Assembly: GCA_963728635.1 (NCBI GenBank)
Contig: CAVSKR010000001.1
Location: 110,116 to 174,115, forward strand
Reading direction: 5' to 3'
DNA from: an uncultured Chloroflexia bacterium
GTDB taxonomy: Bacteria; Chloroflexota; Limnocylindria; Limnocylindrales; CSP1-4
Length of the DNA: 64,000 nt
A program made the position numbers and the translations under genes. Under the pieces are notes generated by a model. The model ran no database searches. It was not told the origin of the DNA and worked only from the letters and a program-made list of their open reading frames with translations. Shown here piece after piece: positions 1-64,000 of the stretch (position 1 is the first letter of the stretch; the number at the start of each line of letters is the position of its first letter).

Positions 1-644
1 TGCCGGCATACCAAGCCTTTCGTTGTCTCTGTCGCTCGCCACCCGGAAACCACCGGCGCTTCACGATCGCGATGGCTGGATCGATTTCGGGCCCGCGGGC
101 GGTTCCTACTACTACTCGCGCACGTCGATGGCGGCCGAGGGGTCGCTGCTGCTGGGCGAGACGACGTACCGCGTCGTCGGCGACGCGTGGTTCGACCACC
201 AGTGGGGCGATTTCATCAGCGTCGGTGGCGGCGGCTGGGACTGGTTCGCCGTCAACCTCGAGGACGGCACCGACCTGACGCTGTCGCTGGTGCGTGACGC
301 CGACGGGTCCTATCCGCTCGTGTACGGCACGCTCGTGGACGCGAACGGGACGACGCGTCACCTCGAGCGCGACGCGTTCACCGTGACAGCGACCCGGCGA
401 ATGGACGAGCCCGACGACCGGCGCGACCTATCCCGCCGCCTGGTCCATCGCGATCCCCGGGGAGCGGCTCACGATCGAGCTGGAGCCGACGGTCGCCGCA
501 CAGGAGCTCGACACGCGTCCCTCGACGGGCGTCGTGTACTGGGAGGGATCGCAGGTCGTCACCGCGCGGCGCGGCTCACAGGACCTGACCGGTGAGGGGT
601 ATGTCGAGCTGACCGGCTACGGGCCGTCCGGCGTCGCGCCCTGA
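1..644 (+). CDS. Lipocalin-like/AttH (CrtC hydratase-like) domain protein, 3' part; frameshift near 395
   Basis: SYYYSRT...AWFDHQWG...GWDWFAVNL motifs; after ~395 another frame reads WTSPTTGATYPAAW...QELDT...YWEG...GYVELTGY to TGA at 642-644. Confidence 0.75.
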
Positions 645-1441
645 GCCTTACTCGGCAGCGGGACGAGCGGCGGCAGCTCGACGTCGGCGCTCGCCGCGAG
701 ACCGCGCGACGCGGCGTCGAGATCGGTCAGGCCGACCATGAGCGCGAGCATCTGCCGGCCGGCGTCGACGTAGGCGCGCTCGTTCGCGAGCGACGCCGAC
801 AGACCCTCGTCGGCGATGCGGGCGATCGATGCATAAAACGCGGCCAGCGCCTGCGAGACGGCGTCGCCCTCGTCCCACGTGCCGACCGCCGGGGCGAGTC
901 GATCGCCGTAGGAGGCATTCGAGGCCAGGCCGCGAAGGAGTGGGGCGATCTCGGCGGATGAGGGCTTGGCCGCCGCGAGCGCCGTGGCCAGCAGATCGGC
1001 ATCGGCCAGGAGACGCTGGTTGACGACGGTCGATTGACGGAGCGCCGACAGCGCCGATGGGGGCACGCCCGGTGCCACGGGCGGTGGAGCGGCGGTCACG
1101 ACGGGTGCGGCCGACGGAACGACGGCGACTGATGGCTGGGCCACGGGGACGACCGCCGGCGGAGCCTGGATCGTCGACGACATCATCGCCACGCCCACTC
1201 CGCCGCCGCCGATGGCCAGGCCGGCGACCAGCCCCAGACCGACGAACCCGCTCACCTTCAGGAGCGGGACACCGGCGACCAGCCGCGTCCCGCAGCCGGC
1301 GCAGCGCGAGACGCCAACGGCCAGTGGCCGGGTGCAGCGCGGGCACAGGAAGATGTTCGCGTCGGGGACACCGATCGCGACCGGCTCCTGCGCCGTTTCG
1401 CGGCTTCGCTCGAGTGGACCGTGGAGTGCGTCGATGGTCAT
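617..1441 (-). CDS. Hypothetical membrane protein with N-terminal zinc ribbon
   Basis: CPRC...CAGC, hydrophobic helix, Pro/Ala-rich linker, helical C-terminal domain. Confidence 0.6.
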   Translation of the reverse strand: MTIDALHGPLERSRETAQEPVAIGVPDANIFLCPRCTRPLAVGVSRCAGCGTRLVAGVPLLKVSGFVGLGLVAGLAIGGGGVGVAMMSSTIQAPPAVVPVAQPSVAVVPSAAPVVTAAPPPVAPGVPPSALSALRQSTVVNQRLLADADLLATALAAAKPSSAEIAPLLRGLASNASYGDRLAPAVGTWDEGDAVSQALAAFYASIARIADEGLSASLANERAYVDAGRQMLALMVGLTDLDAASRGLAASADVELPPLVPLPSKAQGATPDGP

Positions 1442-1559
1442 GACGTGCCCAGTCTGCGTCGGTCCGGTGCGAATCCCAGTCGGACGAAAGTCCCTCGCGC
1501 CCCGGTACGTCGAGAACCGGCCCCGCGGCGCGACCTAGCCCAAACCGCGTCGTCTAGTC

Positions 1560-3318
1560 CTAAAGCGCGTGGACCGGACCCGACATCGTTCGAGGGACGA
1601 ACGCCACCTTTAGAACGGACTTACGCGATGCGTCGAGCTCCAGCTGCAGGTCCAGCTCGCCGCGCTCCCCGACGAGACGCCAGGCGGCCTCTGTCGTGCC
1701 GTTGCCCGCAGTCGGCGCCCCCAGCGTCACGGGTCCGAACAAGGCTTCGGCAGCCCGAAGCGCTCGCTCGATCGCAGCCCGATCACCCGGCACGGCGAGT
1801 CCCACGTCCGAAGGCCACGACGGATTGGGCTCGCCGAGGAGCTCGGCGAGCCGTTCCGCGATGACCCGCAGCTTGACGGCGGGCTCGGGAACCGAGGTGA
1901 TCGTGAGCTTCTGTACGCGTGGCCTCTTCTCCGGGCTGAGCAGGATTTCGATCCGCACGCGGCCGCGATCGCCATGCAGCCACCAGGCGAGGTGGGCCGG
2001 GGAATCGGATTCCGGAGCGACCGATGCGTCCGGTCGCAGGCTGCCGTGGACCTGGCGAAGCCGTTCGAGCTCAGCGCGGCGACGAGGCAGTGGCTCGTCG
2101 AGATCGACGTTCATCGCGAAGAGGGCGCGCGCCTCCTCCTCGTCCCAGCGTTCCAGGAGGCGCTCGACCGCGGTCCGAGCATGGGTCGTCTGCGACCAGG
2201 GACTCACTCGCCGGGCCCGCGCGGCCTCCTGATCAACGAGGGCGGCAACGGCCTGGCGGACCGGAATGAGCATTTCAACGTAGCGCGCATTCGCGAGAGC
2301 GACGACCCCTATCCCGGAGGCGGGATGCCAGCCCATCTGCGACCCATAACCCGGATAGCCGCCGCCGTGGGCGACGATCCGACCGAGGCCGAAGGTCGTC
2401 GATCACCGATAGGCCGTAGCCGTAGCCGCCGGAAATCACTGTCGGGGCCGCATCGGCCGACTCTCGTGTCAATTCGGGAGCAAACGATCGACGAACCTGT
2501 TGCATTTCGCGTCGGCTGGCACGGGACAGTGGGTGCCGATCCGGCGCATCGCGCGGTGGGAAAGCGTCCGTGAAGCCGCCCACCCAGCGAGCGAGGTCGC
2601 GCACCGACGAGAACGCCCCACCCATGGAGGCGAGGGCGCCGTACGGATCGATCGGCTCCTCGAGCCAGGCGTCGTCCCGGCGAACGTAGCCGACCGCCAG
2701 TCGCCCGTCGGGAATGTCGGCTCGCTCGAAGGTCGTCGCAGTCATGCCGAGTGGCTCCAGGATCCTCTGGGTGACGAAGTCCCGGTACTCCAGGCCGGCG
2801 GCGCGGGATACGACGCGGCCGAGGATCCCGTACCCGAGGTTGGAGTACTCGAATCGCGTGCCGGGTGTCCAGGCGAAGCTCATGCCCTCGCGCAACAGGT
2901 CCGCGAAACGGTCGAAGGCGAGCCCCTGCTGCCGGTCTCCCCACGGGTCGTCGGTCGCGAGGCCCCCCGACATCGTCAGCAGGTGTTCGATGGTGATGGG
3001 CGGCGAGTCGGTGCTCGGGCCATGGACGCCGGCCAGCTCCGGGACCCATGTCGCGACCCGGTCGTCGAGCCTTAGCCGGCCCGCATCGCGCAGCAGCAGG
3101 ACGGCCGCCGCGGTAAAACTCTTGGTCATCGAGGCGATCCGGAACACGGTGTCCTGGTCGGGCCGCAGGTCCGCCCCGTCACGGAGGGTGCCGAGCCCTC
3201 GAACGTGAGCGAGTTCGCCATCGATCACCACCCCATAGACGATCCCCGGGGCAAGCCCGCGCGCGGCAAACTGCTCGAAGATCTGATCGACTTCGGCTAT
3301 TCCCTCAGCCAACGACAC
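1560..3318 (-). CDS. Serine hydrolase, beta-lactamase/class C family; frameshift near 2390
   Basis: FRIASMTKSF (SxxK), FEYSNLGY (YxN), HGGGYPGY in the second frame; ORFs 2275-3411 and 1560-2336 join. Confidence 0.85.
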
Positions 3319-3323
3319 CCCGC

Positions 3324-4328
3324 CTATCCCGCGTAGTCGACGAGCGGCAGATGGCATCGGGTGGAGTGGGCGGGGCTCAGTTGCGTAACACCCGGTTCCT
3401 CGATCGTGCACCGCTCGATGGCATATGGGCAGCGCGTGTGGAAGCGGCAGCCCGACGGCGGGTCCAACGGGTCGGGCGCATCACCGCGGATCGTCGTCTC
3501 CGGCGCGCCGCCCAAACGTGCCACGCCAGGCACGAGCATCGATGCCCGAAGGGCCGCCAGATACGGATGAGCGGGGCGGTGGAAGGCGTCGGCTGCGGGG
3601 ACATCCTCGACGATCATCCCCATGTACATCACGAGGATCCGTTCGGCGAGGTGGCGGACGACCTCGAGGTTGTGCGAAATGACGATCAAGGTCAGGCCGA
3701 GCTCGGAGCGCAGGTCGCCGAGCAAGTTCAGGATCTGGGCCTGGATCGAGACGTCGAGAGCCGATACGGGCTCATCGCAGACGAGCAGGCGCGGCTCGAC
3801 GCAGAGCGCGCGGGCGATGCCGATCCGCTGCCGCTGGCCGCCCGAGAACTCGTGCGGGTAGCGCGCCTGATTCACTGTGCCCAAACCGACCAGATCGAGC
3901 AGGCGAGCGACCCGCGCCCGTCGCTCCATGGCTGTCCCCAGTCCGCCGATCTCGGCCGGTTCGGCGATGATCTCGCCGACCGTCATCCGCGGATCGAGCG
4001 ACGTGAAGGGGTCCTGGAAGACCACCCCCATGCGACGCCACATCGGGCGAAGAGCGGCCCGACCGAGATGCGTGATGTCCGTTCCGTCGAACATCACGCG
4101 ACCCGAGTCAGGTTCGAGGAGCCGTACGATGCAGCGTGCCAGGGTGGACTTGCCGGAGCCCGACTCCCCGACGATCCCGACCGCCGCCCCGGCCTCAACT
4201 GAGAACGACACCCCATCGACAGCCCGAAGCACCTGCGGACGACGCCTGAACAGGCCCTGGCGCACCGGGAAATGGCGGACTACATCGTCGACGACGAGCA
4301 ACGGCGACAAGCCCGTGCGTCCATCCAT
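3324..4328 (-). CDS. oppF: Oligopeptide/dipeptide ABC transporter ATP-binding protein (OppF-like)
   Basis: GESGSGKST, FSGGQRQR, VCDEPVSALD, C-terminal GCRFHTRCP. Confidence 0.92.
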   Translation of the reverse strand: MDGRTGLSPLLVVDDVVRHFPVRQGLFRRRPQVLRAVDGVSFSVEAGAAVGIVGESGSGKSTLARCIVRLLEPDSGRVMFDGTDITHLGRAALRPMWRRMGVVFQDPFTSLDPRMTVGEIIAEPAEIGGLGTAMERRARVARLLDLVGLGTVNQARYPHEFSGGQRQRIGIARALCVEPRLLVCDEPVSALDVSIQAQILNLLGDLRSELGLTLIVISHNLEVVRHLAERILVMYMGMIVEDVPAADAFHRPAHPYLAALRASMLVPGVARLGGAPETTIRGDAPDPLDPPSGCRFHTRCPYAIERCTIEEPGVTQLSPAHSTRCHLPLVDYAG

Positions 4329-5359
4329 CAGGCGCTCCGTGCGGCGGAGCCGGCATCCCTGACTGCGCGCGCGTGGACAGCCGCGTGAGCATGTCGGGTC
4401 GGCACGTCGAGATGACACGCGAATCGGTGGGCGGGCTGATCGACCTCAGACACGAGAAGCGGCGTCACCGTCCTGCACATCTCGAGTGCGGCCTCACACC
4501 TCGGCGCGAAAGCACAGCCCTCGGGTTCGTGCTCGAGGCGCGGCGGGCTGCCCGGGATCGGGCGCAGCCGACCGCCGATCCCAAGCGACGGCAGCGAGGC
4601 CATCAACCCCCATGCGTATGGATGTGCCGGACGCCCGAACAGATTGGACGTGGGGCCCTCCTCGACGATGGCTCCGGCGTACATGACTGCGACGTGGTCG
4701 CAGATGCGATCGACGACCCCGAGATCGTGAGTGATCAGGATGACCGCCGTGCCCGTCCCGCGAGTCAACCGGGCGAGGAGGTCCAGGATCTGAGCCTGCG
4801 TGGTCACGTCGAGCGCGGAGGTCGGTTCGTCCGCGATCAGTAGCGCCGGCCGATTGATCATCGCCATCGCGATCATGACGCGCTGCCGCAGCCCGCCGGA
4901 CAATTCATGCGGATAGGCGCCGAGGCGGCGCTCGGCAGCCGGGAAACCGACGTCCGATAAGGCCTCGAGGACGCGCCGGCGCAGTTCGCTATGGCCGACC
5001 CGCTCGTGCACCGTGATCGCCTCTCCGAGCTGGTCGCCGATGGAGCGAACCGGGTTGAGCGACGACATCGGATCCTGGGAGACCAAGCCGATCCGGCGAC
5101 CGCGGACGTGCCGCAGCTCGCGCTCCGGCAAGCTGAGCAGATCGCGGCCCTCGAACCAGGCCGTTCCGCTGACCGTCGCGTTCGCAGGCAGCAAGCCGAG
5201 GGCCGCTCGGCACGTGGCCGACTTGCCCGAGCCCGACTCCCCGACGATGCCGAGCACGCGACCGGGCTCGACGGCGAGGGAGACGCCGCGCACGGCGTGC
5301 ACGGCGCCTCCTGCCCCCGTGAAGCGGACGGCTAGGTTCTGGATGTCGATGGTCGGCAA
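4328..5359 (-). CDS. oppD: Oligopeptide/dipeptide ABC transporter ATP-binding protein (OppD-like)
   Basis: GESGSGKS, LSGGLRQR, IADEPTSALD, GCAFAPRC. Confidence 0.92.
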   Translation of the reverse strand: MPTIDIQNLAVRFTGAGGAVHAVRGVSLAVEPGRVLGIVGESGSGKSATCRAALGLLPANATVSGTAWFEGRDLLSLPERELRHVRGRRIGLVSQDPMSSLNPVRSIGDQLGEAITVHERVGHSELRRRVLEALSDVGFPAAERRLGAYPHELSGGLRQRVMIAMAMINRPALLIADEPTSALDVTTQAQILDLLARLTRGTGTAVILITHDLGVVDRICDHVAVMYAGAIVEEGPTSNLFGRPAHPYAWGLMASLPSLGIGGRLRPIPGSPPRLEHEPEGCAFAPRCEAALEMCRTVTPLLVSEVDQPAHRFACHLDVPTRHAHAAVHARAVRDAGSAARSA

Positions 5360-5394
5360 TCAGGGACCTGCCGCTGGAGGCGCATATCGACGAC

Positions 5395-7143
5395 TCACGG
5401 ACAGCGCCCGAGGGTCGTAAGGTCCAGCTGGTAGACCGGATGGATCAGGAGTCCGCAGTAGCCGTCGGCCACCATGGTCACTCGGACCGAGTTCACGAGA
5501 GGCGCCCACGGGGCATGGTCGCGCATGATCTGCTCGTCCAGTTCGTGCCATGCGGTTTCCGCTGATGGGTCGAGCGAGGCGGTCAGCTCGTGGATCCGAT
5601 CGTTGATCGACGACTCGTTGAACATCGCGCGATTCTGATTGTTCGTAGGCGTGATCCGCGTGCCATCCAGCAGCACCCCGATGAAGTTGTCAGGGTGTGG
5701 GTAGTCCTGGAACCATGGATCGATCCCCGACGGGACCCGATTGGCCACGGTCGTCGTGACCGAGTAGTGAACGGCACCCGGCGCCAACTCGACCGCAGCC
5801 TCGATCCCCACGTCCTTCAGCTGCGCCTGGATCGTCTGGGCCATGTCGGACAGGCCGGCTTGGTCGTTGCCCGTCCGGATGGTGATCTTGATGGGGAGGG
5901 GCAACCCCGACTCGGCCAGGAGTTGCTTGGCCTTCTCCGGGTCGCCAGCGGCCGGGTAGATGTCGGCGTCGGTCCAGCCGGCCATCGTGGGTGGAAGGAT
6001 CTGGTCCGTGACAGCCGCCTGAGAGGGGCCACCCAGGACGCGCTGGATGTCGTTTCTGCTGATCGCATAGTTGATGGCCTGGCGGACCTTGACGTTGTCC
6101 AGCGGCGGCTCCTGCGTGTTGAGCCACAGATACGTGACCGTGGCGATGGTATCGGCGAAAACGCGGCCGGCGAGCGTCGTGTCCGCTAGTGCCTGGCCTC
6201 CATCAGCCGCGGGAATGAGGTCCATGAACGTCGCAATCTGGCCGGACCGGATGACAAGGGCCGATTGAGTCGGATCGATCGTCGTATCGATCGTGATCTT
6301 GTCAAGCGCGCCGCGCTCGCCGAGGACGTCTGCGGCGTAGTCCGGATTGCGGACGAGGACCAGCGCCCGCTGTGGTGTGTACGACTCGACCATGTACGGG
6401 CCGGTCACCAGGAGGCTGCCGTCTTCGATCGGCTCGATCGGCGTCCCGCTCGGGACCGGGCAGCTGAACGGCATCGTCAGGCGGGCAAGGAACGAGGCCG
6501 GGGGATCGGTCAGCTTGAAAGTGATCGTGTCACCGGCGACGGTGATGCCGGACACATCGTTCGCATCGCCGGCCATGTACGCGGCAGCGCCGTCGATCGC
6601 GGTGAAGAAGCCGGCCCCGGGCGACGCCATCGCGGGGTTGAGCATCCGCTCGAAGGTGTATTTGATGTCGGCACCGGTGATCGGGGCACCACCCTTGAAT
6701 TTCGCGCCGCTACGCAACGTGAACGCATAGGTCGTTCCGTCGTCCGAAACGACGGGCAGGTCGGCAAGGCCGGCCTCGATCTTTGCTCCCGCCTCTCCGG
6801 ACGCATCGGGGTAACGAACCAACGTCGTGCACGTGGCGTACCCGATCTGCCAGGTTGTCTGGAAGTACCAGAGGGCAGGCTCCAAGTGGTCGATGCCACC
6901 CGCGGCCAGACCGACAGTCGCATCGCCGCCCTTGGTGGCCGGTCGGCGCGAGTCGTTTTCGGCCGGGGCGCTGCCACTCGGGGCGCTGCCACTTGGCACG
7001 CTACCGCTCGGCACGACCCCGCTCGGCGCGACCGACGTCGCAGTTGGCCCGCAGCCAACCACGACCGCAACGAGGCTCAGCAGCGCCAACCACGTCACCG
7101 ACCAGCGCCGACGACCCCGGTGCCGTCTCAGAATCGCATCCAT
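5395..7143 (-). CDS. ABC transporter substrate-binding lipoprotein, family 5 (OppA/DppA-like)
   Basis: Signal peptide with VVGC lipobox, PSG repeat linker, TGPYMV, PPLDNVKVRQAINYAI. Confidence 0.9.
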   Translation of the reverse strand: MDAILRRHRGRRRWSVTWLALLSLVAVVVGCGPTATSVAPSGVVPSGSVPSGSAPSGSAPAENDSRRPATKGGDATVGLAAGGIDHLEPALWYFQTTWQIGYATCTTLVRYPDASGEAGAKIEAGLADLPVVSDDGTTYAFTLRSGAKFKGGAPITGADIKYTFERMLNPAMASPGAGFFTAIDGAAAYMAGDANDVSGITVAGDTITFKLTDPPASFLARLTMPFSCPVPSGTPIEPIEDGSLLVTGPYMVESYTPQRALVLVRNPDYAADVLGERGALDKITIDTTIDPTQSALVIRSGQIATFMDLIPAADGGQALADTTLAGRVFADTIATVTYLWLNTQEPPLDNVKVRQAINYAISRNDIQRVLGGPSQAAVTDQILPPTMAGWTDADIYPAAGDPEKAKQLLAESGLPLPIKITIRTGNDQAGLSDMAQTIQAQLKDVGIEAAVELAPGAVHYSVTTTVANRVPSGIDPWFQDYPHPDNFIGVLLDGTRITPTNNQNRAMFNESSINDRIHELTASLDPSAETAWHELDEQIMRDHAPWAPLVNSVRVTMVADGYCGLLIHPVYQLDLTTLGRCP

Positions 7144-7184
7144 GTCCGTCCTCCATCGTTCACGAGCCGGGCCCAGCCGACACG

Positions 7185-8186
7185 CTATGCCGTATGCCGC
7201 ACCCGTGGGTCGAATGCGGCCTGTGCCAGATCTGCAACCGTGTTGGCGAACACGGCCATCAGCCCGGCGAGAGTGATAGCCCCCACGGTCATCGGGTAGT
7301 CGAGATTCCGGATTGAGCTCACAGCCAGGAACCCGATGCCCGGCAGGCCGAAAGCCTGCTCAACGAACAGGGCACCTCCGAGCGTCGCGCCGACATCGAG
7401 GCCGAGCAGGATGATGATCGCGGGCGCCACGACCGGTCCGATGTGATAGCGGACTACCCCGCTGGTCGACAAGCCTTTGGCTCTCGCGACGAGCACGTAC
7501 TCCTTGTTGAGCTGCTCACGCACGAGCGCACGAATGAAGCGGGCGTAGAACGCCGCGAACCCAATCGAGAGCGCCAGCGCCGGGAGCACGAGATGGCGCA
7601 GCCATTCGGAGGGCGACTCTCCGAACTCCCGGTAGCCTTGAATGGGGAACACGGTTACTGACCGGCCAAGGTCGATTCCGAACAGCAACCCCTGGCTCGG
7701 CTGGAATGCCAGGAAGTACACGAGCATCGGCGCCACCCAGAAGACGGGCGCGGAGATACCGACTTGGCTGAGCGTGGTGAGCAGTCGGTCAAGCCGGCTC
7801 CCGAGCCGGAGGGCCCCGGCTAGCCCGAGTGGGATGGCCAGCGCCATCCACATCACGGCAGCGAGTCCGACCAGGGCAGCCGTAACGCCCGCCGCCGGGA
7901 TAAGAAGGTTTGAGACTGGTTGGCGATAGGCGAACGAGTAGCCGAAGTCGCCTCGCGCGACGCCGCCCAGGAATCGAAGGTACTGCTCATAGATGGGCCG
8001 ATCCGTGCCCAGGATTTCCGCGACGCGCGCAACCTGCTCCGGGGTTGCCGTCCGACCAGCGACACGCTGCTCGGGGCTCGCGCCCGTAGCGGCCGACACC
8101 ACGAAGAAAAGGGCGTACGCGATGAATGTCACGAGAAGGACCTGGAGAATGGCGGCGGCCAGCCGACGGCCCAGGAAGCCGATCAT
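7185..8186 (-). CDS. oppB: Peptide ABC transporter permease (OppB-like)
   Basis: GDFGYSF, EYVLVARAKGL (EAA loop), multiple TM helices. Confidence 0.9.
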   Translation of the reverse strand: MIGFLGRRLAAAILQVLLVTFIAYALFFVVSAATGASPEQRVAGRTATPEQVARVAEILGTDRPIYEQYLRFLGGVARGDFGYSFAYRQPVSNLLIPAAGVTAALVGLAAVMWMALAIPLGLAGALRLGSRLDRLLTTLSQVGISAPVFWVAPMLVYFLAFQPSQGLLFGIDLGRSVTVFPIQGYREFGESPSEWLRHLVLPALALSIGFAAFYARFIRALVREQLNKEYVLVARAKGLSTSGVVRYHIGPVVAPAIIILLGLDVGATLGGALFVEQAFGLPGIGFLAVSSIRNLDYPMTVGAITLAGLMAVFANTVADLAQAAFDPRVRHTA

Positions 8187-9124
8187 GTCCCTCCGCCCGG
8201 CATGAGCCTTTCCCGGAAGGAGTCGGTCAGGATGTTGAGTGTGAGGGTCGTGCCGACAAGGGCGAGGCCTGGGATGATGGCCACCCACGGCTGGATCCGG
8301 TACAGGCCGGTCGTCACGCCATCAGCCAGCATCTGCCCCCAACTCGGAGCCGGCGGCGGGACGCCGAGCCCGAGATAGGACAGGCCCGCCTCGGTCAAGA
8401 CGTTCACGGCCACCACGCTTGTCGCGTACACGATGAGGGGCGCTGCGAGCTGGGGCAGCAGATGCCTGCCGAGGACACGTCGATCGGAGGCGCCGGCCAC
8501 GATCGCGGCGTCAACGAATGCCTCGTTCCGAAGACTCAGAACCGCCGAGCGCACGATCCGCGCCGGGTAGTACCACGTGAATAGCGCGATGACCACAACC
8601 ACGTTGAGCAGCCCAGGGCCGAGAACGGCGGCGAGGCCGATGGCGAACAGGAGTGAGGGGAATGCCATCGCAGCCTCGGTGCCGCGCGACACCACGGAAT
8701 CGATCCGACCGCGGAAGTAGCCGGCCAGAAGGCCCAGTGGTACCCCGATGAGGAGCGCGATCGAGGTGGCGGCGAAGCCGACGACCAGCGTCACGCGCGC
8801 CCCGTAGAGCAGCCGTACGAACGTGTCGCGCCCGAGGCGGTCGGTCCCGAGCACAAAGAACGCGCCCGCGGGATCGGGCGTGCCATCAGCCAGTAGTGCG
8901 CGCGAGAGTGGCGCGAGCGGGATGCCGGCCGGTGTGAGGCCACCGCTGAACGGCTGTTCGGGGCCGTGGCCGGTCAGTGCCTCGGCGAGCGGCGCACCCA
9001 CCGCGGCCAGCAAGAAAACCACGACCAGCATGGACCCGGCAACGATCGCTGACCGATCGCTGCGTGCAGTCCGACGGCCAAACCGGAGCAAGCGCGGGGT
9101 AGCGGGGGCGACCTCAGCTCGCAC
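8183..9124 (-). CDS. oppC: Peptide ABC transporter permease (OppC-like)
   Basis: LGTDRLGRD, FVDAAIVAGAS, LSYLGLGVPPPAPSWG. Confidence 0.92.
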   Translation of the reverse strand: MRAEVAPATPRLLRFGRRTARSDRSAIVAGSMLVVVFLLAAVGAPLAEALTGHGPEQPFSGGLTPAGIPLAPLSRALLADGTPDPAGAFFVLGTDRLGRDTFVRLLYGARVTLVVGFAATSIALLIGVPLGLLAGYFRGRIDSVVSRGTEAAMAFPSLLFAIGLAAVLGPGLLNVVVVIALFTWYYPARIVRSAVLSLRNEAFVDAAIVAGASDRRVLGRHLLPQLAAPLIVYATSVVAVNVLTEAGLSYLGLGVPPPAPSWGQMLADGVTTGLYRIQPWVAIIPGLALVGTTLTLNILTDSFRERLMPGGGT

Positions 9125-9186
9125 AGCACCTTCCGAGTTCGGTGATGGGAACTCGATCCTCGGTGCATTTTCGCGAGACCGAGGCT

Positions 9187-9202
9187 ATGCAACCGATTGC
9201 AT
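9187..9202. promoter_or_regulatory. LacI-family-like operator upstream of the opp operon
   Basis: ATGCAACCGATTGCAT, near-palindrome with central CG (TGxAAxCGxTTxCA pattern). Confidence 0.55.
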
Positions 9203-9286
9203 GAAAACGTACCACCAGTGTCCGTGCATTGCAACGCATCCGCAGACGGTGGCTCTCGCCCATCGAGCCTGCTCGTCGCGACGCGT

Positions 9287-9315
9287 TGGACACCCAGACT
9301 GAGACTCAGTATCAT
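9287..9315 (+). promoter_or_regulatory. Sigma-70 promoter of fur/zur overlapped by a Fur/Zur-like box
   Basis: TGGACA-N17-TATCAT 8 nt before the ATG; TGAGACTCAGTATCA (9300-9314) resembles the 7-1-7 Fur/Zur box. Confidence 0.55.
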
Positions 9316-9323
9316 TCGGTGCC

Positions 9324-9758
9324 ATGACCGACTCGACCGCTGTCCAGGACGCGCTCGACGAGGCCGGCTATCGATTGACGGAGGCGCGTCGCTCGATCGC
9401 CGACCTGATCGCCGCGCGCGACGGGCATTTCACGGCAGCCGACCTCGTCGCGGACGCTCGCAAGCGGCGGATCGGAATCGGTCGCGCGACGATCTTCCGG
9501 ACGCTCGACGTCCTCGCCGAGCTCCGCGCCGTGGAGCGCCTCGACCTGCCGACCGGCGAGCATGCCTACGTCGCCTGCGAGCCCGTGCACCACCACCACG
9601 TCATCTGCTCGAACTGCGGCGCCGGCCGTGACGTCGATGACGCCGGCTGGCGGGCCGTCGTCCGCGATATCGAACGTCGGACCGGCTACCGCATCGACGA
9701 CCACCGGCTCGAGCTGTTCGGGCGCTGCCCGGCATGCCAGCAGAGAGGCGTCGCCTGA
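9324..9758 (+). CDS. Fur family transcriptional regulator (Zur-like)
   Basis: RATIFRTLDVL, HHHHVICSNCG, GRCPAC; coupled to a ZIP transporter. Confidence 0.92.
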   Translation: MTDSTAVQDALDEAGYRLTEARRSIADLIAARDGHFTAADLVADARKRRIGIGRATIFRTLDVLAELRAVERLDLPTGEHAYVACEPVHHHHVICSNCGAGRDVDDAGWRAVVRDIERRTGYRIDDHRLELFGRCPACQQRGVA

Positions 9759-10513
9759 TGCCGATCGCCGCGCTCGCCGTGTCGTTCGGCGCATTCGCCT
9801 CGGCGCTGATCGGCGGCTGGCTGGCGATGCGCGCGGTGCGCTACGTCGGGGTGATCATCGCCGTGGGTGCCGGCATCCGGATCGGCGCGGCCTTCTTCGA
9901 TCTCATCCCGGAGTCGGTCGAGCACCTCGGGTCGATGGACCTCGCCATGGTCTGGGTGGCGCTCGGCTTCCTGGCCTTCTATGCGGTCGACAAAGTCACA
10001 TCACTTCACGTGGGCCACGAAACGGCCGCCGAGCTCGACCATGACACCGTCGCCCATCAGCACATCGGCGTCGTCGGTGCAGCCGGCATGGGGATCCATA
10101 GCTTCCTCGACGGTGTCGCCCTGGCCGCCGCTCTCGCCGTCGGCGGAGGGATCGGAGTGATCATCGCCACGGTCGTCATCGTCCACCGCTTCAGCGACGG
10201 CATCGGCGTGGTCAGCTTCCTCCTCGCCAGTCGAGCCTCGGCGAGCACGGCCTGGCGATGGGTCCTTCTCGTCGCAGCTGCCCCCGTCGTCGGTGTGTTA
10301 CTCGGTTCGGTCATCACGGTGCCGGACTCGGTGCTCGGCGCGGTCCTCGGATTCTTCGCCGGCTTCTTTCTCTACGTCGGTGCCGCAGAACTGCTTCCAG
10401 AGGCGCATCGGCGCGGAGGCTCGACTGCCGTGGTCGCGGCCACACTGGGCGGCGCGCTGGCGATCTACCTGTTCTCAGTCGCAGTGGGAGCGATCGGCGG
10501 CGACGTCCACTAG
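9758..10513 (+). CDS. ZIP family metal transporter
   Basis: HSFLDG, VHRFSDG, ELLPEAH, His-containing loop, many TM helices. Confidence 0.9.
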   Translation: MPIAALAVSFGAFASALIGGWLAMRAVRYVGVIIAVGAGIRIGAAFFDLIPESVEHLGSMDLAMVWVALGFLAFYAVDKVTSLHVGHETAAELDHDTVAHQHIGVVGAAGMGIHSFLDGVALAAALAVGGGIGVIIATVVIVHRFSDGIGVVSFLLASRASASTAWRWVLLVAAAPVVGVLLGSVITVPDSVLGAVLGFFAGFFLYVGAAELLPEAHRRGGSTAVVAATLGGALAIYLFSVAVGAIGGDVH

Positions 10514-10515
10514 GC

Positions 10516-11337
10516 TCACGAACCGGTGATGAACTCGCCGCCGTCGACGCTGATGATGTCGCCGTTGATGAACTCGGTGCCCTCGCCGGATAGCGCGAGA
10601 ATCGCGTTCGCGACGTCCTGCGGCGTGGTCATCCGGCCGGTCGGGTTCCGCTTCAACGTGATGTCGATCATGGTCTGCGCCTCGGGGATCTTGAGCAGCG
10701 CCGGGGTCACGGTCACGCCCGCCCGGAGGGAGTTCGCGGTCGCACCGGTGTTGTGCCGGGCCAGCTCCATCGCGAGCTGGCGGATGTGCGACTCGAGCGC
10801 CGCCTTGGCCGATGAGACGACGCCGTACGACTGCACGACCCGGGTCGATCCCTCCGAGGTCATCGCGTAGATCTTCGAGCCCTGGCCGAGGAACCCGCCG
10901 CGCCACAGGTCCTGCACCCAGTAGACGAGGCTGTTGGCCATGACGTCCTGGGTCATCTCCATCTTCTTGCGATCGACCGCGGCCTTGGGGTCCTCGGCGA
11001 GGAACGGCACGAGCGAGCCGAAGGCGAGCGAGTGCATCAACACCCGGACGTACGGCTCACGGCCCTCAACTCGGGACGTGTCGAACCGCTCGCGCAGCGT
11101 CTGAAGCGCCGCGGCCCGCTTCTCGTCGTCGGCCGCATTCATATTGATATAGAGCGCCTCGGAGCCCGCGGCTTCGATGCCCGACTTGACCTCTTCGACA
11201 TGGGCGAGCGCAGCGCGGAAATCGAGGTGGATCCCGAAGATCTTGTAGCCGGCCTTGGCGAGTGTGAGGGCCGTCGCCTCGCCCATTCCAGACGACGCGC
11301 CGAGGATCAGCGCCCAGCGCTCGCGTTCATCGGTCAT
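10516..11337 (-). CDS. SDR family enoyl-ACP reductase (FabL/FabI-like)
   Basis: LGASSGMG, YGVVSSAKAALE (Yx6K), ISVDGGE. Confidence 0.8.
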   Translation of the reverse strand: MTDERERWALILGASSGMGEATALTLAKAGYKIFGIHLDFRAALAHVEEVKSGIEAAGSEALYINMNAADDEKRAAALQTLRERFDTSRVEGREPYVRVLMHSLAFGSLVPFLAEDPKAAVDRKKMEMTQDVMANSLVYWVQDLWRGGFLGQGSKIYAMTSEGSTRVVQSYGVVSSAKAALESHIRQLAMELARHNTGATANSLRAGVTVTPALLKIPEAQTMIDITLKRNPTGRMTTPQDVANAILALSGEGTEFINGDIISVDGGEFITGS

Positions 11338-11449
11338 GTTCGGGCGGGCCTCCGCGTACTGGGGGTCAGGGCGGCCCGAGTCTAGCAGCGGCCGGCACGC
11401 CGAGACCCGGTCGCGTGCAGGTCTGCACGGCCGGTCCGGGAGTCCAGGC

Positions 11450-12697
11450 CTAGACGATCCCCTCCCCGCGCAGCGCCGCGATCTCGGCCGCGTCGAAGCC
11501 CGCCTCCGTGAGGACCTCGTCGGTGTGCTCGCCGAGCAGCGGCGGGGCGGACCGGATGGCGCCCGGCGTCGTCTCGAACGTGATCGGGATCCCGACCTGG
11601 CGGAGCACTCCGAGCGCCGGATGCTCGATGTCGACCGACATCCCGAGCGCCCCGGCCTCGGGCGAGTCGAAGGCACCGCGGATGTCGGCGATCGCGCCGT
11701 TCGGCACCTCGGCGGCGTCGAGGGCGGCGGCCCACTCGGCGGTCGGTCGGCCGGCCAGGCGCTCGGCGATGAGCGGGCGAAGCGCGTCGCGGTGCTCGAC
11801 CCGATCGCCATTGGTGGCGAACCGCGGATCCTGGGCAAGTGCCGGCAGGCCGAGCGCCTCGCAGAACCGTGGCCATTGCCGCTCGGACCCGACGGCCACG
11901 GCCAGCTCGCCATCGGCGGTCGGAAACGTCTCGTACGGCACGATGTTGGGGTGGGCGTTGCCACGCCGGCCGGGCGAGCGGCCCGTCACGAACGCGTTCT
12001 GAGCCTGGTTCACGAGGACGGCCAGCGTGGAACCGAGCAGCGAGACGTCGACGCGCTGACCGTCGACACCCTGACCACTGTCCGCGCGCGCGAGAAGGGC
12101 GGCCAGGATGCCGATCGCCGCGTACAAACCGGTGACGACGTCGCTGATCGCGACGCCGACCTTGGTCGGCCGCCCACCGACCGCGTCGGCATCACCGGTG
12201 ATCGACATCAGCCCACCGACGGCCTGGATGACGAAGTCGTAGCCGGGTCGGTCGGCCGCGGGACCGGTCGGCCCGTAGCCGCTGATCGCCAGGTGGACGA
12301 GTCGCGGGTTGATCGACCGCAGGGCGTCGTCGTCGAACCCGAGCCGGTCGAGCGCCCCAGGCCGGAAGTTCTCGATGAGGACATCGGCGTCGGCCAGCAG
12401 CCGGCGCAGCACGGAGGCGCCCGCGGGTGACTTGAGGTCGAGCCGGACGGCGCGCTTGTTGCGGTTCACGGCAAGGAAGTAGGCCGCCGTTCGCGTGCCG
12501 CGGTCGAGATCGCCGACCCACGGCGGGCCCCATCCGCGCGTGGCGTCGCCATCGGGCGGTTCGATCTTGACGACGTCGGCCCCGAGGTCGGCCAGGATCA
12601 TCGTCGCGTACGGACCGGCGAGCACGGTCGAGAGATCGATGACCCTGATCCCGGACAGCGGACCCGGGGCGAAGGCGGGGTCGGGGTCGACCGGCAT
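11450..12697 (-). CDS. CaiB/BaiF family CoA transferase
   Basis: PLSGIRVIDLS, LADLGADVVKIE, NRNKR, ENFRPG, PPLLGEHT. Confidence 0.93.
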   Translation of the reverse strand: MPVDPDPAFAPGPLSGIRVIDLSTVLAGPYATMILADLGADVVKIEPPDGDATRGWGPPWVGDLDRGTRTAAYFLAVNRNKRAVRLDLKSPAGASVLRRLLADADVLIENFRPGALDRLGFDDDALRSINPRLVHLAISGYGPTGPAADRPGYDFVIQAVGGLMSITGDADAVGGRPTKVGVAISDVVTGLYAAIGILAALLARADSGQGVDGQRVDVSLLGSTLAVLVNQAQNAFVTGRSPGRRGNAHPNIVPYETFPTADGELAVAVGSERQWPRFCEALGLPALAQDPRFATNGDRVEHRDALRPLIAERLAGRPTAEWAAALDAAEVPNGAIADIRGAFDSPEAGALGMSVDIEHPALGVLRQVGIPITFETTPGAIRSAPPLLGEHTDEVLTEAGFDAAEIAALRGEGIV

Positions 12698-12726
12698 GGC
12701 GGCGATGGTAGCGCCGCGGCGGCGCC

Positions 12727-13293
12727 TTACGAGGACGCAGTCGGCCCGGTCAGGATGGCCCCGGCGAAATCTCGGGCGACGAGGCTCGGCTCGTCGGGCG
12801 GCATGTCGCCGTAGTCGGGACTGTCGTGCTCGACGGCTTCGATGATGTGATCGATGTTGGCGCGGTTGACGATCAACGTGCCCAACCGCTGGCGGTGCCA
12901 TTCGCCGCCCATCTGGTAGTCGAGGACCGCGTCCGTCAGCGGGACCATCGCGCTGCGTCGATGGAGCGCGGCCATCGCATCGACGAACGGCACGGTGTGC
13001 AGGTTGCCGCGGACCGTGTACGGCCCGATCGCGACGGCAACGGATGTCAGGCGGGTCCGAGTCCGGCGGGCCAGATCCCCGCGCGGGCCGGTCGCATTGA
13101 CGAGCAGGAGCTCGTTGCGCGGGACGATGACTTCCTTGACCTCGATGACGCCCGGCGTTGCGAGGGACTGGACCATCACGTCGACCAGCTCCACTTCCTC
13201 GTGGTCGTTGAGCATGTCGGTCAGGCGCTCGGCTCGGAGCCGGATCCGGCCGAACAGGGTGCAGTCCTCGGCAAAGGCGACGAAGTCGACCAT
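12727..13293 (-). CDS. Hypothetical protein with two similar beta-rich domains (DUF6812-like)
   Basis: Good codon usage from MVDFVAFAEDC; internal repeat pattern. Confidence 0.6.
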   Translation of the reverse strand: MVDFVAFAEDCTLFGRIRLRAERLTDMLNDHEEVELVDVMVQSLATPGVIEVKEVIVPRNELLLVNATGPRGDLARRTRTRLTSVAVAIGPYTVRGNLHTVPFVDAMAALHRRSAMVPLTDAVLDYQMGGEWHRQRLGTLIVNRANIDHIIEAVEHDSPDYGDMPPDEPSLVARDFAGAILTGPTASS

Positions 13294-13551
13294 GGGATAG
13301 AGGACGGCCGCGCCCGGATGCCCGCCCTCCGGGATGACCCCGGGAGCGGGCGCGCGTTGGAAGAAGAGCGAGAGGCGCCGTCCCAGACTGTGGATCATGG
13401 GCCCATCGTGGGTGCCGCCTGTCGCGGCCACCCTGACCCGGAGGTACTTCCGTCCCGTCCTCGGTGACCGGTGGCACCGGTGCGTCGCCGCACGTCCCGC
13501 CCGGGGGTAGCCCGAAAGTACCGGCTCCCCGTTCCGCGCTAGCATCCGGCC

Positions 13552-14523
13552 ATGAGCGAAACCCACGTCCCGACCCTGATGACGGTGCATGCCCACCCGG
13601 ACGACGAGACCATCGGGACGGGCGGCACGATGGCCAAAGCGGTGGCCGCCGGCCGCCGTGTCGTGCTGGTCACCTGCACTCGTGGCGAGATGGGCGAGAT
13701 CGTCGTGAAGGACATGGACACCCCGGACAACCACCGGCGCCTCGGGGAGATCCGCGCGGGCGAGCTCGAACGGGCGATGGGCGTCCTGGGCGTCACCGAG
13801 TGGGAGAACCTCGGCTACCACGACTCGGACATGATGGGTCGGGCCGGCAATGCCGACCCGCGCTCGTTCTGGCAGGCCGACATCGACGAGGCCGCCCGAC
13901 GGCTGGTCTGGCTGATCCGCCGCTACCGGCCCGACGTGATCACGACCTACAACGATTTCGGCGGGTACGGCCATCCGGACCACATCCGCACCCACGACGT
14001 GACGGTTCGCGCCTACCCGCGCGCCGGTGACCCAGCCTGGTACCCGGAGCAGCTGGCGCCGGAGCACGGCGGGACGGGCCCGTCGTCCGAGGTGGGCGGC
14101 CTGGCCCCGTGGACACCGTCGAAGCTGTACGAACAGGCCATCCCGGCCTCCGTCCGGACCGCCATGGCCGAGCGGATGAAGGAGCTCGACAAGCCCAACC
14201 CGTGGGCGCCGCCGCCCGATGCGACACCGGAGCAGCTCGCCGAGTTCGAGGCGTACCAGGCGCGGATGCTGGTGCCGGATGAGTCCGTCACCACCTGGAT
14301 CGACATCTCGGGCGATCCGGTCGAGCGCAAGTGGAACGCGATGCGGGAGCACGTGACCCAGATCGCCCCCGACATGCCGTTCATGACCTTCGGTCTCGAC
14401 GGCTGGCGCGAGCACTGGTCGAAGGAGGCGTACATCCTCCGCGAGTCGACGGTCGACACCCCGAAGCCCGAGGACGACCTGTTCGCCGGCCTTAGCGAGG
14501 GCGTGCCCCTGCCCGTCTCCTAG
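13552..14523 (+). CDS. PIG-L family deacetylase (Mca/MshB-like)
   Basis: VHAHPDDE, TRGEMGE, LGYHDSDM, GGYGHPDHI. Confidence 0.9.
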   Translation: MSETHVPTLMTVHAHPDDETIGTGGTMAKAVAAGRRVVLVTCTRGEMGEIVVKDMDTPDNHRRLGEIRAGELERAMGVLGVTEWENLGYHDSDMMGRAGNADPRSFWQADIDEAARRLVWLIRRYRPDVITTYNDFGGYGHPDHIRTHDVTVRAYPRAGDPAWYPEQLAPEHGGTGPSSEVGGLAPWTPSKLYEQAIPASVRTAMAERMKELDKPNPWAPPPDATPEQLAEFEAYQARMLVPDESVTTWIDISGDPVERKWNAMREHVTQIAPDMPFMTFGLDGWREHWSKEAYILRESTVDTPKPEDDLFAGLSEGVPLPVS

Positions 14524-15140
14524 ATCCGGATGGCGAACTCCTGCTCATCATGCGCCAGGACAACTGAGACAACGCCGGATCCGCCCCTCTTGACCGACAG
14601 GGGGAGCTCGTTCCGGCCCAGCCAGTGCGCGACACGAGCTGGGTCGGCCGCCAGCGACAGGCGCCGCAGTCGGACATTGCCGCACGGATGATGAACAGGA
14701 GCGGCGCCGGGCAGGCGCACCCCGTCGGCCCACTCGATGAAGAACGGTAAGCCTGGCTCGGCCGTGGCCTCATCGAGACCTGCGCTCCGCCACCGGAGGA
14801 CATCACCAGCTGGTGTCGTTCGAGACCCCTCCGCGATTGACAGCCCGAGGCGCCGGCCAACCTCGGTGATGGCCCGGGTTCGGACGGCCCACCCGAGCGG
14901 CCGCCCTGAGGTAGCCCCGAGGATCCATCGGCCAAAGGTGCTCAGCGCGGCGGCGTCACGATCGACGACCGCAACGAGCTCGACATAGGCGTCCCCTAGC
15001 GGGACGACCCGGTTCGCTGTGCCCCACCCCGGGTGACGCCCGCCCTCGATCGAGGTCAGGCCGTACCGAGCTTTGACGATGGCCCCCGCGGCGGCGAGGT
15101 CGTCGACCGGTATCAGGACATGGTCGATCGCGAGTGGCAC
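14520..15140 (-). CDS. VOC/glyoxalase-like family protein
   Basis: IDHVLI, GGRHPGWGTANRVVPLGDAYVEL, LPFFIEW. Confidence 0.85.
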   Translation of the reverse strand: MPLAIDHVLIPVDDLAAAGAIVKARYGLTSIEGGRHPGWGTANRVVPLGDAYVELVAVVDRDAAALSTFGRWILGATSGRPLGWAVRTRAITEVGRRLGLSIAEGSRTTPAGDVLRWRSAGLDEATAEPGLPFFIEWADGVRLPGAAPVHHPCGNVRLRRLSLAADPARVAHWLGRNELPLSVKRGGSGVVSVVLAHDEQEFAIRI

Positions 15141-15153
15141 CAGCTCACGGCCC

Positions 15154-16810
15154 TCAATACGGGAGCATGCCCCGCGAGGCGTCGAACACCTGGCCCATGA
15201 CGATGCGGCCGCTGCCGCCCGGGTCCATGAAGTTCGGCTGCGCCTTGTCGAGGATGATGTGCGGCCGCATGTGGACCTGGCGCAGCTCGGCGCCATGGAA
15301 GGTCAGCTCGAGGGTGATGCCCTCCATCGTGAACTCCGACCACGTCTGGTCGAACACGAAGTTGCCGAGCGCGTACCAGATCGGCTTGCCCTTGTAGACC
15401 TCCATCGCCGCCGCGTAATGCGCGTGGTTGCCGATGATCATGTCCGCCCCGGCGTCGATGATGTCGCGGGCGAGCTCCTGCTGGTTCGCGAACGGCTTCG
15501 AGCGGTACTCGACGCCCCAGTGCGGGAAGACGATGACCACCTCGCGCCCCGGCCTTGCGGGCCGCCTTGATGCCGTTCTGGACGCGCCGGATGCTCAGCT
15601 GGGAGCTGCCCGGGTCGTCGGGCGCCGCGTAGTAGCCGCGGGCGATCGCGTCGAACGCCAGCACGGCGACCTTCGTCCCGTTGGCCTCGAGGATCGCCGG
15701 CGCGCCGGCGGCCTTGAGGTCCTTGCCGGCTCCCGAGTACTTCAGGCCGCGCTTCCGCAGGTTCGCGATGGTCTGCAGGATGCCGTTGTCGCCCGCGTCG
15801 CCGATGTGGTTGTTGGCGATCGACACGTAGTCGAAGCCGGCGTTGACCAGGCCGTCGATGAGACGCGGGTCGGCGGTGAATGCCGTCCCGCTCGTGTGAT
15901 AGCTGAAACGGTTGGGCGCCGGATTCTCGAAGTTGGCGATCGCCAGGTCCGCGCCGGAGATCACGTCCCGGACCGCCCCGGCATTCCCGGTCCGCCGTGT
16001 CCGGGGTAGGTCCCAGCCCATCGGCGAGCAGTCCTTGCAGCGCGAGGTGATCTCGGCCGTCCCGCCATCGAACGGGAAGTCGACGCCCTTGCCATTGATG
16101 CGGACCGTCTGGTAGACGCCCCGGTCGAGCAGGATGTCGCCGCCGGCGAACAGCGTCCAGGTGCCGGCCGGATCGAACGCGGCGTCGCCGGTGCCCGCCG
16201 GCAGCTCGGCGCGCAGCGTCCAGTCGTCCGCGTTCTTCACCCGGTCGACGCCGAACAACGCCTTGTCGCCCCAGGCCAGCGCTCGGACGCCGGGAGTGAC
16301 GTCGGCGGCGCGCAGGAAGGCCAGGCGCTTGCGATTCTTGGCGAGGTCGCGCGTCAGCGTCGCGGCGTCCTTGGCCAGGACCAGCCTCTCCGGGTCGGAC
16401 GGGCGCTGGACACGGAGTGCGGCCAGGATCGCGTCGGCCTCGTCGCTCACGAGCGCGAGCGCGTCATATCTGTCGCTCGAGCCGGCCAGGACCTCGGCGA
16501 GCTCCTTGCGGTTCGTGGTCGTGGCCGTACCGCGGAACTGGGTGACCGGCACGATCGCGGCCTGGACCGTGCCCGGCGTCGGGACGGGCGTGGCGGTCGG
16601 CGCTGGCGTCGCGGCTGCGGTCGGCGTGGGAGTCTGGACAGGTGTCGGTGAAGCGCCGTCGCCGAGCGCAGCCGAGGCGGATGGCGGCGCTGACGCGCCG
16701 GCCGCGCCCCCGAAGCCGAGTTCCCCGCCGCTCATCGGCACCGCGATGCCGACCACGAGCAGGCCGGCGATGACCAGCACGGGCAGCCGATTCAGCGAGG
16801 ACCGCTGCAT
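15154..16810 (-). CDS. CapA/PgsA family metallophosphoesterase-like protein, secreted; frameshift near 15550
   Basis: AGGDILLDR, ANFENP, SIANNHIGDAG, then PHWGVEY, GNHAH, YALGNFVFDQ in ORF 15154-15540. Confidence 0.85.
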
Positions 16811-16840
16811 GGCGGGCATTCTGCCAGAGGCCAAAGGAAC

Positions 16841-16866
16841 GCCCCGTCCGGGCGGGCGGACGGGGC
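16841..16866 (-). terminator. Hairpin downstream of tRNA-Asp
   Basis: GCCCCGTCCG-N6-CGGACGGGGC perfect 10-bp stem, followed on the minus strand by GTTCCTTT. Confidence 0.65.
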
Positions 16867-16884
16867 GTAGGGAAATGCGAATGA

Positions 16885-16961
16885 TGGCGGACCCGACCGG
16901 ATTCGAACCGGCGATCTCCAGCGTGACAGGCTGGCATGTTGGGCCGCTACACCACGGGTCC
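16885..16961 (-). tRNA. tRNA-Asp (GTC)
   Basis: GGACCCGTGGTGTAGCGGCCCAACATGCCAGCCTGTCACGCTGGAGATCGCCGGTTCGAATCCGGTCGGGTCCGCCA; cloverleaf, GTC anticodon, encoded CCA. Confidence 0.97.
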
Positions 16962-17031
16962 AGTTGCGGCGAGGCCGGACTATAGCAGAGGGACCCTGCC
17001 TTGTCAGACGTCCCGCCTATACTCGGCGCTC

Positions 17032-18180
17032 ATGCCAGACCGCGTGATCGACCTCCGCAGCGACACCGTTTCGCGACCCACCGACGCCATGCGTCAGGCG
17101 ATGGCGACGGCCGAGGTCGGCGACGACGTCTTCGGCGACGACCCCACCGTCATCGCGCTCGAGGAGCGCGCCGCCGACCTGCTCGGCAAGGACGCCGGGC
17201 TGTTCGTGGCGACCGGCACGATGGGCAACCTGGTGTCGATGATGGCCCACCTGTCGCGCGGCCAGGAGGTGATCGCGGGCGGCGAGCATCACCTCGTGAT
17301 CGACGAGGCCGCCGGCCACGCGGTCATCGTCGGCGCGAGCGCGCGGACGCTCGAGGACCGCGCCGATGGGACGCTGGATCCGGCCGAGATCGATGCCGCG
17401 TTCCGCGATCCGAGCGACGTCCACGAGCCGCTGTCCGGCCTCGTGACGCTCGAGAACACCCACGCGCACTCGATGGCGCGGCCATTGACGCCGGCCTACC
17501 AGCGCGAGGTCGCGTCGGTCGCCCGACGGCATGGCGTTCCTCTCCACATCGACGGGGCCAGGTTCTGGAACGCCGTGGTCGCGCAGCGCGAGGACGGCGT
17601 CAGCGCGCGGGACCTCGCCGCGCCGGCCGACTCGGTCACGTTCTGCCTCTCGAAGGGGCTCGGCTGCCCCGTGGGCTCGGTCGTGGTCGGGTCGCGCGAG
17701 TTCATCGCCCGCGCGCGACGCGCGCGCAAGATGGTGGGCGGCGGGATGCGCCAGGCCGGGGTCCTGGCCGCACCGGGGTTGGTGGCCCTCGCCGACGGAC
17801 CGGCCGGCATGATCGATCGCCTCGCCGACGACCACGCCAACGCGCGCCGTCTGGCCGAGGCGCTCGCCGACATGGACGGCGTGTCGAGCGCGGGCGGCAT
17901 CGCCCAGCCGGCCCCGGGCCGCCTGGACCCGGAGCGCGTCAGGACGAACTTCGTGCTCTTCAAGGTCGATCGCGACCGGCGCGGCTTCCTCGACCGGCTC
18001 GCAGCGCGGAACGTGCTGATGGTGGAATATGCGCACGGTCAGGTGCGGGCCGTCACCCACCATGACATCTCGGCGGCCGATATCGATACGGTCATCCGGG
18101 CTGCGCGCGAGGCCCTGGCCGAGACGCGGCCGATGGCGCCGGTGGATGGTCCAGCCGAGCGGATCCCGACGACGGCCTGA
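17032..18180 (+). CDS. ltaE: Low-specificity L-threonine aldolase
   Basis: IDLRSDTV, GDDVFGDDPTV, HIDGARF, FCLSKGLG (PLP Lys), GGGMRQAG. Confidence 0.93.
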   Translation: MPDRVIDLRSDTVSRPTDAMRQAMATAEVGDDVFGDDPTVIALEERAADLLGKDAGLFVATGTMGNLVSMMAHLSRGQEVIAGGEHHLVIDEAAGHAVIVGASARTLEDRADGTLDPAEIDAAFRDPSDVHEPLSGLVTLENTHAHSMARPLTPAYQREVASVARRHGVPLHIDGARFWNAVVAQREDGVSARDLAAPADSVTFCLSKGLGCPVGSVVVGSREFIARARRARKMVGGGMRQAGVLAAPGLVALADGPAGMIDRLADDHANARRLAEALADMDGVSSAGGIAQPAPGRLDPERVRTNFVLFKVDRDRRGFLDRLAARNVLMVEYAHGQVRAVTHHDISAADIDTVIRAAREALAETRPMAPVDGPAERIPTTA

Positions 18181-18245
18181 CCCAGCCACCACATCGCGGA
18201 CCGGCCCACGCCGCCGCGCGCAACATCGACCCCAGGAGCTCCCGC

Positions 18246-19934
18246 GTGACCCTATCCACCGACATGACCGGACCGGCCCTGCCCCGGCCGGCACCCGCAG
18301 CGGATCGCGGCCCGCTCGACGACCGTTTCTACGACCTCGTCGAGGAGCGTTTCCGGCGCCTGATGCGCGACAACCCGGTGGCGGCGACGTACTTCGGGAT
18401 CCACCTCTACGACGACGAGCTCGGCGACGGCGGGCGCGAGACGCTGCTGGGCGAGATCGCCGCCGACCGCGAGCACCTCTCGACGATCGAGGGGCTCGAC
18501 ACGTCGGGGCTGTCGGCGAGCGTCCGCTTCGAACGCGACCTCGAGATCCACAACCTGCGGCGCTCCCTGTTCGAGGCCGACGAGCTGCGCATCTGGGAGC
18601 GGCGCTCGCTGGCGCTCGACACGATCGGCGATGGCCTGTTCCTGTTGTTTGCGCGCGACCATGCCCCGCTCGCCGAGCGCCTCGAGGCGATCGCCGGTCG
18701 GCTGGAGGCGGTCCCGCGCCATCTCGACGAGGCGCGCATGCGCTCGTCCGAGCCACAGGTCCGGCTCTGGCAGCGCATCGAGATCGAGTCGGCCGGCCAG
18801 TTGCCCGCGCTGATCGACGAGCTCGTCGCCGCCGGTCGTGGCGTGCTCGCGGGAGCCGAGCTCCGACGACTGGAGCGCGCCGCCCAGGCCGCGACGGTCG
18901 CCGTCGACCTGTTCACGACATGGATCGAAGGCACGCTCGCCTCGGGCACCGACGAGTGGGCGATCGGTCGCGAGCGGCACGACCGGATGGTCGGGCTGCG
19001 CGCCTTCGACGGTCTCGACGCCGACCAGATCCTCGAGCTCGGCCACCAGCGTCTCGCGGAGGAACGCGCCGCGCGGCAGGCGGTCGCGCGCGAGATCGAT
19101 CCGGGCGCCGACGAAGCCGACGTGATCGCACGCGTCAAAGAAGATCACGCCGCGACGTTCGCCGAGGCCCTCGAGGAGTACCAGGTCGCGATGCGTCGGG
19201 CCCGCGCCCACCTGGTCGAGCGATCGCTCGTCACGGTCCCCGACGACGAGCGGATCGACGTCATCGAGACGCCCGACTACCTGCGCAACGTCATCCCGTT
19301 CGCGGCGTACTTCTCGCCGGCGGCGTTCGACGCCGAATCGAAGGGGATCTACGTCGTCACGCCGGCGGTCCACGGCAACGTGAACGCCCTGCGCGAGCAC
19401 AACCGGGCCGGCATCAGCAACACGAGCATCCACGAGGCGTACCCGGGTCATCACCTGCAGCTCGACGTGGCTCGGCGCCATCCGTCGCTGACGCGCCTCC
19501 TCGCCGACGCGCCGGAGTTCGTCGAAGGCTGGGGGATGTACTCGGAGCTGATGATGCGCGAGCACGGCTTCGACGACGCGCCGCATTACCGGCTGATCCT
19601 CCACACCGATGCGATCTGGCGGGCGTGCCGGATCATCCTCGACGTGCGGCTCCACCGCGGGGAACTGTCGGTCGACGAGGGCATCGACTTCCTCCTCGAG
19701 CAGACCCGCTTCGAGCGGGACAACGCTCGCTCCGAGGTCGAGTGGTACACGTACCGCCCGACATATCCCCTGTCGTACCTGCTCGGGCGGACCCTGTTGC
19801 TCGAGCTGCGCGCCGACGAGCAGCGCCGCCTCGGCGACGCGTTCTCCCTGAAGGACTTCCACGACACGCTGCTGCGCAACGGGTCGCTGCCGATCAGCTT
19901 CCACCGCCGCCTGCTCGCAGGCGAGGGCACCTGA
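18246..19934 (+). CDS. DUF885 family metallopeptidase-like protein
   Basis: HEAYPGHHLQ, FVEGWGMYSE, LSYLLG, FHDTLL. Confidence 0.9.
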   Translation: MTLSTDMTGPALPRPAPAADRGPLDDRFYDLVEERFRRLMRDNPVAATYFGIHLYDDELGDGGRETLLGEIAADREHLSTIEGLDTSGLSASVRFERDLEIHNLRRSLFEADELRIWERRSLALDTIGDGLFLLFARDHAPLAERLEAIAGRLEAVPRHLDEARMRSSEPQVRLWQRIEIESAGQLPALIDELVAAGRGVLAGAELRRLERAAQAATVAVDLFTTWIEGTLASGTDEWAIGRERHDRMVGLRAFDGLDADQILELGHQRLAEERAARQAVAREIDPGADEADVIARVKEDHAATFAEALEEYQVAMRRARAHLVERSLVTVPDDERIDVIETPDYLRNVIPFAAYFSPAAFDAESKGIYVVTPAVHGNVNALREHNRAGISNTSIHEAYPGHHLQLDVARRHPSLTRLLADAPEFVEGWGMYSELMMREHGFDDAPHYRLILHTDAIWRACRIILDVRLHRGELSVDEGIDFLLEQTRFERDNARSEVEWYTYRPTYPLSYLLGRTLLLELRADEQRRLGDAFSLKDFHDTLLRNGSLPISFHRRLLAGEGT

Positions 19935-19938
19935 CCGG

Positions 19939-20640
19939 GTGCTCGTCATCCCATCGCTCGACCTCGAGGGAGGTCGGTCGCGGGTCGTGTACTGGCCCGG
20001 CGCGTCGGCCGGGATCGGCGCTCCGACCGATCGGCCCGATCGCATCGTCGAGCGGCTCGTGGCCCAGGGGGCGACCCTCGTCCATCTCGTCGACTTCGAT
20101 GGTGCGCGGAGCGGCTCGCCGGCCAACCTCGACGCGGTCGGCGCGGTCGCGTCCCGCTCTGCCGTCCCGTTGCAGCTCGCCGGTGGCCTCGATTCGGCCG
20201 AGGCGATCCAGCTGGCCTTCGCCGCCGGCGCGACGCGGGTCGTGCTGACGACGGCCATCGCCGATCGGCCGGACGACCTGCGCGCCTGCCTCGCTGTGGC
20301 GGGCGACTGGCTGGCGGTCGGGCTCGATCCCAGGCCCGAGCGCCTGGCGGCCTTCCCGTGGCGGCGACCGGTCCCGCCGACGATCGAGACGCTGATCGGC
20401 GAGCTCACCGGGGTCGGTGTCACCCGGTTCGTCCTCGCCCACGGCGGCACGCAGCCGGACCTCGAGCGGGTGCGATCGGTCGTTCGGTCGTACGATGCGG
20501 AGATCCTCGTCGCCGGTGGGGTCCGCGATATCGACGGCCTCCGCCGCGTCCGCGACACCGGCGCCACCGGCGTCATCCTCGGGGAGGCCCTCCTCTCCGG
20601 TGCCATCGACCTTCCCGCCGCCTTGGAGGCTGCCGCATGA
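19939..20640 (+). CDS. HisA/HisF-like TIM-barrel protein (divergent)
   Basis: VIPSLDL, HLVDFDGA, QLAGGL, VAGGVRD, GVILGEAL. Confidence 0.8.
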   Translation: MLVIPSLDLEGGRSRVVYWPGASAGIGAPTDRPDRIVERLVAQGATLVHLVDFDGARSGSPANLDAVGAVASRSAVPLQLAGGLDSAEAIQLAFAAGATRVVLTTAIADRPDDLRACLAVAGDWLAVGLDPRPERLAAFPWRRPVPPTIETLIGELTGVGVTRFVLAHGGTQPDLERVRSVVRSYDAEILVAGGVRDIDGLRRVRDTGATGVILGEALLSGAIDLPAALEAAA

Positions 20641-21296
20641 TCCGCCGTCCCATCCGATCGCACGTCTTGCTCGCGTCGGTCATCGCGATCGCCGCATGCA
20701 CCGCCTCGCCGGGCGCCTCGGCGCCGCCCGCGGCGACCCCGGCACCGTCCGTCGGCGCGGGCGGCGGAACGGACTGCCCGACCACGCAGCCCGCCGCGCT
20801 GCCTGCGGGCGAGACCCGCTCGGTGACGATCGAGACGGCCAAGGGGACCATCACCCTCGGGCTCCAGGCGGACCTCTCCCCGATCGCAGTCGGCAATTTC
20901 GTGGCGCTGGCCGAATGCGGCTTCTACGACGGCGTCGTGTTCCATCGGCTCGTGCCAGGCTTCGTGATCCAGGGCGGCGACCCCGATGGCAACGGCACGG
21001 GCGGCCCGGGGTACGCCATCGCCGACGAGCCGCTGGTCGGAAACTATCGACGGGGAACGGTCGCCATGGCGCGGACACCGGCTCCCGATTCGCAAGGCTC
21101 CCAGTTCTTCCTCGTCCTCGACGACGCGGCCGAGCCCGCATTGGCGTCCGCCGAGTTCCCCTATGCCATCCTCGGGGAAGTGACTGCGGGGATGGACGTC
21201 GTCGACGCCATCGCCGCGATGCCCAACGGCGGCGGCCAGTCGAATGCCGCGCTCGAACCGGTCGCCATGGACCGCGTCACCGTCACCGAACCCTGA
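20637..21296 (+). CDS. Cyclophilin-type peptidyl-prolyl isomerase, lipoprotein
   Basis: IAAC lipobox; FYDGVVFHRLVPGFVIQGGDP, GSQFF. Confidence 0.92.
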   Translation: MIRRPIRSHVLLASVIAIAACTASPGASAPPAATPAPSVGAGGGTDCPTTQPAALPAGETRSVTIETAKGTITLGLQADLSPIAVGNFVALAECGFYDGVVFHRLVPGFVIQGGDPDGNGTGGPGYAIADEPLVGNYRRGTVAMARTPAPDSQGSQFFLVLDDAAEPALASAEFPYAILGEVTAGMDVVDAIAAMPNGGGQSNAALEPVAMDRVTVTEP

Positions 21297-21319
21297 TCCA
21301 CAGCCGAAGGAGAACGCAC

Positions 21320-21817
21320 ATGACCAAAGCCACGATCGCGACCGACATCGGCGACATCGAAGTCGAGCTGTACGACGAGTCGGCCCCCAAAGCAGCGAAG
21401 AACTTCATCGACCTCGCCACCAAGGGCTTTTACGACGACGTGATCTTCCACCGCGTCATCCCAGGCTTCGTCATCCAGGGCGGCGACGGTCAGTACGGCA
21501 AGAAGTCGTCCCTCGAGCGTGGCCGTGTCGGGACCGGCGGCCCGGGCTACAAGTTCGAGGACGAGCCGGTCAAGGGCGACTACCAGCGCGGCTCGCTGGC
21601 CATGGCCAACTCGGGTCCCAACACCAACGGCAGCCAGTTCTTCATCTGCACCGACGACCTCGCCGGGCGGCTGCCGAAGAACTACACGCTGTTCGGGATC
21701 GTGACCAAGGGCCTGGACGTCGTCGACAAGATCGTGTCCGCCCCGCGCGACGCGCGCGACCTGCCGAACGAGCCCGTCGCGATGACGTCGGTCACGATCC
21801 ATCCCGATCAGGGCTGA
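21320..21817 (+). CDS. Cyclophilin-type peptidyl-prolyl isomerase, cytoplasmic
   Basis: AAGGAG RBS; FHRVIPGFVIQGGD, AMANSGPNTNGSQFFI. Confidence 0.95.
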   Translation: MTKATIATDIGDIEVELYDESAPKAAKNFIDLATKGFYDDVIFHRVIPGFVIQGGDGQYGKKSSLERGRVGTGGPGYKFEDEPVKGDYQRGSLAMANSGPNTNGSQFFICTDDLAGRLPKNYTLFGIVTKGLDVVDKIVSAPRDARDLPNEPVAMTSVTIHPDQG

Positions 21818-23281
21818 CCGCATCAGGGCTGACCGCCGGACCGGCACGCACCGCGTCGATCGCCGCGAGGATCGCGTCGGCTGACCGATCGGCGTCGTCC
21901 TCGCGGGTGTTCCAGCCGGACACCGAGATGCGCAACGCGGGCGTTCCGTGGAAGGTCGTGCCGCCGAGCCAGAGGACGCCGTCGGTCTGGATCCGGTCGA
22001 TGACGGCCTTCGTCGTCGCCTGGTCGCCGACCGCGACGAGCACCTGGTTCAGAACGACCTCGTTGACGATGCGGACGTCAGGATGGTTGGCCAGCCGGCG
22101 GGCGATCCGTGACGCGAGATCGCAGCCACGCTCGACCATCTCTGCGATCCCGGTCGCCCCGAGCGACCGGATCGCGGCGTAGATCGGGAACGCCCGCGCC
22201 CGGCGCGACATCTCCGGCACGTACTCGAACGGGTCACGCTCCTGACCCGGCGCCGGCGGAAGGTAGGCGGCCGCCAGCCCCATCGACGCGCGGTGGGCCG
22301 CCGAGTCGCGGACGAAGACGATTCCGGCGTCGTACGGCACGTTGAGCCACTTGTGCGCGTCGGTGCCCCACGAATCCGCGCCATCGATACCTCTGACGAG
22401 GTGGCGGAGGCGCGGGCTAGCAGCGGCCCACAGACCGAACGCGCCGTCGACGTGGAGCCAGGCGTTCGGGTGTTGACGGACGGTCGCGACGATGCGGTCG
22501 AGAGGATCGAACGCCCCGGTGTTCACGTCGCCGGCCTGGGCAGCCACGATCGTCGGCTCGTCGCGCCCACGCAGGGCATCGGCCAGCGCACCGGCGTCCA
22601 TCCGGCCCTCGTCATCGGATGCGATCGCTCGACCCGACCACGTCCGAGGCCGGTGTACCGGAGCGCATTGAGGAGCGAGACGTGGACATCGTTGCCGACC
22701 ACGACCCGGACCGGCGGCGCGCCTTGCAGGCCCTGCTCCTCGACGTCCCAGCCGGCCGCCCGGAGGACCGCATGGCGCGCAGCCGCGATGGCCGTGAAGT
22801 TGGCCATCGTCGCGCCGCTGACGAAGCCGACAGACGTTCCGTCCGGGAGCCCGAACAGCTCCACGAGCCAGTCGGCGACCACCTCCTCGACGACCGACGC
22901 GGCCGGGGTCGCGAGGTACAGGCCGACGTTCTGGTCCCAGGCCGACGTCAGCCAGTCGGCCGCCAGCGCGGCGGGCACGGAACCGCCCATGACGAACCCG
23001 AAGTAGCGCGGCCCGCTGATCGCGATCAACCCAGGGTCGACGCCGGCGGCCAGCTCGTCGATGACCGTGACGGGATCGGTGCCGTCTTGCGGCAGGGGGC
23101 CACCGAGTCGGCGGCGCAGGTCGTCGGCGGTCAGGCCGGGCTGGACCCCGACACGACGGTCCGGAAGCGATGCGCGGTAATCGATCGCCAGGTCTGCGGC
23201 GTGCCGGAGGAGGTCCGGTGTCCCGGCGTCAGGATCGGCTGGCAACGTGGTCGTCGTCGGCTCGGTGGCGTTCGTCGTCAT
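21792..23281 (-). CDS. PLP-dependent group II (aromatic amino acid-type) decarboxylase; frameshift near 22620
   Basis: GPRYFGFVMGG, SAWDQN, FVSGATMANF; WLHVDGAFG, DAHKWLNVPYD in ORF 21792-22601. Confidence 0.88.
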
Positions 23282-23358
23282 GCCCGTGAACCCTCCCGGT
23301 GAGGCCCTCCGCCCGCACGAAGGTTAAGGAATTTACACTGTTCCGTATGCCAAAACCC

Positions 23359-23387
23359 TTGGAAAACGGCCCCTCGACAGGTAGGAT
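23359..23387 (+). promoter_or_regulatory. Sigma-70 promoter for the putative sRNA
   Basis: TTGGAA-N17-TAGGAT in an AT-richer intergenic stretch. Confidence 0.6.
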
Positions 23388-23393
23388 ATAGAA

Positions 23394-23570
23394 GCTGCTC
23401 AGTCAGCCAAGCTGCCCCAGCGTCAAGGTCATGGGTAGGTAGGGTCAGGGTAGTCGGTTCAGCCGACGTGATAGATGCTCTTGGCGCGTGGCAGAAGAGT
23501 CCGCTTCGGCGGGCTCCTTCACCGGGACAGCATCGAGGCGGCTCCTTCGGGAGCCGCCTCGTGTTTTATT
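23394..23570 (+). ncRNA. Putative structured small RNA (6S-like rod with central bubble)
   Basis: Own promoter and terminator, no credible ORF; GCTG/CAGC closing stem, CTGCC/GGCAG, GCGTCAAG/CTTGGCGC, GTCGGT/GCCGAC, cUUCGg hairpin 23497-23516. Confidence 0.65.
23535..23570 (+). terminator. Intrinsic terminator
   Basis: GAGGCGGCTCC-TTCG-GGAGCCGCCTC followed by GTGTTTTATT. Confidence 0.85.
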
Positions 23571-23607
23571 CGCGGGCGCTGTCGATCCGCCCTGCCCGCT
23601 ACGACAC

Positions 23608-24192
23608 TCACTCGATCGTGAGTGTGCCTTTCATGCCGCCCTGGAAGTGCTCAGGGAACGTGCACACGAAGGTGTAGCTGCCGGGCGCAGGCGCATCGAA
23701 GGTGATCTCGTCTGAGTCGTCCCCTTCAATGAGCCTTGTCGCCGCGATGATCCCGGGGTCCTCGTCGTCCAGCCAGTCGTTGTCGTCGCCAGCGGCGATG
23801 CCGTTCGCGAGGACGCTCTCCGCCTGCCCGGGCTTGACGAGGACCCAGTTGTGACCGACCTCGTCGTCCGGGATGGTGAGGTTGTTGAACGTCAGCGTGA
23901 TGATCGCGCCGACTGGCGACGTCAACGTGTCCTGCGCGTAGTGGAATTCCTCGGCGCCCTTCGCGGTGTCGATCGAGAGGGCGACCTCGACCGGTGGTGC
24001 CGGCGTCGGCGCGCCTGACTCGACCGGCGAAGGCGACTGCGTGGAGGGCGCTGGCGTCGACGTCGGCTCGGGCGTCGGCGTCGCCGGAGGCGGCGTGATC
24101 GGCACGAGGGTCGCGCCGCTGCAGGCCCCCACCAGCACGACGCCGAGCACGAGGACCAGGACCGGCCCGACGGACCGCACGGCCGGGCGCAT
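23608..24192 (-). CDS. Blue copper lipoprotein (auracyanin/azurin/plastocyanin family)
   Basis: VGAC lipobox, Pro/Thr linker, GHNWVL and CTFPEHFQGGM type-1 Cu ligands. Confidence 0.9.
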   Translation of the reverse strand: MRPAVRSVGPVLVLVLGVVLVGACSGATLVPITPPPATPTPEPTSTPAPSTQSPSPVESGAPTPAPPVEVALSIDTAKGAEEFHYAQDTLTSPVGAIITLTFNNLTIPDDEVGHNWVLVKPGQAESVLANGIAAGDDNDWLDDEDPGIIAATRLIEGDDSDEITFDAPAPGSYTFVCTFPEHFQGGMKGTLTIE

Positions 24193-25640
24193 CAGGCTGC
24201 GGCCGGCGACTCGCTGGGGCGTCCCCGATCCCGTCGCCAGTAGCGGCGCAGCAGGAACGCCACGACGATCAGGCCGACCGGCATGCCGATGGCGACGGGC
24301 AACACTCCGCCAGGGTTGGTGTTTTGGAACGGCTGGACCGTCAAGTGGATCCCGGGGCTCGTCACTGGCAGTGTCGTCTCACCCGGCGCCCCCGGTTTCA
24401 CGATCGCGGTCATGTAGACCATGTAGTCGCCGTCGAGGATCGCTTCGACCGTCCACGACTGCTCGGCACTCTCGCCCGGGTCGATCGCGTCCACCGCCTG
24501 CGTCCGCTCCGGGGACCAGTCCTCCGGGTCGACCGGATCGCTCTTCTTCAGGTTGATGATGTTCATGGCCACGACGAGGTCGGGTGACGCCACATCGGCG
24601 GTGTTGGTGACCGTCGTCGTGAATTCGATCTCGTCGCCCGTTTTGACGACGATCGCGTCCATGTCGATCTCGAGGGCGATGGTCGGCGGGTCCCCGACAG
24701 CGGGGAACGTGACCGCGGCCGCCGACACGGTCATGCCCAGGACCCCGCCGATCGCTAGGATGGCCGCACTCGTCGCGGCCAGGCCGGCGCCCCTCGACCG
24801 GCGGAGCGAGCCGAACACGCGCGGCGACCCACCCTGCAGCTGAAGCCGCGGTGCCGCGTACAGGAACAGGATCCCGACGATGACCGACGCCGCCACGATG
24901 GAGCTCACGAGGTAGGTGTAGCGCTCGCTCGGGGCGCGGTTGTTCACGATGAACTTCTCGAGGAACTCGCTCGTCGCCTGCATCGGATCAACCTGCTGGA
25001 GCGCATAGCCGAGCCCGCCCTTCTGCGCCTGACCCGGGAACTGCGTCGGGATGAGGAACAGCAGGTAGACGAGCAGGCAGACGAAGAGGCTGGTCCGGTT
25101 GGACCGGGACCACATGCTCACGAGGACACCGAACCCCCCGAACGCCATCGCCAGCAGGGTGCCCAAGCCGAACACCCAGAGCAGGGCCGCGCCGAGGATG
25201 TCGTCGCCTTTGCCGAGGACGATGACATACGGCAGGGAAAGCACCAGCGCCACCGGCCACGGCGAGAGGGCGGCAACGAACTTGGCGAAGACGATCTGCC
25301 GTCGGCTGGCAGGTGACAGGAGCAATGGCTCGAGCGTCCCGCGTTCTCGCTCCCCGCTGATGCTGTCGGCGCCGACGACGAGGCTGAGCAGGATTCCGAA
25401 CGAGATCGCAGACAGGAGCGTCAGGAACACCATCTCCGCCGGCGGGATCAGGCTGAGCTGGCTCTCGACTTCGCGCGCGATCGCCGTCGCCGACATAAGC
25501 ACGCTGAACAGGATCAGCAGGAACAGCAGCCGTCCACCGAGCCACAGGTCGGTGAGCTCCCTGCGCAGCATCAGCCACCACGTCGCGCCAGGTCGTGAGC
25601 CCGCGATCGGCTCTGCCGGGACGTTCTCCACGCCGCTCAT
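24192..25640 (-). CDS. ABC-2/NosY-like permease fused to an extracellular Ig-like domain and C-terminal TM anchor
   Basis: DSISGERERGTLEPLLLSP...KF; then beta-rich VKTGDEIEFTTTVTN...WTVEAILDGDYMVY and final TM helix. Confidence 0.8.
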   Translation of the reverse strand: MSGVENVPAEPIAGSRPGATWWLMLRRELTDLWLGGRLLFLLILFSVLMSATAIAREVESQLSLIPPAEMVFLTLLSAISFGILLSLVVGADSISGERERGTLEPLLLSPASRRQIVFAKFVAALSPWPVALVLSLPYVIVLGKGDDILGAALLWVFGLGTLLAMAFGGFGVLVSMWSRSNRTSLFVCLLVYLLFLIPTQFPGQAQKGGLGYALQQVDPMQATSEFLEKFIVNNRAPSERYTYLVSSIVAASVIVGILFLYAAPRLQLQGGSPRVFGSLRRSRGAGLAATSAAILAIGGVLGMTVSAAAVTFPAVGDPPTIALEIDMDAIVVKTGDEIEFTTTVTNTADVASPDLVVAMNIINLKKSDPVDPEDWSPERTQAVDAIDPGESAEQSWTVEAILDGDYMVYMTAIVKPGAPGETTLPVTSPGIHLTVQPFQNTNPGGVLPVAIGMPVGLIVVAFLLRRYWRRDRGRPSESPAAA

Positions 25641-26503
25641 CCGACCCCCTCCGTTCCACCCATGCCGAACCACCTTGGCCGCGGTGCGACAGACTCGAGC
25701 CCGAGCCGCGGCGCGGCGTACAGGAACAGCACGCCGAGGATGACGAGCGTCACCGTGACCGGCGCATAGAGCAGCGGCCACAGCTCCTCGACCGGTCGCA
25801 CGTCGACGAAGCCCTTGAGCAGGAACTGGCGTGCGGCCTCGAGTGGATCGATGGTCTGGACCACAGCGCCGGCGGCGGTCGTCTGGAACTCTCCCGGGAG
25901 CTGCGCGGGAAGGAGTGCGGCGACGTAGATCAGAAGGCCGACGAAGAGGCTCGTCCGACTGCTGTTCGACCAGATGCTCACCAGCATGCCAAGACCCGTA
26001 AAAGCGACCGTGGTGAGCGTGCCCAGGATCGCTCCCCACATGACACCCGGCCACAAGGCAAGGTCGCCCTGCGACAGCGTGATCAGGTACGGGATACAGA
26101 AGGCAAACGCGAGGGGCCACGGGGACAGCGCCGCGAGGAACTTGCCGAGCACGATCTGACGACGTCCGGCCGGCGCCAGCAGGAGTGGTTCCAGGGTGGC
26201 GCGCTCACGTTCGCCACTCAAGCTCTCCGACGCGATGACGAGTCCGATGAACAAACCGAACGTGATGGCCGACTGGATCATCACGACGATCATCATCCGG
26301 GGCGGCGTGAGACTCAGCTCGCTGTTCGTCGCGAGGAGGAAGGCAGTGATCGACATGAGCACGCCGAAGAGGATGAGCAGGTTGAGCGCCTTGCCGCCGA
26401 TCCACAGATCGTCGAGCTCCTGGCGGAAGACGAGCCACCAGACCGGTCGATCGGATCGGTCGGAGGTCGGTGCCTGCGATCCAGCCGTTGCCGTCGCAGT
26501 CAT
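25637..26503 (-). CDS. ABC-2/NosY-like permease
   Basis: ESLSGERERATLEPLLLAP...GKF, six TM helices; paralog of the adjacent permease. Confidence 0.88.
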   Translation of the reverse strand: MTATATAGSQAPTSDRSDRPVWWLVFRQELDDLWIGGKALNLLILFGVLMSITAFLLATNSELSLTPPRMMIVVMIQSAITFGLFIGLVIASESLSGERERATLEPLLLAPAGRRQIVLGKFLAALSPWPLAFAFCIPYLITLSQGDLALWPGVMWGAILGTLTTVAFTGLGMLVSIWSNSSRTSLFVGLLIYVAALLPAQLPGEFQTTAAGAVVQTIDPLEAARQFLLKGFVDVRPVEELWPLLYAPVTVTLVILGVLFLYAAPRLGLESVAPRPRWFGMGGTEGVG

Positions 26504-27498
26504 GCGATGGCCTCCGCGGTGAGTTGCAGGAACACGTCCTGAAGCCGGCCGCCGGCGACCTCGAAACCGGTGATCGCGATGTCGGCGCGGATCAGCGCAT
26601 CGAGTACACGATTTCGCGCCGCCCCATCCGCCGACCCACCCGCATCGCCGATCTCGATCGTGAGCCAGCCGCTCGGATCGCGGTCGACCGTGCGCGCGAC
26701 GCCGGTGGAATCGATGGCGGAGGCTGCCGCATCGACGAGCTCGGCGGGCACGCGCGCGCGCACGATGTTCCGGGTGGTGCCGTCGGCCACCGACTTGCCA
26801 AGGACCTCGGCGACCGTGCCCTTGGCGACGATCTGACCGGCGTTCATGATCACGACGTCGTCGCAGATGCCCTCGATCTCCGCGAGGAGATGGCTGCTGA
26901 GGACGACCGCCGCATCGCGTTCGCGAGCGATCCGCCTGATCATCGAGAGGAGTTCCTGCTGGCCGCGCGGGTCGAGACCCAGCGTCGGCTCGTCGAGGAA
27001 CACGACACGCGGATCGTTGACAAGGGCCCGCGCGATCCCCAGGCGCTGGCGCATGCCATGGCTGTACGTCTCGATCAGGGATTCGCCGCGGGCCCGCATG
27101 CCGACGATGTCCACCAGGTCGAGCGCGGTCTGGCGGGCCTCGGCTCGACGCCTTCCGTAGAGCTGACCGTAGAAGGTCAGATAGTCGACGCCGCTGGTGT
27201 GGCGGGGAAAGCCGAGCCCTTCGGGTAGGACGCCGATCCGGCGGCGGATCCGGTCGGGGTGATCCGACGTGATGCCGTCGACCGCGAAGCTGCCCGACGT
27301 CGGTTCCAGGACCGTGGTCAGGACGCGGATCGCAGTCGTCTTGCCGGCGCCGTTCGGACCGAGGAACCCGAGCACCCGCCCTCGGCGCAGCGAAAACGAG
27401 AGCGACCGCAGAGCACGTCGAGGTCCATAGGATCTATGGATGTCATGGGCGACGAGGATCGGCTCCGAATCCGGGCCCGCCGAACCATCGGGCTGCAT
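26500..27498 (-). CDS. ABC transporter ATP-binding protein (DrrA/NosF-like)
   Basis: GPNGAGKTT, YSHGMRQR, FLDEPTLGLDP. Confidence 0.93.
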   Translation of the reverse strand: MQPDGSAGPDSEPILVAHDIHRSYGPRRALRSLSFSLRRGRVLGFLGPNGAGKTTAIRVLTTVLEPTSGSFAVDGITSDHPDRIRRRIGVLPEGLGFPRHTSGVDYLTFYGQLYGRRRAEARQTALDLVDIVGMRARGESLIETYSHGMRQRLGIARALVNDPRVVFLDEPTLGLDPRGQQELLSMIRRIARERDAAVVLSSHLLAEIEGICDDVVIMNAGQIVAKGTVAEVLGKSVADGTTRNIVRARVPAELVDAAASAIDSTGVARTVDRDPSGWLTIEIGDAGGSADGAARNRVLDALIRADIAITGFEVAGGRLQDVFLQLTAEAIA

Positions 27499-27574
27499 CG
27501 CGCTCCCTCCTGCGCTGGTGACGGGCAACCGTTTCGGTCGCAGACCGTGAGGCCCCCACTCGCGACCGCATCGA

Positions 27575-27602
27575 AATGTAGCAAACCACCACCGAACCAC
27601 AA
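27575..27602 (-). promoter_or_regulatory. Extended -10 plus 11-bp-period direct repeat upstream of the ABC/blue-copper operon
   Basis: Minus strand TTGTGGTT-cgg-TGGTGGTT followed by TGcTACATT. Confidence 0.45.
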
Positions 27603-27676
27603 TCACCCTGTCGAGGTCGTGGAGCCTCGGCGCACCACCACAGTCGCTTGTCGGCGTCTGCCTGTGTACATGCTAC

Positions 27677-27730
27677 TTGACGGTAGCCTGTTTCGGATGC
27701 AGGATACGTGCTACCGGTAGATAGCACGTA
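27677..27730 (+). promoter_or_regulatory. Promoter with palindromic operator (GntR/YtrA-like)
   Basis: TTGACG-N17-CAGGAT; perfect 9-bp inverted repeat TACGTGCTA-N8-TAGCACGTA (27705-27730). Confidence 0.55.
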
Positions 27731-27755
27731 CCGGCGTTCGACAGGGAGATGTCCG

Positions 27756-28163
27756 ATGGCCGTCCTCACCACTCACCGACACCGCCGTATCCAGTCCATC
27801 ACCCTCGTGATGCGGGCCATGATCATCGGCCTGACACTCGCCACGGCCGCGATCCACGCGACGCTCGGCGGCACGCTGTTCCTCATGAATGCGCTCGGGT
27901 ACACGGTGCTCGCGATCGCGCTGGTCCTGCCTGGTCCGGTTGCGCGCATCCGCTGGCTGACCCGCTGGGCACTCATCGGCTTCACGGCCGTGACGATCGG
28001 CGGCTGGCTGATGTTCGGAGCGCGATTCGATCTCGCGTATCTCGACAAGGGCATCGAAGTCGCGCTGATCGGCCTCCTGCTCCTCGAGTCGTGGATCGTC
28101 GACGCCGGTCCGCTCGGCGCGGTCCGCCGGGTGCGTCGCATCGCGGGTTCGATCCTCGCCTGA
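27756..28163 (+). CDS. Small membrane protein (about 4 TM helices)
   Basis: GGGAG RBS; LATAAIH...NALGY...YLDKGIEVALI. Confidence 0.75.
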   Translation: MAVLTTHRHRRIQSITLVMRAMIIGLTLATAAIHATLGGTLFLMNALGYTVLAIALVLPGPVARIRWLTRWALIGFTAVTIGGWLMFGARFDLAYLDKGIEVALIGLLLLESWIVDAGPLGAVRRVRRIAGSILA

Positions 28164-28180
28164 CGCGGCGGCAACCACAA

Positions 28181-28216
28181 CGAACGGCCGGCGGCCATCG
28201 GACCGCCGGCCGTTCG
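28181..28216. terminator. Strong hairpin after the membrane-protein gene
   Basis: CGAACGGCCGGCGG / CCGCCGGCCGTTCG, perfect 14-bp stem. Confidence 0.65.
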
Positions 28217-28256
28217 ACGTCCGCAACAGGGTTCCCCGGCGTCGTACACTGGCGAC

Positions 28257-28390
28257 GGCGCGCTCCCGCGCCCGACTGCCAGACCGAGCCCCCACGCGGC
28301 GCGGCGATGCGGCGGTAAAGGGGATCCGGATCCTCGGGACGAACCGGTCGACCATCCGACCGGCCGACGACGTGGCGGTGTGGGCGCGTG
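28257..28390 (+). ncRNA. Putative structured cis-regulatory 5' leader RNA
   Basis: -10 TACACT at 28245-28250; long closing stem CGCGCCC-G-ACTGCCA / TGGCGGT-GT-GGGCGCG; inner CCGAG/CTCGG, CCCC/GGGG and CCGGTCG-ACCATC-CGACCGG hairpin. Confidence 0.55.
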
Positions 28391-28419
28391 CGTCGACGGC
28401 CGTGACGGAGAACAGACCG

Positions 28420-29802
28420 ATGACCACCGACAAGGCCTTCAAGCGGGTCGTACGTGCGCGCATGGCCAAGACCGGCGAGCGATATGCCGCCGCCCGACGA
28501 ACCCTGGTCGAGGGGACCGAGAACGGTCACCGAGCTGAGCCAGCGGTGGACGCCGCCGACGCCGCCACCCCATCCGGTTATCGGATGCGCGGCGGCCTCC
28601 ATCCGGAGACGGCAACGCTGGCCAACGTCCTGGCGAATCAGAGTGTTGTCTCGGGCTTGACGGGCGAGCCCTTGACCGAGGCCGCGATCCTCGGCATCGG
28701 CGGCGGCCTTGGCGCCGGCTACATCCTCTGGGAGTTCCAGGCGGAACACCGCGGCAAGATCCACCGCGGTCCTGTCCTCACCCTCGGATTCCAGAACCAG
28801 TGGCAGTACCCGTCGATCCCCGGCTGGACGGGCAAGACGCTCGATCGGCTCGGCATCGAGCCCGACACGCACGAGACCGGCGGCGCGAGAGGCGCTCGCG
28901 AGGCGCTCGATGCCCGCCTCGAGGCGGGCTTGCCGGTCATCACCTTGGTCGATCTCCAGTCGATCGGGATCTGGGGCCAGCCCGACGACCTGGCGGGGCA
29001 CCAAGGCCTGGTCATCGTCGTCTTCGGGCGTGACGCCGATGCCTCGTACTTCGTGGATGATCGTGGCCGGAACCCGTTCCGAGTGTCACCGGCCGTGATG
29101 GCCGCCGCGCGCGGAAGGATCGGCTCGTTCAAGCACCGGATCGTCGCGCTGCGAACGCAGCCCGGACCGATCGCGGCTGAACGGCTTCGGGCAGCGATGC
29201 GCGCCGGCCTCGAGGACCAGGTGGATCACCTGCGATCCCAGTCCGACTCCTTCTCGCTCCCGGCCTGGCGCAAGTGGAGCCGTCTGATGACCGACGAGCG
29301 GAACGCCAAGGCGTGGCCGCGGGTCTTCGCCGACGGCCACGGCCTGTTCGGCTCGCTGTCGGCCCTCCACGAACTCGTCGACGGCCAGGTCGGGCCATCG
29401 GGCGGGCACTTGCGGGAGCTGTATGCCGCATCACTCGATGAAGCGGCCGTCGCGCTCGACAACCCTGCGCTCGGCGACGCGGCGCGGGCATGGCGGGGCG
29501 TCACCGACCAGTGGGAGGAGCTGGCCGACGCGGCCGTCCCGCCCGATCTCGACGGTGCAGCCGAGGCGGTCGAGGCGGTGGAGACACTTCACGAGGCGGT
29601 GATGGCGGGCGAACAGGGTCGGTCGCGTGTGGCCGCATCCGCGGAGACCGCGTGGGCGATCCGGGATCGTTACGCCGACGCCTTCCCCCTGCCTCCGGAC
29701 CGCATCGCGGCGATCCTGGAGGATCTCGGCGACCGGATCGGCGCGATCCACCAGGCCGAGGTCGACGCGCTCGACGTGACCGCCCGGGCAATCGGCAGAT
29801 GA
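28420..29802 (+). CDS. BtrH N-terminal/DUF4872-like papain-fold protein with basic N-terminal extension
   Basis: MTTDKAFKRVVRARMAKTGERYAAARR; GLHPETATLANVL, LTEAAILGIGGGLG, GGHLRELYAASLDEA. Confidence 0.8.
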   Translation: MTTDKAFKRVVRARMAKTGERYAAARRTLVEGTENGHRAEPAVDAADAATPSGYRMRGGLHPETATLANVLANQSVVSGLTGEPLTEAAILGIGGGLGAGYILWEFQAEHRGKIHRGPVLTLGFQNQWQYPSIPGWTGKTLDRLGIEPDTHETGGARGAREALDARLEAGLPVITLVDLQSIGIWGQPDDLAGHQGLVIVVFGRDADASYFVDDRGRNPFRVSPAVMAAARGRIGSFKHRIVALRTQPGPIAAERLRAAMRAGLEDQVDHLRSQSDSFSLPAWRKWSRLMTDERNAKAWPRVFADGHGLFGSLSALHELVDGQVGPSGGHLRELYAASLDEAAVALDNPALGDAARAWRGVTDQWEELADAAVPPDLDGAAEAVEAVETLHEAVMAGEQGRSRVAASAETAWAIRDRYADAFPLPPDRIAAILEDLGDRIGAIHQAEVDALDVTARAIGR

Positions 29803-29806
29803 GGTC

Positions 29807-30343
29807 CTAGAGGGCGGCGGTCCGCTCCTCGGCCAGGCGCTCAGCCGCGACGTCGATCGCGGCGCGGAGGTCGGAGGTCGTCGATGGGCTGGCCCAGCCG
29901 ATGGCGACCCGGACGAGATCGGACGCGCCGAGCTGGTACTCGCACGCCGCCCGGACGCGCTCGACGATGTTGATCGCGGCGATCTCATCGGTCTCCGTCA
30001 GGAGGATCGCGAACCGCGTCCGCGCGATCCTTGCGATGTGATCGCTCGAGCGAACCTCGACGGCGAGGGTCCTGGCGAGCTGCGTGAAAAGGCGCTCGGA
30101 GACGTCGACGCCCCATTTCCGAGCATGGCGGTCCAGGCCGACGAACTCGATCAGGACGACGGTCGCGGGCCGCGCGTAGCGGTTGACGCGTGCGACCTCG
30201 CTCGAAATGACGCGGTCCCACAGGCGGGGCCCGTCGGTCCCGGTGAGCGCGTCGTTCCAGCCGGACGGGATCGAGGGCAGCAACCCGCCATCTGTCCCGC
30301 CGTCGATGATCTCGACCTCGTTGTGATGCGGGTCGTTGTACAC
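29807..30343 (-). CDS. Stand-alone degenerate GGDEF-domain protein
   Basis: DALTG, EVARVNRY, RSSDHIARIARTRFAILLTET (GGDEF replaced by ARTRF). Confidence 0.8.
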   Translation of the reverse strand: MYNDPHHNEVEIIDGGTDGGLLPSIPSGWNDALTGTDGPRLWDRVISSEVARVNRYARPATVVLIEFVGLDRHARKWGVDVSERLFTQLARTLAVEVRSSDHIARIARTRFAILLTETDEIAAINIVERVRAACEYQLGASDLVRVAIGWASPSTTSDLRAAIDVAAERLAEERTAAL

Positions 30344-30467
30344 GCGATCTCCAGTCGCCGCCGCTGAGCGCGGCGGGCGTTCCGATGGTCGCTCGAGGAG
30401 CGGTGTGCTGACTCGTCCCGATTGGTACCGTCCGCGACGGCGAAGGTCCGGGGCTGGCGGCGCGCAT

Positions 30468-30839
30468 TCAGGGCCGGCTGTAGCCGAGCACCCGCAGCTC
30501 CACCTCGCCGTCCGGTGCCGCGCTAAACCGAAGCGTCAGCTCCTCCTGTGTGCCCGGCCCCAGGAGGTCGACCTGGAGCTCGGCGGTCTCCGTCTCGCCC
30601 GCGACCGTCGCGGTCGCCTCGACCACGATGGTGGCTGCGGCCTCGCCACCATCATTGCGGACGGTGATCGGCACCTCCCAGCCGGCGTCGGTCACCTCTG
30701 CCTCGTCCGGGTGCGCAACGACCGAGACGGCGGGCGGTGTCGCGGTCGAGACGGCGGTCACGGCCAGATAGCCGACCAGTGCGACGATCACGACCGCGCT
30801 GACCCCCAGTACGACCCACTCAAGCCAGTTCTGCCTCAT
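30468..30839 (-). CDS. TIGR02588-like protein
   Basis: NWLEWVVLGVS, VRNDGGEAA, VLGYSRP; coupled to the TIGR02587-like gene. Confidence 0.75.
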   Translation of the reverse strand: MRQNWLEWVVLGVSAVVIVALVGYLAVTAVSTATPPAVSVVAHPDEAEVTDAGWEVPITVRNDGGEAAATIVVEATATVAGETETAELQVDLLGPGTQEELTLRFSAAPDGEVELRVLGYSRP

Positions 30840-31741
30840 CCGGCGCCGCTCCCCTGATTGCTCCCGCCTCCACCGACGCCGACGATCAGACGGCTGCCGG
30901 CTGCCCCGAATGAGGCGACGATCGCGAGCATCACCGTTTGCGCGAGCACGGCATGCAGACTCGCGCCTTCGGTGGAGCCGAAGGCCCACAGGAGGACGAG
31001 CGAGATCAGCAATGCGAGGGCGTAGGCGGCGACGGTCTCACCGACCGGGGTCTCGAGCGGCCCTCTGCCTTCCCGTGGCCGCGACCCGACACCGCCTCGG
31101 AAATCCGCGTAGAAGACGATCGCCAGTCCGATCCCGAGCCCCGCGAAGACGGCCACGAGGAGCTGAAGGGCTGAGGATTCAGCGGCGAGGATGCGCACCT
31201 CATCCGTCGGGGCGATGTTGAGCGCGAAATAGAGCGCGCCCGCACCCGCGACGAGGAGTCGGCCGAGCGCGCCCAGGCTCGTCGGATCCCGCCCAGGCCC
31301 GCCTTGGTCCCCGGTTGCCTGGCCCATGACCGTCGACGCCAGCGACATCCCGAACGCAACGGGGATCGTCTCGATCGCGATCCGCCCGACGATCGCCGGC
31401 AGGCCCACGGACGGATCGAGCCGGCCCAGGACTGCCAGTGCCACCGCCGCGACGATCACCGACAGCCCCATCGCCTCGATGGAGTCGACCAGGAGCTCCA
31501 GCCACGTCCGATCACGGCGGAAACCCGCGAGCGCGTTGAAACCGACGACCACCGCGAATCCGATCGCCAGCAGCACCAGGAGCTTGTCGGCGCCGAGCAC
31601 CGCGCCGTCGTCCCAGACCTCCATGGTCCAGAGCAAGGGGAGCCCGACGAGGAAGCCTCCGGCGATCGCGGTCAGAAGCTGCCGCGCCGTCTGCGCGACC
31701 GATCCGCCGTCCGTCTCCCGGCGTTTCCGCTCGCCTGCCAT
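30836..31741 (-). CDS. TIGR02587/DUF2391 family membrane protein
   Basis: GLPLLWTMEVW, FALNIAPTDEV, ASFGAAGSRL. Confidence 0.85.
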   Translation of the reverse strand: MAGERKRRETDGGSVAQTARQLLTAIAGGFLVGLPLLWTMEVWDDGAVLGADKLLVLLAIGFAVVVGFNALAGFRRDRTWLELLVDSIEAMGLSVIVAAVALAVLGRLDPSVGLPAIVGRIAIETIPVAFGMSLASTVMGQATGDQGGPGRDPTSLGALGRLLVAGAGALYFALNIAPTDEVRILAAESSALQLLVAVFAGLGIGLAIVFYADFRGGVGSRPREGRGPLETPVGETVAAYALALLISLVLLWAFGSTEGASLHAVLAQTVMLAIVASFGAAGSRLIVGVGGGGSNQGSGAG

Positions 31742-31799
31742 GGCCGCAGGATAGGCGCTGAAGGGGGCGCCCTCACTGGCGCGATGAGCCCGTCAGACG

Positions 31800-32315
31800 T
31801 TACAGATACCGTCCGATCGCCATTGTCAGAGCGGCCAGGAGGATCAGAGGCAGGTCGATCCGAGTCGCGAGGTGCATCCGTCGATCCGCGCGTTCGAGGC
31901 GTCGTCGCTGCGCCTCGCTCGGCACGCCGTCGCCCGCAGCCAGCTCGTTCCGCACAGCTGTCTGCGCCGCCACGCTGGGACCGATGAGGACCATGCCGCC
32001 GACGAACGCCGCGATCGCCGCCAGACCACCGATCGTGAACGCCAGTCCCGACGGCGACGAGACCCACGTCGGGTCGAGTCCATTGGAGTCGCGCCAGTAC
32101 AGCGCCGCGCCGCTGAGGACCGTCAACGCCGCCACGATCGGGAAGAAGACTCCCAACCGTCGACAATTCATCAGCTGGTCCATGAACGCCTGGCCGGCGG
32201 TGCCCAGGGCCTGCGCGGTCGGGACCAGGAAGAACGAGCCCACGATCGCGCCGCCGAACCAGGCCATCGCCGACCCGACATGCACGACCCGCAGCAGGAT
32301 CAAGGTCGGATCCAT
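31800..32315 (-). CDS. Hypothetical 4-TM membrane protein
   Basis: LLRVVHVGSAMAWFGG...LTVLSGAALY...TMAIGRYL. Confidence 0.75.
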   Translation of the reverse strand: MDPTLILLRVVHVGSAMAWFGGAIVGSFFLVPTAQALGTAGQAFMDQLMNCRRLGVFFPIVAALTVLSGAALYWRDSNGLDPTWVSSPSGLAFTIGGLAAIAAFVGGMVLIGPSVAAQTAVRNELAAGDGVPSEAQRRRLERADRRMHLATRIDLPLILLAALTMAIGRYL

Positions 32316-32947
32316 CAGTCGCTGACCTCCGTTCCCAGCGCTGTAAGCCGGCCGCGCGCAACCGCCGGAGCCTCGGCGGTGCCCAGCCAGATCGCCCAGA
32401 CCGGATAGGCGACGTAGGTCCCGAGCCAGCTCATGAAGCCGATCCACACCCATGGCGGTGCAGAGACCATGTCATCGAGACCGAGGATGATCCCGGGCGC
32501 CGTCGCGACACCGAACGTCATCAGCGCCCCGGCGGCAACGCCGAGGACCCGTAGCCTCCGCGGCCACCCTGCCGCCTCATCCGCGCGCCGGTTCAGGACC
32601 ACGAGCCATGCCCCGATCCCCGCGAACCCGAGGCTCGAGACCAGCCCGGCAAGGAGGAAGCCCGTCGTGCCCGAGACGACCAGCGCCGAACCGACGACGG
32701 TGATCGCGGCACCGACCATGGCTGCGCCCACCGCGACGTCCGCGACTCCACCCTGGACCTGCCGACGCAGCCGCCAGGCGAGCCAGCCACTCAGGACGCC
32801 CGTCGCCGCGTTCCCGATGTCGTTGATGGTGCCGAACGGCGGCCCGACGGCGAAGAAGGTCGCGAGGCAGGCTGCGCTGCCGGCCGCGACGACGCCGACT
32901 GCCAGGGCCAGGGACCCTGTGCCCCGAGGGTGAGTCTCGTCCATCAT
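32315..32947 (-). CDS. Hypothetical membrane protein
   Basis: GAGGAG RBS; FGTINDIGNA; 5-6 TM helices; promoter TTGACT-N17-GATACT upstream. Confidence 0.72.
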   Translation of the reverse strand: MMDETHPRGTGSLALAVGVVAAGSAACLATFFAVGPPFGTINDIGNAATGVLSGWLAWRLRRQVQGGVADVAVGAAMVGAAITVVGSALVVSGTTGFLLAGLVSSLGFAGIGAWLVVLNRRADEAAGWPRRLRVLGVAAGALMTFGVATAPGIILGLDDMVSAPPWVWIGFMSWLGTYVAYPVWAIWLGTAEAPAVARGRLTALGTEVSD

Positions 32948-33027
32948 CGTTCTCCTCACTGCGATGTGGTTCATCCAGCCGCAGTATCATTTGCCTGCCA
33001 CCAGTAGTCAATAGATTCGGAGACAGA

Positions 33028-33621
33028 TTGCCCCGCTCCTACAACCTGGGCCGGCGGGCCGCACCGAAGGCCGATACGCGCGCGCGGATCGTCGGCGCGG
33101 CCCTGGAGATCTATCGCGATCGCGGGCTGGCCGGCGCATCGAACCTGGCGATCGCCCGTGCGGCGGACGTCGCTCCGGCGACCGTCCGCAACCACTTCCC
33201 GGAGCCCGGGGATCTCGCCCGCGCGGTCTTCGAAGGAGTGCTCGAGGAGCTCCGGATCCCGACGCCGGCGATCTTCGACGGTGCCGCCGGCGTGGCGGAG
33301 CGCGTCACGCGGCTCGCCGAGGAGTTGTCCGGGTTCTACGAACGGAGCGAGCCCTGGTGGCGCGCCTACGAGCGAGAACCGGACCTGATCCGAGCGTGGA
33401 GCGGGGGCGTCGACCAGTACTACGCGGACATCGAGCGGCTGATGCGGGCCGCGCTCGGGGAGCTGTCAGACGACGAGCAGGCGGTCGCGGTCGTGGCGTC
33501 GGTGATCGGGCCCCCGACGTTCTTCGCCCTCCGTGCGCGGGGCCTCTCGACCGACGAAGCCGTGTCGCTGACCCTGGAGCTTGCCCTTCCGTGGCTCGAG
33601 CGGCGCCTCGCGAACGCGTAG
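33028..33621 (+). CDS. TetR family transcriptional regulator
   Basis: RARIVGAA...IARAADVAPATVRNHFP HTH; divergent from the membrane genes. Confidence 0.9.
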   Translation: MPRSYNLGRRAAPKADTRARIVGAALEIYRDRGLAGASNLAIARAADVAPATVRNHFPEPGDLARAVFEGVLEELRIPTPAIFDGAAGVAERVTRLAEELSGFYERSEPWWRAYEREPDLIRAWSGGVDQYYADIERLMRAALGELSDDEQAVAVVASVIGPPTFFALRARGLSTDEAVSLTLELALPWLERRLANA

Positions 33622-33720
33622 AGCGCGGTCGGGGGTCGCGCACGAGGCAGGTGCAGAGCCATCGCCGCCGAGATTCGGCGGCGATCGGGGCTGCGGGCGG
33701 AAGGCATATCATCGGCCCCC

Positions 33721-34368
33721 ATGTCACTCGCCCGCGTCCAGTTCTTCTCGATCTCGCTCGACGGTTTCGGCACCGGCGAAGGTCAGAGCCTCGATGAACC
33801 GTTCGGCCACGCCGGCGAACGGCTGCACGAGTGGATGTTCGTCACCCGCTGGTGGCGGCGGAACGACGCCGAGCCCGGCGGCAGCGGCGGCATCGACGAC
33901 GCGTTCCTGCGGCTGCACGATCCGGGGATGGGCCCCGAGATCATGGGTGCCGGGAAGTTCGGCCCGCCCGGATGGCAGGAAAACCCGAAGTGGAAGGGCT
34001 GGTGGGGTCCTAACCCGCCGTTCCACACACCGGTCTTCGTCCTCACCCATCACACGCGCCCCTCGATCGAGATGGAGGGCGGCACGACGTTCCACTTCGT
34101 CGACGCCTCGCCTGCCGAGGCGCTCGAGATGGCCCGCGCGGCTGCGGGCGGTCAGGACGTACGCATCGGCGGGGGTGCGACCGTGATCCGCGAGTTCCTT
34201 GCCGCACGGCTCATCGACCACATGCACATCGCTGTGGTCCCGATCCTGCTGGGTCGGGGCGTACGCCTCTGGGATGGACTGGAGGGCCTCGAGAAGGACT
34301 ACGCGATCGAGTCGACCTCGTCACCAAGCGGCGTGACGCACGTGACCTTCACCCGCATGGGCGTCTGA
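33721..34368 (+). CDS. Dihydrofolate reductase-like (RibD C-terminal) protein
   Basis: SISLDGFG, WWGPNPPFHTPVFVLTH, IGGGA, VPILLGRG. Confidence 0.9.
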   Translation: MSLARVQFFSISLDGFGTGEGQSLDEPFGHAGERLHEWMFVTRWWRRNDAEPGGSGGIDDAFLRLHDPGMGPEIMGAGKFGPPGWQENPKWKGWWGPNPPFHTPVFVLTHHTRPSIEMEGGTTFHFVDASPAEALEMARAAAGGQDVRIGGGATVIREFLAARLIDHMHIAVVPILLGRGVRLWDGLEGLEKDYAIESTSSPSGVTHVTFTRMGV

Positions 34369-34377
34369 AACCGAGTT

Positions 34378-34737
34378 TCACGCCCTGCGCATGGACCGGT
34401 AGGGAGTGAAGAGGACCGGCACGTCGCTGCCAGCCAGCTTCGCCCTGAGCTCTGCGCTCGGCTCACCGAGCAGCTCGCCGTGAACCACTGAGACCGTCGC
34501 CAGGACCGCGTCGAACAAGTGGCCGAGATTCGCGGCGTGCTCCATCGCCGCCTCGGAGTCCCGGTACCGCTCGATGAACATGCATTCGGACTGATCGCCG
34601 TTGAGGTAGAGGTCGTATGCCAGCGTGCCAGGCTCCTTCGCTCGCACGAGCTCCGTCGCCTGATCGGACAAGCGCAAGTACTCGTCGCGCTTGCCCTCGT
34701 GAAACTTGAAACGTGCGATGCCCAGAAGCTCACTCAC
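34378..34737 (-). CDS. ABM/dimeric alpha+beta barrel protein (putative monooxygenase)
   Basis: KEPGTLAYD, ERYRDSEAAMEH. Confidence 0.8.
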   Translation of the reverse strand: MSELLGIARFKFHEGKRDEYLRLSDQATELVRAKEPGTLAYDLYLNGDQSECMFIERYRDSEAAMEHAANLGHLFDAVLATVSVVHGELLGEPSAELRAKLAGSDVPVLFTPYRSMRRA

Positions 34738-34815
34738 GGCTCAGTCCTCCGAGATTCGGCGATGAAGGCTTCCGTTCCCTGTGGGAATAATGCTTGGAGC
34801 ACACGGAGTTCCCCC

Positions 34816-35208
34816 ATGCAGACGCGCTCGTTCCCCTCCACCCCGGAAGGCCGCTCCCCTGCCGGGGCCGAGATCCGGTACCTGATCGAAGGCGAGACCG
34901 GCGGCATGATCCACTCCACCGTCCCACCAGGTCAGGTGAATCGGGCGACCGTCCACGCCACCGTGAGCGAGTTCTGGCACGTCCTCTCGGGCGAGGGACA
35001 GATCTGGCGACGCGACGGCACTGGTGAGGAGACGACCATTCTGGAGAGAGGCGTTTCCATCGACATTCCCGTCGGGACGGCATTCCAGTATCGCTGCACC
35101 GGTGGCGAACCGCTCCAGTTCCTCTGCATCACGATGCCGCCCTGGCCCGGCGACAAGGAAGCGACCGTCATCGAGGGGCCATGGAAACCGACTGCTCCCG
35201 AAGGTTGA
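34816..35208 (+). CDS. Cupin domain protein
   Basis: HATVSEFWHVLSGEG, IPVGTAFQYR, TMPPWPG. Confidence 0.85.
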   Translation: MQTRSFPSTPEGRSPAGAEIRYLIEGETGGMIHSTVPPGQVNRATVHATVSEFWHVLSGEGQIWRRDGTGEETTILERGVSIDIPVGTAFQYRCTGGEPLQFLCITMPPWPGDKEATVIEGPWKPTAPEG

Positions 35209-35268
35209 CGACGGACCCGTCATTCGTCCGGACGCTGAGGACCAGGATCCACACCGATCGAGCAGCGC

Positions 35269-36659
35269 TCATCGAGGTCTTCCGCAGACGGCCGCGTCCG
35301 AACAGTAGACGACGTTGCCGCCGACGATGGTGGCGACGACCTCGAGCGCGCGAATCGCATCGGGCCTGGACGTGGCGATATCGCCACTCAAGATCGTCAC
35401 GTCGCCCATGGTGCCGGGCGCCAGATGACCGCGTCGTGCCTCGTCCCCGATGGCCCATGCGGCATCGACGGTGACGGCGCGCAAACCCTGTTCGGCGGTC
35501 AAGAGCTGGTCGACGCTCCATGCCGGCGCATTCGGACTCGTGCGGACGCGTCCGTCCATCCCGGCCGCGATGTGGTCGACCGGCCGGCCCATGGCGTCGA
35601 GGAGCTCCTGCTCCTCGAACGTCCACGGCGCGTCGGTCGCGGAGGCGACGTGCAGGCCGGCGTCCACGAAGTCGCGCCAGCGGTCCAGCAGGGGCAACTG
35701 CTCACCTGGGTCCGTCCGGTCGAACTCGGCCACGACCCGCTCGTCGAGCAGCCAGTCGTTGGCGCCGTCGAAGTGGGTCACGATCGCGATGTCCATGGCG
35801 ACGAGGCGGGCCAGCTGCTCGTCCGTCACCTGCATGGCGTGCTCGATCCGGTGGTGGAGGGGATTGGGCCCGGTGGGACCGATCGCCGCCTCCAACGCGT
35901 CGAGCACGAGTTCCACGGCGGCGGAGCTCATCGCGTGGACCGAGACCTGCCAGCCGGCCTCGTCTGCCCGGCCGATCGTGGCGGTGAGCTCGGCCGGATC
36001 CCAGTTGATGGTGTGGCCCCAGCCGTCGTCGAGATGGATCTTCAGCCCCTCGACGCGGAGGTGGTCGTCGACGGGACCTGGCTCGCGCGAGGTGTACCAG
36101 TCGCCGAGGAAATCGCGGTCGAAATTCAGGGCGAGGTAGGCGTCGACCCGGAGCGGCAGGGCACGTTCTTCCGCGAGGGCTGTGAGCTCCTCGAGGCGCT
36201 CGGGGTTGACCCACTGCTCGGAGATCGAGGTCCAGCCGCGGCTTGCGGCCGCGTCCATGGCCTCGGCCGGCGATTCGACGCGGTAGTACTCCCGGTCCCC
36301 GATCCAGTGGGCGTGGGCGTCGATGAAGCCCGGGTAGGCGACGTTGCTCCCGAGGTCGAGGATCTGTGCCTGATCCCCGGCAAGAGCGAGGACGTCCTCG
36401 CGGGTGCCGGCCGCGCTTACCTTCCCGTGTGCGATGAGGAGGGCCTCTGCGACGGGCGGCTCGTCCATCGTCACGATCCGTCCGATGAGGACCACGCCTC
36501 GCCATCGGCGGGGCTCGACGATGCCAGCCCGGCGCTCGGCGGGGCCACCGGGGTGCTGGCAGGAGAAGCCGTGGCTGCGGTTCCGCAGCCTGCGATTGCC
36601 ACGACAACCAGCGCCGAAGCCAACCGGCGACGCAATGCGGGGCGCTCGTAGCAGACCAT
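35269..36659 (-). CDS. Amidohydrolase-3 family lipoprotein; frameshift near 36495 separates the signal peptide
   Basis: GGAGG RBS, IAGC lipobox; PGFIDAHAH, VSVHAM, RIEHA, ATDAP, GHLAPG..GDVTIL. Confidence 0.83.
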
Positions 36660-36765
36660 GGGAAGCCTCCTCCTGGCACTCGACACGGACCGGAGACAGC
36701 GGCGAGGAGAGCGCCGGCGGGGCATGCCCTCACCGGCGCTGTACGAATTGAGAAGCAGCCGAAGA

Positions 36766-37509
36766 TCAGGGATTGATCTCGAGTGAGTCGATGATCGCCT
36801 GCTCCTCCGCCAACGATTGGGCGGATGTTCCGGCGAAATCGTTCGTCTCGACCAGCACCCGGACGCCACCGACGTCGAGCGTCCATATGTGCCACCGCTG
36901 GCCGGGGCCCTGGGCGTAGATGTGGCTGTCCATGGGCCGGTACCTGAAGCACTCGCTGATGTCGTCCGGGACCAGGAGGTCCAGGTACTTCCCCGAGTAG
37001 CCCGCGAGGGTGACGTCGACGGGATCCGTGACGTCGAGGGAGGGATGGTCCACGAGGGCCGTCACCAGGTCGTCGACCGTCGGGCCGACGGGGACGTCCG
37101 CGTCTGTCTCTGCCTCTGCCTCGGTCTGGCACGGATCGCTGAACAGCCCGCCCCCGCGGTAGAACCCGAAGTAGGCCCCATCGGGCGCGTCGTTGCCACC
37201 GATCGACACGCCAAGCTCCTCGAATCGCTCCCAAGACGCCGGAGCGTCAAAGTTGAACGTGATCGAAGCGGCGCGCGCGTCCTCGTCGTCGAAGCCGCCT
37301 GGCCCGAACGGCGTGAGCGTGTGCGCCACGAGCGACGCGGTCGGCTCCTGGGTCGGCAACGAGGGCGTGGTCGGCTCCGGCGTTAGGGATGGCGTTGGAG
37401 CGGAAGCCACACTCGGCGACGCGGCTGCCGGGCTTTCAGTGTCTGGGCCCGTCGAACAGCCGGTGACGACAGCCAAGGTGACGAGGAGGGCTGCAAGCTT
37501 GTGGTTCAT
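36766..37509 (-). CDS. Secreted lipoprotein of unknown function
   Basis: AAGGAG RBS, VTGC lipobox, Pro/Ser linker, VTLAGYSG, WTLDVGGVRVLV. Confidence 0.8.
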   Translation of the reverse strand: MNHKLAALLVTLAVVTGCSTGPDTESPAAASPSVASAPTPSLTPEPTTPSLPTQEPTASLVAHTLTPFGPGGFDDEDARAASITFNFDAPASWERFEELGVSIGGNDAPDGAYFGFYRGGGLFSDPCQTEAEAETDADVPVGPTVDDLVTALVDHPSLDVTDPVDVTLAGYSGKYLDLLVPDDISECFRYRPMDSHIYAQGPGQRWHIWTLDVGGVRVLVETNDFAGTSAQSLAEEQAIIDSLEINP

Positions 37510-37570
37510 CTCGACTCCTTCAGGGCGACCCGAGGTCACGCTGTGGGTGACGGCGCGGGTCTAAGTCGAT

Positions 37571-37597
37571 AGATGCCGTCCGCACGTCTGGGGTTTG
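37571..37597 (-). promoter_or_regulatory. Putative ECF promoter for the lipoprotein
   Basis: CAAACC-N14-GGCATCT on the minus strand. Confidence 0.7.
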
Positions 37598-37620
37598 GCG
37601 GACGCAGCTTCTCGCGCGAC

Positions 37621-37647
37621 CAAACCATCAACCCGCCGCTGGCATCT
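37621..37647 (+). promoter_or_regulatory. Putative autoregulated ECF promoter for sigma/anti-sigma
   Basis: CAAACC-N14-GGCATCT on the plus strand, same boxes and spacing as the divergent copy. Confidence 0.7.
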
Positions 37648-37718
37648 GGACACACGACAGCACCGAGCGACGGCGCGTCGCAGCAAGCGAGCGCTACGAT
37701 CGAGAGCCCGAGGACGAC

Positions 37719-38313
37719 GTGGACGCAGTGAGGACGGCAGCGAGCGGTACGATGTCGGCCGACGACGCGCTCGTTCGGCGCGCCCGCACCGGCGACGCGG
37801 CGGCATTCGAGGTCCTCGTCGATAGCCGTATCGACCGCTGCTACCGCCTCGCCTGGTCGATCCTGTCCAACGACGCCGACGCAGCCGATGCCACCCAGGA
37901 CGCGCTCGTGTCGGCCTGGCGGCAGCTCGCCTCGACTCCGCGATCCCGCGACGTTCGACGGCTGGCTCAACCGTATCGTCGCGAACGCCGCATTGATGGC
38001 ACGCCGACATCGTGTCCGACTGCGGGAGGTATCCGTGCGTCCCGCCTACCCGGGCGACGAAACCCCGCAGCCCGACCCGCGGCAGGACCCGCAGGCCCGC
38101 ACCGAGATGGACGAGTTCGTCGACAGCGACGCGATCGCGCGCGCCTTCGACCGGCTACGACCGAAGGACCGGATGATCCTCGTCCTCCATCACGTCGAGG
38201 AGCGGCCAGTGGCTGAGATCGCGCGGTCGCTCGGGATTCCCGTCGGGACGGCGAAGTGGCGGCTCCACGCAGCCCGGACCGCGCTCGAGAAGGCGATGGA
38301 GGCCGAGGCATGA
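37719..38313 (+). CDS. ECF sigma factor; frameshift near 37930
   Basis: GDAAAFEVLV, DAADATQDA...W, FDGWLNRIVAN, EIARSLGIPVGTAKWRLHAAR. Confidence 0.88.
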
Positions 38314-40568
38314 ACGGCCGACGCATGACCGACGCCCAGATCTCCACGGCCCTCCGCGCCCACCTTCCGGCGCGGGCAGAGTCAGGCTTGCGCGAGCGGA
38401 TCCTCGACGCCGCCGAGACCACCAAGCAGCAGCGAGCCCTGCCGTCGTTCATCGGAGCGCTCAGCGAAGCTGACCCGGTCAGCCGCCGACGCAGCCTGCT
38501 CATCGCGGCAGCGCTCCTGGTGGTGCTGGCAGTCGCGAGTGCCGCGGCGGTCGGGGCGTGGCGCCTCCTCCAGCGGGACCCCATCGACGAACTGAGTCTC
38601 CAGCCGCCGGCCGATGTCCCGGCGTTCGTCCTCTCGAGCTACGAGCGGCTACCCCAGCTGCCGCCGCTCGCCCTGACCTGGCACGACAGCGACTCGGCCA
38701 GGGGCCGCATCTATGTCGATCGGTCGGGCGCGGTCCGATTCGATCGTTTCACGTCCGCCGAGGCGGCTGAACCCGCCAGCTACAGGATCCTCAGCCCCGA
38801 CCACCGCATCAGCGGGATGGCGCCCGTTGAGTCCGAGCCGGTCTGGGTCGAACAAGGGCACGAGGCCATCGGCGAGGACCCGCGGGTATTCCTCCGAACC
38901 GTCCTCAGCGGTGACGAGGGGCCGGGCTGCGAGATGGAGCGGGAGCCGAGCAACGTCGGGAGTGGCACCGTGGCAGCGGGCTGGCGATACGTCGGTCTCG
39001 AAGACGTCGCGGGGCGCCCCACGCACCATGTCGCGTGTGCCGGCGACCTCTGGATCGACATCGAGACCCGGCTCATCCTGCGCACCCAAGGTCCAGCGGT
39101 CGATGACGCTGGTCAGCCCATCCCGGTCGAGTTCACCGAGGTCACCGAGATCGAGTTCGGCGAGCAGCCCGCAGCGCTGTTCGAACCGCCGGAGGGCGTC
39201 ACCCGAATGTCGGCGGAGGAGTACAGCGCCTACATCTGCGCGCGGGATCTCCCGAACGAGATGGCGCCCGGCATCTCGGACTGTCCGTCGACTGAGGAAG
39301 CGGAGGCAACGCCGCTGCCCGACCCCTCGCCGACTCCGATGCCCACCGCGCCTCCCGGCCCGAGCGACTGCGCAGTTCCGCCGGGAGACCCGAGCGAGCC
39401 GATCGGTCCACTGGCCTGGACCCCGGAGAGTCTGAAGGGCGACTGGCCCGCGCCCGTCCGCCCCGAGCCGGCCGGAGGCGGGAGCGTCCTACCGATGCCC
39501 CTCACGCATCTGGACCCCTCGGGCGACACCGGATCCGATGCGTTCCCCTGCATCGACATCCGCGGGGTGATGGCCGACACCGGCGAGGTGCACCTCAAGC
39601 TCGACTCGGGCCAGCCGGTCGCGGATCCCGCTGAGAACTGGATCGCGTACGGCGTTGTCACCGATGAGGATGGCGACGGCGTGCCCGACTGGCGATACGG
39701 GATCGATAACACGCCCGGCGAAGCGTGTGATGAGCTGCGCAACCGCGGGTGGCGGACGAACCTTCACACCGGCCAAACGGATGCTGACTGTGAGCATGGT
39801 GATCCGGTCTGGTGGAACGGTGGCGGCTTCAAGGGCGGGTATCCGCGCTATCCGCGCGGATCGGATGCCGGCTTCCGGTTTAGCGGCGCCGTCGAGACCA
39901 CACAAGGATCGCAAGGATGGGGCTTCGAGCTGGGCATGCCCTTCTACACGTGGGCGTCCGTGATCGTGAATGGCCGGGTCGTGGCGACCGACTACGCCCC
40001 TGACACCGGCTGGCTCGTCCCGACTCGCGGTGGGAGGCCGGGGGGCACGTTCCTGCTCGGGGATCCATTCCCGAACCTCTCGATGACCGTTCCGGAAGGC
40101 TGGACCATGAATTCGGATACGATCTTCGTAGAGGTTGCTAGCGAGTTGCGACGCGTCACATGTGGAGACCTTCCGCGAGACTATCCGCGAGACACGAGTT
40201 ATCAGGCGGATTGCGCCCACATTAGGTTCGATGTGATCGACGACCCAGAGGAGCTCTGCGACGACACGATCGAGCCGCCACTCGGGTCCAGCTTCGAGGA
40301 TCTCGTGACCTATGTCGCGGGTCTCCCGACAGTCGTTTCAGAGAACGTGACGGTCGATGGCTACCGCGGGATCCACATCTCGCGGCCCGAGGACCTCGGA
40401 AACTGTGTCCTGTGGTCCTACGAAGACGTCTGGATCCTCGACGTCGACGGCGTTCGCCTGATGATCGGTTCGGTCCCCCATGGGGACCTCCTCCATGGCG
40501 ACGTCCCCGAAGAGGCAGTGAAGGCCCAGATCCGGCAGATGGTGGAGTCGATCCACTTCGAACGCTGA
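38310..40568 (+). CDS. Membrane-anchored modular protein, probable anti-sigma factor
   Basis: ATGA overlap with sigma; short cytoplasmic domain, one TM helix, LolA/RseB-like segment (EDVAGRPTHHV...LWIDIETRLILR), Pro linker, DEDGDG motif, C-terminal domain similar to the 36766-37509 protein. Confidence 0.75.
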   Translation: MNGRRMTDAQISTALRAHLPARAESGLRERILDAAETTKQQRALPSFIGALSEADPVSRRRSLLIAAALLVVLAVASAAAVGAWRLLQRDPIDELSLQPPADVPAFVLSSYERLPQLPPLALTWHDSDSARGRIYVDRSGAVRFDRFTSAEAAEPASYRILSPDHRISGMAPVESEPVWVEQGHEAIGEDPRVFLRTVLSGDEGPGCEMEREPSNVGSGTVAAGWRYVGLEDVAGRPTHHVACAGDLWIDIETRLILRTQGPAVDDAGQPIPVEFTEVTEIEFGEQPAALFEPPEGVTRMSAEEYSAYICARDLPNEMAPGISDCPSTEEAEATPLPDPSPTPMPTAPPGPSDCAVPPGDPSEPIGPLAWTPESLKGDWPAPVRPEPAGGGSVLPMPLTHLDPSGDTGSDAFPCIDIRGVMADTGEVHLKLDSGQPVADPAENWIAYGVVTDEDGDGVPDWRYGIDNTPGEACDELRNRGWRTNLHTGQTDADCEHGDPVWWNGGGFKGGYPRYPRGSDAGFRFSGAVETTQGSQGWGFELGMPFYTWASVIVNGRVVATDYAPDTGWLVPTRGGRPGGTFLLGDPFPNLSMTVPEGWTMNSDTIFVEVASELRRVTCGDLPRDYPRDTSYQADCAHIRFDVIDDPEELCDDTIEPPLGSSFEDLVTYVAGLPTVVSENVTVDGYRGIHISRPEDLGNCVLWSYEDVWILDVDGVRLMIGSVPHGDLLHGDVPEEAVKAQIRQMVESIHFER

Positions 40569-40740
40569 CGGGCCAGGGGTTCCGCGGTCTTCCCTCGAAT
40601 CAGCTTACCCGGCAGGCAACGAGTTTTACGCTCTGCGAGCGTAGTGGCCAGGGGTTCGTGTTCACAGCACCTTATCGAGTAGACCTTCGGACCGGAAGCC
40701 GAAGGTCTAGCCACGCTCAGCGGGTATCATCGCGGTCCGC

Positions 40741-40813
40741 GCGCCTGTAGCTCAGTGGATAGAGCGTCGGCCTCCGGAGCCGAAGGTCGCAGGTTCGAAT
40801 CCTGTCGGGCGCG
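40741..40813 (+). tRNA. tRNA-Arg (CCG), CCA not encoded
   Basis: GCGCCTGTAGCTCAGTGGATAGAGCGTCGGCCTCCGGAGCCGAAGGTCGCAGGTTCGAATCCTGTCGGGCGCG; -10 TATCAT at 40726. Confidence 0.96.
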
Positions 40814-40814
40814 C

Positions 40815-40836
40815 TCGAATCCCTAGTCGGGCGTGC
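40815..40836 (+). repeat. Degenerate extra copy of the tRNA-Arg 3' end
   Basis: TCGAATCCCTAGTCGGGCGTGC vs TCGAATCCTGTCGGGCGCGC. Confidence 0.55.
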
Positions 40837-40895
40837 GACCTTTCGCGTTGGCGGCCATCGGCGCCAAGGTCCGGCGCAACTCGCATGACTACGTA

Positions 40896-41855
40896 TCAGA
40901 CGGTCGGCGTGGACGAGGCGCCCGACATGACGGGGTCGACCGCGCGCCGTGCCACCGCCGCTAGGGCCTCGACGAAGGCGGGATGGGCGTTGAGCGATTT
41001 GATCCGGTGGAAGCTCAGCCCGTGACGTTCCGCCTGCTCGCGGGCGCCAATGTCGACGTCGTAGAGGATCTCGAGATGGTCGGCCAAGAACTGGACTGGC
41101 ACGACGAGCACCGACCGTCGACCGGACGCGGCAATCTCCGGCATGAGATCGGCGAAGTCAGGCTTCATCCACTCCCCCGGCTCATGCCCGGCGCTTTGCC
41201 AACAGAACTGCCATCTGTCAGCCGAGATCCCGACCTTCCTGGCCACGGCCTCGGCCGTCTCGCGCAGCTGCGCCAGATAGGCGGGCTCCTGTTCGGCAAC
41301 GCGTCTCGGGAGGCTGTGGGCGGTCATCAGAACGGCGACGTTGTCCCGCTCGTAAGGCGAGAATCGATCGAGCGCTCCGCGGACGCGATCCGTGAGCGCG
41401 CCGACGAACGCCGGCTCAGCGTGCCAGGGACCCGCGACCTCGACCTTCGGCGCCCGATCACCGAGCTCAGCCCGGGCCTCGTCGATCGCTTTCGCGTAGC
41501 CGCTCATCAGCAGCGGCGAGTACTGAGGTGAGAGGATGATCGCCGCCACCGGCTCAATCCCGCGCGAGGCAAGAGCCGCGAGGCCAGCGGTGATCGACGG
41601 CTCCGAGAAGCGCATCCCGACTTCGACCGGCCAGCCGAGCGTCGCCTCGAGGGCGGCAGCCTGGGCCCGGGTGATGTCGATGAGCGGCGAACCACCGATC
41701 ACCCGATACCGCCGGGTGAATTCGTCGACGAGGTCTGGGTCCGGCTCGCGCCCACCACGAACGCGCGCAAGGTAGCCGCGGATGTCCTCGCGCTCCAGTG
41801 ACGCCGGCGAGCCATACGTCATCAGCAGGACGCCCCGGCGCTGCTCGCGGCTCAC
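40896..41855 (-). CDS. hemH: Ferrochelatase (coproporphyrin type, CpfC/HemH)
   Basis: GVLLMTYGSP, IGGSPL, LSPQYS, TAHSLP, WQSAG...WMKPD, FLADHLEILYDVD. Confidence 0.95.
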   Translation of the reverse strand: MSREQRRGVLLMTYGSPASLEREDIRGYLARVRGGREPDPDLVDEFTRRYRVIGGSPLIDITRAQAAALEATLGWPVEVGMRFSEPSITAGLAALASRGIEPVAAIILSPQYSPLLMSGYAKAIDEARAELGDRAPKVEVAGPWHAEPAFVGALTDRVRGALDRFSPYERDNVAVLMTAHSLPRRVAEQEPAYLAQLRETAEAVARKVGISADRWQFCWQSAGHEPGEWMKPDFADLMPEIAASGRRSVLVVPVQFLADHLEILYDVDIGAREQAERHGLSFHRIKSLNAHPAFVEALAAVARRAVDPVMSGASSTPTV

Positions 41856-42898
41856 GCGAGGGCGCCGGCGCCGACCGAGTCGCGAGCCGTCTCCTCGTGG
41901 ACGAACTCGACGAGGCGCCGAAGCAGCCCCGTGTCCGAGTCGGGCAACACGCCGTGACCAAGGTTGAAGACATGACCTGGCCGGCCGTCGGCCTCGGCAA
42001 GGACCGCGCGGGCGCCCGCTTCGGTCGCTTCCCAGCCGGCCAGGACACGCGCCGCGTCGAGGTTGCCCTGGATGCCGCGGTCGTGGCCGATCCGTCGCCA
42101 GGCATCGCCGAGCGAGACTCGATGATCGATCCCGATGACCTCGCCACCGGCTTCCGCCATGAGCTCGAGGAGCGCCGCCGTGCCGGTCCCGAAATGGATG
42201 GTCGGGGTGCCATCGAGGCCTTCGAAGATCCGTCGGACGTGCGGTTGGACGAACGAGGCGTAGTCGGCTGGGCCGAGGCCGCCGACCCAGCTGTCGAACA
42301 GCTGCACGACCTCGGCTCCGGCCTCGATCTGGGCTCGCAGGTACGCCGCGACCATCGTCGACAGCCGCTCCATCAGGTCGTGCCAGGCCTCGGGCTCGCG
42401 GTACATGAACGCCTTGGCGATCGCGTAGTCGCGCGACGGCCGGCCCTCGATGAGATAGCAGGCGAGCGTGAACGGCGCCCCCGAGAAGCCGATTACGCCG
42501 GCTTTGCCGTCGAGTTCGCGCCGGACGAGACGGACCGCGTCGAGCGTGAACGACACCTCCGCGGGGTCGAACGGCCGCAGCGCTGCGACGTCGGCGGTCG
42601 AGCGGATCGGCCGGTCGATGATCGGGCCGACCTCGGGCTCGATCCGAAGGTCGACTCCCATCGGCTCGAGCGGCAGCATGATGTCGGCGAACAGGACGGC
42701 CGCGTCGACGCCGAGCTGGCGGACGGGCATGAGGGTGACCTCGGCGCACAGCTCCGGCGTCTTCGCAAGCTCGAGGATGCCGTAGCGGTCGCGGAGCCGC
42801 CGGTACGCGGCGAACGAGCGGCCCGCCTGGCGCATGAACCAGACGGGCGTGGCGTCGACCGGCTCGCGTCGACAGGCCCGCAGGAAACGATCGTTCAT
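41852..42898 (-). CDS. hemE: Uroporphyrinogen decarboxylase
   Basis: PVWFMRQAGR, LFADIM, GAPFTLACY, QLFDSW, FNLGHGV. Confidence 0.97.
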   Translation of the reverse strand: MNDRFLRACRREPVDATPVWFMRQAGRSFAAYRRLRDRYGILELAKTPELCAEVTLMPVRQLGVDAAVLFADIMLPLEPMGVDLRIEPEVGPIIDRPIRSTADVAALRPFDPAEVSFTLDAVRLVRRELDGKAGVIGFSGAPFTLACYLIEGRPSRDYAIAKAFMYREPEAWHDLMERLSTMVAAYLRAQIEAGAEVVQLFDSWVGGLGPADYASFVQPHVRRIFEGLDGTPTIHFGTGTAALLELMAEAGGEVIGIDHRVSLGDAWRRIGHDRGIQGNLDAARVLAGWEATEAGARAVLAEADGRPGHVFNLGHGVLPDSDTGLLRRLVEFVHEETARDSVGAGALA

Positions 42899-44187
42899 GC
42901 CGCGAACGCCGTTCGAGCGGCCTCGAGCGTGGCCTCGATCTCGGCCGGCCCGTGAGTCATCGACACGAACCACGCCTCGAACTGCGACGGCGGCAGCAGG
43001 ATGCCCTGATCGAGCATCGCGCCGAAGAAGCGGGCGTAGGCATCGCGGTCGGACGCAAGCGCCTCGGCGGCGTCGGCCGGCAGCGTCGGCCGGAAGAAGA
43101 CCGTCAGCAACGACCCCACCCGGGCGACCGCCACATCTCGCCCCGCGCTGGTCGCGGCCTCGGTGAGGCCCGCTGCGAGCGCCGCCGACGACGCCTCGAG
43201 GGCCGCGTAGCGCCCCTCGTCCAGCTCACCCAGCGTGGCGATGCCCGTGGCCATCGAGAGCGGGTGGCCGGAGAGGGTGCCGGCCTGATAGACGGGACCC
43301 GCCGGCGCGACGAGATCCATGAGATCCGACCGGCCGCCGTACGCGCCGATCGGCATCCCCCCGCCGATGATCTTGCCCAGCGTCGTCAGGTCGGGCGTGA
43401 CGCCGAACCGCGCCTGCGCCCCGCCGGACCCGAGCCGGAAGCCGGTTATGACCTCATCGAAGACGAGCAGGGCGCCGTCGGCGCTGGTGACCTCGCGGAG
43501 GTACTCGAGGTAGCCGTCAAGCGGTGGGATGACTCCGACGTTCGCGACGACCGGCTCGACGATGACCGCAGCGATCCGGCCGGGCTGTGCCGCGAAGGCT
43601 CGGGTCACCGCCTCGGCGTCGTTGTACGGCAACACGATGGCCGTGGCCGCGACCGCGTCGGGCACCCCGGCGCTGCCGGCGATCGCCTGCGTCGCGAGGC
43701 CGGAGCCGGCCTCGACGAGCAGGCCATCCGAATGGCCGTGGTACGAGCCCGCGAACTTGACCACGAGATCCCGACCGGTGGCCGCACGGGCCACGCGGAG
43801 GGCGCTCATGACCGCCTCGGTGCCCGAGGACGTGAACCGGAGGCGCTCGATCGACGGAATCGCCCGCCGGATCGCCTCGGCGAGCTCGATCTCGAACGGG
43901 TGGGTGGCGCCGAGGGCGAACCCGCTGCGCGCGGCGGCGGCGACCGCCTTGACGGCGCCGGCGTGCGCGTGCCCGAGGATCGCCGGACCCCAGGCGCCGA
44001 TGTAGTCGACATAGCGCCGGCCGTCGGCGTCCCAGACGAACGGCCCCTCGCCCCGCTCGAGGACGATTGGCGGCCGGCCGACCGCTCGGAATGCTCGGAC
44101 CGGGCTGTTGACGCCACCAGGAAAGAGAGCATCCGCCCGTTCGACCAGGGCTGCGGTGCGAGTGCCGCTGCCGATCTCGGTCGTCAT
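42895..44187 (-). CDS. hemL: Glutamate-1-semialdehyde 2,1-aminomutase
   Basis: PGGVNSPVRAF, SGTEAVM, FDEVITGFR, GKIIGGGMP, YQAGTLSG. Confidence 0.97.
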   Translation of the reverse strand: MTTEIGSGTRTAALVERADALFPGGVNSPVRAFRAVGRPPIVLERGEGPFVWDADGRRYVDYIGAWGPAILGHAHAGAVKAVAAAARSGFALGATHPFEIELAEAIRRAIPSIERLRFTSSGTEAVMSALRVARAATGRDLVVKFAGSYHGHSDGLLVEAGSGLATQAIAGSAGVPDAVAATAIVLPYNDAEAVTRAFAAQPGRIAAVIVEPVVANVGVIPPLDGYLEYLREVTSADGALLVFDEVITGFRLGSGGAQARFGVTPDLTTLGKIIGGGMPIGAYGGRSDLMDLVAPAGPVYQAGTLSGHPLSMATGIATLGELDEGRYAALEASSAALAAGLTEAATSAGRDVAVARVGSLLTVFFRPTLPADAAEALASDRDAYARFFGAMLDQGILLPPSQFEAWFVSMTHGPAEIEATLEAARTAFAA

Positions 44188-44873
44188 GGCGCACCCAGGA
44201 GAGCGAGGATCTCGTCCATTGGACGGTGGATCCCTAGCAGGATCGGGGTGTCGCTGACGGTCGAGCGCCGGCTCTCGGTCGCCCGCAGTGCCCGGACGAG
44301 GTCGCCGAAGGCGACGAGATCGTCGGTCTCGTAGGCGACCACGAACTCCTGCGAATCGAGCCCGAATGAGTACGCCAGGGCCTGGCGGATCATCGGGTAC
44401 TCGTGGCCGACCCGCATGTGCTCGTTCATGATCCCCTGGCGGGCCTCCTTCGAGAGGAGGTACCACTCGGTGCTCTTCGTGAACGGGTAGACGATGAGGT
44501 AGCGGGAGCGGTCGCCGCCGAAGAGCGACTGCTCCTGGTCGGTCGGCTTTCGAACGTACTGGGACAGACCGATCCGGCCGATCAGCGAATGGCGGACGGT
44601 CAGCCAGCATCCGAGCCCGGCGCGCAGGAGTCCAGCCGCTGCCGTCTCCAGCGCATCGACCGACGGTGCTATCCGCCAGAACAGGAGGTCGACGCCCGGC
44701 TCGAGACCGACCGACGAGTAGCTGATGCTGCGGACCTCCTTCAGCTCGGCCGCCGCCACGGCCTCACCGAAGCGGCAGCCGTCGTCGCGGCGCTCCTCGT
44801 CCGTCCGGCGTCGCCAGGCCGGATCGAGCCCGAGGGCGAGCGCCTGGATGTAGGTCTGCTCGTCGCCGCTCAT
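44184..44873 (-). CDS. hemQ: Coproheme decarboxylase (ChdC/HemQ, chlorite dismutase-like family)
   Basis: VYPFTK...WYLL...EHMRVG (proximal His), [12 protein letters not shown] with Gln rather than the Cld Arg; inside the hem operon. Confidence 0.88.
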
Positions 44874-45907
44874 CGGCCGCTCTCCTCGTGGAGCCAGGTC
44901 GCGAGGTCCGCGGCAGCATAGGTGATGACGATCCCCGCGCCGGCCCGGACGATCGCCGTGACCGCCTCGGTCATCGCCCGCCGTCCGTCCAGCCAGCCGC
45001 GCTCGGAGGCGGCGGCAATCATCGCGAATTCCCCGGAGACCTGATAGGCGGCGATCGGCACGTCGAATTGGGCGCGAGCCGCGGCGACGAGGTCGAGCCC
45101 CGGGAGCGCCGGCTTGATCAGCAGAATGTCGGCGCCTTCCGCGACGTCGAGGTCCATCTCCCGGAGCGCCTCGCGGCCGTTGGCCGGGTCCATCTGGTAG
45201 CCGCGCCGATCGCCGAAGGCGGGCGCGCTGTCGGCCGCCTCCCGGAAGGGGCCGTAGAACGCGGAGGCGTGCTTCGAGGCGTAGGCCATGATCGGGGTCT
45301 GCTCGAACCCTGCCGCATCGAGGGCGGCACGGATCGCGCCGACTTGGCCGTCGATCATTGCGCTCGGTGCGACGATGTCGGCGCCGGCTCGCGCCTGGGT
45401 GACCGCCGTCTCGGCCAGCCGGACGAGCGCGGCGTCGTTTTCGACGCTCCCGTCCGCAGCCAGCGGCCCGCAGTGGCCGTGGTCGGTGTATTCGCACAGG
45501 CATGTGTCGGCGATCGTGACGAGCGGCAGCTCGAGTGCCCGGATCCGGCGGAACGCGTCCTGGACGATCCCGTCTTCGGCGGATGCTTCTGTACCCAGCG
45601 GGTCCTTCGACTCTGGCAGACCGAACAGGATGACGCCGCCCACGCCGAGCTCGGCCAGGCGCGCGGCTTCCGCGGCGGCGAGGTCCGGCGACAGCCGGGC
45701 CTGACCGGGCATCGAACTGATCGCGTCGCGGCGGCCCGCGCCCGGTTGCACGAACAGCGGAGCGACGAGCATGGATGGATGAACGCGGGTCTCCCGGACC
45801 AGCGCCCGCAGCGCGGGTGTGCGCCGCAACCGTCGGGGTCGGACGGGCAGCGATGCAGAAATGGCGGGCGGCGCGGACGAGGGCGGTGCTTCGAGATCGA
45901 GCGTCAT
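44870..45907 (-). CDS. hemB: Porphobilinogen synthase (Zn-type)
   Basis: [41 protein letters not shown]. Confidence 0.97.
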
Positions 45908-47604
45908 GAGATCTCCTGCGGGTTGAGGGCCAGGGCACGTGCGGTAGCCGCGGCAAGCGCGACCGAGTCCGGAGCTGGGGAGCGGGCGAGAATCCGGAAC
46001 CCCGCCGCACGGGCTTCGTCGGCCGTCTCGGGACCGATGCAGACCGAGGGGATCGAGAGGACATCGATCAATTCGTCGCGCGCGAGCTTGACCAGGCCTC
46101 GGACCGTCGAGCCGCTGGTGAAAGCGACGGCGGCGAGCGGTCCATCCGAGAAGGCCTCCCTCAGCAGGAGCGCCGACGCTTCAGGCGCCTCGCGCGTTCG
46201 GTACGCGACGACGTCGTCGACCAAGGCGCCACGCGCCCGCAGCGCCATCGCCAGCTCCTCGTCGGCGAGGTCGCCGCGCACGACCAGGACCCGATCCCCA
46301 TGCGCGACCGGCAGCTCGATGGCCAGCGCCATGGCGCTGCTCTGGCTCGGCTGGAGCGCAATCTCGATGCCCTCGCGTTCGAGCACCCGACGCGTCGCGG
46401 GCCCGATCGCCGCCCACGACGGCGCTCCCAGCTCGGTCAGGATCCGCTCGGCCGCCTTGAGGATCGCCCGGGCGCCGTTCGCGCTCGTGATGACGACCCA
46501 GGCATACGTGTGCAGGAGCCCTGCGGCCGTATCGAGGTCTCCATGTGGCGGTTCGAACTCGACCGCGATCGTCGGAACCAGGACGGGATCGAGTCCCGCG
46601 TCCCTCAGGGCCGAGGCGAGCTCGTCGGCCTGGTCGGCAGCCCGCGTCACGAGCACCCGGCGCCGTCCGGACCGCGCCGTCTCCGGACCGACGGATCCGG
46701 CAGCACGGCGGATTCGGCCACCGGGGTCGAGCTCTGCTGCGAGCTCGCGGCCCAGTTCCTGGCCCGTCGCGGCCGGCCCACGACGGCGAGTCACGATCGT
46801 GTCCGAGCCGTCCGGGCTGGCGTAGCCGCCAAATAGCTCGAGCTCCTCGTCGGCGATCGTGGCCAGCGCTCCGATCGGGGCGCGGCAGCCGCCGCCGGAC
46901 GCGCTCAAGAAGGCCCGCTCGGCCTCGACCGCCAGGCGCGTGGCTCGATCATCGATCGTGCCGGTCAGCGCGAGCAACTTGGAATCGTCTCCCCGAACCT
47001 GGATCGCGATCGCCCCCTGGCCCGGCGCGGGCGGAACGATCTCGGGCTCGAGACGCTCGGCGATCCGGTCACCGAGGCCCATGCGGTCCAGTCCCGCGCA
47101 CGCGAGGACGAGCGCATCTGTCTCGCCCTCATCGAGCCGGCGGAGCCGAGTGTCGACGTTGCCGTGGAGCGGATGGACGACGAGGTCCGGTCGTCGAGCA
47201 AGCAGGAAGCCCGTCCGCCGCGGACTGTCCGTCCCGACGCGAGAGCCCGGCGGCAGATCGGCGATGCGCCGCTCCGTCGCATCGTCCCGGACGACGAGCG
47301 CATCGCGAGGATCGGCGCGCGGAAGATACGCGCCGATCCGGAGTCGCGGATCCTCGTCGGTCGGAACGTCCTTGGCGCTGTGGACGGCTAGATCCACGCG
47401 TCCGTCCAGCAGCGCCCGCTCGATCGCGGCGACGAACGCGCCCTCTCCCCACGCTGTGTCAGGAGCCCGACGGTCGCCCTCGGTCTCGATGATCACGACC
47501 CGGCTCGCATGACCCCCTCGTGCCAGGGCCTCGTGGACGAGCCTCGCCTGGGCCAGCGCCAGCGCGCTGCCCCGCGAGCCGATCGCGATCTCCGGGCCGT
47601 TCAC
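45904..47604 (-). CDS. hemC: Fused hydroxymethylbilane synthase / uroporphyrinogen-III synthase (HemC-HemD)
   Basis: [32 protein letters not shown]; then RVLVTRA, TSANG, VAYRT, FTSGSTV, CIGPET. Confidence 0.94.
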
Positions 47605-48770
47605 AGGGCGAAGATGTCCCGGATCGTTCGCTCGTCACGACCGTCGGCATCCCGGCCGAGGCGCTCGAGGGGCTCGCGGAAGAGGCGCGTGGCGAGGTGC
47701 CGGGTCATCTGTTCGATCGCGTCTCGCGCCTCGGGTTCCAGGTCGGGAAGTCGCCGCCACAGCGCCGCGAGCTCAGCTTCACGTTCCTGATCCACATGCC
47801 TGACGAGCGCCTCGGCGGTGGCGCGCCCGTCACGGGCGTTCAGCCAGCCGAGGAACTGGACCGTGGCGCGATCGACGAGCGCGTCGACGGGGGCGCGCGA
47901 GCCATCCTGTGGTGTCGTGGGGTCGGGATCGGCGAGCACCAACGCGTCGGCCGGGACAAAGCGCGGACCCAGCGCCTCCGGCAGCCCTTCCGGCACTGCC
48001 GCCGGCACCGACAAATCGATGACGACGGTCGGGCTCGCACTCAGTGCATCGATTGTGGCCGCGCCGATCGGCCACGGGCCGCCGAGGGCGACCATGACGA
48101 CGGCGAACTCGGCAATCCGTACGCCCGGGTCGAAGGCCACGATCCGAGCGCCGGTTGTGGCGGCAAGGGACTGGGCGCCCTCGGCTGAACGGTTGGCGAC
48201 CGAGACCGATGCCCCAGCCGCGACGGCTGCCGTCGCGGCCAGCTGACCCATCCGGCCCGCGCCGACGACGAGGATGTGGCGACCCCGCAGCGGCCCGACC
48301 TGTCTCTCGATGATCGACAGCGCGACATCCGCCAGCGAGCGCTGCGGGCCTTGACGCCACGACCGGGCCCGGCGCCCAGCCTGCAGGGCGACCGCGAAGA
48401 GTCGCTCGAGCGCGGGGTCGAGCGCGCCGGCATCGCGGGCCGCGTCAACCGATACGCGCAGCTGGTGGAGGATCTGATCCTCCCCGACAACAACCAAATC
48501 GCGCCCGACGGCGACGGATATCGCATGGTGGATTGCCGGCTCGCCGATGAGCGCCCTGCCGCCCCGCGGAAGGTAGGCGGCGAGGGCTAAACGGGCCGGA
48601 TCGTCCGGGCTGACGACATACGCTTCGACGCGGTGGCACGTAGAGAGCACGAGCCCCTTGTCGGTCAGTTCGTCGCGGAGTCGGGTTGCGAACAATTCGC
48701 GCTCAACCGCAGGGACCTGGCGGGCGTGGGTGACGAGCGCCACGACGGCGGACGACGCGGCCTGGCTCAC
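47601..48770 (-). CDS. hemA: Glutamyl-tRNA reductase
   Basis: LSTCHRVE (catalytic Cys), VGEDQILHQ, VGAGRMG, VANRS, IDLSVP. Confidence 0.9.
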   Translation of the reverse strand: MSQAASSAVVALVTHARQVPAVERELFATRLRDELTDKGLVLSTCHRVEAYVVSPDDPARLALAAYLPRGGRALIGEPAIHHAISVAVGRDLVVVGEDQILHQLRVSVDAARDAGALDPALERLFAVALQAGRRARSWRQGPQRSLADVALSIIERQVGPLRGRHILVVGAGRMGQLAATAAVAAGASVSVANRSAEGAQSLAATTGARIVAFDPGVRIAEFAVVMVALGGPWPIGAATIDALSASPTVVIDLSVPAAVPEGLPEALGPRFVPADALVLADPDPTTPQDGSRAPVDALVDRATVQFLGWLNARDGRATAEALVRHVDQEREAELAALWRRLPDLEPEARDAIEQMTRHLATRLFREPLERLGRDADGRDERTIRDIFAL

Positions 48771-49465
48771 GCCTCTCGATCCTCGTCCACGGCAGCGGCG
48801 GTGGGCAACCCGCGCCGACGCGAGCCCGACTCGCGGGTGTGGCCCGTCATCGTCGCGACCAACAGGCGGTCCATGGCGCGCTCGGCGGTCTCGAGAAGGT
48901 CAGTCGTCTCGGCTGTATCGAATCCGCGTCTGCGGGCCGCAACCGCGAGCTCGTGGTGGAACGGTGCGCGGAAGCGGAGGAAGCCCTCGACGGTCTGGCT
49001 GAGGGAGAGACGGAGCGTCGCCGCGACCTGCCCGTACTCGGCGGCTGTAGCCGACGCCGCCTTCAGGTGGTGGGCCGCGGTATCCGGTTGCGTGCTGTCA
49101 AGGTATTGGAGAAGGCTGGCGGCGAGGACCTGGCCTCGCTCGCGGAACAGGATCCGCTGATCGTCTGTGAGCTTGAGAACCCAGGGAAGCTCGGGGGCCG
49201 CCTCCCGGCTCGCCCGGCGGTATGTCCGCGCGATCCTGCTGGGCGAGAGCCCTGCGCCACCGATAGAAGGCCGCCGTGATCGATCAGCCGGGAGAAGACC
49301 CTCTAGCGCAGCCCGCGAGAAGCGTCGATGGCCGCCCGGCGTTGTGAACACCCGAAGACGACCGGCATCGCTCCAACGGCGCAGTGTGGCGGGCGAAACA
49401 CCAAGGACGCGGCTGGCCTCCGACAGGCCTACCCAGTCCGGATCCCGGGATGTGAGGCGGCTCAT
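48767..49465 (-). CDS. MerR/excisionase-type HTH regulator with all-helical C-terminal domain
   Basis: LSEASRVLGVSPATLRRWSDAG...TPGGHRRF; first gene of the hem operon, GTGA-coupled to hemA. Confidence 0.85.
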   Translation of the reverse strand: MSRLTSRDPDWVGLSEASRVLGVSPATLRRWSDAGRLRVFTTPGGHRRFSRAALEGLLPADRSRRPSIGGAGLSPSRIARTYRRASREAAPELPWVLKLTDDQRILFRERGQVLAASLLQYLDSTQPDTAAHHLKAASATAAEYGQVAATLRLSLSQTVEGFLRFRAPFHHELAVAARRRGFDTAETTDLLETAERAMDRLLVATMTGHTRESGSRRRGLPTAAAVDEDREA

Positions 49466-49467
49466 GA

Positions 49468-49514
49468 AACCTACTCAAATCTACCAGAACATCATCGACT
49501 CGCTCAATGTAGCA
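49468..49514 (-). promoter_or_regulatory. hem operon promoter and 10-bp-period direct repeats
   Basis: Extended -10 TGcTACATT (49506-49514); GTAGATT and GTAGGTT 10 bp apart between promoter and ATG. Confidence 0.5.
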
Positions 49515-49782
49515 CGGCGGAGGCGTTGAGTTCTCGCGTTGCTACGTATTGGAGCGGCGCGGCCAGGCGCGGTGTTGGGATGGGCATCTGACTCACCCCG
49601 AAAGCGGCGAGGCGGCAGGCCTGTCGCGAGTTCAGACGGTGGTGAGTGGCCTATCGGTAGGGCACCTGACTCCTGGATCAGGCGATCGTCAGACAGCGAT
49701 TGCGCGCTGCGCACCATCGCGGCCTGCCAATCGTCCACTCCCTCGATCGGGATCGACTTCATTCCGACGTGGGTACGCGAAC

Positions 49783-49806
49783 GTTCGAATCCTGTCGGGC
49801 GCGCCA
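49783..49806 (+). repeat. attR-like duplicated tRNA-Arg 3' end including CCA
   Basis: GTTCGAATCCTGTCGGGCGCGCCA. Confidence 0.85.
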
Positions 49807-49947
49807 TTTCATCCTTTTGGGGCAGTGCCAGCGCCAATCCGTGCGCGTAGGCCGCCGCGGTCAGCCGGACACCCACGATCTCCAGGCCCGCCCGCGGCTT
49901 TCCATCAGCCGATCCGGCCCACACCAGCCTGGATCGCCGGCACCCCG

Positions 49948-50349
49948 TCAGCGGCGTAGGTCCCGCCACACGACGACCGCTGCGATTGCGCGAAGAGGTG
50001 CCATCACGATCAGGTACGGAAGCGCGAAGAGCCACCCGAGGGCGAGGCTCAGCGGCGCCATCACGAGGGCCAGCGCTGCGCCACGAGGCCTGCCCTGCCT
50101 GAGCCACCGGCCGATGAGGACGTCGACGATCGAGACTGCGATAAGCAGCCACGCGAGGGCCCAGCCAAGTGGCGTCAGGCGATCGGTCCCGATCTCCGGG
50201 TACGGGCCGCCCAGCAGCCGCCAGCCGAACGGGCTCATCGGCAACTCACCCCGCTCTCGGTGGTACAGGAGGACGGCCAGGGTGGCGATGACCCAGCCGA
50301 CGCCCGGCACGGAGTAGATCGACCCCAGGACCCGATGCATGTGCGCCAC
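49948..50349 (-). CDS. Hypothetical membrane protein (paralog of the C-terminal half of the next gene)
   Basis: GELPMSPFGWRLLGGP...LGWLFALPYL. Confidence 0.7.
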   Translation of the reverse strand: MAHMHRVLGSIYSVPGVGWVIATLAVLLYHRERGELPMSPFGWRLLGGPYPEIGTDRLTPLGWALAWLLIAVSIVDVLIGRWLRQGRPRGAALALVMAPLSLALGWLFALPYLIVMAPLRAIAAVVVWRDLRR

Positions 50350-50371
50350 CGCCTTCGCTTCGGACTGCCCC

Positions 50372-51163
50372 TCAAGGTTGCCGGGCTGCGTTGAGGCCCC
50401 CGCGCCGAGCCTGCCACATGCCTACAAGGACCAGTCCCGCCCGCACGGGGACCCCGATCAGGAGGAGCGGCAGCGCGAACCCGAGGCCAAGAGCGAACAC
50501 AACGGGGTCGACCAGAAGCGCCAGTTGGACACCGCGCCGCTGTCCGCGCCAGAGCAGCAGCCCGGCCACCACGGAGACCACTGAGGCCGCGACGAGTGCG
50601 AAGCCGGCTGCCAGGAACCCTGTTCGCCCCAGCTCCTCGACCGGCCCTGAAAGGGCTCGAAACGAGAACATCATCGGGAGGTAGCCGTTGTCGGTGTAGA
50701 AGGCGAGGACGACGGGAACCGACGCACCGAAGGCAAGTCCGAGGAAGACGTACAGGGTTGCCGCAAGCCGGAGCCAACCAGTGCCGGGGGCCGCTGGCTC
50801 AGCGGATGCCACGACGATGTCTGGTCCCTCGTACCGCGTGCGCTTGCCCAGGATCATCCAGGCCGCGTAGCCGATGGCGGTTCCGGCCATGGCCAAGAAG
50901 GTATCTGTGATCCGGGCCTCGCCCCCTTGAAGGACGGCGAGGGTGCCGTAGACGGCGAGCCATGCGACGCCGAATACGACCGACGTCGCCACGGCGCGGC
51001 CCGGCGAGCGCAGCAGGAGCCAAGCCCCGACTGCAACCGTCGCAATCCCGAGGACGAGGGTGACGACGTACCCGTCCGGTTCGGTGCGAAAGACGAACGT
51101 GATCACGATTGAGAACAGCGCGGTCGCCAGCCACGCGATCCCGAGCGCCCTGAACCTGGTCAT
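50372..51163 (-). CDS. Hypothetical two-domain membrane protein
   Basis: 7-8 TM helices; GYLPMMFSFRALSGP...LGLGFALPLL. Confidence 0.72.
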   Translation of the reverse strand: MTRFRALGIAWLATALFSIVITFVFRTEPDGYVVTLVLGIATVAVGAWLLLRSPGRAVATSVVFGVAWLAVYGTLAVLQGGEARITDTFLAMAGTAIGYAAWMILGKRTRYEGPDIVVASAEPAAPGTGWLRLAATLYVFLGLAFGASVPVVLAFYTDNGYLPMMFSFRALSGPVEELGRTGFLAAGFALVAASVVSVVAGLLLWRGQRRGVQLALLVDPVVFALGLGFALPLLLIGVPVRAGLVLVGMWQARRGGLNAARQP

Positions 51164-51187
51164 CGACCCCTTCCCTTCCTGTCCCCT

Positions 51188-51229
51188 GTATACGCCGTAT
51201 ACCGAGGGGTGAGTCTACGACGTATACTC
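51188..51229. promoter_or_regulatory. Two palindromic TetR-type operators
   Basis: GTATACG-C-CGTATAC (51188-51202) and GAGTCTACG-A-CGTATACTC (51211-51229) between divergent genes. Confidence 0.7.
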
Positions 51230-51234
51230 CAGCT

Positions 51235-51903
51235 GTGCAAGCCCCTGGATCGTCCCGTCAAGCACTGTCAACCGACGCGGTCGTTGACGCTGCGCTGCAG
51301 ATGGCCGATGAAGGCGGACTCGATGCCGTCAGTCTCCGCAGACTCGCCTCCAAGTTCGGTGTCACGCCGATGGCGCTCTACCGACACGTCAGGGACAAGG
51401 ACCACCTCCTCGACCTGATGGCGGGTCGCCTGCTCGACGAGCTCGACGTGGCGACCGAGAGGGAGTCGACGTGGCAGGAGGAGTTACGCCGTCTCGGCGA
51501 CAGTTTCCTTGCGCTCGTCGCTGCCCACCCGGCGGCACCGTTCCTGCTTTCGCGCCCATTCGAGTCGCCCGGGTCGTTGCGGGTCAGTGTCGCGCTCTTC
51601 GAGATCCTCGATCGAGCTGGGTTCGATCCGCGCGACGCAGTCCACCTCCTGCAGGCGCTGACAGGCATGCTCCTGGGCCCGGCGGTCCACCGCGCCACGT
51701 ACGCGGCAGCAGCTGCCAGGAAGGGCTCGAGCGGACCGAGCGAGCCACCCGGAATGGCCACCGCGGCCGGGGGAGAGCCGGACTGGCGAGTCGACCAGCT
51801 GACTGCCTGGGCCGCTGGTCCCGACTCCGATCGCCTGGTCGTCGAGCTATGGGTCGCAGGAGTTCAAGGACTTGCCGCGAGTCAACCGCGAGCAGGCGCC
51901 TGA
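51235..51903 (+). CDS. TetR family regulator (TetR_C type)
   Basis: LSTDAVVDAAL...SLRRLASKFGVTPMALYRHV. Confidence 0.92.
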   Translation: MQAPGSSRQALSTDAVVDAALQMADEGGLDAVSLRRLASKFGVTPMALYRHVRDKDHLLDLMAGRLLDELDVATERESTWQEELRRLGDSFLALVAAHPAAPFLLSRPFESPGSLRVSVALFEILDRAGFDPRDAVHLLQALTGMLLGPAVHRATYAAAAARKGSSGPSEPPGMATAAGGEPDWRVDQLTAWAAGPDSDRLVVELWVAGVQGLAASQPRAGA

Positions 51904-51914
51904 GCCGGCCTCGT

Positions 51915-52343
51915 TCAGCCGGCGCGCCGCTCCAGCACGAAGACCGGGAGCACTCGGCTCGTCTTGCTCGGGTAGGCCGCGAACTCCGGGTAGAGCCGGG
52001 CGTGCTCGTCGTAGAGCCGCTGGCGCTCGTCGCCCTTCGCTTCGCGCGCGACGACCTGGAATGGGACGTTGGCGGTTTCGAACGTCGCTTCAGGGTGCGC
52101 GACGAGGTTGTGATACCAGGCGGGGTGCTCGTCGGCGCCGCCCTTCGTGGCTGCGATGACGAAGTCGTCTCCGTTGCGGTGGTAAGTCACGATCGCAGTC
52201 CGATCCTGGCCGGTCTTCGCCCCTTTGGAGGTCATGATCGCAAGCGGACGGCCGGCCAGCGGCCCGGACGACGGGGTGCCGCCGTTCGCGCGGAGGTCTT
52301 CGATCATGTTGCGGGTCCAGGCATCTGGGTCCCAGGTCGTCAT
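51915..52343 (-). CDS. Deazaflavin (F420)-dependent nitroreductase family protein (Ddn-like)
   Basis: KGAKTGQDR, ATKGGADEHPAWYHNLVAHP, YPSKTSRVLPVFVL. Confidence 0.92.
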   Translation of the reverse strand: MTTWDPDAWTRNMIEDLRANGGTPSSGPLAGRPLAIMTSKGAKTGQDRTAIVTYHRNGDDFVIAATKGGADEHPAWYHNLVAHPEATFETANVPFQVVAREAKGDERQRLYDEHARLYPEFAAYPSKTSRVLPVFVLERRAG

Positions 52344-52395
52344 CTGATTTGCCTCCCGTTCGGGATGTAGCGGGCCTCGCGGGATCGCGCCCGCG

Positions 52396-53379
52396 CTATC
52401 GGTCGAGTTCGACCGGTGTCACTTCGAGGGACACGATCGAGCCATCCCGCTCCACCCCGACCGGCACGCGCCGGCCGACCATCTCACCGACCATGACCCG
52501 CTGGAGATCGCCGACACCCTCGATCGGTTTGCCGTCGAGCTCGACGATCACGTCGCCGGCGCGGACCCCGGCGGCAGAAGCCGGGCTCCCATCGAGGAGT
52601 TGGATGACCTCGAGCCCCCGGCGGCGTCCGAGCCGCTCGGCAAGGGCCGCCCTGAGCGGGCGCGTGCCGCCGACGACCCCGAGGAACGCCCGCTTGACGC
52701 GGCCGTGGTGCATCAGCGACGTGAGGATCGCTCGTGTCCCGGTGTTGATCGGGACGGCCAGGCCGAGCCCGATCCCGGCGACGGCGGTGTTGATCCCGAC
52801 GACCCGGCCACGGCTGTCGGCCAGCGCGCCACCGGAGTTGCCGGGGTTGAGCGCGGCGTCGGTCTGGATGACGTTCTCGACGAGCCGGCTCGCCCGGCCG
52901 TCGCGCGCCGCAAGCGACCGCCCGAGTGCGCTCACGACGCCCGCGGTCACGCTGCCCGCAAAGCCGAGCGGGTTGCCGATCGCGACGACCAGCTGGCCGA
53001 CCTTCAGCTGGTCGGCATCGCCGAGCGGCGCGGCGGTGAGGCCGTTGCCCCCCGCACGAACGACCGCGAGATCCGACAGCGGGTCCCGCCCGACGACGTC
53101 GAACGTGATTTCCGTGCCATCGACGAACGTCGCAGTCCCGCCGCTCGCGCCAGCGACGACGTGCGCCGAGGTCAGGAGGTAGCCGTCCGGAGTGAACGCG
53201 ACGGCCGAGCCGGCGCCCCCACCCCAGCCGTTGTCACGGCGAACCCGAAGGCTCGCCACGGACGGGATCAGGCGCTCGGCCGCGGTGCTGACGGCAAGCG
53301 AGTACGCGTCGAGCGCATCGCGGTCGTCGATGTCGTTGAGGGTCTCGTCCGCTGCGATCGCGGATCGTTCGACGACCAT
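52396..53379 (-). CDS. S1C/HtrA-like serine protease with PDZ domain
   Basis: LTSAHVV, SDLAVV, QTDAALNPGNSGG, C-terminal PDZ. Confidence 0.93.
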   Translation of the reverse strand: MVVERSAIAADETLNDIDDRDALDAYSLAVSTAAERLIPSVASLRVRRDNGWGGGAGSAVAFTPDGYLLTSAHVVAGASGGTATFVDGTEITFDVVGRDPLSDLAVVRAGGNGLTAAPLGDADQLKVGQLVVAIGNPLGFAGSVTAGVVSALGRSLAARDGRASRLVENVIQTDAALNPGNSGGALADSRGRVVGINTAVAGIGLGLAVPINTGTRAILTSLMHHGRVKRAFLGVVGGTRPLRAALAERLGRRRGLEVIQLLDGSPASAAGVRAGDVIVELDGKPIEGVGDLQRVMVGEMVGRRVPVGVERDGSIVSLEVTPVELDR

Positions 53380-53386
53380 CGCTGGG

Positions 53387-54286
53387 TTACGCCTCCCCGG
53401 ACGCGCTGGCTGTCCCGCCGACCGACACCGTTCGCTCGTCGGTGCCGCGGACGACCTTGATCTCGAACGGCATCGGGTTCGAGGCGATGGCCTCCTGGAG
53501 CTGGTCCGCTTCCGTGACGACCGTTCCCGCGATCTCCACGATCAGGTCGCCGTCGCGGATCCCGGCACGGGCGGCGGGGCTGTCGTCCTCGACGCCTCGG
53601 ACGAGAACGCCGTCACGCTCGGGGAGCCCGACCGACCGACGGAGGTGGCGGGCGACTCGGGCCGGAGCCACGGCGATCCCAAGCCGGGGTCGCTCGACGG
53701 ACTCCCCGCGAGAGAGTGCCTCGACTCGCGATCGGAGCGCGCTGTCCGCCGGAAGGGCCAGGTAGAAGCCCTCGCCGATCCGATTGGTGTTCAGTCCGAT
53801 CAGGCGGGCGTCCGCATCGAGAAGGGGTCCACCGGACGAACCGGGAGCCATCGGCGCCGTGTGCTCGAGGCTGCCGCCGATCTGCCGGCCGCCGGGGCCG
53901 CGGAACGCTCGCTCGATCGCACTGATCGACCCGAATGTGACCCGAGCGCCTCCGCCTGGCGTCGCGGCGCCGGCGAAGATGATCGACCCGGCCGAGGGGC
54001 CGTCGCCGTCAGCCCAGGCAAGCGGGACCGCCCCGGCCGTGTCGACTGCGATGACGGCAAGGTCGCCGTCGACGTCGATGCCTGCGAGGCGGCCGGTCGC
54101 GGTGCGGCCGTCGGCGAAGGTCACGCTGACCTCATCACCACGGACGTTGTGCGCGTTCGTGAGAACCTGGCCGTCAGCGAAGACGACGCCGGACCCGCGA
54201 AGTCTCGAGCCGATGCCGACGATCGAGGGCGTCGCGGTTTCGGTGAGTCGGGTCAAGGCCTGGGAAAGCTCGTCGAGAGCGGTCAT
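53387..54286 (-). CDS. S1C/HtrA-like serine protease with PDZ domain (divergent paralog)
   Basis: LTNAHNV, GDLAVI, APGSSGGP, PDZ (SPAARAGIRDGDLI). Confidence 0.9.
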   Translation of the reverse strand: MTALDELSQALTRLTETATPSIVGIGSRLRGSGVVFADGQVLTNAHNVRGDEVSVTFADGRTATGRLAGIDVDGDLAVIAVDTAGAVPLAWADGDGPSAGSIIFAGAATPGGGARVTFGSISAIERAFRGPGGRQIGGSLEHTAPMAPGSSGGPLLDADARLIGLNTNRIGEGFYLALPADSALRSRVEALSRGESVERPRLGIAVAPARVARHLRRSVGLPERDGVLVRGVEDDSPAARAGIRDGDLIVEIAGTVVTEADQLQEAIASNPMPFEIKVVRGTDERTVSVGGTASASGEA

Positions 54287-54337
54287 GAACGGAAATCTCC
54301 TCGCCGGGTCAGGGCGGCTTGCGGTAGTGAGTTGTCA

Positions 54338-54352
54338 GTTGCGACTTGCAAC
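54338..54352. promoter_or_regulatory. Palindromic operator, probably for the adjacent HxlR regulator
   Basis: GTTGC-GACTT-GCAAC next to a minus-strand TAGTAT -10. Confidence 0.5.
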
Positions 54353-54405
54353 ATACTACGCCGATGAACACCGTGCAAGCGTCGACATCCCATACCATGG
54401 CCAGC

Positions 54406-54859
54406 GTGAGTGAGACGACGACGCCCTATCCGCCGGCCCGCTCCGAGGGCCCCCCTCGAGGCGGCGCTGGAGCGCGTCGGCGATCGCTGGAGCCTTCTGC
54501 TCGTCGACGCGCTGCTCGCCGGCGGCCGTCGGTTCGGCGAGCTCCGCGAAGAGCTGCCGGGCCTCGCCCCGAACATCCTCACCGAGCGGCTCCGGCGGCT
54601 GGAGCGCGAGGGGATCGTGATCGCAACGCCCTACTCGACGCGTCCGCCGCGGATGGAATACTCGCTCACCGGCGACGGTCGCGACCTGGCGTCGGCGCTG
54701 CGCTTGCTCGCCGACTGGGGCTCGCGACGCAACGAGCTCGGAGACCCCCTTCGGCACGATCGCTGCGGGACGCCCCTCGAAGCCCGCTGGTATTGCCCGA
54801 CGTGCACCTCCGCGGTCAGCGACGCGGAGACGGGCGGTCGCGAGACGCGGGTCCTCTGA
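54406..54859 (+). CDS. HxlR family winged-helix regulator with C-terminal HxxC/CxxC; start/frameshift uncertain near 54455
   Basis: LERVGDRWSLLL, RRFGEL, LTERLRRLE, EYSLT; HDRCG...YCPTC. Confidence 0.87.
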
Positions 54860-54939
54860 CCTCAAGGAGTCGGCGCCGCGGTGGTTCCTGTCGGAGTACC
54901 TGGTCGACGTGCCTCCCATCGACGGATAGGGCCGCTCCG

Positions 54940-56085
54940 TCAGCCCGGTGAGGCCGGCGCCCAGGCATAGATGTCGTATGCCGCCCGCTTGTGGGTCACC
55001 TGCCAGACGAACGTGCCCTCGAGGTCGATGATCCAGAGATCGTTCGACGCGCGCTCGCCGCGCCGGACGAGGAGATGCGATCCATCGGGCGACCAGGCCG
55101 GCATCGTGATGTCTTCGGAAAGATCCTTCGGGGTGACCGCCTTGGCACCCGTTCCGTCCGGCTTGATCAGTGAGATGAGCGCCGCGGCGTCGCCCGAGGC
55201 CGCGTAGCCGATCCACTCCCCGCTCGGTGACCAGGAGGCGCCCCACCTGTCGCCGAACTCGGTGACCTGAAGCGCCTCGCCGTCGACGCCGTCGACGATG
55301 AACAGCGCGTTGCCGTCCGCGCCGTGCCCGACTCGCCATGCGGTGAACGCGAACCGACGGCCGTCGGCCGAGAGCCCGGTCCCGGTGATCTCCGTCTTTG
55401 TGCCTTCGGGGTTGAGCTGACGCAGGCCGTTGCCGTCGGCCGCGATGACGTAGACGTTGCCGGCGTGGTGGAAGCCGTTGTCCGTGTTCTCCCCGAGGTC
55501 GCCGTGGAAGTAGATGTGCGACCCGTTCGCGGACATGCCGATCGGATCGATGCCCAGGACGCCGTCGGGCACCGGCGTCACCTGGTGGAGGTCGGTGAGG
55601 TCCGTCTTCGCCGTCCACACTCCGGACCGCGTCGGATCCGTCTCGTCCCACCCGAAGAACGCGACGTGGCGTCCATCGGCGCTGCCGAATCCGGGTGCAA
55701 GGCTGAGGGTCGGGATGTCGGGCACGTGGACGACCCGATCGCTGCCGTCTGGATCGAGCGTCGTGTATGCGAGGGCGGCCGCGGTCTCGGTCACGGTCCA
55801 GATCTGCGACCCGTCGGCCGACCACCGGATGCATGCGCAGCCCCGCGTCTCGAAGAGCGCGTGCTCGTTCCCGCCATCTGAGTCGACAGTGAAGTACCGC
55901 TCGACCTCGTCGCGGTCGACGCGCATGTAGGCGATCCGGCCCGGCGGGACCTTCGAGACGTCGTTGGAGGGCGTCGCAGACGGGGAGCTCGCACCGGCTT
56001 GCGTGGGGTCGGCGCCGGCCGAACTGCCGAGGCCCGCATTGCAACCGGTGAGGGCGAGCGCGAGGACGACGATGACGGCTTTCAT
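54940..56085 (-). CDS. TolB-like (PD40/WD40 beta-propeller) lipoprotein
   Basis: LTGC lipobox; repeated WSADG/WSPSG/WSPDG blades. Confidence 0.85.
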   Translation of the reverse strand: MKAVIVVLALALTGCNAGLGSSAGADPTQAGASSPSATPSNDVSKVPPGRIAYMRVDRDEVERYFTVDSDGGNEHALFETRGCACIRWSADGSQIWTVTETAAALAYTTLDPDGSDRVVHVPDIPTLSLAPGFGSADGRHVAFFGWDETDPTRSGVWTAKTDLTDLHQVTPVPDGVLGIDPIGMSANGSHIYFHGDLGENTDNGFHHAGNVYVIAADGNGLRQLNPEGTKTEITGTGLSADGRRFAFTAWRVGHGADGNALFIVDGVDGEALQVTEFGDRWGASWSPSGEWIGYAASGDAAALISLIKPDGTGAKAVTPKDLSEDITMPAWSPDGSHLLVRRGERASNDLWIIDLEGTFVWQVTHKRAAYDIYAWAPASPG

Positions 56086-56225
56086 GGCGTGGTGCCTCCT
56101 GCTTTCGCCCACCAAGGCGAGCGGGGCATCACGGTTCGTTCCATCTCGGTCGAGATAGGAGCGCCCGGCCGCAGATCCTGGCGCTCGTGCCGAACGGCCG
56201 ACGGTCGAGGCCTAAGCTGTGGCCG

Positions 56226-57125
56226 ATGGCGTCACCGCAGACCGGCATCTTCGCGCTCGGCACCGCGTCACACGCGTACCTCGAATTCGAGCTCATCGCA
56301 CCCGCTGAAGCCGCCGCGGCGTTCTCGCTCGTCGCCTCCCTCCGCGAACCGCGGACGACGATCGGCGGGGTCAACCTCGTCGCCGGCTTTCGACCGGAGA
56401 CGTGGGCAGCGGTCGCCCCGGACGCTGCTCCACCGGGCGTCATCGGCTTCAACGAACCGCTGGTCGGCCCGACCGGCGTCGTGCTGGCATCGACCCAGCA
56501 CGATGTCGTGATCTGGCTCACCGGCGCGGCATACGACGTGGTCTTCGACCTGTCGCACGGCATCGTCGCGGCGCTCGAGGGCCACGCCGTCCTCGCGCAC
56601 GAGATGGTCGGCTGGCCGTACCACCACGACCTCGACCTGACCGGCTTCATCGACGGCACCGAGAACCCGACGCTGGTCGAGGCCACGAGCGTGGCACTCA
56701 TCCCGCCCGGTTCGCCAGGCGAGGACGGCTCGATCCTCCTTCTACAACAGTGGAAGCACGACGCGATGGCGTGGGAGGGCCTGCCGGTGCCCACCCAGGA
56801 GGAGATCATCGGCCGCCGCAAGGCCGACAGCGCCGAGCTCGACCCGCCGCCGCCGACCTCGCACGTCGCACGCACGGACCAGGACGCTTTCGGGAAGATC
56901 TTCCGGCGGAACATCGCCTATGGCACCGTTGCCGACCACGGCACGATCTTCGTCGGCTTCAGCGCGGAGCAGCGGATCCTGGTCACGATGCTGGAGAGCA
57001 TGGTCGGCGTCGGAGATGGTCCGCCCGATGCGCTCACGACGGTCGCCCAAGCCGTCTCGGGTGCGTACTACTACATCCCGTCGGCCGACCGGCTCGCTGC
57101 CCTTGGTGCCGAGCGTCCAGCCTGA
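56226..57125 (+). CDS. Dyp-type heme peroxidase (YfeX-like, cytoplasmic)
   Basis: QTGIF, DLTGFIDGTENP (GxxDG), SHVART (proximal His), IFRRN; no signal peptide. Confidence 0.92.
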   Translation: MASPQTGIFALGTASHAYLEFELIAPAEAAAAFSLVASLREPRTTIGGVNLVAGFRPETWAAVAPDAAPPGVIGFNEPLVGPTGVVLASTQHDVVIWLTGAAYDVVFDLSHGIVAALEGHAVLAHEMVGWPYHHDLDLTGFIDGTENPTLVEATSVALIPPGSPGEDGSILLLQQWKHDAMAWEGLPVPTQEEIIGRRKADSAELDPPPPTSHVARTDQDAFGKIFRRNIAYGTVADHGTIFVGFSAEQRILVTMLESMVGVGDGPPDALTTVAQAVSGAYYYIPSADRLAALGAERPA

Positions 57126-57213
57126 GGGATCTGCCCGGGGCGTCCGAATCTGCCCGGTGGCGCGTTAACTAGGGCGAGTGTTCCTCTTTCCCACTCGATC
57201 TGGCAGGGGCTTG

Positions 57214-57786
57214 ATGGACGACAGTGCCTCGCTCGCGACCACCGCCACGGGGCTGGCGAACGATGACGATGACCTCGCGCTGGCGGCCCGGACCGATCCG
57301 GCCGCATTCGGGCTCCTCTACGACCGGCACCGGCTCGCGGTCTACCGCTACCTCCGGACGCGGACTGCGAGCGCCGACGACGCGGCCGAGCTGACCGCGG
57401 TCGTCTTCGAACGGGCGCTGGTGGCGATGCCGCGATACCGACCATCCGGCGGCGGGATCCTCGCCTGGCTCCTGCGCATCGCCAGGAACGCCGCGATCGA
57501 CGCGAGCCGGCGCGTCTCGTCGGTCCCGCTCATCGCCGACGTTGCCGACGAGCGCGCGTCCGTCACACCCGAGGACGCGGCTCTCGTCAACGAGCGCCGC
57601 GCGCTCCTGCTCACGGCGGTGAACGGGCTGCCGGCCATCCAGCGCGAAGCCATCGTCCTCCGCTATGCCGCGCGCCTGACGGCGCGCCAGATCGGTGAGG
57701 TCCTCGGCAAGACCGACCAGGCCACGCAGAAGCTCCTCAGCCGTGCGCTCACGGCGATCAGGGAGGACTACCGTGTCGACGATTGA
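57214..57786 (+). CDS. ECF sigma factor
   Basis: AFGLLYDRH...VYRY, DAAELTAVVF, WLLRIARN, QIGEVLGKT. Confidence 0.9.
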   Translation: MDDSASLATTATGLANDDDDLALAARTDPAAFGLLYDRHRLAVYRYLRTRTASADDAAELTAVVFERALVAMPRYRPSGGGILAWLLRIARNAAIDASRRVSSVPLIADVADERASVTPEDAALVNERRALLLTAVNGLPAIQREAIVLRYAARLTARQIGEVLGKTDQATQKLLSRALTAIREDYRVDD

Positions 57787-58834
57787 CGCCCGCTGGTCGG
57801 GTCCGGCACCGGCCGGCGCGCTGGATGCAGACCTGCTCGACCTCTTTGCCGTGCAACCACCGCCGGCCGTGATCGACCGGCTCGACGAGCGCGTGGTCCG
57901 AAGCCTGCGGGCCTGGACACCTCGTGCCGTCGGCCGCTCTCGCCTCCGTCCGGGGCGCAAGGCCGGGATCGCCGGCTTGCTCGCGGCCGCCCTCGCAGTC
58001 GGGGGCGCGACCGGCAGCCTCCATGCCCTGTACCTCACCCTGTGGGGGCCGTTCGACGTCCCGTGGCACCGCGGCGTCGAACTGGGCCTGTCCGAGGTCG
58101 TCGATGGCTACCGGGTGACGCTCGATCGGGCGTATGCCGACTCGGCCCGCCTGGCCCTGGCGATCTCGGTGGTCGACGAGGACAGGCGTCCCGGGACGAC
58201 GCAGCTCATGGCGATGTCGGCGGTCGTCACCGACGAGGCGGGCGAGTATTCGGGCCTGGGCGCGAGCTCGAGCCCGGACGGTCCGTACGCCGCGGTCAAC
58301 GTCGCCTGGAAGGTCCCGCCCGCGGTGCCGCTGCCGGCCGGTCCACGAAAGTTCCATGTCGTCGTGCCTTTCATCATGGTCCGCGACGACTCGACGCCTC
58401 CGCCGGACGCCGACGGCGACGCCGACGGCGACGGATGGTGGCCCTGGCGCGAGCACGTCGGCCCATGGACGTTCGACTTCGAGCTGGACGTGGACGGTGG
58501 CACGGTCGTCACGCCGAACGCGGTCAGCGAGGTCGACGGTGCCGAGGTGACGGTGTCGCGGTTGATCGCGACGCCGAGCATCGTCCGCCTCGAGATGCAC
58601 GTCGGCGGCAACCTCCCGCCCGGGGACTGGGCGCCTGTCGGCCAGGTCCGCCACAACGGCAAGACACTCGCCTTCGTCGTCAGCTCGTTCGAGCCCGACG
58701 GTTCGATCACAGTCCTCACCGACGGAGGCGTGTCCGACGCGTCAGGCGCGTGGACGGTCACGGTGGACGAGCTGGTCGGCTCCGGCGACGTCCGGCCGGC
58801 TGGCCCGTGGGTGATCGAGTTCAGCGCACCCTAG
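57773..58834 (+). CDS. Membrane-anchored protein, probable anti-sigma factor (DUF4179-like)
   Basis: Overlaps sigma stop; one TM helix, VDGYRVTLDRAYAD, two beta-sandwich segments each ending GPW. Confidence 0.7.
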   Translation: MSTIDARWSGPAPAGALDADLLDLFAVQPPPAVIDRLDERVVRSLRAWTPRAVGRSRLRPGRKAGIAGLLAAALAVGGATGSLHALYLTLWGPFDVPWHRGVELGLSEVVDGYRVTLDRAYADSARLALAISVVDEDRRPGTTQLMAMSAVVTDEAGEYSGLGASSSPDGPYAAVNVAWKVPPAVPLPAGPRKFHVVVPFIMVRDDSTPPPDADGDADGDGWWPWREHVGPWTFDFELDVDGGTVVTPNAVSEVDGAEVTVSRLIATPSIVRLEMHVGGNLPPGDWAPVGQVRHNGKTLAFVVSSFEPDGSITVLTDGGVSDASGAWTVTVDELVGSGDVRPAGPWVIEFSAP

Positions 58835-58838
58835 GTCG

Positions 58839-59996
58839 TCATCCGATGACGTTGCGCTCGACCACGGGGCGACCCGCTGCGATTCGGTCGAAACCGAAGA
58901 TCGACAGATCGAGCGTGCGGTACCGACCGTGGACGATCAGCTCGGCGAGCGCCCGGCCCACGGCCGGGGCCTGCTGGATGCCGTGCCCACTGAAGCCGTT
59001 CGCGAAGAGCAGGTTCTCGATCTCGGGATGGCGGCCGATGATCGCGTTGTGGTCGAACGTGTTCACCTCGTAGTAGCCGGCCCACGCGTTCGTCAGCCTG
59101 ATCGCGTCGAACTCGGGGACGCGGGCGGCCAGCGCCGGCCACAGCCGCGCCTCGAACTGGTCGCGATCGACCTCGAGCGGGAGATCGGGCAGGTCCTCGT
59201 CCACTGACGGGGCGATGCCCGCGATGAACGCGCCGCCCTCCGGACGGAACCAGGCGCCGCTCGTATCGATGACGAGCGGGCGCTCGTCGGTTGAAGCCTC
59301 GGACCGGGCCTCGAACACGAACACCGAGCGTCGCCGGGCCTCCACAGGAAGGTCCACGCCGGCCATGGCGGCGACCTCGCGTGCCCACGGTCCGGCCGCG
59401 TTGACGACGGTGTCGCACCGGATGGAGCGACCGTCTGCGAGGGCGACGGCCAACACCCTCCCGCCCGACAGGCCCATGCCCGCGACGGCCCCGGTCACGA
59501 GCTCGGCGCCCAGCTCGCGCGCCCGGACGCGCAGGGCCCGGAGGAGCGCATAGCCGTCGAACCAGCCTTCGCCCGACAGCCCGAGCGATGCCAGCGCGAT
59601 GCCATCGACCGCCATCCACGGGAAGCGCGTCGCGAGCTCGCCCGGCGTGAGGAGGGCGACGTCCGCTCCTTCGCTGCGCTGGACCGCGACGTTCTCCTCG
59701 AGCGTTGCGGCGCCCCCGGGCGTGGCCAGGTACAGGTAGCCGGCCTCGTGCAACGAGACATCGACGGTTTCCCGCAGCCAGCCGAACGAGTACTGCGACA
59801 TCCTGATGTTCTCTGGCGTCGAGAACTGCTGGCGGATCGACGCCGCGGACAGGGCCGATGACGCGCGCCGAAAGGTCGGATCGCGTTCGACGATCGTGAC
59901 CCGCCCATCGAAGGCCGGGTCCTCCAGGACGGCCGACGCGACCGCGCCTCCGATGGCCCCGCCGCCGATGACGACGACCTCGTGCGAGCGCGTCAC
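58839..59996 (-). CDS. FAD-dependent oxidoreductase (DAO/FOXRED1-like)
   Basis: VIGGGAIG, ASSALSAASIRQQFS, VNAAGPWA, NGFSGHGIQQAP. Confidence 0.9.
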   Translation of the reverse strand: MTRSHEVVVIGGGAIGGAVASAVLEDPAFDGRVTIVERDPTFRRASSALSAASIRQQFSTPENIRMSQYSFGWLRETVDVSLHEAGYLYLATPGGAATLEENVAVQRSEGADVALLTPGELATRFPWMAVDGIALASLGLSGEGWFDGYALLRALRVRARELGAELVTGAVAGMGLSGGRVLAVALADGRSIRCDTVVNAAGPWAREVAAMAGVDLPVEARRRSVFVFEARSEASTDERPLVIDTSGAWFRPEGGAFIAGIAPSVDEDLPDLPLEVDRDQFEARLWPALAARVPEFDAIRLTNAWAGYYEVNTFDHNAIIGRHPEIENLLFANGFSGHGIQQAPAVGRALAELIVHGRYRTLDLSIFGFDRIAAGRPVVERNVIG

Positions 59997-60757
59997 TGTC
60001 GGTCCGTGCCGGGCGCCTCCAGTCGGGCGCGCAGCAGGTCCGTCCCTGCGGGGTCGGAGACGCGGCACGACCAGGCGGTCCCGTCGCGCCAGACGTCTGC
60101 GACGACCGTCGCGCCGGCATCGACGGCGCGGGCGTACTCGAGCCGGATCGTCCGCGGGATGGCCCTGACCGCGGCCACGCCACCCGCGCCGATGACCCCC
60201 TCGTCGAGCCAGTCGGCGTAGACCGCGTTGTTGACGTGGTCCATCGGGTCGAGCTCGTGTGGCCGGGCCTGGAACGTGGTCCGTGCCGCTGTGGCGGGAG
60301 GATCGACCAACGCGACACGCGCGAGCTGGAGGGCCGTCTCCGGAGCCCAGAAGATTCCGTCGAACTCTTGCGGCACACGGGTGGGCGACCCGCGGGCATC
60401 CAGGAGGACCCAATCGACGTGGAGCCAGGCCACGGTGGCACCCGACCCGTCGACGAAGTCGGTCCGCCGACGCGCCCACACCCGACGCCAGCCGACCACC
60501 TGGGTCGTCCCGACGAACTCGTCACCGACGCCCATCGGGCCGAGCACGGTCACCTCGGCGGCCCGCGCGAGCCAGGTCAGGCCGCGCTCGGCGTACCAGA
60601 CGCGCGTGAAACCCCGAGCGGATGAGTGGTACCAGGCGAGATCCTGGGCATAGCGCAACAAGACCGAGGTCCGGATGAGCCCGTCCGGAGCGGCCTCGTC
60701 GAAGCGGACTCGGTACGGCGCGGAGCAGGTATCCGGACGCCGCGGCTGGTCGGTCAC
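59993..60757 (-). CDS. Acyl-ACP thioesterase-like (double hotdog) protein
   Basis: YRVRFDE, LDPMDHVNNAVYADW. Confidence 0.88.
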   Translation of the reverse strand: MTDQPRRPDTCSAPYRVRFDEAAPDGLIRTSVLLRYAQDLAWYHSSARGFTRVWYAERGLTWLARAAEVTVLGPMGVGDEFVGTTQVVGWRRVWARRRTDFVDGSGATVAWLHVDWVLLDARGSPTRVPQEFDGIFWAPETALQLARVALVDPPATAARTTFQARPHELDPMDHVNNAVYADWLDEGVIGAGGVAAVRAIPRTIRLEYARAVDAGATVVADVWRDGTAWSCRVSDPAGTDLLRARLEAPGTDRQ

Positions 60758-61425
60758 CGCGCTGCCGCCAGCTCGTCGATTGTCTCGAGCGCGAGGACTG
60801 TCGTGCCGGCGCTGGGCGCGGTCGACCGCGCGAGCCGGACGGCGCACGAGCGCTCGGCATCGAACACGACGAGAGCGACCCGGAGCGCGCTGTCTTCGTC
60901 CTCGGCATGCGCGCGTGCGTCGTCGAGCTGATGAAGGACGTCTGCGCCGATGCCCCGCGCGCCCCACTTGCAGTCGTACGCCTCGGCGTCGTCATCGCGC
61001 TCCACCGTCACGTCGTACGGGTGGATCTCCGCGCGGACGCCGTCGAAGAGGATGCGCCGCTCGCGCCTGACGGCGGCAGCGCCGACTCGCCGGGCCAGCA
61101 GCCGAGCCGTCAGCTCCTCCACGATCGCGCCCCGGAACTGGCTTCGGGCGGCCTCGCCCCGTTCCGCGACCTCGGTCGACACGGCCAGCACCGTCTCGGA
61201 CCTGGCGCGCATGGCGGGGTCGACGCCCGGGCCGAACAGGGACGGGAACATCGCCATCCAGTGGGTCAGATCGGTCGATCCGCCGTTCATCACGGCACGG
61301 GCGAGGATGCGCTCGTCGTGACCGGCCGCGGCGAGGGCGTCGGCCGCCCGCGCGACGAGGGGATCCGCCTGGATGCCGGCGTACACGACGGCGCGTCCGT
61401 CGCGGGCCGCGTCCTGGAACCTCAC
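60754..61425 (-). CDS. Hypothetical protein with PD-(D/E)xK-like motif
   Basis: GAIVEEL...PYDVTV...AYDCKWG. Confidence 0.65.
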   Translation of the reverse strand: MRFQDAARDGRAVVYAGIQADPLVARAADALAAAGHDERILARAVMNGGSTDLTHWMAMFPSLFGPGVDPAMRARSETVLAVSTEVAERGEAARSQFRGAIVEELTARLLARRVGAAAVRRERRILFDGVRAEIHPYDVTVERDDDAEAYDCKWGARGIGADVLHQLDDARAHAEDEDSALRVALVVFDAERSCAVRLARSTAPSAGTTVLALETIDELAAAR

Positions 61426-61733
61426 GGTCGCTCGCCCAGCGCGAGCAGGGTCACCTGCGGAAAGGTGGACAGCCAGTCGATCGCGCGGTGTGGATCATCG
61501 ATGCCCCCGATCTCGTCGATGGCGCGCTGGATGGCGTCGTCGACCGGCGGATCGACCGCCTCGGCGCCACGCGCCGCGGCGACCGCGTCGAGCCGCTCGC
61601 GCCATGCCTCCGAAAGGTCCTGGACGTACGACCACTCGTCATCGATCTCCTCACCGAGCTCGGCGAGGGCGGCATATGCTGCGAGCGCCCGCTCGATGAC
61701 AGCCTCGATCGTGGTGTCGATGCCCTGGGTCAC
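61422..61733 (-). CDS. Small helical hypothetical protein
   Basis: Leaderless start after TACGCT; DEWSYV...DPHRAIDWLSTFP; GTGA-coupled to the next gene. Confidence 0.7.
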   Translation of the reverse strand: MTQGIDTTIEAVIERALAAYAALAELGEEIDDEWSYVQDLSEAWRERLDAVAAARGAEAVDPPVDDAIQRAIDEIGGIDDPHRAIDWLSTFPQVTLLALGERP

Positions 61734-61821
61734 GCTCGAAGCGTACGCCGCGAAGGCGTTCGCCGATCAGGGGTTCAGGGGTGGCGCGGGTCGCGGTGCC
61801 TGCGAACTGCTGTGCGGTGGG

Positions 61822-62100
61822 TCAGCGCTCGCGCGCAGCGACCGTCTGGTGGGCGGGGGCTCCAGGGCGCCCCTTTCGGGTCCGCTGCCGGTCTCCGGGC
61901 GCCTCGCGCTCCGAGCGACGCAGGAGCGTCTCGAGCCGGCGGCGCGCCCGCTCGTCCCACGCGCGTGAATACGCCTCGGTCGCATCGGTCCTGAGACGGG
62001 CCGCCTGCGCCCGCTCGCCTTCCGACTCCAGCACCGCGACGCGATCCAGTATCGCGCGGTACAGAGCGGGCAGGTCCTCGGCGGGAGAGTTTGGCTCCAT
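61822..62100 (-). CDS. Small hypothetical protein
   Basis: PAEDLPALYRAILDRVAVLE...AYSRAWD; good codon usage. Confidence 0.6.
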   Translation of the reverse strand: MEPNSPAEDLPALYRAILDRVAVLESEGERAQAARLRTDATEAYSRAWDERARRRLETLLRRSEREAPGDRQRTRKGRPGAPAHQTVAARER

Positions 62101-62180
62101 CGAGGATCACGATGGACTCCGATGGTCCGGGCTGGAATAGCCCACCGGTCCCGCCCAGCGGCCGCCGAACGGGTCAGCCG

Positions 62181-62477
62181 TCAGTCCCCGCGATGAGCCC
62201 CACTGCGGATCTCGAAGCTCCGAAAGCTCCCGGTGGCGGCTCCCCAGGTCGTCGCGACACGATCCACCTGCGCACCCGCGGGGCCACTCTCGAGCGTGTC
62301 GAGCAGGGCTTCCAGCGCGGGGCGAGGCCCCTCTGCCACACAGAGGACGGATCCGTCCGCACCGTTCGCGACCCAGCCGGTGAGCGCGAGATCCATGGCC
62401 CGCATCACGACGTGGAAGCGGAACCCCACGCCCTGGACACGGCCGTGGACCGTCGCGTCCAGCCGCTCCTGGCTCAT
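62181..62477 (-). CDS. acyP: Acylphosphatase
   Basis: VHGRVQGVGFR, TGWVAN..DGSV...AEG. Confidence 0.95.
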   Translation of the reverse strand: MSQERLDATVHGRVQGVGFRFHVVMRAMDLALTGWVANGADGSVLCVAEGPRPALEALLDTLESGPAGAQVDRVATTWGAATGSFRSFEIRSGAHRGD

Positions 62478-63691
62478 GCAGCGCGGCGGGGGCGCGGCCA
62501 GGCGAGCGCGAGGTCGTCCAGGACGAGCTCGGGAGAGACGTTCCCGGCGACGAGGACCGCGGCGTTCCCCAGCCGATCGAGGAAGCCGCCGAGCTCGTCC
62601 GGTCGCAGTCGCGCGGCGAGGGCGCCGGTGTCGTCGAGCGCCGCCACGTCACGCACGGACCGATCGAGTCCCCGCTGGCACAGCGCGAGGTCGCGCGCGA
62701 CGTCGGTCCACAACCCGATGAGCGCCTCGGCCGCGCGACGGCGCTCCGCCGCCGGGGTCCGCGCCGGGCCGACCGCTTCGAGTCCGTCCTCGCCGTCGTC
62801 GGGGTCGGGTGCCGGCTCGGGCGCCCGCCGGCGCATGCCGCGGGACCCCTTGGCGCCGCCGGGCGTTCCGGGGGCCGCGTCGCCGGACGACGACGCCGAG
62901 CCAGTGACGGCCAGGCCGGTCACGGCCGCGATGGCGGCCGACTGGGCGACGAGCGCGCGGACCGCCGCGAGGCGATCGCCCGGCCGGGCATCCGCGAGGT
63001 CGAGCAGCGATCGACCGATGGCGTCGCGATCGCGCAGAGCGTCGGGCGTCCGGACCCAGGCGAGCGCCAGCCCGGGCCGGCCGCCCGCGATGCGTGCAGC
63101 ACGGGCGGCGACCGGGGGTTCGGCGGCTCCCTGCTCGGCGAGGATCGCCTCGATGTCACGGACCCCGACCGGCCCGAGTCGGATCCGCGCGCAGCGCGAC
63201 CGGATGGTCGGGAGCAGCGGCTCCTCGGCATCGGCGCACAGGACGATCGTGGTCGCCGCCGGCGGCTCCTCGAGCGTCTTGAGCAGGGCGGCTTGCGCGT
63301 CCTCGTTCATGCGGTGCGCGGCTCCGATGATCGCCACGCGCGCGCCACCCTCCATCGGAAGCAGGGCGAGCTCGCCGATGAGGTCGCGGATGCCGCGTGC
63401 CTTGCCCGGCCCGCCGATGACCACCTGGCGCCCCGGCCCTTCCGGACCGAGGTGGTGGATGTCCGGATGGTTCCCACCGTAGGCCAACCGGCATGCCCGG
63501 CACGCCCCGCATGGCCGAGCGGCGGGATCGGGAGCCGTGCACAGGAGACCCGCGGCCAGGTCGAGCGCAAGCGTCGTCTTGCCGATCCCTGACGGGCCGA
63601 CGAGCAGCACCGCGCCCGGCGCCCCGACGCGGATCATCGCGCCGATCGCGGTGAGCGCGGCCGGATGGCCCCGGGTCCGAGCCCCGTCCAT
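62474..63691 (-). CDS. holB: DNA polymerase III delta-prime subunit
   Basis: GPSGIGKT, CGACRAC, HPDIH, ALLKTLEEPP, LLPTIRSRC. Confidence 0.92.
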   Translation of the reverse strand: MDGARTRGHPAALTAIGAMIRVGAPGAVLLVGPSGIGKTTLALDLAAGLLCTAPDPAARPCGACRACRLAYGGNHPDIHHLGPEGPGRQVVIGGPGKARGIRDLIGELALLPMEGGARVAIIGAAHRMNEDAQAALLKTLEEPPAATTIVLCADAEEPLLPTIRSRCARIRLGPVGVRDIEAILAEQGAAEPPVAARAARIAGGRPGLALAWVRTPDALRDRDAIGRSLLDLADARPGDRLAAVRALVAQSAAIAAVTGLAVTGSASSSGDAAPGTPGGAKGSRGMRRRAPEPAPDPDDGEDGLEAVGPARTPAAERRRAAEALIGLWTDVARDLALCQRGLDRSVRDVAALDDTGALAARLRPDELGGFLDRLGNAAVLVAGNVSPELVLDDLALAWPRPRRAA

Positions 63692-63702
63692 CGGGGAATG
63701 CG

Positions 63703-64000
63703 TCAGGACGCGGGCTTGGCCGTCGTGCGGCGGGTGGTCCGGCGCTTCGGCGCGCCTGCCTCCGCGGACTCCGACCCGACGGCGTCGTTCGCGGATCCGG
63801 TGGCCGCGTCGTCAGCGGCCGCGGCGGTCTTGCGGGTCGTGCGACGCTTCGGCGCGGCCGCCGCTCCGGTCTCGTCGGCCGAGCCCGCCGCCTTGCGGGT
63901 GGTCCGGCGCTTCGGCGCCGCGTCCGTGTCCGCGGCGGTGGCCGTGGTCCTGCCCGTGCCCGTCTTCGCGGTCGACGCGCGGGTGGTCCGGCGCTTCGGC
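63703..64000 (-). CDS. 3' end of a protein with four PKRRTTR repeats (possibly DNA topoisomerase I tail)
   Basis: PKRRTTRAST...APKRRTTRKAAG...APKRRTTRKTAA...APKRRTTRRTTAKPAS-stop; lies upstream of holB. Confidence 0.6.
   Translation of the reverse strand, partial: PKRRTTRASTAKTGTGRTTATAADTDAAPKRRTTRKAAGSADETGAAAAPKRRTTRKTAAAADDAATGSANDAVGSESAEAGAPKRRTTRRTTAKPAS

Follow-up and report, generated by a model that had tools for sequence, protein, structure and literature searches.

Among the abundant non-coding RNAs of bacteria, 6S RNA is a long rod in which a large central bubble separates a closing stem from a long terminal stem; it binds the RNA polymerase holoenzyme and acts as a template for short product RNAs. 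Ms1, a mycobacterial RNA of about 300 nt, is not known outside the Actinobacteria. Segments rich in G tracts occur in the Mango and Spinach type of G-quadruplex aptamers, which are laboratory-selected and fluorogenic, and in guanine-vacancy quadruplexes, in which a guanine site within the quadruplex is vacant. A further kind of RNA comprises lineage-specific orphan non-coding RNA motifs that comparative genomics has brought to light, of which Table 1 of PMC2864571 gives examples (e.g., Chlorobi-1, Bacteroidales-1, Cyano-1, and Chloroflexi-1).

Here, we describe a locus within a stretch of DNA of 64,000 nucleotides (hereafter, the window) from an uncultured Chloroflexia bacterium (GCA_963728635.1, CAVSKR010000001.1:110116-174115). 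The best explanation for this locus is that it is the gene of an undescribed RNA that is restricted to three families of the class Limnocylindria within the phylum Chloroflexota; the gene is new at the level of the RNA family. Judged from Table 1 of PMC2864571, the orphan motifs collected there are the closest known kind of RNA, since they too are free-standing, conserved, and structured, are each found in one lineage, and have no known function. In contrast to the RNA described here, however, all of the motifs in that table have Rfam models, none of which matches this RNA, and this RNA adds evidence of very high expression and an unusual invariant loop of G tracts. Literature searches on non-coding RNAs of Limnocylindria, on 6S RNA in Chloroflexi, and on G-quadruplexes turned up no description of such an RNA, and the papers retrieved on 6S RNA in Chloroflexi do not deal with this class. 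In the main text of a preprint on structured RNA and covariation in Chloroflexota, the sole passage on Chloroflexota concerns arrays of tandem repeats.

Screening of the window against Rfam (4227 families) at gathering thresholds returned two tRNAs only and no family for the RNA. A permissive scan (E <= 10) of positions 23250-23650 (401 nt) recovered only four hairpin or terminator matches at the level of chance, with 13.9-15.5 bits compared to gathering scores of 35-100, and a permissive scan of six homologous loci recovered none. The model of 6S RNA (RF00013, 46.4 bits) had no match in the window, none at E <= 10 in positions 23250-23650, and none genome-wide. The comparison with Rfam that had been proposed as a check for 6S and Ms1 thus yielded no 6S match and no family beyond chance. 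Of the two identities put forward in the original prediction, a new class of small RNA fits best, since no Rfam family matches; the other, a short divergent 6S/Ms1-like RNA, is taken up below.

Several other known kinds of RNA were considered as identities and were rejected or judged unlikely. The signal recognition particle (SRP) RNA, RNase P RNA, tmRNA, and 5S rRNA of this genome were all found elsewhere, there was no model match at the locus, and the genome's own 5S sequence bears no resemblance to the RNA. A sponge of the CsrB/RsmX type is unlikely because the rsmX match scored 15.5 bits compared to a gathering score of 56, because no CsrA domain was found in the 94%-complete genome, and because the repeats are GGGUAG-like rather than GGA. 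Likewise, a bacterial Y RNA (YrlA-like) is unlikely given that no TROVE domain was found in this genome and that there was no Rfam match, and an Hfq-dependent small RNA is unlikely given that the same genome yielded no Hfq domain and no complementary site at up to four mismatches. The search for Ro60 (TROVE), Hfq, and CsrA domains, none of which was found, covered a genome that is 94% complete.

The original prediction was of a free-standing, structured small RNA with a promoter and a terminator of its own, and this description is borne out by conservation, by covariation, and by RNA contigs. The promoter that it named, TTGGAA and TAGGAT on the + strand with a spacer of 17 nt, is present as read from the sequence (Table 1). 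A generic promoter scan left this site uncalled because 8 of 12 consensus positions are matched, where 9 were required. TANNNT is the form that -10 boxes take in genomes of high G+C content. Of 107 distinct public loci, 90 have the pattern TTGNNN-N16-18-TANNNT ahead of the RNA, compared to 8 of 4037 control windows drawn from flanking DNA.

The terminator was likewise recovered with the UUCG hairpin and U-rich tail (TGTTTTAT) that had been predicted for it, although its stem (23534-23561) comprises 12 perfect pairs and not 11. No other terminator-like site was identified between positions 22800 and 24200, where shuffled sequences contained 0.4 +/- 0.6 such sites, and a terminator-like hairpin followed by a T-rich tail lies downstream of the RNA in 102 of the 107 distinct public loci. 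The sequence enclosed by promoter and terminator spans ~170 nt and is rich in G+C.

Both adjoining genes are encoded on the minus strand, as had been noted. Positions 22523-23281 match the N-terminal part of a pyridoxal phosphate (PLP)-dependent decarboxylase, and positions 23608-24192 encode a cupredoxin. The reading frame of the PLP-dependent decarboxylase is broken in two, with overlapping parts at 21792-22601 and 22523-23281. Open reading frames (ORFs) on the + strand around the RNA code for 30-75 amino acids and extend into unconserved DNA, in agreement with the prediction that none of them is credible. Moreover, homologs of the RNA differ by indels of 1-3 nt and by compensatory changes, which argues against coding. 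The RNA gene is non-coding.

Table 1. Positions in the window of the promoter, terminator, transcript, and structural elements of the RNA gene, with the basis for each.
Feature	Position	Strand	Basis
-35-like hexamer TTGGAA	23359..23364	+	Sequence; recurrence upstream of homologs
-10-like hexamer TAGGAT	23382..23387	+	17 nt past the -35 hexamer; ends 7 nt before the joint-derived 5' end
Primary transcript, 171 nt	23394..23564	+	Head-to-tail joint (one contig, one run) and depth limits
5' hairpin, GCUG, 6-nt loop, CAGC	23394..23407	+	In the minimum-free-energy fold; found in f1 and f4 but not in f2
P1, 5' strand GCUGCCCC	23411..23418	+	Pairs with 23524-23531
P2, 5' strand GCGUCAAGGUCAU	23420..23432	+	Pairs with 23475-23487
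Internal loop, 5' side GGGUAGGUAGGGUCAGGGUA, G tracts of 3, 2, 3, and 3	23433..23452	+	G tracts invariant in three families
P2b apical hairpin GUCGGU-UCA-GCCGAC	23453..23467	+	100% of cells paired; 5 of 6 pairs changed on both sides
Internal loop, 3' side GUGAUAG	23468..23474	+	Partly conserved
P2, 3' strand AUGCUCUUGGCGC	23475..23487	+	Covariation
P3 hairpin, inner stem GAGUCCGC/GCGGGCUC, UUCG loop	23494..23520	+	Strong covariation
P1, 3' strand GGGACAGC	23524..23531	+	Alignments, minimum-free-energy fold, and contig ends
Intrinsic terminator, 12-bp stem, UUCG loop, tail UGUUUUAU	23534..23569	+	Terminator scan; position conserved, stem covaries

A 186-nt stretch of the locus folds with a free energy of -89.0 kcal/mol, compared to -71.4 +/- 3.8 kcal/mol for shuffled sequences (z = -4.7), and none of 200 shuffles was as stable. 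The minus strand of the same stretch has a similar stability (z = -4.8), and folding energy alone therefore cannot choose between the strands. The strand is instead indicated by the pairs themselves. In a pair table of 93 distinct sequences, which were derived from 100 public loci outside those used in model building, G-U pairs occupy 269 of 2560 cells. Since a G-U pair corresponds to an A-C mismatch on the opposite strand, the + strand is the RNA. Across the same 93 sequences, 94.9% of cells are paired, compared to 78.4% in shuffles and 27-45% when partners were slid, and 25 of 29 pairs have changed on both sides. A further alignment (A4) gave 94.8% of cells paired and, again, 25 of 29 pairs changed on both sides, where the alignments used for covariation were fitted to the structure of the model and lean towards that structure.

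The alignments, RNAalifold, and pair counts agree on a common set of elements. The core fold that these elements form is a three-way junction of helix P1, a long arm, and a variable hairpin, P3, and the long arm is made up of helix P2, an asymmetric internal loop, and the P2b hairpin. The interior had originally been drawn as a rod with a central bubble; covariation supports the three-way junction in its place.

The closing helix, P1, is paired in 100% of cells of alignment A2. Its outer pair alternates among G-C, A-U, and G-U, and C-G to U-A changes occur in the second family. P1 is used in the minimum-free-energy folds of both the 171-nt and the 121-nt forms of the RNA. In the rod, GCTG at 23394 had been joined to CAGC at 23531; the copy at 23394 most likely pairs with CAGC at 23404-23407, and it is GCTG at 23411 that pairs with CAGC at 23531. 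The 5' hairpin formed by the former pairing has stems that vary by genus and that stay complementary (GCUGA/UCAGC, GUCGC/GCGAC, and CUGCG/CGCAG). The 5' segment of P1 has two competing pairings that are nearly as well paired as P1. One of these, CUGCC/GGCAG, was a helix of the proposed rod; the two segments are indeed complementary, but they do not covary (97.8% paired compared to 97.6% in shuffles) and they compete with a better supported helix. The other, GCUGC/GYGGC, was obtained with RNAalifold and is 93.6% paired compared to 90.8% in shuffles. In the third family (f4), P1 is uncertain because its segments are invariant, and its pairs in f4 rows, which reflect the forced alignment of invariant segments, do not count as support. 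A riboswitch or cis-regulatory leader would sit upstream of the gene that it controls, on the same strand, and would have an expression platform in competition with the aptamer; here, P1 and the terminator are adjacent and do not overlap, no gene follows the RNA on its strand in the window, and tRNA-Arg(CCG) follows it in other lineages (see below).

The remaining helices of the original prediction fared better. The helix GCGTCAAG/CTTGGCGC is backed by covariation, as is the GTCGGT/GCCGAC hairpin, which corresponds to P2b and which has a version with a GAAA tetraloop in f4. Changes on both sides were identified in 8 of the 9 modeled pairs of P2, and two genera have a perfect 9-bp inner version of this helix, extended via CAU/AUG. 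The cUUCGg hairpin (23497-23516) is P3 and also covaries; all five of the five pairs of its main helix have changed on both sides, and the proportion of paired cells is 97.5%. The f4 form of the RNA is without P3 and measures ~104 nt from P1 to P1.

Contigs of four metatranscriptomes of soil, sediment, and ice, each from a different study, were placed on the locus at a likeness of at least 85%, and ten runs recorded as RNA contain part of the stretch. Summed depth of RNA contigs over positions 23394-23569 reached 29571 (run X11), 530 (X1), and 63 (X3), where the depth of the core sums many related species. Depth in the flanks was 0-12, a contrast in depth only rather than proof of silence. Assembled contigs give neither the strand, the true level, nor certain ends of a transcript. 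The contigs, as the sole source, provide good evidence of expression and a rough indication of high abundance, and the transcript by which the original prediction was to be checked is accordingly seen in environmental RNA.

In a single contig from X3 (188 nt, depth 25.6), position 23564 is followed directly by position 23394. The ends given by this joint lie 7 nt past the -10 hexamer and within the U tail, respectively, and the 5' end coincides with the start that had been predicted near 23394. Transcription occurs on the + strand from the gene's own promoter, beginning at ~23394 and ending at the intrinsic terminator at ~23564. In addition, one X1 contig consists of the insert 23412-23530 with adapter on both sides, three X1 contigs abut adapter at 23530, and further contig ends that abut adapter were identified at 23402, 23409, and 23411. 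Ends of this kind fall within 1-2 bases of the ends of P1. Trimming to a core of ~120 nt, whose ends at ~23411 and ~23531 form P1, is thereby hinted at.

Homologs of the RNA are widespread among close relatives of the host. BLAST identified the stretch in 56 of 61 relatives and, within the genus, in 31 of 36 genomes (83-94% identity over ~215 nt). In the second family of the order, with genomes of 1.0-1.4 Mb, a core of 62-68 nt is kept at 86-91% identity in 24 of 24 genomes. Of 151 genomes from the order that were searched with a covariance model (R1), 141 carry the RNA, which is present in 26 of 28 genera and nearly always occurs as one copy per genome; genomes of only ~1 Mb are no exception (40 of 42). 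The homologs called for as a check of the original prediction were thus obtained, together with covariation as judged by pair counts. In a sample of the class, the RNA was identified in 42 of 44 genomes of f1, 6 of 6 of f2, and 47 of 50 of f4 (45 of 48 without G260 and G242, which are unpublished), and in 0 of 49 genomes of f3 and 0 of 1 of f5. No other result depends on G260 and G242. The carriers are therefore three of the five families of the class Limnocylindria.

A broader and more sensitive model (R2) detected no homolog in five genomes of f3 and f5, where the best match had E = 0.96. When applied to a sample of the phylum, the same model matched f1, f2, and f4 only, together with one marginal match among 136 genomes from outside the class. 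The latter (G280), in another family of Chloroflexota, scored 25 bits and includes the exact 21-nt G-rich string. It lies antisense to the first codons of a membrane-protein ORF, which is without a homolog in the window's genome. As a true homolog it was dropped, and it is treated as a chance match because a control search with the reversed pattern also gave one match. A scan of one genome per species recovered at least 120 stretches; among the matches listed (80), nearly all were labeled Chloroflexota, Chloroflexia, or Candidatus Limnocylindria/Limnocylindrales, and the class is named here on the strength of these labels. Record labels give the habitats of carriers as soils, fens, lakes, and sediments. 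A collection of viral contigs that was scanned for the G-rich pattern yielded 0 matches.

The most constrained part of the RNA is the internal loop of the long arm, which has 20 nt on its 5' side and 7 nt on its 3' side. In 65 distinct core sequences from the three families, the 5' side reads GGG-UA-GG-U(N)-GGG-UNA-GGG, and every G is invariant, as are the UA that links the first two tracts and the U that follows each tract. Variation in this strand is confined to position 23441 (0-2 nt, which with the preceding U makes a linker of 1-3 nt) and to position 23446. The RNA contigs show the same distribution of change, with variant letters in helices and hairpin loops and none in the G tracts. Invariant G tracts among helices that vary are the pattern expected if the tracts are the functional core of the RNA. 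The exact G-rich pattern was identified in 40 of 46 genomes of Limnocylindria and in 1 of 355 other Chloroflexota, and the control with the reversed pattern gave 1 match in those 401 genomes.

Our preferred reading, to which we assign an even chance when the reality of the gene and its mechanism are taken jointly, is that the RNA is stable and abundant, acts in trans, and has in its invariant G-rich loop a predicted site for a conserved partner. Under this reading, the primary transcript, which starts from the gene's own promoter at ~23394 and stops at the intrinsic terminator at ~23564, would be trimmed to a core of ~120 nt closed by P1. The G-rich loop would fold into a compact, non-Watson-Crick module, and this module would be the working site, at which the RNA would bind a conserved partner in the cell, a protein being most likely. 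The RNA would act in trans and would probably be a housekeeping ribonucleoprotein or a decoy, as opposed to an mRNA-pairing RNA or a switch of a downstream gene. The suggestion made in the original prediction that the G-rich repeats sequester a protein is plausible. Counting against the preferred reading is a tRNA-Arg(CCG) gene that follows the RNA on its strand in 42 of the 60 loci compared, a set to which the window's own locus belongs; this would also fit a role in a tRNA operon.

An RNA with these properties might instead be a functional analog of 6S or Ms1, in other words an abundant, polymerase-binding RNA that holds polymerase back and that has replaced canonical 6S in this lineage. Canonical 6S was detected in 0 of 151 genomes of the class and was not detected in the window's genome, and yet the same model detected 6S in 34 of 136 other Chloroflexota, among them some families in which all genomes had it (9 of 9, 5 of 5, and 4 of 4). 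Like 6S, the RNA is abundant (contig depth of 29571 compared to 0-12, a rough measure), single-copy, near-universal in its lineage, even in genomes of ~1 Mb, and non-coding. Its ends are apparently trimmed to a closing helix formed by the pairing of its 5' and 3' parts, and a large internal loop is flanked by helices. It also resembles Ms1 in being a lineage-specific, abundant RNA present where 6S is missing.

However, these likenesses are offset by differences in architecture. The RNA goes unmatched by the 6S model even at E <= 10, it forms a three-way junction and not a rod, the helix past its loop is only 6 bp, and its shortest form, that of f4, comprises ~104 nt and has no P3. Such dimensions are presumably insufficient to mimic promoter DNA to either side of a bubble. 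Unlike in 6S, one side of the loop is G-rich and invariant, and the gene has an intrinsic terminator of its own. Furthermore, f3 is without both RNAs (0 of 49 for each), and many other families of Chloroflexota are also without detectable 6S, so the absence of 6S is not specific to carriers of this RNA. Membership in the 6S family, as entertained in the original prediction, is rejected given the lack of a model match and of a rod, the short helix past the loop, and the small f4 form. Membership in Ms1 is rejected as well, given that no Rfam family matches beyond chance, that the transcript is of 171 nt, and that the host belongs to the Chloroflexota, as judged by the record titles of its relatives. 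A role analogous to that of either RNA is a claim distinct from membership, and we regard it as improbable, if the best placed of the alternatives.

The invariant loop also lends itself to a reading as a sensor, which we consider less probable again. The four G tracts (3, 2, 3, and 3) would form a G-quadruplex in which one guanine position may be vacant, and a response to K+ or to a guanine compound would alter binding or read-through into the downstream tRNA. The tracts are invariant in all 65 sequences, the positions that vary are those expected to be the loops of a quadruplex, and ligand-binding aptamers show invariance of this degree. Numerous RNA contigs start at 23449/23450, where the last G tract has its 3' edge; this fits a block of reverse transcription and, equally, breaks in assembly. 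The RNA resembles the Mango and Spinach aptamers in that a short segment rich in G tracts is set between or atop ordinary helices. In contrast, those aptamers are artificial, and the quadruplex proposed here is a hypothesis that ViennaRNA does not predict: with its energy term for G-quadruplexes, no quadruplex was returned for the RNA of the window or for six homologs. In addition, the second tract has only two G, and a regular quadruplex of three layers is therefore impossible. A plain quadruplex does not require the invariant UA between tracts 1 and 2 or the invariant U after the tracts, and no ligand or regulated gene is evident, with nothing downstream on the same strand in the window's genus. 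A bolder version of the sensor, which we think distinctly unlikely, is that of a natural G-quadruplex at housekeeping level, in which a vacant guanine site would be filled or stabilized by K+ or a guanine nucleotide. Such an RNA would act in trans as a sensor and might gate RNA polymerase or a different core machine.

There is little to recommend the reading of the RNA as a base-pairing regulatory small RNA, in which the G-rich loop would be a seed directed against C/U-rich sites in mRNAs. The invariant stretch is drawn as single-stranded between helices, as in known seeds of small RNAs, and the gene is free-standing and has a terminator. However, a search of the genome for the complement of the 21-nt G-rich stretch at up to four mismatches identified no site, and no Hfq was found in the 94%-complete genome. 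That search returned matches only to the RNA itself and to two partial look-alikes in the same sense. Conservation also extends to part of the loop's other side, which points to a folded motif and not to a seed, and the very high abundance of the RNA and its apparent trimming to a closed helix would be unusual for a small RNA of this type.

The genomic context of the RNA bears on a last alternative. Protein-coding neighbors that were examined differ between families, and Pfam matches near the loci vary accordingly by family (DUF885, a phosphonate-binding protein, and an HD domain). Clustering of stop-to-stop ORFs from 88 loci identified no conserved protein neighbor, and this analysis was swamped by spurious frames of high G+C content. 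The linkage of the RNA to tRNA-Arg(CCG), by comparison, is old, with the tRNA downstream in 19 of 19 loci of f2, 17 of 20 of f4, and 6 of 20 of the other genera of f1. Some f2 loci have only ~17 nt between the terminator stem and the tRNA; this leaves no room for a separate promoter, and read-through transcription of the tRNA is therefore likely at those loci. In the window, the tRNA-Arg(CCG) gene lies 17 kb downstream (40741-40814). The interaction of the loop with this tRNA was computed at -13.0 kcal/mol, compared to a mean of -17.0 +/- 3.7 kcal/mol over 50 tRNAs, and complementarity between them was rejected as not special. The same tRNA has no such element upstream in two genomes of f3 and f5. 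The least likely of the readings weighed here is one in cis, in which the RNA would serve a tRNA-Arg(CCG) operon as its leader or as a processing element and would affect how the tRNA is expressed or matured. Neither the window nor the rest of its genus (among the loci read) has the tRNA adjacent, and yet the RNA gene, its promoter, and its terminator are fully kept; the complementarity is unremarkable; and the tRNA does without the element in the two genomes of f3 and f5.

Retention of the RNA as a single copy, even in genomes of ~1 Mb, and its place among the most deeply covered stretches in environmental RNA are two aspects of its biology that bear on its importance to these organisms. For an RNA that is single-copy, near-universal, and deeply covered, a central role is likely. 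Its predicted working part, four invariant G tracts within an internal loop, is unlike the cores of known housekeeping RNAs. The Limnocylindria are uncultured Chloroflexota and form a class without detectable 6S, and, if the G-quadruplex reading were true, this RNA would be a natural sensor RNA in a lineage that lost canonical 6S.

Canonical 6S RNA was detectable in 0 of 151 genomes of the class Limnocylindria. In our sample of the phylum, several other Chloroflexota families encoded 6S RNA in every genome sampled (9/9, 5/5, and 4/4).

Two features flank the RNA gene on its upstream side, and a tRNA gene lies further downstream.

Features of the window in the vicinity of the structured RNA gene
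Feature	Position	Strand	Remark
PLP-dependent decarboxylase gene	21792-23281	-	upstream of the RNA gene; split into ORFs 21792-22601 and 22523-23281, which overlap and differ in frame
A/T-rich block AAGGAATTTACAC	23322-23340	+	precedes the -35 element by about 20 nt
tRNA-Arg(CCG)	40741-40814	+	same strand as the RNA gene, 17 kb downstream

The A/T-rich block exhibits almost no variation within the genus of the window, and family f4, which also carries the RNA, features a similar block (AAAGGAATCTTAG) at the same position. The block may serve as an UP-like element or as a site for a regulator, or it may represent the -10 element of the divergent gene. The two decarboxylase ORFs together cover one Pfam domain, with 21792-22601 matching its C-terminal half and 22523-23281 its N-terminal half. 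Since these overlapping ORFs are in different frames and match halves of a single domain, the split points to a frameshift that is either real or an assembly error.

Within the RNA, the loop of the P3 hairpin is variable in the genus of the window but invariant among homologs from f2, another family that carries the RNA, where it comprises 10 nt (UGACUUGUUC) in loci L031-L049 (genomes of approximately 1 Mb) and is closed by a stem that covaries. Part of this f2 loop, CUUGUUCG, recurs within the same RNA, close to its 5' end.

In two runs, many RNA contigs start exactly at 23449-23450, the 3' boundary of the final G tract, which could reflect a block to reverse transcription at a stable structure or a mere assembly break. 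In one contig from metatranscriptome run X3, the full-length RNA is joined head-to-tail (23564 to 23394); this joint may have been created by ligation when the library was prepared, or it may indicate molecules that are circular or concatenated.

In the genus of the window, a few genomes encode two full-length copies of the RNA on different contigs (G010, contigs C14 and C16; G124, contigs C2 and C3), which could reflect either true duplication or redundancy in the assembly. The 21-nt G-rich string of the RNA was also identified, without any mismatch and with a hairpin after it, in G280, a genome from another Chloroflexota family (C161:4156-4176, minus strand; L273/L274), where it is antisense to codons 5-12 in the ORF of a 237-aa membrane protein without a Pfam family. 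As a homolog of the RNA, this match was rejected, being at chance level by the reversed-pattern control.

Outside the genus of the window, tRNA-Arg(CCG) is located directly 3' of the RNA in all 19 f2 loci and in 17 of the 20 f4 loci. Collectively, these gene orders suggest an old linkage between the RNA and the tRNA that was apparently broken in the genus of the window through insertion or rearrangement.

Follow-up and report, generated by a model that had tools for sequence, protein, structure and literature searches.

A widespread pseudoknotted leader RNA and the small basic N-terminal module encoded behind it: a probable portable control unit in bacteria

Results

A gene with a conserved leader

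The window is a 64,000-nucleotide stretch of DNA from an uncultured Chloroflexia bacterium. On its + strand a −10-like hexamer, TACACT (28245–28250), is followed by a leader of about 165 nt (28254–28419), with a GGAG ribosome-binding site at 28407–28410, and by an open reading frame that begins with ATG at 28420 and runs to 29802. The −10 box, a leader of ~160 nt and the ribosome-binding site had been proposed by a first-pass annotation, and all are present. An in-frame stop two codons 5′ of ATG 28420 in four of eight orthologues supports this start.

A scan with the sigma-70 consensus detected no promoter at the leader, and a family-wide test for a TANNNT box was used in its place. Such a box was found within the 18 nt directly 5′ of the first helix of the RNA (P1, described below) in 87 of 97 distinct RNA copies, compared with 5 of 291 control windows of equal size taken 40–80 nt farther upstream. 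Conservation among the orthologues of the gene also sets in at the −10 box. Transcription would start at about 28254–28257, and, going by the position of the TANNNT box, the 5′ end of the leader RNA is the transcription start of the mRNA. Because the leader is 92–99% identical in six orthologues whereas the coding sequence is 86–90% identical, and because the DNA 5′ of the −10 box is unrelated (57–62% identity in a global alignment), the leader is judged to be under selection.

The leader and the 5′ part of the coding sequence are covered by metatranscriptome contigs from four RNA libraries of four studies; being contigs, these reveal neither strand nor ends, nor whether the DNA is truly transcribed. 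Three of them continue upstream into unlike sequence, and therefore no transcription start can be read from them.

Domain organisation of the encoded protein

The protein begins with a basic module of two predicted helices (residues 1–36, 28420–28527), delineated by alignment, AF2 modelling and a cluster search. It is followed by a linker (residues 37–60, 28528–28599) that is predicted by AF2 to be disordered and whose length and make-up differ among the sequences of alignment A8. A basic N-terminal module and linker had been described in the first-pass annotation, and AF2 agrees, confidently placing helices at residues 5–18 and 22–36 (block pLDDT 86 and 79, respectively) and then disorder, with pLDDT below 50 at residues 34–48. 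Among 19 aligned sequences M1, K5, K8, R12, R14, T18, G19, E20, Y22, A25 and R26 are invariant and T2 is nearly so; the invariant basic residues (K5, K8, R12, R14 and R26) stand beside a conserved TGE-Y-AR turn and core, and the codons vary while the protein sequence is conserved. The module matches 3985 clusters at 50% identity (E ≤ 1e-3).

Searches of residues 1–40 against Pfam and NCBIfam returned no match, and with the module as query the best matches in the ESM Atlas (0.85 and 0.76, to unnamed clusters) were below the useful range. PADLOC, which models known anti-phage defence proteins, gave no match for P0001, for the DUF4287-type paralogue or for the module alone, and only a generic repeat match for a WD40 cargo. 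A relationship of the module to bS21 was considered and rejected: PF01165 finds only the genome's own rpsU, and hhalign of profile A3 against S21 gives a probability of 0.1%. The idea that the leader mimics rRNA was likewise discarded, as the genome has no third strong match to the RNA model.

The remainder of the protein, through the stop codon (28600–29802), comprises a BtrH_N-like papain-fold domain and a DUF4872 helical domain, identified with Pfam, BLASTP and Foldseek. BtrH_N (PF14399) covers residues 61–214 with 45.9 bits (cut-off 29.7) and DUF4872 (PF16169) residues 253–391 with 33.6 bits (cut-off 28). In a BLASTP alignment to a canonical BtrH_N protein (157.6 bits) from another genome, Pro62 (codon 28603–28605) falls on the catalytic Cys, as expected from the earlier reading of HPET in place of HCET; of 28 module-bearing homologues, at least 90% have Pro at this position. 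The loss of the His before the VVxG strand, also suspected earlier, is borne out, the His column of ‘GGHVV’ being Leu in this clade. Neither the catalytic Cys that opens the first helix nor the central-strand His of an active BtrH/CcbD/CtaG-type acyltransferase is found here, and by its sequence the domain appears to be catalytically dead.

This domain is one of several that follow the module. Among 78 module-bearing proteins, 47 carry DUF4287 and/or SRPBCC, 18 BtrH_N, one Clp_N and one a weak match to DUF1835, and 11 have no Pfam match; further cargo domains seen are WD40, OmdA, PG_binding_1, DnaJ and GerE. Since DUF4287/SRPBCC takes its place in 47 of the 78, the dead papain-fold domain is not the integral part of the unit that it had been taken for, and the ligand-sensing role put forward for it would not be a general one.

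The leader folds into a double pseudoknot

Alignment of homologous leaders supports a fold with a 5′ domain of four helices, two pseudoknots and a 3′ hairpin domain. P1 (28257–28272) pairs GGCGCG (28257–28262) with CGCGCC (28267–28272) around a CUCC loop, is paired in 97% of alignment cells and shows changes on both sides in three of its five pairs. P2 (28276–28315) pairs CUGCC (28276–28280) with GGCGG (28311–28315), is 99.2% paired with compensatory changes in all five pairs, and encloses P3 (28284–28304), in which CCGAGCC (28284–28290) pairs with GGCGCGG (28298–28304; 94.6% paired, six of six pairs compensatory). A single-stranded UAAA junction (28316–28319) follows, which is YAAA or YAGA across the family; two of its three A's are invariant in the 29-sequence seed alignment and the third nearly so, and the A before P2 is likewise an invariant single-stranded base. 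P4 (28320–28335) consists of GGGGAU (28320–28325), a CCGG loop and AUCCUC (28330–28335), and is 94.2% paired with four of six pairs compensatory.

The first pseudoknot, PK1, joins UCCC in the P1 loop region (28264–28267) to GGGA directly after P4 (28336–28339). It is 91% paired with three of four pairs compensatory, was not in the model behind the alignment, and occurs in the family as UCCC/GGGA, CCUC/GAGG, GCCC/GGGC and CUCG/CGAG. In the second, PK2, the 7-nt P3 loop CCCACGC (28291–28297) kisses the 7-nt loop GUGUGGG (28378–28384) that is presented by P6, an apical GCG/CGC stem (28375–28387). This pairing, too, was absent from the fitted model; it is 95.7% paired, with six of seven pairs compensatory, and its variants include CCCACGC/GCGUGGG, CUCACGC/GCGUGAG, CCUGCGC/GCGCAGG and CCCACAC/GUGUGGG. 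Between the 3′ strands of the two pseudoknots lies the local hairpin P5, CCGGUCG-ACCAUC-CGACCGG (28344–28363), which makes up helices 7 and 8 of the covariation test (87% and 74% paired) and is kept in the RNAalifold consensus of 27 actinobacterial copies.

Over 95 distinct sequences the supported fold is paired in 93.0% of cells, compared with 79.2 ± 0.4% in shuffles, has double changes in 33 of 39 pairs (23.5 ± 1.8 in shuffles) and has 456 compensatory cells (121.7 ± 14.2), a number matched by none of 500 shuffles; the sequences are related, and these shuffle statistics therefore overstate significance. Controls in which the fold was slid along the alignment gave 38–51% paired and 39–68 compensatory cells. 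As alignment A7 was fitted to a P1–P5 model, the pair counts for the P1–P5 helices lean towards that model. An initial model, R1, had misaligned P4 and the 3′ half, and was replaced by R2, built from a cleaner seed. Covariation supports a leader made up of P1–P4, the pseudoknots PK1 and PK2 and a 3′ hairpin domain. It also supports a conserved structured domain of the aptamer-like kind sought in riboswitches.

The fold drawn in the first-pass annotation was a different one. Its 7-bp hairpin with an ACCAUC loop at 28344–28363 survives as P5, but its 14-bp closing stem and its CCGAG/CUCGG and CCCC/GGGG helices clash with the covariation-supported P1, P2, P3, PK1 and PK2. Among the 95 distinct homologues the earlier-drawn helices are 62.1% paired against 60.3% when shuffled, with double changes in 17 of 31 pairs against 18.3 expected. 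Single-sequence folding, which was dismissed as proof of structure, is not significant: the minimum free energy of the leader is −79.8 kcal/mol, compared with −81.6 ± 3.9 kcal/mol for shuffled sequences (z = +0.47); the native leader is equalled or surpassed by 133 of 200 shuffles.

The RNA and the module occur together across phyla

An E-value-mode cmscan of 27900–28700 against Rfam 15 gave 13 weak, chance-level matches, the best of them 28 bits under its gathering score, and eight further leaders from other phyla had no Rfam 15 match over the element at permissive thresholds. That no family reaches the gathering threshold is in line with the earlier remark that the RNA matches no named family. 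Full-text literature queries on DUF4287, on DUF4872, on BtrH/SRPBCC/AHSA1 together with riboswitch or RNA motif, and on words of the module peptide gave nothing relevant among the papers listed, within the article text they cover. The leader looks like a member of a pseudoknotted RNA family that is widespread and as yet uncatalogued, whose copies are 135–165 nt long and spread over about eight phyla.

In its own genome there are only two strong matches to the RNA model, and the two modules of the genome lie at the same two loci; a weak third match falls inside an MFS transporter ORF. Across a class sample of 151 genomes, 23 RNA matches were found in 18 genomes, every one with a module ORF 12–37 nt downstream (21 of 21 when two unpublished genomes are left aside). 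In a phylum sample of 151 genomes, all three new RNA matches precede a module. Five whole genomes from other groups contain nine RNA matches, eight with the module and one a truncated relic, and nine module matches, eight with an RNA model match and one with a diverged leader. When the genome searches that began with the RNA model are combined, the module follows 34 of 35 RNA matches, the exception being the decayed relic. Searching in the other direction, module first, gave at least 548 confirmed loci in GTDB species genomes; among the best 80 of these the RNA was found at 78 by model R1 and at all 80 by R2 (E ≤ 0.0054). The first-pass annotation had suggested a check for a shared covarying structure upstream of module-bearing genes regardless of their C-terminal domain, and each of the 80 loci examined carries the RNA. 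The core of its proposal, that leader and basic peptide make one functional module, is strongly supported by the near-obligate, two-way co-occurrence of the two over many phyla and with unrelated C-terminal domains; the secondary structure it drew is wrong. Since the RNA always precedes a gene that starts with the same small basic module, the leader RNA and the basic peptide are probably one portable control unit.

The conserved leader might instead not be an RNA element at all: it could act as DNA, for example as the end of a mobile element or as an operator to which a DNA-binding form of the module attaches, or its conservation could simply reflect recent horizontal transfer. The upstream neighbours differ between genomes of one genus, an 84%-identical copy was found in another family, and a DNA-binding helix-turn-helix is conceivable for the module. 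However, the compensatory changes, seen in 33 of 39 pairs, fit the fold of one strand specifically, the reverse strand gives no matches to the RNA model or much weaker ones, a −10 box lies upstream of the element and, as weak evidence, the element is present in the contigs of four RNA libraries. Divergence across phyla, moreover, excludes recent transfer as the cause of the conservation. We therefore regard a DNA-level explanation as very improbable, and as largely refuted by the covariation.

A second alternative is a classical riboswitch, in which P1–P4 and the pseudoknots would create a binding site for an ion or small molecule, and the ligand would shift the 3′ part of the leader between two pairings described below. 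The module would then be a separate domain of the same response (a nucleoid, ribosome or membrane anchor) that travels with the RNA. The compact, multiply pseudoknotted fold, the invariant single-stranded bases (the YAAA junction and the A before P2), a two-state 3′ platform that involves the Shine–Dalgarno sequence (SD), the position of the RNA at the very start of the mRNA and its presence in about eight phyla would all suit such a reading, as would the SRPBCC and dead-enzyme cargoes, which are typical small-molecule binders. Against it stands the association with the module (34 of 35 matches in one direction, the exception a relic, and 80 of 80 loci in the other), for the riboswitch classes known to us sit before diverse genes, including those for transporters and enzymes, that share no N-terminal extension. 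No downstream operon, transporter or biosynthetic gene was seen, and the gene contexts yield no candidate ligand. On this evidence we think a classical riboswitch unlikely.

The leader can pair with its own translation initiation region

With the kissing loop held free, the minimum free energy structure of the 3′ domain places the 3′ strand of a long hairpin and the translation initiation region at 28390–28422. Here an anti-SD, UCCG (28355–28358), pairs with CGGA (28406–28409) and so covers the GGA of the SD GGAG (28407–28410), and CGGUC of the P5 5′ strand (28345–28349) pairs with GACCG (28415–28419), which abuts the AUG (28420–28422). P5 contains both UCCG and CGGUC, which are able to pair with the initiation region in place of P5; this competition weakened the case for P5 as an obligatory helix.

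The segment after PK1 forms a duplex with its own initiation region of −18.35 kcal/mol, compared with −14.64 ± 0.30 kcal/mol with permuted partners taken from other copies, a difference reached by none of 200 permutations. Individually, z was −9.4 for the anti-SD against the SD and −5.2 for the P5 5′ strand against the start region, and six of 11 other region pairs tested had |z| ≤ 0.9. At least four of ten SD-region bases are paired in the constrained minimum free energy structures of 92 of 96 copies, and PK2 lies at a fixed distance from the start codon (median 33 nt, interquartile range 32–35). However, the RNAalifold consensus of 27 copies keeps P5 and P6 and leaves the SD unpaired, so that sequestration of the SD rests on the per-sequence folds and on a permutation test that ignores phylogeny. 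The anti-SD:SD region is variable, and the MAFFT alignment is inconsistent there. These results fit a two-state 3′ platform, with P5 and P6 formed and the SD free in one state and the anti-SD paired to the SD in the other, and the RNA is predicted to resemble a translational operator, pairing with the SD and start region of its own gene.

Such a platform might also work with nothing binding in trans, as a ligand-independent attenuator or a gate sensitive to temperature or stress (an RNA thermometer or ribosome standby site). The coupling to the module would then lie at the level of RNA or translation, the first codons being within the sequestering helix and the translation of the basic peptide, or the RNA that encodes it, helping in cis to hold the leader open. 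The pairing of start-proximal codons with the P5 5′ strand (z = −5.2), the invariance of M1 and near-invariance of T2, and the unremarkable single-sequence stability are in keeping with this, as is a weak extra complementarity of the hairpin 3′ strand to codons 6–15 (−18.84 against −17.67 ± 0.29; z = −4.0). But the module is conserved as protein while its codons vary, the invariant turn and core (T18, G19, E20, Y22, A25 and R26) are typical of a folded domain rather than of a stalling peptide, and no known RNA thermometer is as elaborate as a fold with two covarying long-range pseudoknots. A gate of this kind is, in our judgement, improbable.

Discussion

The explanation that we favour, with a probability of roughly one half, is a self-contained regulatory cassette in which the module binds its own leader, stabilises the closed form and so exerts negative feedback. 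The cassette consists of a promoter, a leader RNA of ~165 nt that begins at the transcription start, and an ORF for a basic, helix-turn-helix-like mini-domain of ~30 residues, a floppy linker and an unrelated cargo domain; at 28245–29802 the cargo is a dead BtrH/CcbD-type papain-fold domain with DUF4872. The 5′ domain (P1, P2–P3 and P4) clamps the 3′ hairpin domain at two points: in PK1 the P1 loop pairs with the four bases after P4, and in PK2 the P3 loop kisses the loop at the tip of the 3′ hairpin. The anti-SD/anti-start segment would either close locally as P5 or pair with its own SD and start, and through this alternation the element would set how often ribosomes start. The most likely trigger would be the N-terminal module itself: by attaching to the folded leader it would favour the closed state and so feed back negatively on whichever protein bears it, as phage RNA-binding proteins and ribosomal proteins do in autorepression.

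The RNA with its fold and its place at the 5′ end, its complementarity to the initiation region, the dead active site and the obligate coupling to the module are observed; that the module binds the leader RNA, and that binding represses, is what we infer. Conserved junction bases and two tertiary pairings in a 5′ domain are, however, as typical of metabolite riboswitches as they are of protein operators, the module matches no known RNA-binding family and may bind DNA or another RNA, and the direction of control could be repression or activation.

More tentatively, at a little short of even odds, the pair can be seen as a natural ‘operator plus tag’ system, in which a mini-domain of ~30 amino acids specifically recognises its own double-pseudoknotted leader and the two have been shuffled as a unit onto at least eight unrelated protein families in about eight phyla. 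If so, any cargo would gain built-in translational feedback, or would be tethered to its own mRNA as an RNP, and the system would be new in three respects: as an RNA-binding fold, as an RNA class and as a mode of regulatory evolution by cassette fusion. Should the pairing of RNA and module be real, it would add a new family of structured RNAs, present in hundreds of copies in Chloroflexota, Actinomycetota, Acidobacteriota, Gemmatimonadota and other groups from soil, as well as a minimal RNA-binding domain. To our knowledge no regulatory RNA has before been seen to spread together with its protein partner as a fusion cassette. The pairing would also give function-agnostic handles on several large families of unknown function (DUF4287, DUF4872) and a compact, orthogonal peptide–RNA pair for synthetic biology. 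Even with a metabolite as trigger, the RNA would be a riboswitch candidate that is uncatalogued, occurs across a broad range of phyla and has an unusual double-clamp architecture.

The proposed cassette has parallels among known systems. In the pseudoknot operators of S15, L20 and S4, and in the operator of the MS2 replicase bound by the coat protein, a basic RNA-binding product acts on a structured 5′ UTR at the SD or start, and binding is taken to trap or occlude the initiation region. Here, too, a basic putative RNA binder is encoded just 3′ of a pseudoknotted 5′ UTR that touches the SD and start. Unlike those proteins, this putative binder is a portable N-terminal tag of ~30 residues on many non-ribosomal proteins. 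It also differs from the ribosomal protein leaders in that no rRNA mimic was found in the genome (two strong RNA matches only), no sequence relation of the module to S21 was found, and peptide–RNA binding is inferred.

In lambda N-boxB at nutL, HIV Tat-TAR and Rev-RRE, a short basic helix recognises a structured RNA in the leader of its own transcript, and lambda N represses its own translation via nutL. The combination of a short N-terminal basic helix with a structured leader of its own transcript is shared with these arginine-rich-motif pairs. Unlike them, the RNA described here is 135–165 nt with two or three tertiary pairings rather than a small hairpin, the genes are chromosomal and occur in about eight bacterial phyla, and in the peptide a turn and a second helix are conserved as well. 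There is likewise no sign of antitermination, a search of the leader for terminator-like sites having yielded none on the + strand.

In its compact fold and its place at the mRNA 5′ end the leader further resembles the SAM-II/V, preQ1-II/III and guanidine-III riboswitches, and it may, like them, use tertiary pairing to control access to the SD. It differs from such SD-sequestering pseudoknot riboswitches in the obligate coupling to a protein module and in that the nine leaders searched have no Rfam 15 match.

As regards the cargo, both BtrH_N and DUF4872 exceed their Pfam cut-offs, as would be expected of a relative of the BtrH/CcbD/CtaG/AziU3 acyltransferases, from which the protein is set apart by Pro62 for Cys, Leu in the His column and the extra N-terminal module and linker. 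A PDB sequence search with the whole protein gave no matches, and the NCBIfam DarH equivalog scored 23.5 bits (cut-off 300). Foldseek matched the protein to AziU3/U2, CcbD and CtaG, the best entries being 8gs1, 7yn1 and 9qvj (E 7e-8 to 2e-4). Going by their entry titles, solved relatives were deposited as the active-site variants C19S, C11A, H128A and D144N.

A conserved leader precedes the cassette gene

The cassette ORF (28420-29802, plus strand) encodes a protein of 460 aa. A longer ORF with a GTG start at 28372 was rejected as a gene: the ATG and the initial 'MTT' are kept in 8/8 orthologues, and 4/8 have an in-frame stop two codons 5' of the ATG. The close homologues that carry names are 75-89% identical and belong to Candidatus Limnocylindria/Limnocylindrales MAGs, and the G+C content of the window's genome is 69-70%.

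The first-pass annotation had described a long leader behind a TACACT box, and this is borne out: the box lies at 28245-50 on the plus strand, and a leader of ~165 nt precedes the ATG. Further upstream, between the cassette promoter and the stop codon of a membrane-protein ORF (27708-28163), there is a G+C-rich, terminator-like 16-bp hairpin (28181-28216, flagged on the minus strand only), which probably shields the cassette from upstream transcription. A convergent ORF of 178 aa (29807-30343, minus strand) ends 5 nt past the cassette stop codon, and the cassette gene is therefore monocistronic.

Nucleotide identity across six orthologues is 92-99% in the leader vs 86-90% in the coding sequence; the DNA 5' of the -10 box is unrelated (57-62% when a global alignment is forced). 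In a seventh orthologue 80% of the leader is kept, with 71% identity in the coding sequence. A TANNNT hexamer is found in the 18 nt before leader helix P1 in 87/97 distinct copies of the RNA, compared with 5/291 control windows, and thus the RNA begins at the transcription start.

The leader RNA and the N-terminal module occur together across phyla

A protein search showed that the first ~34 residues recur elsewhere in the window's genome, at 71% identity, in another protein, this one of 246 aa (DUF4287 + SRPBCC/AHSA1 type); its cassette (locus L002/L022, G000:C5:925420-925681) is outside the window. The region upstream of this second cassette has the same leader motifs and architecture, with variant pairings in pseudoknot PK1 (CCUC/GAGG) and helix P2 (CCUCC/GGAGG). 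A first covariance model of the leader, R1, matched exactly these two cassette loci in the genome; a weak third match (E = 0.15) lies inside a transporter ORF. Applied to 151 genomes of the class, R1 gave 23 matches in 18 genomes, each followed after 12-37 nt by an ORF starting with the module (23/23, two with GTG starts; 21/21 without the two matches from genomes flagged unpublished). In a sample of 151 genomes from the whole phylum, three more RNA matches appeared, all in a single genus and each with the module downstream.

The first-pass annotation had proposed that module-bearing proteins be collected whatever their C-terminal domain and their upstream regions compared. At E<=1e-3 the module profile (A3) matched 3985 clusters made at 50% identity, of which 739 also passed E<=1e-10, and at least 548 module loci were confirmed by tblastn in GTDB species genomes. 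Judged by record title, the best 80 of these are spread over Chloroflexota, Actinomycetota, Acidobacteriota, Gemmatimonadota, Planctomycetota, Myxococcales, Trueperaceae, Dormiibacterota and one 'Heliomicrobium' MAG. The RNA stood just 5' of the module in 78 of these 80 by R1 and in 80/80 by the improved model R2 (E<=0.0054, with one spurious reverse-strand match).

Five whole genomes picked via module loci contained nine RNA and nine module matches, of which eight coincide. The unpaired RNA match is a relic (L134/L149, G205:C75:114874-115369) in which the RNA keeps its 5' half (52.7 bits) and abuts a BtrH_N remnant. The RNA's 3' domain and the module are gone, and so is the beginning of the cargo domain, roughly 17 profile positions, the remnant starting at position 18. 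The unpaired module match (L143, G201:C1:1774889-1774975) is a weaker copy (E = 5e-6) on a cargo that looks kinase-like by eye. Its upstream region, below the model threshold, is diverged yet recognisably related, keeping a CCCCAGC...GCUGGGG pair and a GAAGGGG motif, and from this locus the RNA family may extend past the detection range of R2. RNA and module have stayed closely associated, in both directions, in different phyla and cargo families, which in our view implies a mechanistic dependence between the two and not shared regulation alone.

Covariation supports a fold with two pseudoknots

Anchored parsing of the matches gave a cleaner seed (A6), from which R2 and the alignment A7 (101 rows, 95 distinct) were derived. 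The structure scored on A7 comprises helices P1, P2, P3, P4 and P5 and two pseudoknots: PK1 joins the P1 loop to the four bases past P4, and PK2 is a kissing pair between two 7-nt loops, that of P3 and the apical one of the 3' hairpin. Cells were 93.0% paired vs 79.2±0.4 in shuffles, 33/39 pairs had changes on both sides vs 23.5±1.8, and 456 compensatory cells compared with 121.7±14.2, a count reached by 0/500 shuffles; A7 is biased towards P1-P5, and relatedness of the sequences inflates these shuffle statistics. Controls with slid partners gave 38-51% paired and 39-68 compensatory cells. The model's annotated structure contains neither pseudoknot, so they did not guide the alignment; PK1 is nonetheless 91% paired (3/4 pairs compensatory) and PK2 95.7% (6/7). 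Support for the P5 helices is weaker (87% and 74% paired).

Module genes share a covarying leader structure, as the first-pass annotation had anticipated, although not the multibranch fold it had drawn, whose helices are 62.1% paired across homologues vs 60.3% in shuffles. Folded alone, the leader is unremarkable (MFE -79.8 kcal/mol vs -81.6±3.9 in dinucleotide shuffles, z = +0.47). An explanation at the level of DNA, and not of a folded transcript, is largely excluded by the covariation and is very improbable.

The module is joined to diverse cargo domains

Among 78 of the best 80 module proteins (of at least 548 loci), the cargo is DUF4287 and/or AHSA1/Polyketide_cyc2 in 47, BtrH_N with or without DUF4872 in 18, Clp_N in one and a weak DUF1835 in one, with 11 having no Pfam match. 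Further cargos seen were WD40, OmdA, PG_binding_1, DnaJ and GerE. In the case of the WD40 beta-propeller (L040 and L041 in genomes G057 and G140; protein P0181), the kissing pair has fully covaried (CCUGCGC/GCGCAGG). Several cassette ORFs stop short (131-305 aa) or become Arg/Pro-rich past the module (L047, L051, L096, L033, L034, L111), as would be expected from frameshifts, pseudogenes or errors in MAG assembly.

In the window's protein, Pfam matches BtrH_N at residues 61-214 (45.9 bits) and DUF4872 at 253-391 (33.6 bits), with no Pfam match in residues 1-60. The AF2 model (mean pLDDT 87.2, 28-row alignment) has the module as helix 5-18, a turn and helix 22-36 (block pLDDT 86 and 79), followed by a disordered linker, a papain-like domain and a helical domain. 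The top Foldseek matches were AziU3/U2, CcbD and CtaG, then C39 peptidases and phytochelatin synthase; several of the matched entries, by title, carry an active-site substitution of Cys, His or Asp. A canonical BtrH_N protein from another genome (157.6 bits) has Cys at the position of Pro62, and at least 90% of 28 module-bearing homologues likewise have Pro in that column. At the canonical His column, this protein's clade carries Leu and several other clades carry His. Because the catalytic Cys is replaced by Pro62 and the His column by Leu, the papain-like domain is very likely catalytically dead judging from its sequence, as had been proposed at first pass.

The leader may switch access to the ribosome-binding site

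PK2 and the start codon lie a nearly constant distance apart (median 33 nt, interquartile range 32-35). With its own initiation region (-14 to +16), the 24-nt segment past PK1 forms a stronger duplex, at a mean of -18.35 kcal/mol, than with the regions of other copies (-14.64±0.30); the native energy was reached by 0/200 permutations, and the P3 loop with the PK2 strand, used as a positive control, behaved similarly. When dissected, this signal was assigned to three region pairs, with z = -9.4 for the P5 loop/anti-SD region against the Shine-Dalgarno (SD) sequence, z = -5.2 for the P5 5' strand against the start region and z = -15.6 for the two strands of the long P6 stem. Six of 11 other region pairs lay at |z| <= 0.9 (the five exceptions, z = -4.0 to +2.2), which argues against a composition artefact.

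With the kissing loop kept unpaired, the predicted MFE fold of the 3' domain is one long interrupted hairpin, in which at least 4/10 SD-region bases are paired in 92/96 copies and the start region is paired in 77/96. In the window (plus strand), this fold pairs the anti-SD UCCG (28355-58) with CGGA (28406-09) and CGGUC (28345-49) with GACCG (28415-19), neither of which can coexist with the local P5 hairpin (28344-63). For 27 actinobacterial copies, RNAalifold instead returned P5 + P6 with the SD free. We read the SD-paired and P5 + P6 folds, both computed, as two alternative states of a putative switch.

The leader RNA bears features of a translational operator, and the module those of a small nucleic-acid-binding domain. 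In the simplest model, to which we give a probability of about 0.5, the N-terminal module would bind the folded leader, and the leader so bound would bring about feedback repression. A metabolite riboswitch is a less likely alternative, and a gate that acts in cis only or senses temperature is less likely still.

Occurrence of the element

None of nine leaders scanned matches a family in Rfam 15, in keeping with the first-pass remark that the RNA could not be matched to a named family. A full-text search of open papers, supplementary motif lists apart, returned nothing relevant to leader or module, and an earlier description may exist. Contigs from four metatranscriptome libraries (four studies) span the leader and 5' coding sequence of the gene or close relatives, compatible with their expression. 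Many soil, sediment and cave metagenomes among public runs contain 10-20% of sampled words from 28100-29300; this is about the share of the stretch taken up by the near-invariant leader, which suggests that the leader element may be common in soils.

Follow-up and report, generated by a model that had tools for sequence, protein, structure and literature searches.

Integrative elements that are anchored at tRNA genes and encode a tyrosine integrase form a general class of mobile DNA. Heme synthesis is usually counted as part of core metabolism, and free-living bacteria that lack it are taken to stand at the end of a process of loss. The coproporphyrin-dependent heme operons of Gram-positive bacteria are hemAXCDBL, hemEHY, and hemQ. 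In the portion of the ICEberg 2.0 article used here (PMC6323972), cis-mobilizable elements (CIMEs) are described as having lost their integration and transfer genes while keeping attL and attR, and as becoming mobile once they have accreted in tandem with an ICE. The portion of Kim et al. used here (bioRxiv 10.1101/2021.01.11.426183) describes free-living respiring bacteria without heme synthesis, places Chloroflexota among the phyla with many predicted auxotrophs, and treats heme auxotrophy as repeated loss.

The window analysed here is the whole stretch of 64,000 nucleotides, from a soil bacterium of the Chloroflexota (Limnocylindria). A 9-kb block within it is probably a horizontally acquired, recombinase-less island that carries a self-contained, translationally coupled heme operon and was inserted at the 3' end of tRNA-Arg(CCG). 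Like CIMEs, as portrayed in that portion of the article (PMC6323972), the island is bounded by repeats at an integration site used by recombinase-bearing elements of the genus, has neither integrase nor transfer genes, and lies in tandem with a remnant of another element. Unlike CIMEs as described there, it has no intact partner element, its cargo is a core cofactor pathway, and its mobilisation is putative; moreover, the local serine recombinase gives a 16-nt product, whereas the repeat of the island is 22 nt long and has a chimeric right copy.

The island also resembles tyrosine-integrase elements, of which the source genome holds an example at tRNA-Thr(CGT). Both insert at a tRNA 3' end, supply a replacement 3' end and a foreign trailer, leave a displaced fragment at the far end, and have empty sites in relatives. 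In contrast to such elements, the hem island lacks an integrase gene, spans only 9 kb, holds one operon, and has no compositional signature (GC of 0.69–0.74 inside the island versus 0.69–0.72 outside).

Structure of the island

The earlier note had reported that the last 22 bp of tRNA-Arg(CCG) recur 8990 bp downstream. The repeat is indeed exact: the final 22 nt of the tRNA gene, GTTCGAATCCTGTCGGGCGCGC (40793–40814), are found again at 49783–49804 with a spacing of 8990 nt, and this 22-mer occurs just twice in the whole 3.31-Mb assembly. The similarity stretches to 27 nt with 2 mismatches. When up to 3 mismatches are allowed, the window contains three matches to the 22-mer, the third being the 3' end of tRNA-Asp, whereas 100 dinucleotide-preserving shuffles of the window gave 0 matches at the same threshold. 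The features of the block, numbered by window position, are as follows.

40741..40814, plus strand: tRNA-Arg(CCG), from ARAGORN; sole copy in the genome, without encoded CCA
40793..40814, plus strand: direct repeat copy 1, T-loop to 3' end of tRNA-Arg(CCG)
40815..40844, plus strand: trailer x, 30 nt, a second, degenerate copy of the tRNA 3' end in tandem with the first (TCGAATCC..TCGGGCG..)
40896..41855, minus strand: hemH, ferrochelatase/coproporphyrin ferrochelatase type (PF00762, 2e-69; TIGR00109 above cut-off)
41852..42898, minus strand: hemE, uroporphyrinogen decarboxylase (PF01208, 5e-120; TIGR01464 above cut-off)
42895..44187, minus strand: hemL, glutamate-1-semialdehyde aminomutase (PF00202; TIGR00713 above cut-off)
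44184..44873, minus strand: hemQ, chlorite-dismutase-like coproheme decarboxylase (PF06778, 1e-44; NF042928 HemQ_actino, 1.8e-30, below its cut-off)
44870..45907, minus strand: hemB, porphobilinogen synthase (PF00490, 2e-131; NF006762 above cut-off)
45904..47604, minus strand: hemC-hemD fusion, hydroxymethylbilane synthase plus uroporphyrinogen-III synthase (PF01379, PF03900, PF02602; TIGR00212 above cut-off)
47601..48770, minus strand: hemA, glutamyl-tRNA reductase (PF05201, PF01488, PF00745; hemA models below their cut-offs)
48767..49465, minus strand: regulator with an N-terminal excisionase/BldC/MerR-type HTH (PF12728, PF00376; TIGR01764)
49466..49525, minus strand: conserved region upstream of the regulator, probable promoter/operator and outer limit of the cassette common to other genomes
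49783..49806, plus strand: direct repeat copy 2 with the CA after it; displaced 3' end of the tRNA, CCA encoded

The tRNA-Arg(CCG) gene is followed directly by TCGAA, and copy 2 by CA, which completes an encoded CCA. CCA is encoded in 46 of the 48 credible tRNAs of the genome, tRNA-Arg(CCG) being one without it, and the genome encodes a CCA-adding enzyme.

Gene identities were assigned by Pfam and NCBIfam profile searches. As proposed before, the sole cargo between the repeats is the series regulator-hemA-hemCD-hemB-hemQ-hemL-hemE-hemH, eight minus-strand genes; integrase or transfer genes were not found there. The coupling by 4-bp overlaps that had been described is seen at all seven junctions, each a 4-nt start/stop overlap (GTGA between hemE and hemH). 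The island hemH is the single ferrochelatase match genome-wide. A second hemA-C-D-B-L cluster, apparently frameshifted, lies at the end of contig C4. The operon draws on the same enzyme families as the Gram-positive coproporphyrin-dependent operons, including HemQ and a Gram-positive-type HemH, but it differs from them in that eight genes form one operon with 4-nt overlaps led by an HTH regulator, that hemC and hemD are fused, and that CgoX/HemY is found neither in the operon nor in the genome.

BLAST blocks shared with relatives stop at window positions 49514–49538, and the alignment with one congener (G044) also covers the region upstream of the regulator. The conserved cassette runs from the hemH stop to ∼50 nt upstream of the regulator; between these limits and the repeats lie 81 and ∼317 nt of DNA that is not part of it. 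The possibility that the cassette brings its own att site was rejected, because the sequences after hemH differ in all 67 loci compared. Promoter and terminator scans gave no signal.

Insertion at tRNA-Arg(CCG)

A search of related genomes for empty-site alleles, which had been suggested as a check, was successful. Thirteen tRNA-Arg loci in 11 congeners encode CCA and have no hem operon alongside; at 11 of them, the tRNA directly abuts the recombinase flank (G016 does so partly and G011 not). In a first set of 11 loci from 9 congeners, CCA is encoded in all 11, and the flank matches window positions 49805–49900 in nine loci and partially in one more. The two genomes closest to the source genome by rpoB (G096 and G087, 96% identity) show the same arrangement of CCA plus scar. 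These empty sites show the polarity of the event and identify the hem operon at tRNA-Arg as an insertion. We also considered that the tRNA of the source genome might be an unoccupied native attB and the hem operon its native neighbor. This reading was rejected because the relatives' copies encode CCA (11 of 11), both CCA and the scar are present in the sister genomes, and copy 2 preserves the CCA-bearing end.

In the history that we propose, the ancestral state, kept in congeners, would have been a tRNA-Arg whose CCA is immediately followed by the 3' end of a gene for a large serine recombinase, left by an older element. The island would then have entered by recombination inside the 22-nt block from T-loop to 3' end, bringing its own copy of this block together with the foreign trailer x, and this copy would now complete a tRNA without CCA. 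The original 3' end, its CCA, and the recombinase scrap would thereby have been displaced 9 kb downstream. Most likely, a CIME-like island without an integrase of its own entered through a tRNA-targeting integrase supplied in trans; homologous recombination via arms formed by the conserved tRNA and the recombinase scar would be the alternative. The island itself is presumably immobile now. The mobilisation suggested in the earlier note, in trans or through recombination at tRNA fragments, would be compatible with the data.

A second tRNA-framed cassette

The same cassette is found in G044, with tRNA-Thr(CGT) on one side and, on the other, a 48-bp repeat of this tRNA from its anticodon loop to its 3' end. 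This second tRNA-bracketed island contains no integrase, and chromosomal mod genes lie past it. The source genome carries a 15.6-kb tyrosine-integrase element at its own tRNA-Thr(CGT), flanked by a 47-bp repeat that starts at the same position as the 48-bp repeat of the G044 island.

Recombinase remnants at the tRNA-Arg(CCG) locus

The view that no recombinase lies inside or beside the island stands only for intact genes. Pfam searches find none within ∼10 kb on either side, but copy 2 adjoins what is left of a large serine recombinase gene, a 3' scrap. Two remnants border this repeat.

49718..49782, minus strand: remnant homologous, by alignments, to the distal P arm of a serine recombinase attP (codes ..IPIEGxDxW..)
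49805..49912 (end approximate), minus strand: 3' scrap of a large serine recombinase gene, ∼35 codons, pseudogene remnant

The scrap is classed as a pseudogene remnant because of its poor third-position GC. The intact version of the gene is found in G007 as a 501-codon stop-to-stop frame (496 amino acids from ATG) with a Resolvase domain, and no intact homologue or cognate recombinase was found in the source assembly. The position of the scrap indicates that the tRNA-Arg locus had already been used for integration and is a multiply used hotspot. Indeed, serine-recombinase islands of the genus, such as that of G007 with its RHS-repeat cargo, occupy the same tRNA and an overlapping target (CC + TGTCGGGCGCGC), and the hem island retains a piece of their P arm and abuts their P' scrap.

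However, the repeat of the G007-type islands measures 16 nt and contains a palindromic P-type half-site, and their recombinase lies beside the tRNA; the hem island has neither feature. The only product of canonical serine-recombinase exchange in the genus is a 16-nt repeat containing a P-type half-site, and the corresponding signature of the local enzyme (the 16-nt core CCTGTCGGGCGCGCCA plus a P-type palindromic left half-site) is absent from the island, with canonical sites present elsewhere in the source genome. The right-hand repeat is instead a chimera of recombinase P' arm, shared core, an inner half-site of 8–13 nt of tRNA type, and distal P arm. These inner 8–13 nt of the P-arm remnant are tRNA-like and not P-type; copy 2 carries ATTCGAAC (tRNA type) at the position where seven relatives have TGTYGGRC. 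Because it departs from the canonical product in this way, the right repeat may reflect two or more events.

The repeat could be read as the scar of element turnover at a hotspot of serine and tyrosine recombinases, into whose decayed, repeat-bounded remnant the hem genes came separately by illegitimate or homologous recombination, so that the repeats would not mark the hem insertion. We consider this unlikely, although several observations agree with it. Copy 2 is not only chimeric but embedded in a serine-recombinase attP arm, the source genome has three further att-type sites of the same recombinase family (C1:451561, C5:1198141, and C5:1199743), and relatives hold extra 5' tRNA-Arg fragments. 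Trailer x also occurs without hem genes: one metagenome contig (L185) has the same junction of CCA-less tRNA and x with no hem within 2 kb, and another (L191) has it as a displaced fragment. Furthermore, most hem loci have no flanking repeats (19 of the 20 others with both flanks lack one longer than 16 nt, G044 being the sole exception, and five other tRNA-adjacent loci have no repeat at the tRNA), and the sequence after hemH varies from locus to locus. In contrast, hem genes are the sole cargo between the repeats here and, independently, at tRNA-Thr in G044, and a single recombination inside the 22-nt block fits the loss of CCA from the tRNA, its foreign trailer, and the CCA-bearing copy at the far end. 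A tRNA lies within 800 nt at 6 of 80 regulator loci; this number exceeds a rough expectation only slightly and comes from non-independent loci, so tRNA adjacency was not counted as evidence.

Distribution and phylogeny of the cassette

The cassette is distributed patchily and over many loci. The hemB gene was detected in 34 of 101 genomes of the genus (10 of the 21 that are at least 90% complete) and in 49 of 151 at the order level (f1, 47 of 108; f2, 1 of 42), where hem-minus labels refer to one Pfam family in MAGs. The 26 other hem loci, from 25 genomes, fall into at least 12 different flanking contexts, and their comparison reveals clean empty sites in the source genome (C5:1164.6k/1165.5k, C1:28.8k/29.55k, C1:∼499k/500.9k, and C5:201415/201574). 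The presence of the operon in about one-third of related species, at many chromosomal places, implies that heme-making behaves like a swappable accessory trait. The HTH regulator accompanies the cassette in all three cassette types and adjoins the hem genes in 23 of the 26 loci. An extra gene beside the short cassette of G033b was considered as a 5-aminolevulinate synthase and rejected, because NCBIfam assigns it to general PLP aminotransferases.

On the rpoB tree, the source genome is sister to the hem-less pair G096 and G087 with a support of 100, and hem presence requires at least 10 changes over 41 genomes, with 6 changes forced by starred branches. Hem identity does not follow rpoB identity. 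The proposed comparison of hem and species trees reveals a conflict: the AU test rejects a hem-operon clade of the rpoB-defined group of the source genome, G006, and G033 (p = 0.0006, with the species tree taken from the single marker rpoB). Among the sequences sampled, ∼82% nucleotide identity is the upper limit for a donor.

The earlier note had set against its own reading an operon that is syntenic at this site in all relatives and vertically inherited; with none of the 26 other hem loci at tRNA-Arg, this is not what is found. It is likewise very improbable that the operon is ancestral at tRNA-Arg and that relatives lost it by recombination between the 22-nt repeats. Such a deletion predicts tRNA, CCA, and scar, exactly as relatives have them, but hem lies at tRNA-Arg(CCG) in 0 of 26 other hem loci and 0 of 80 regulator loci, the hem and rpoB trees disagree, and the empty sites are scattered over the rpoB tree, including in G013 and G004, which are hem-positive with hem elsewhere.

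The source MAG comprises 6 contigs for 3.3 Mb and is 94% complete. A public-run contig matches window positions 49328–49808 without differences, covering the right junction through copy 2 and ending right at the repeat. Among the pieces listed from low-depth public runs (the best two holding 0.22 and 0.20 of sampled words), none bridges the left junction, and neither a joint across the island nor a circle junction was seen, at a depth that is uninformative about excision. An assembly artefact, in which a mis-join at the short repeat set an unrelated hem contig beside the tRNA, would suit a MAG whose right-hand match stops at the repeat and whose left junction no listed piece bridges, but it is hardly credible, as 22 nt are too short to mislead an assembly of this contiguity, the tRNA-x junction occurs independently in L185, the public-run contig covers the right junction, and composition is uniform.

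Heme synthesis in the genus

The genes for UroD, CpfC (HemH), and ChdC (HemQ) of the coproporphyrin-dependent pathway are all present. A coproporphyrinogen oxidase (CgoX/HemY or CgoN) was not found in the 94% complete assembly: TIGR00562 gives only a 33-bit N-terminal match, compared with 248 bits in G057, DUF1444 and HemF profiles give no matches, and a HemN-like match lies below the cut-off. Heme prototrophy is therefore a prediction from gene content. Four hem-less relatives are without ALAD, UroD, and ferrochelatase, yet retain COX1 of the haem-copper oxidase.

The idea that heme synthesis is an exchangeable cassette thus gains support from the empty sites, the multi-locus spread, and the tree conflict, prototrophy itself being putative. 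The accompanying suggestion that relatives may be heme auxotrophs is strengthened by those that lack hemB, hemE, and hemH and still encode a haem-copper oxidase. The lineage probably owes its heme synthesis to the island, and its nearest relatives would depend on outside heme. Compared with the auxotrophs of Kim et al., as far as that portion of the preprint describes them (bioRxiv 10.1101/2021.01.11.426183), the pathway here appears to be also regained or exchanged, as one movable cassette within one genus.

In this genus, the operon behaves as an island gene: it is found in a minority of species and at many loci, has tRNA repeats around it in two cases, and disagrees with the species marker. 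The tRNA-Arg(CCG) gene would represent a locus at which elements of both the serine and the tyrosine type have stacked up, leaving cargo without a recombinase. More tentatively, all tetrapyrrole synthesis in the genus, including that of heme, may be an accessory trait of the pangenome, in which about one-third of species are producers through one floating eight-gene cassette, repeatedly captured at tRNA hotspots on which two or more recombinase families act and then stripped to the operon, while the other species respire with their neighbors' heme. The island-like behavior of the operon makes the gain of a cofactor pathway directly testable, with a bearing on the structure of producers and auxotrophs in soil communities and on the cultivation of this uncultured class.

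The hem island and its repeats

The region around tRNA-Arg(CCG) is organized as listed below; genes between the repeats were assigned with Pfam and NCBIfam.

40741–40814, plus strand, tRNA-Arg(CCG) (ARAGORN); its last 22 nt are copy 1 (40793–40814)
40815–40844, trailer x, a 30-nt degenerate tandem copy of the tRNA-Arg 3′ end, directly after the tRNA
between the repeats, minus strand, HTH regulator (excisionase/BldC/MerR type)
between the repeats, minus strand, hemA
between the repeats, minus strand, hemC-hemD fusion
between the repeats, minus strand, hemB
between the repeats, minus strand, hemQ
between the repeats, minus strand, hemL
between the repeats, minus strand, hemE
between the repeats, minus strand, hemH
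49783–49804, exact recurrence of the last 22 nt of tRNA-Arg(CCG), offset by 8990 nt (copy 2)

The exact repeat reported in the earlier note was recovered. At up to three mismatches the window contains only copy 1, copy 2, and the 3′ end of tRNA-Asp, whereas 100 dinucleotide-preserving shuffles yielded no match. The 22-mer occurs twice in the whole assembly (3.31 Mb, six contigs), which carries a single tRNA-Arg(CCG) gene. The cargo is likewise as that note described it, a regulator plus hem genes: eight genes whose coordinates give 4-nt overlaps at all seven junctions, the GTGA shared by hemE and hemH having been read directly in the sequence. The GC content of the island is not deviant. The claim in that note that no recombinase lies inside or beside the island holds for the interior and, for intact genes, for ∼10 kb on either side, but a serine recombinase scar adjoins copy 2. 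Genes for a Dyp-type (heme) peroxidase (56076–57122) and an ABM-family monooxygenase (34381–34740) lie less than 7 kb from the island.

Empty sites at tRNA-Arg

We searched 30 relatives with positions 37000–54000 of the window and read the resulting loci. In all 11 loci (nine congeners), tRNA-Arg is 76 nt long with an encoded CCA, and in nine of them it runs straight into the sequence found to the right of copy 2 in the genome under study (G000); the G016 locus does so partly and that of G011 does not. The empty-site alleles anticipated in the earlier note are thus present, for example in G096 and G087, the closest relatives by rpoB (96% identity), in which tRNA-Arg and flank are uninterrupted as at the other empty sites. 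The hem island was therefore inserted at the 3′ end of tRNA-Arg. Around the tRNA, G096 and G087 are syntenic with G000 only for ∼120 nt on the upstream side and ∼100 nt on the downstream side, which makes the locus a plastic hotspot.

An encoded CCA is present in 46 of the 48 credible tRNAs of G000, tRNA-Arg(CCG) being one of the two exceptions. Its gene is followed by TCGAA and copy 2 by CA, so that copy 2 encodes the CCA. In the simplest reading, the functional tRNA-Arg(CCG) now ends in island-derived sequence, and copy 2 is the original, CCA-bearing 3′ end. A gene for a CCA-adding enzyme was found in G000. The other exception is tRNA-Glu(TTC) (C1:444688–444762); one hem cassette of G033 lies 4.3 kb from its orthologue.

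Several relatives carry extra copies of a segment made up of ∼60–120 nt of upstream sequence and the initial ∼41 nt of tRNA-Arg(CCG), 2.5–8 kb upstream of the gene (G087:C19:8940–9096 and 13348–13450; G096:C2:347064–347220; G004:C149; G016:C2), and none was found in G000. These copies imply insertions that duplicate the 5′ half.

Distribution and phylogeny of the hem cassette

HemB (PF00490) was found in 34 of 101 genomes of the genus; of the 21 genomes with a completeness of 90% or more, 10 have it. The order-level count is 49 of 151: the family with large genomes contributes 47 of 108, its 1.1-Mb sister family 1 of 42; judging from the accessible part of PMC13212565, we infer that these are its CSP1-4/Limnocylindraceae pair.

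We mapped the flanks of 26 hem loci from 25 genomes on G000. The conserved block always extends from ∼40945 to 49515–49538 in window terms. Its surroundings are of at least 12 different kinds, and none of the 26 loci is at tRNA-Arg(CCG), so that the operon is not syntenic at this site among the relatives. For four contexts G000 has clean empty sites (e.g. C5:201415/201574 for the context of G033b, one of two cassettes that G033 carries at different loci). Three types of cassette occur: the full form and two variants (L024, L028, L033, and others). One variant lacks hemA and hemL (8 loci). The other is divergent, includes an additional hemE-like copy, and occupies the same locus in seven genomes.

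In the tree comparison proposed in the earlier note, the hem genes also conflict with the species marker. In an rpoB DNA tree of 41 genomes, with those outside the 34 PF00490 positives labeled hem-minus, G000 groups with the hem-less G096 and G087 (support 100), and hem presence requires at least 10 changes, six of them forced by well-supported branches. In the tree of concatenated HemCD-B-Q-E-H proteins, the closest neighbor of G000 is G057 (81% identity), which is distant on rpoB. A hem-operon clade of G000, G006, G033a, and G033b, a group taken from the rpoB tree though chosen after the hem tree was seen, is rejected by the AU test (p = 0.0006). The nucleotide identities to G000 in hem do not track those in rpoB: G033 has 93.8% in rpoB and 74% in hem, G057 87.7% and 79%. 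The hem cassette behaves as a horizontally transferred, multi-locus unit.

A second tRNA-framed cassette

In G044, a full cassette starts 290 nt past tRNA-Thr(CGT) and ends at an exact 48-bp repeat of that tRNA (anticodon loop to 3′ end), followed by genes for a ModE-like regulator and a molybdate transporter. No integrase was found at this island. In G000, a tyrosine integrase gene (C1:533445–533999) adjoins tRNA-Thr(CGT) (C1:534165–534239, minus strand); a 47-bp repeat, likewise from anticodon loop to 3′ end and with the same start position as that of G044, lies 15.6 kb off (C1:518489–518535), and in the other direction a 37-nt repeat of the 5′ half follows after 5 kb (C1:539453–539489). In the region C1:518489–539489, islands thus appear to lie to either side of one tRNA. 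To judge from the integrase and repeat in G000, the genus has an integrase family that uses this att, and the hem island of G044 resembles a hitchhiker of that family that carries no integrase. A search with the regulator protein gave 80 loci, several of them the same records as loci surveyed by genome. In six of the 80, a tRNA lies 800 nt or less from the cassette, and a repeat is present in the G044 record alone.

The serine recombinase scar

The conserved right flank is the minus-strand 3′ coding end of a large serine recombinase. An intact gene in G007 (L017, 2055–3557) has a 501-codon stop-to-stop frame (496 amino acids from ATG) with a Resolvase domain, and its last 21 codons are antisense to tRNA-Arg. 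The G007 island at tRNA-Arg that bears this gene also encodes (L017, 8241–19579) RHS-repeat proteins, an eCIS-core-domain protein, and a tyrosine integrase. Copies in G012 and G013 are decayed, the scrap in G000 comprises ∼35 codons with poor third-position GC, and with this scrap as query remnants were detected in 63 of the 101 genomes of the genus.

In seven relatives, the unrecombined site lies within the recombinase's own 3′ end as a near-perfect palindrome, GCGCGCCCGACA-GG-TGTYGGRCGCGC, with the stop ∼32 codons on. This attP is a 12+2+12 palindrome that mimics the acceptor/T stem of tRNA-Arg (L017, L176–L182; window 49484–49912). Because of its position, integration swaps the last ∼32 codons for 21 antisense-tRNA codons. 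The 16-nt repeats CCTGTCGGGCGCGCCA in G007 and G010, and at three more sites in G000 (C1:451561, C5:1198141, and C5:1199743), are explained by an exchange at the central dinucleotide. The three G000 sites are att-type sites of the same recombinase family with the tRNA-Arg core, and a recombinase scrap adjoins tRNA-Gln(CTG) (C5:1196875–1197166); all four are far from tRNA-Arg, a placement that suggests past rearrangements among them.

Copy 2 consists of the P′ arm, the shared core, 8–13 nt of tRNA-type sequence, and the distal P arm. The tRNA-type sequence occupies the expected place of a P-type half-site; the 22-nt repeat is therefore not a plain product of the serine recombinase.

Mode of entry

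Metagenome contig L185 carries the same CCA-less tRNA-Arg followed by x, with no hem gene within 2 kb, and contig L191 carries a displaced tRNA fragment with x. Trailer x may thus be the tRNA-Arg trailer of a donor lineage, carried in the att region of the island. The island would then have entered through recombination inside the 22-nt block, as part of an att region bearing the donor-type trailer. A candidate agent is a tyrosine-type integrase acting in trans, which fits both a repeat running from T loop to 3′ end and the G044 precedent. As a serious alternative, the island may have come in by homologous exchange between conserved arms, those of the tRNA and of the scar. The closest described category is the cis-mobilizable element (CIME), whose defining features, in the part of PMC6323972 available to us, are only partly shared by the hem island. 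Literature searches on movable heme operons and on serine recombinases at tRNA genes listed no report of a tRNA-anchored or multi-locus heme-biosynthesis cassette.

Heme pathway in G000 and relatives

The sole ferrochelatase of G000 and its intact hemB and hemE are those of the island. The search for other hem copies raised in the earlier note returned one divergent hemA-hemC-hemD-hemB-hemL cluster (C4:36850–43018; 32–59% protein identity to the island genes), which is broken by several frameshifts, follows an intact membrane-protein gene, and is cut off where the contig stops. The frameshifts are either pseudogenes or assembly errors, and the cluster is either an older tetrapyrrole cluster in decay or a contig end that is foreign or of low quality. 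CgoX/HemY, CgoN (DUF1444), and HemF were not found in the 94%-complete assembly, and a HemN-like gene scores under its cut-off. With HemQ and HemH present but no canonical coproporphyrinogen oxidase found, one step of the coproporphyrin route is unaccounted for in this assembly. HemY is present in G057, and L144 seems to have one directly after hemH.

PMC13212565, in its accessible part, models heme biosynthesis as a trait in Limnocylindria, and the supplements to that paper may hold data relevant to how the trait is distributed. Heme auxotrophy is listed as frequent in Chloroflexota in the accessible part of Kim et al. (bioRxiv 10.1101/2021.01.11.426183). G096, G087, G036, and G066 lack ALAD, UroD, and ferrochelatase and encode an intact haem-copper oxidase subunit I, a gene content that fits heme auxotrophy in these four relatives.
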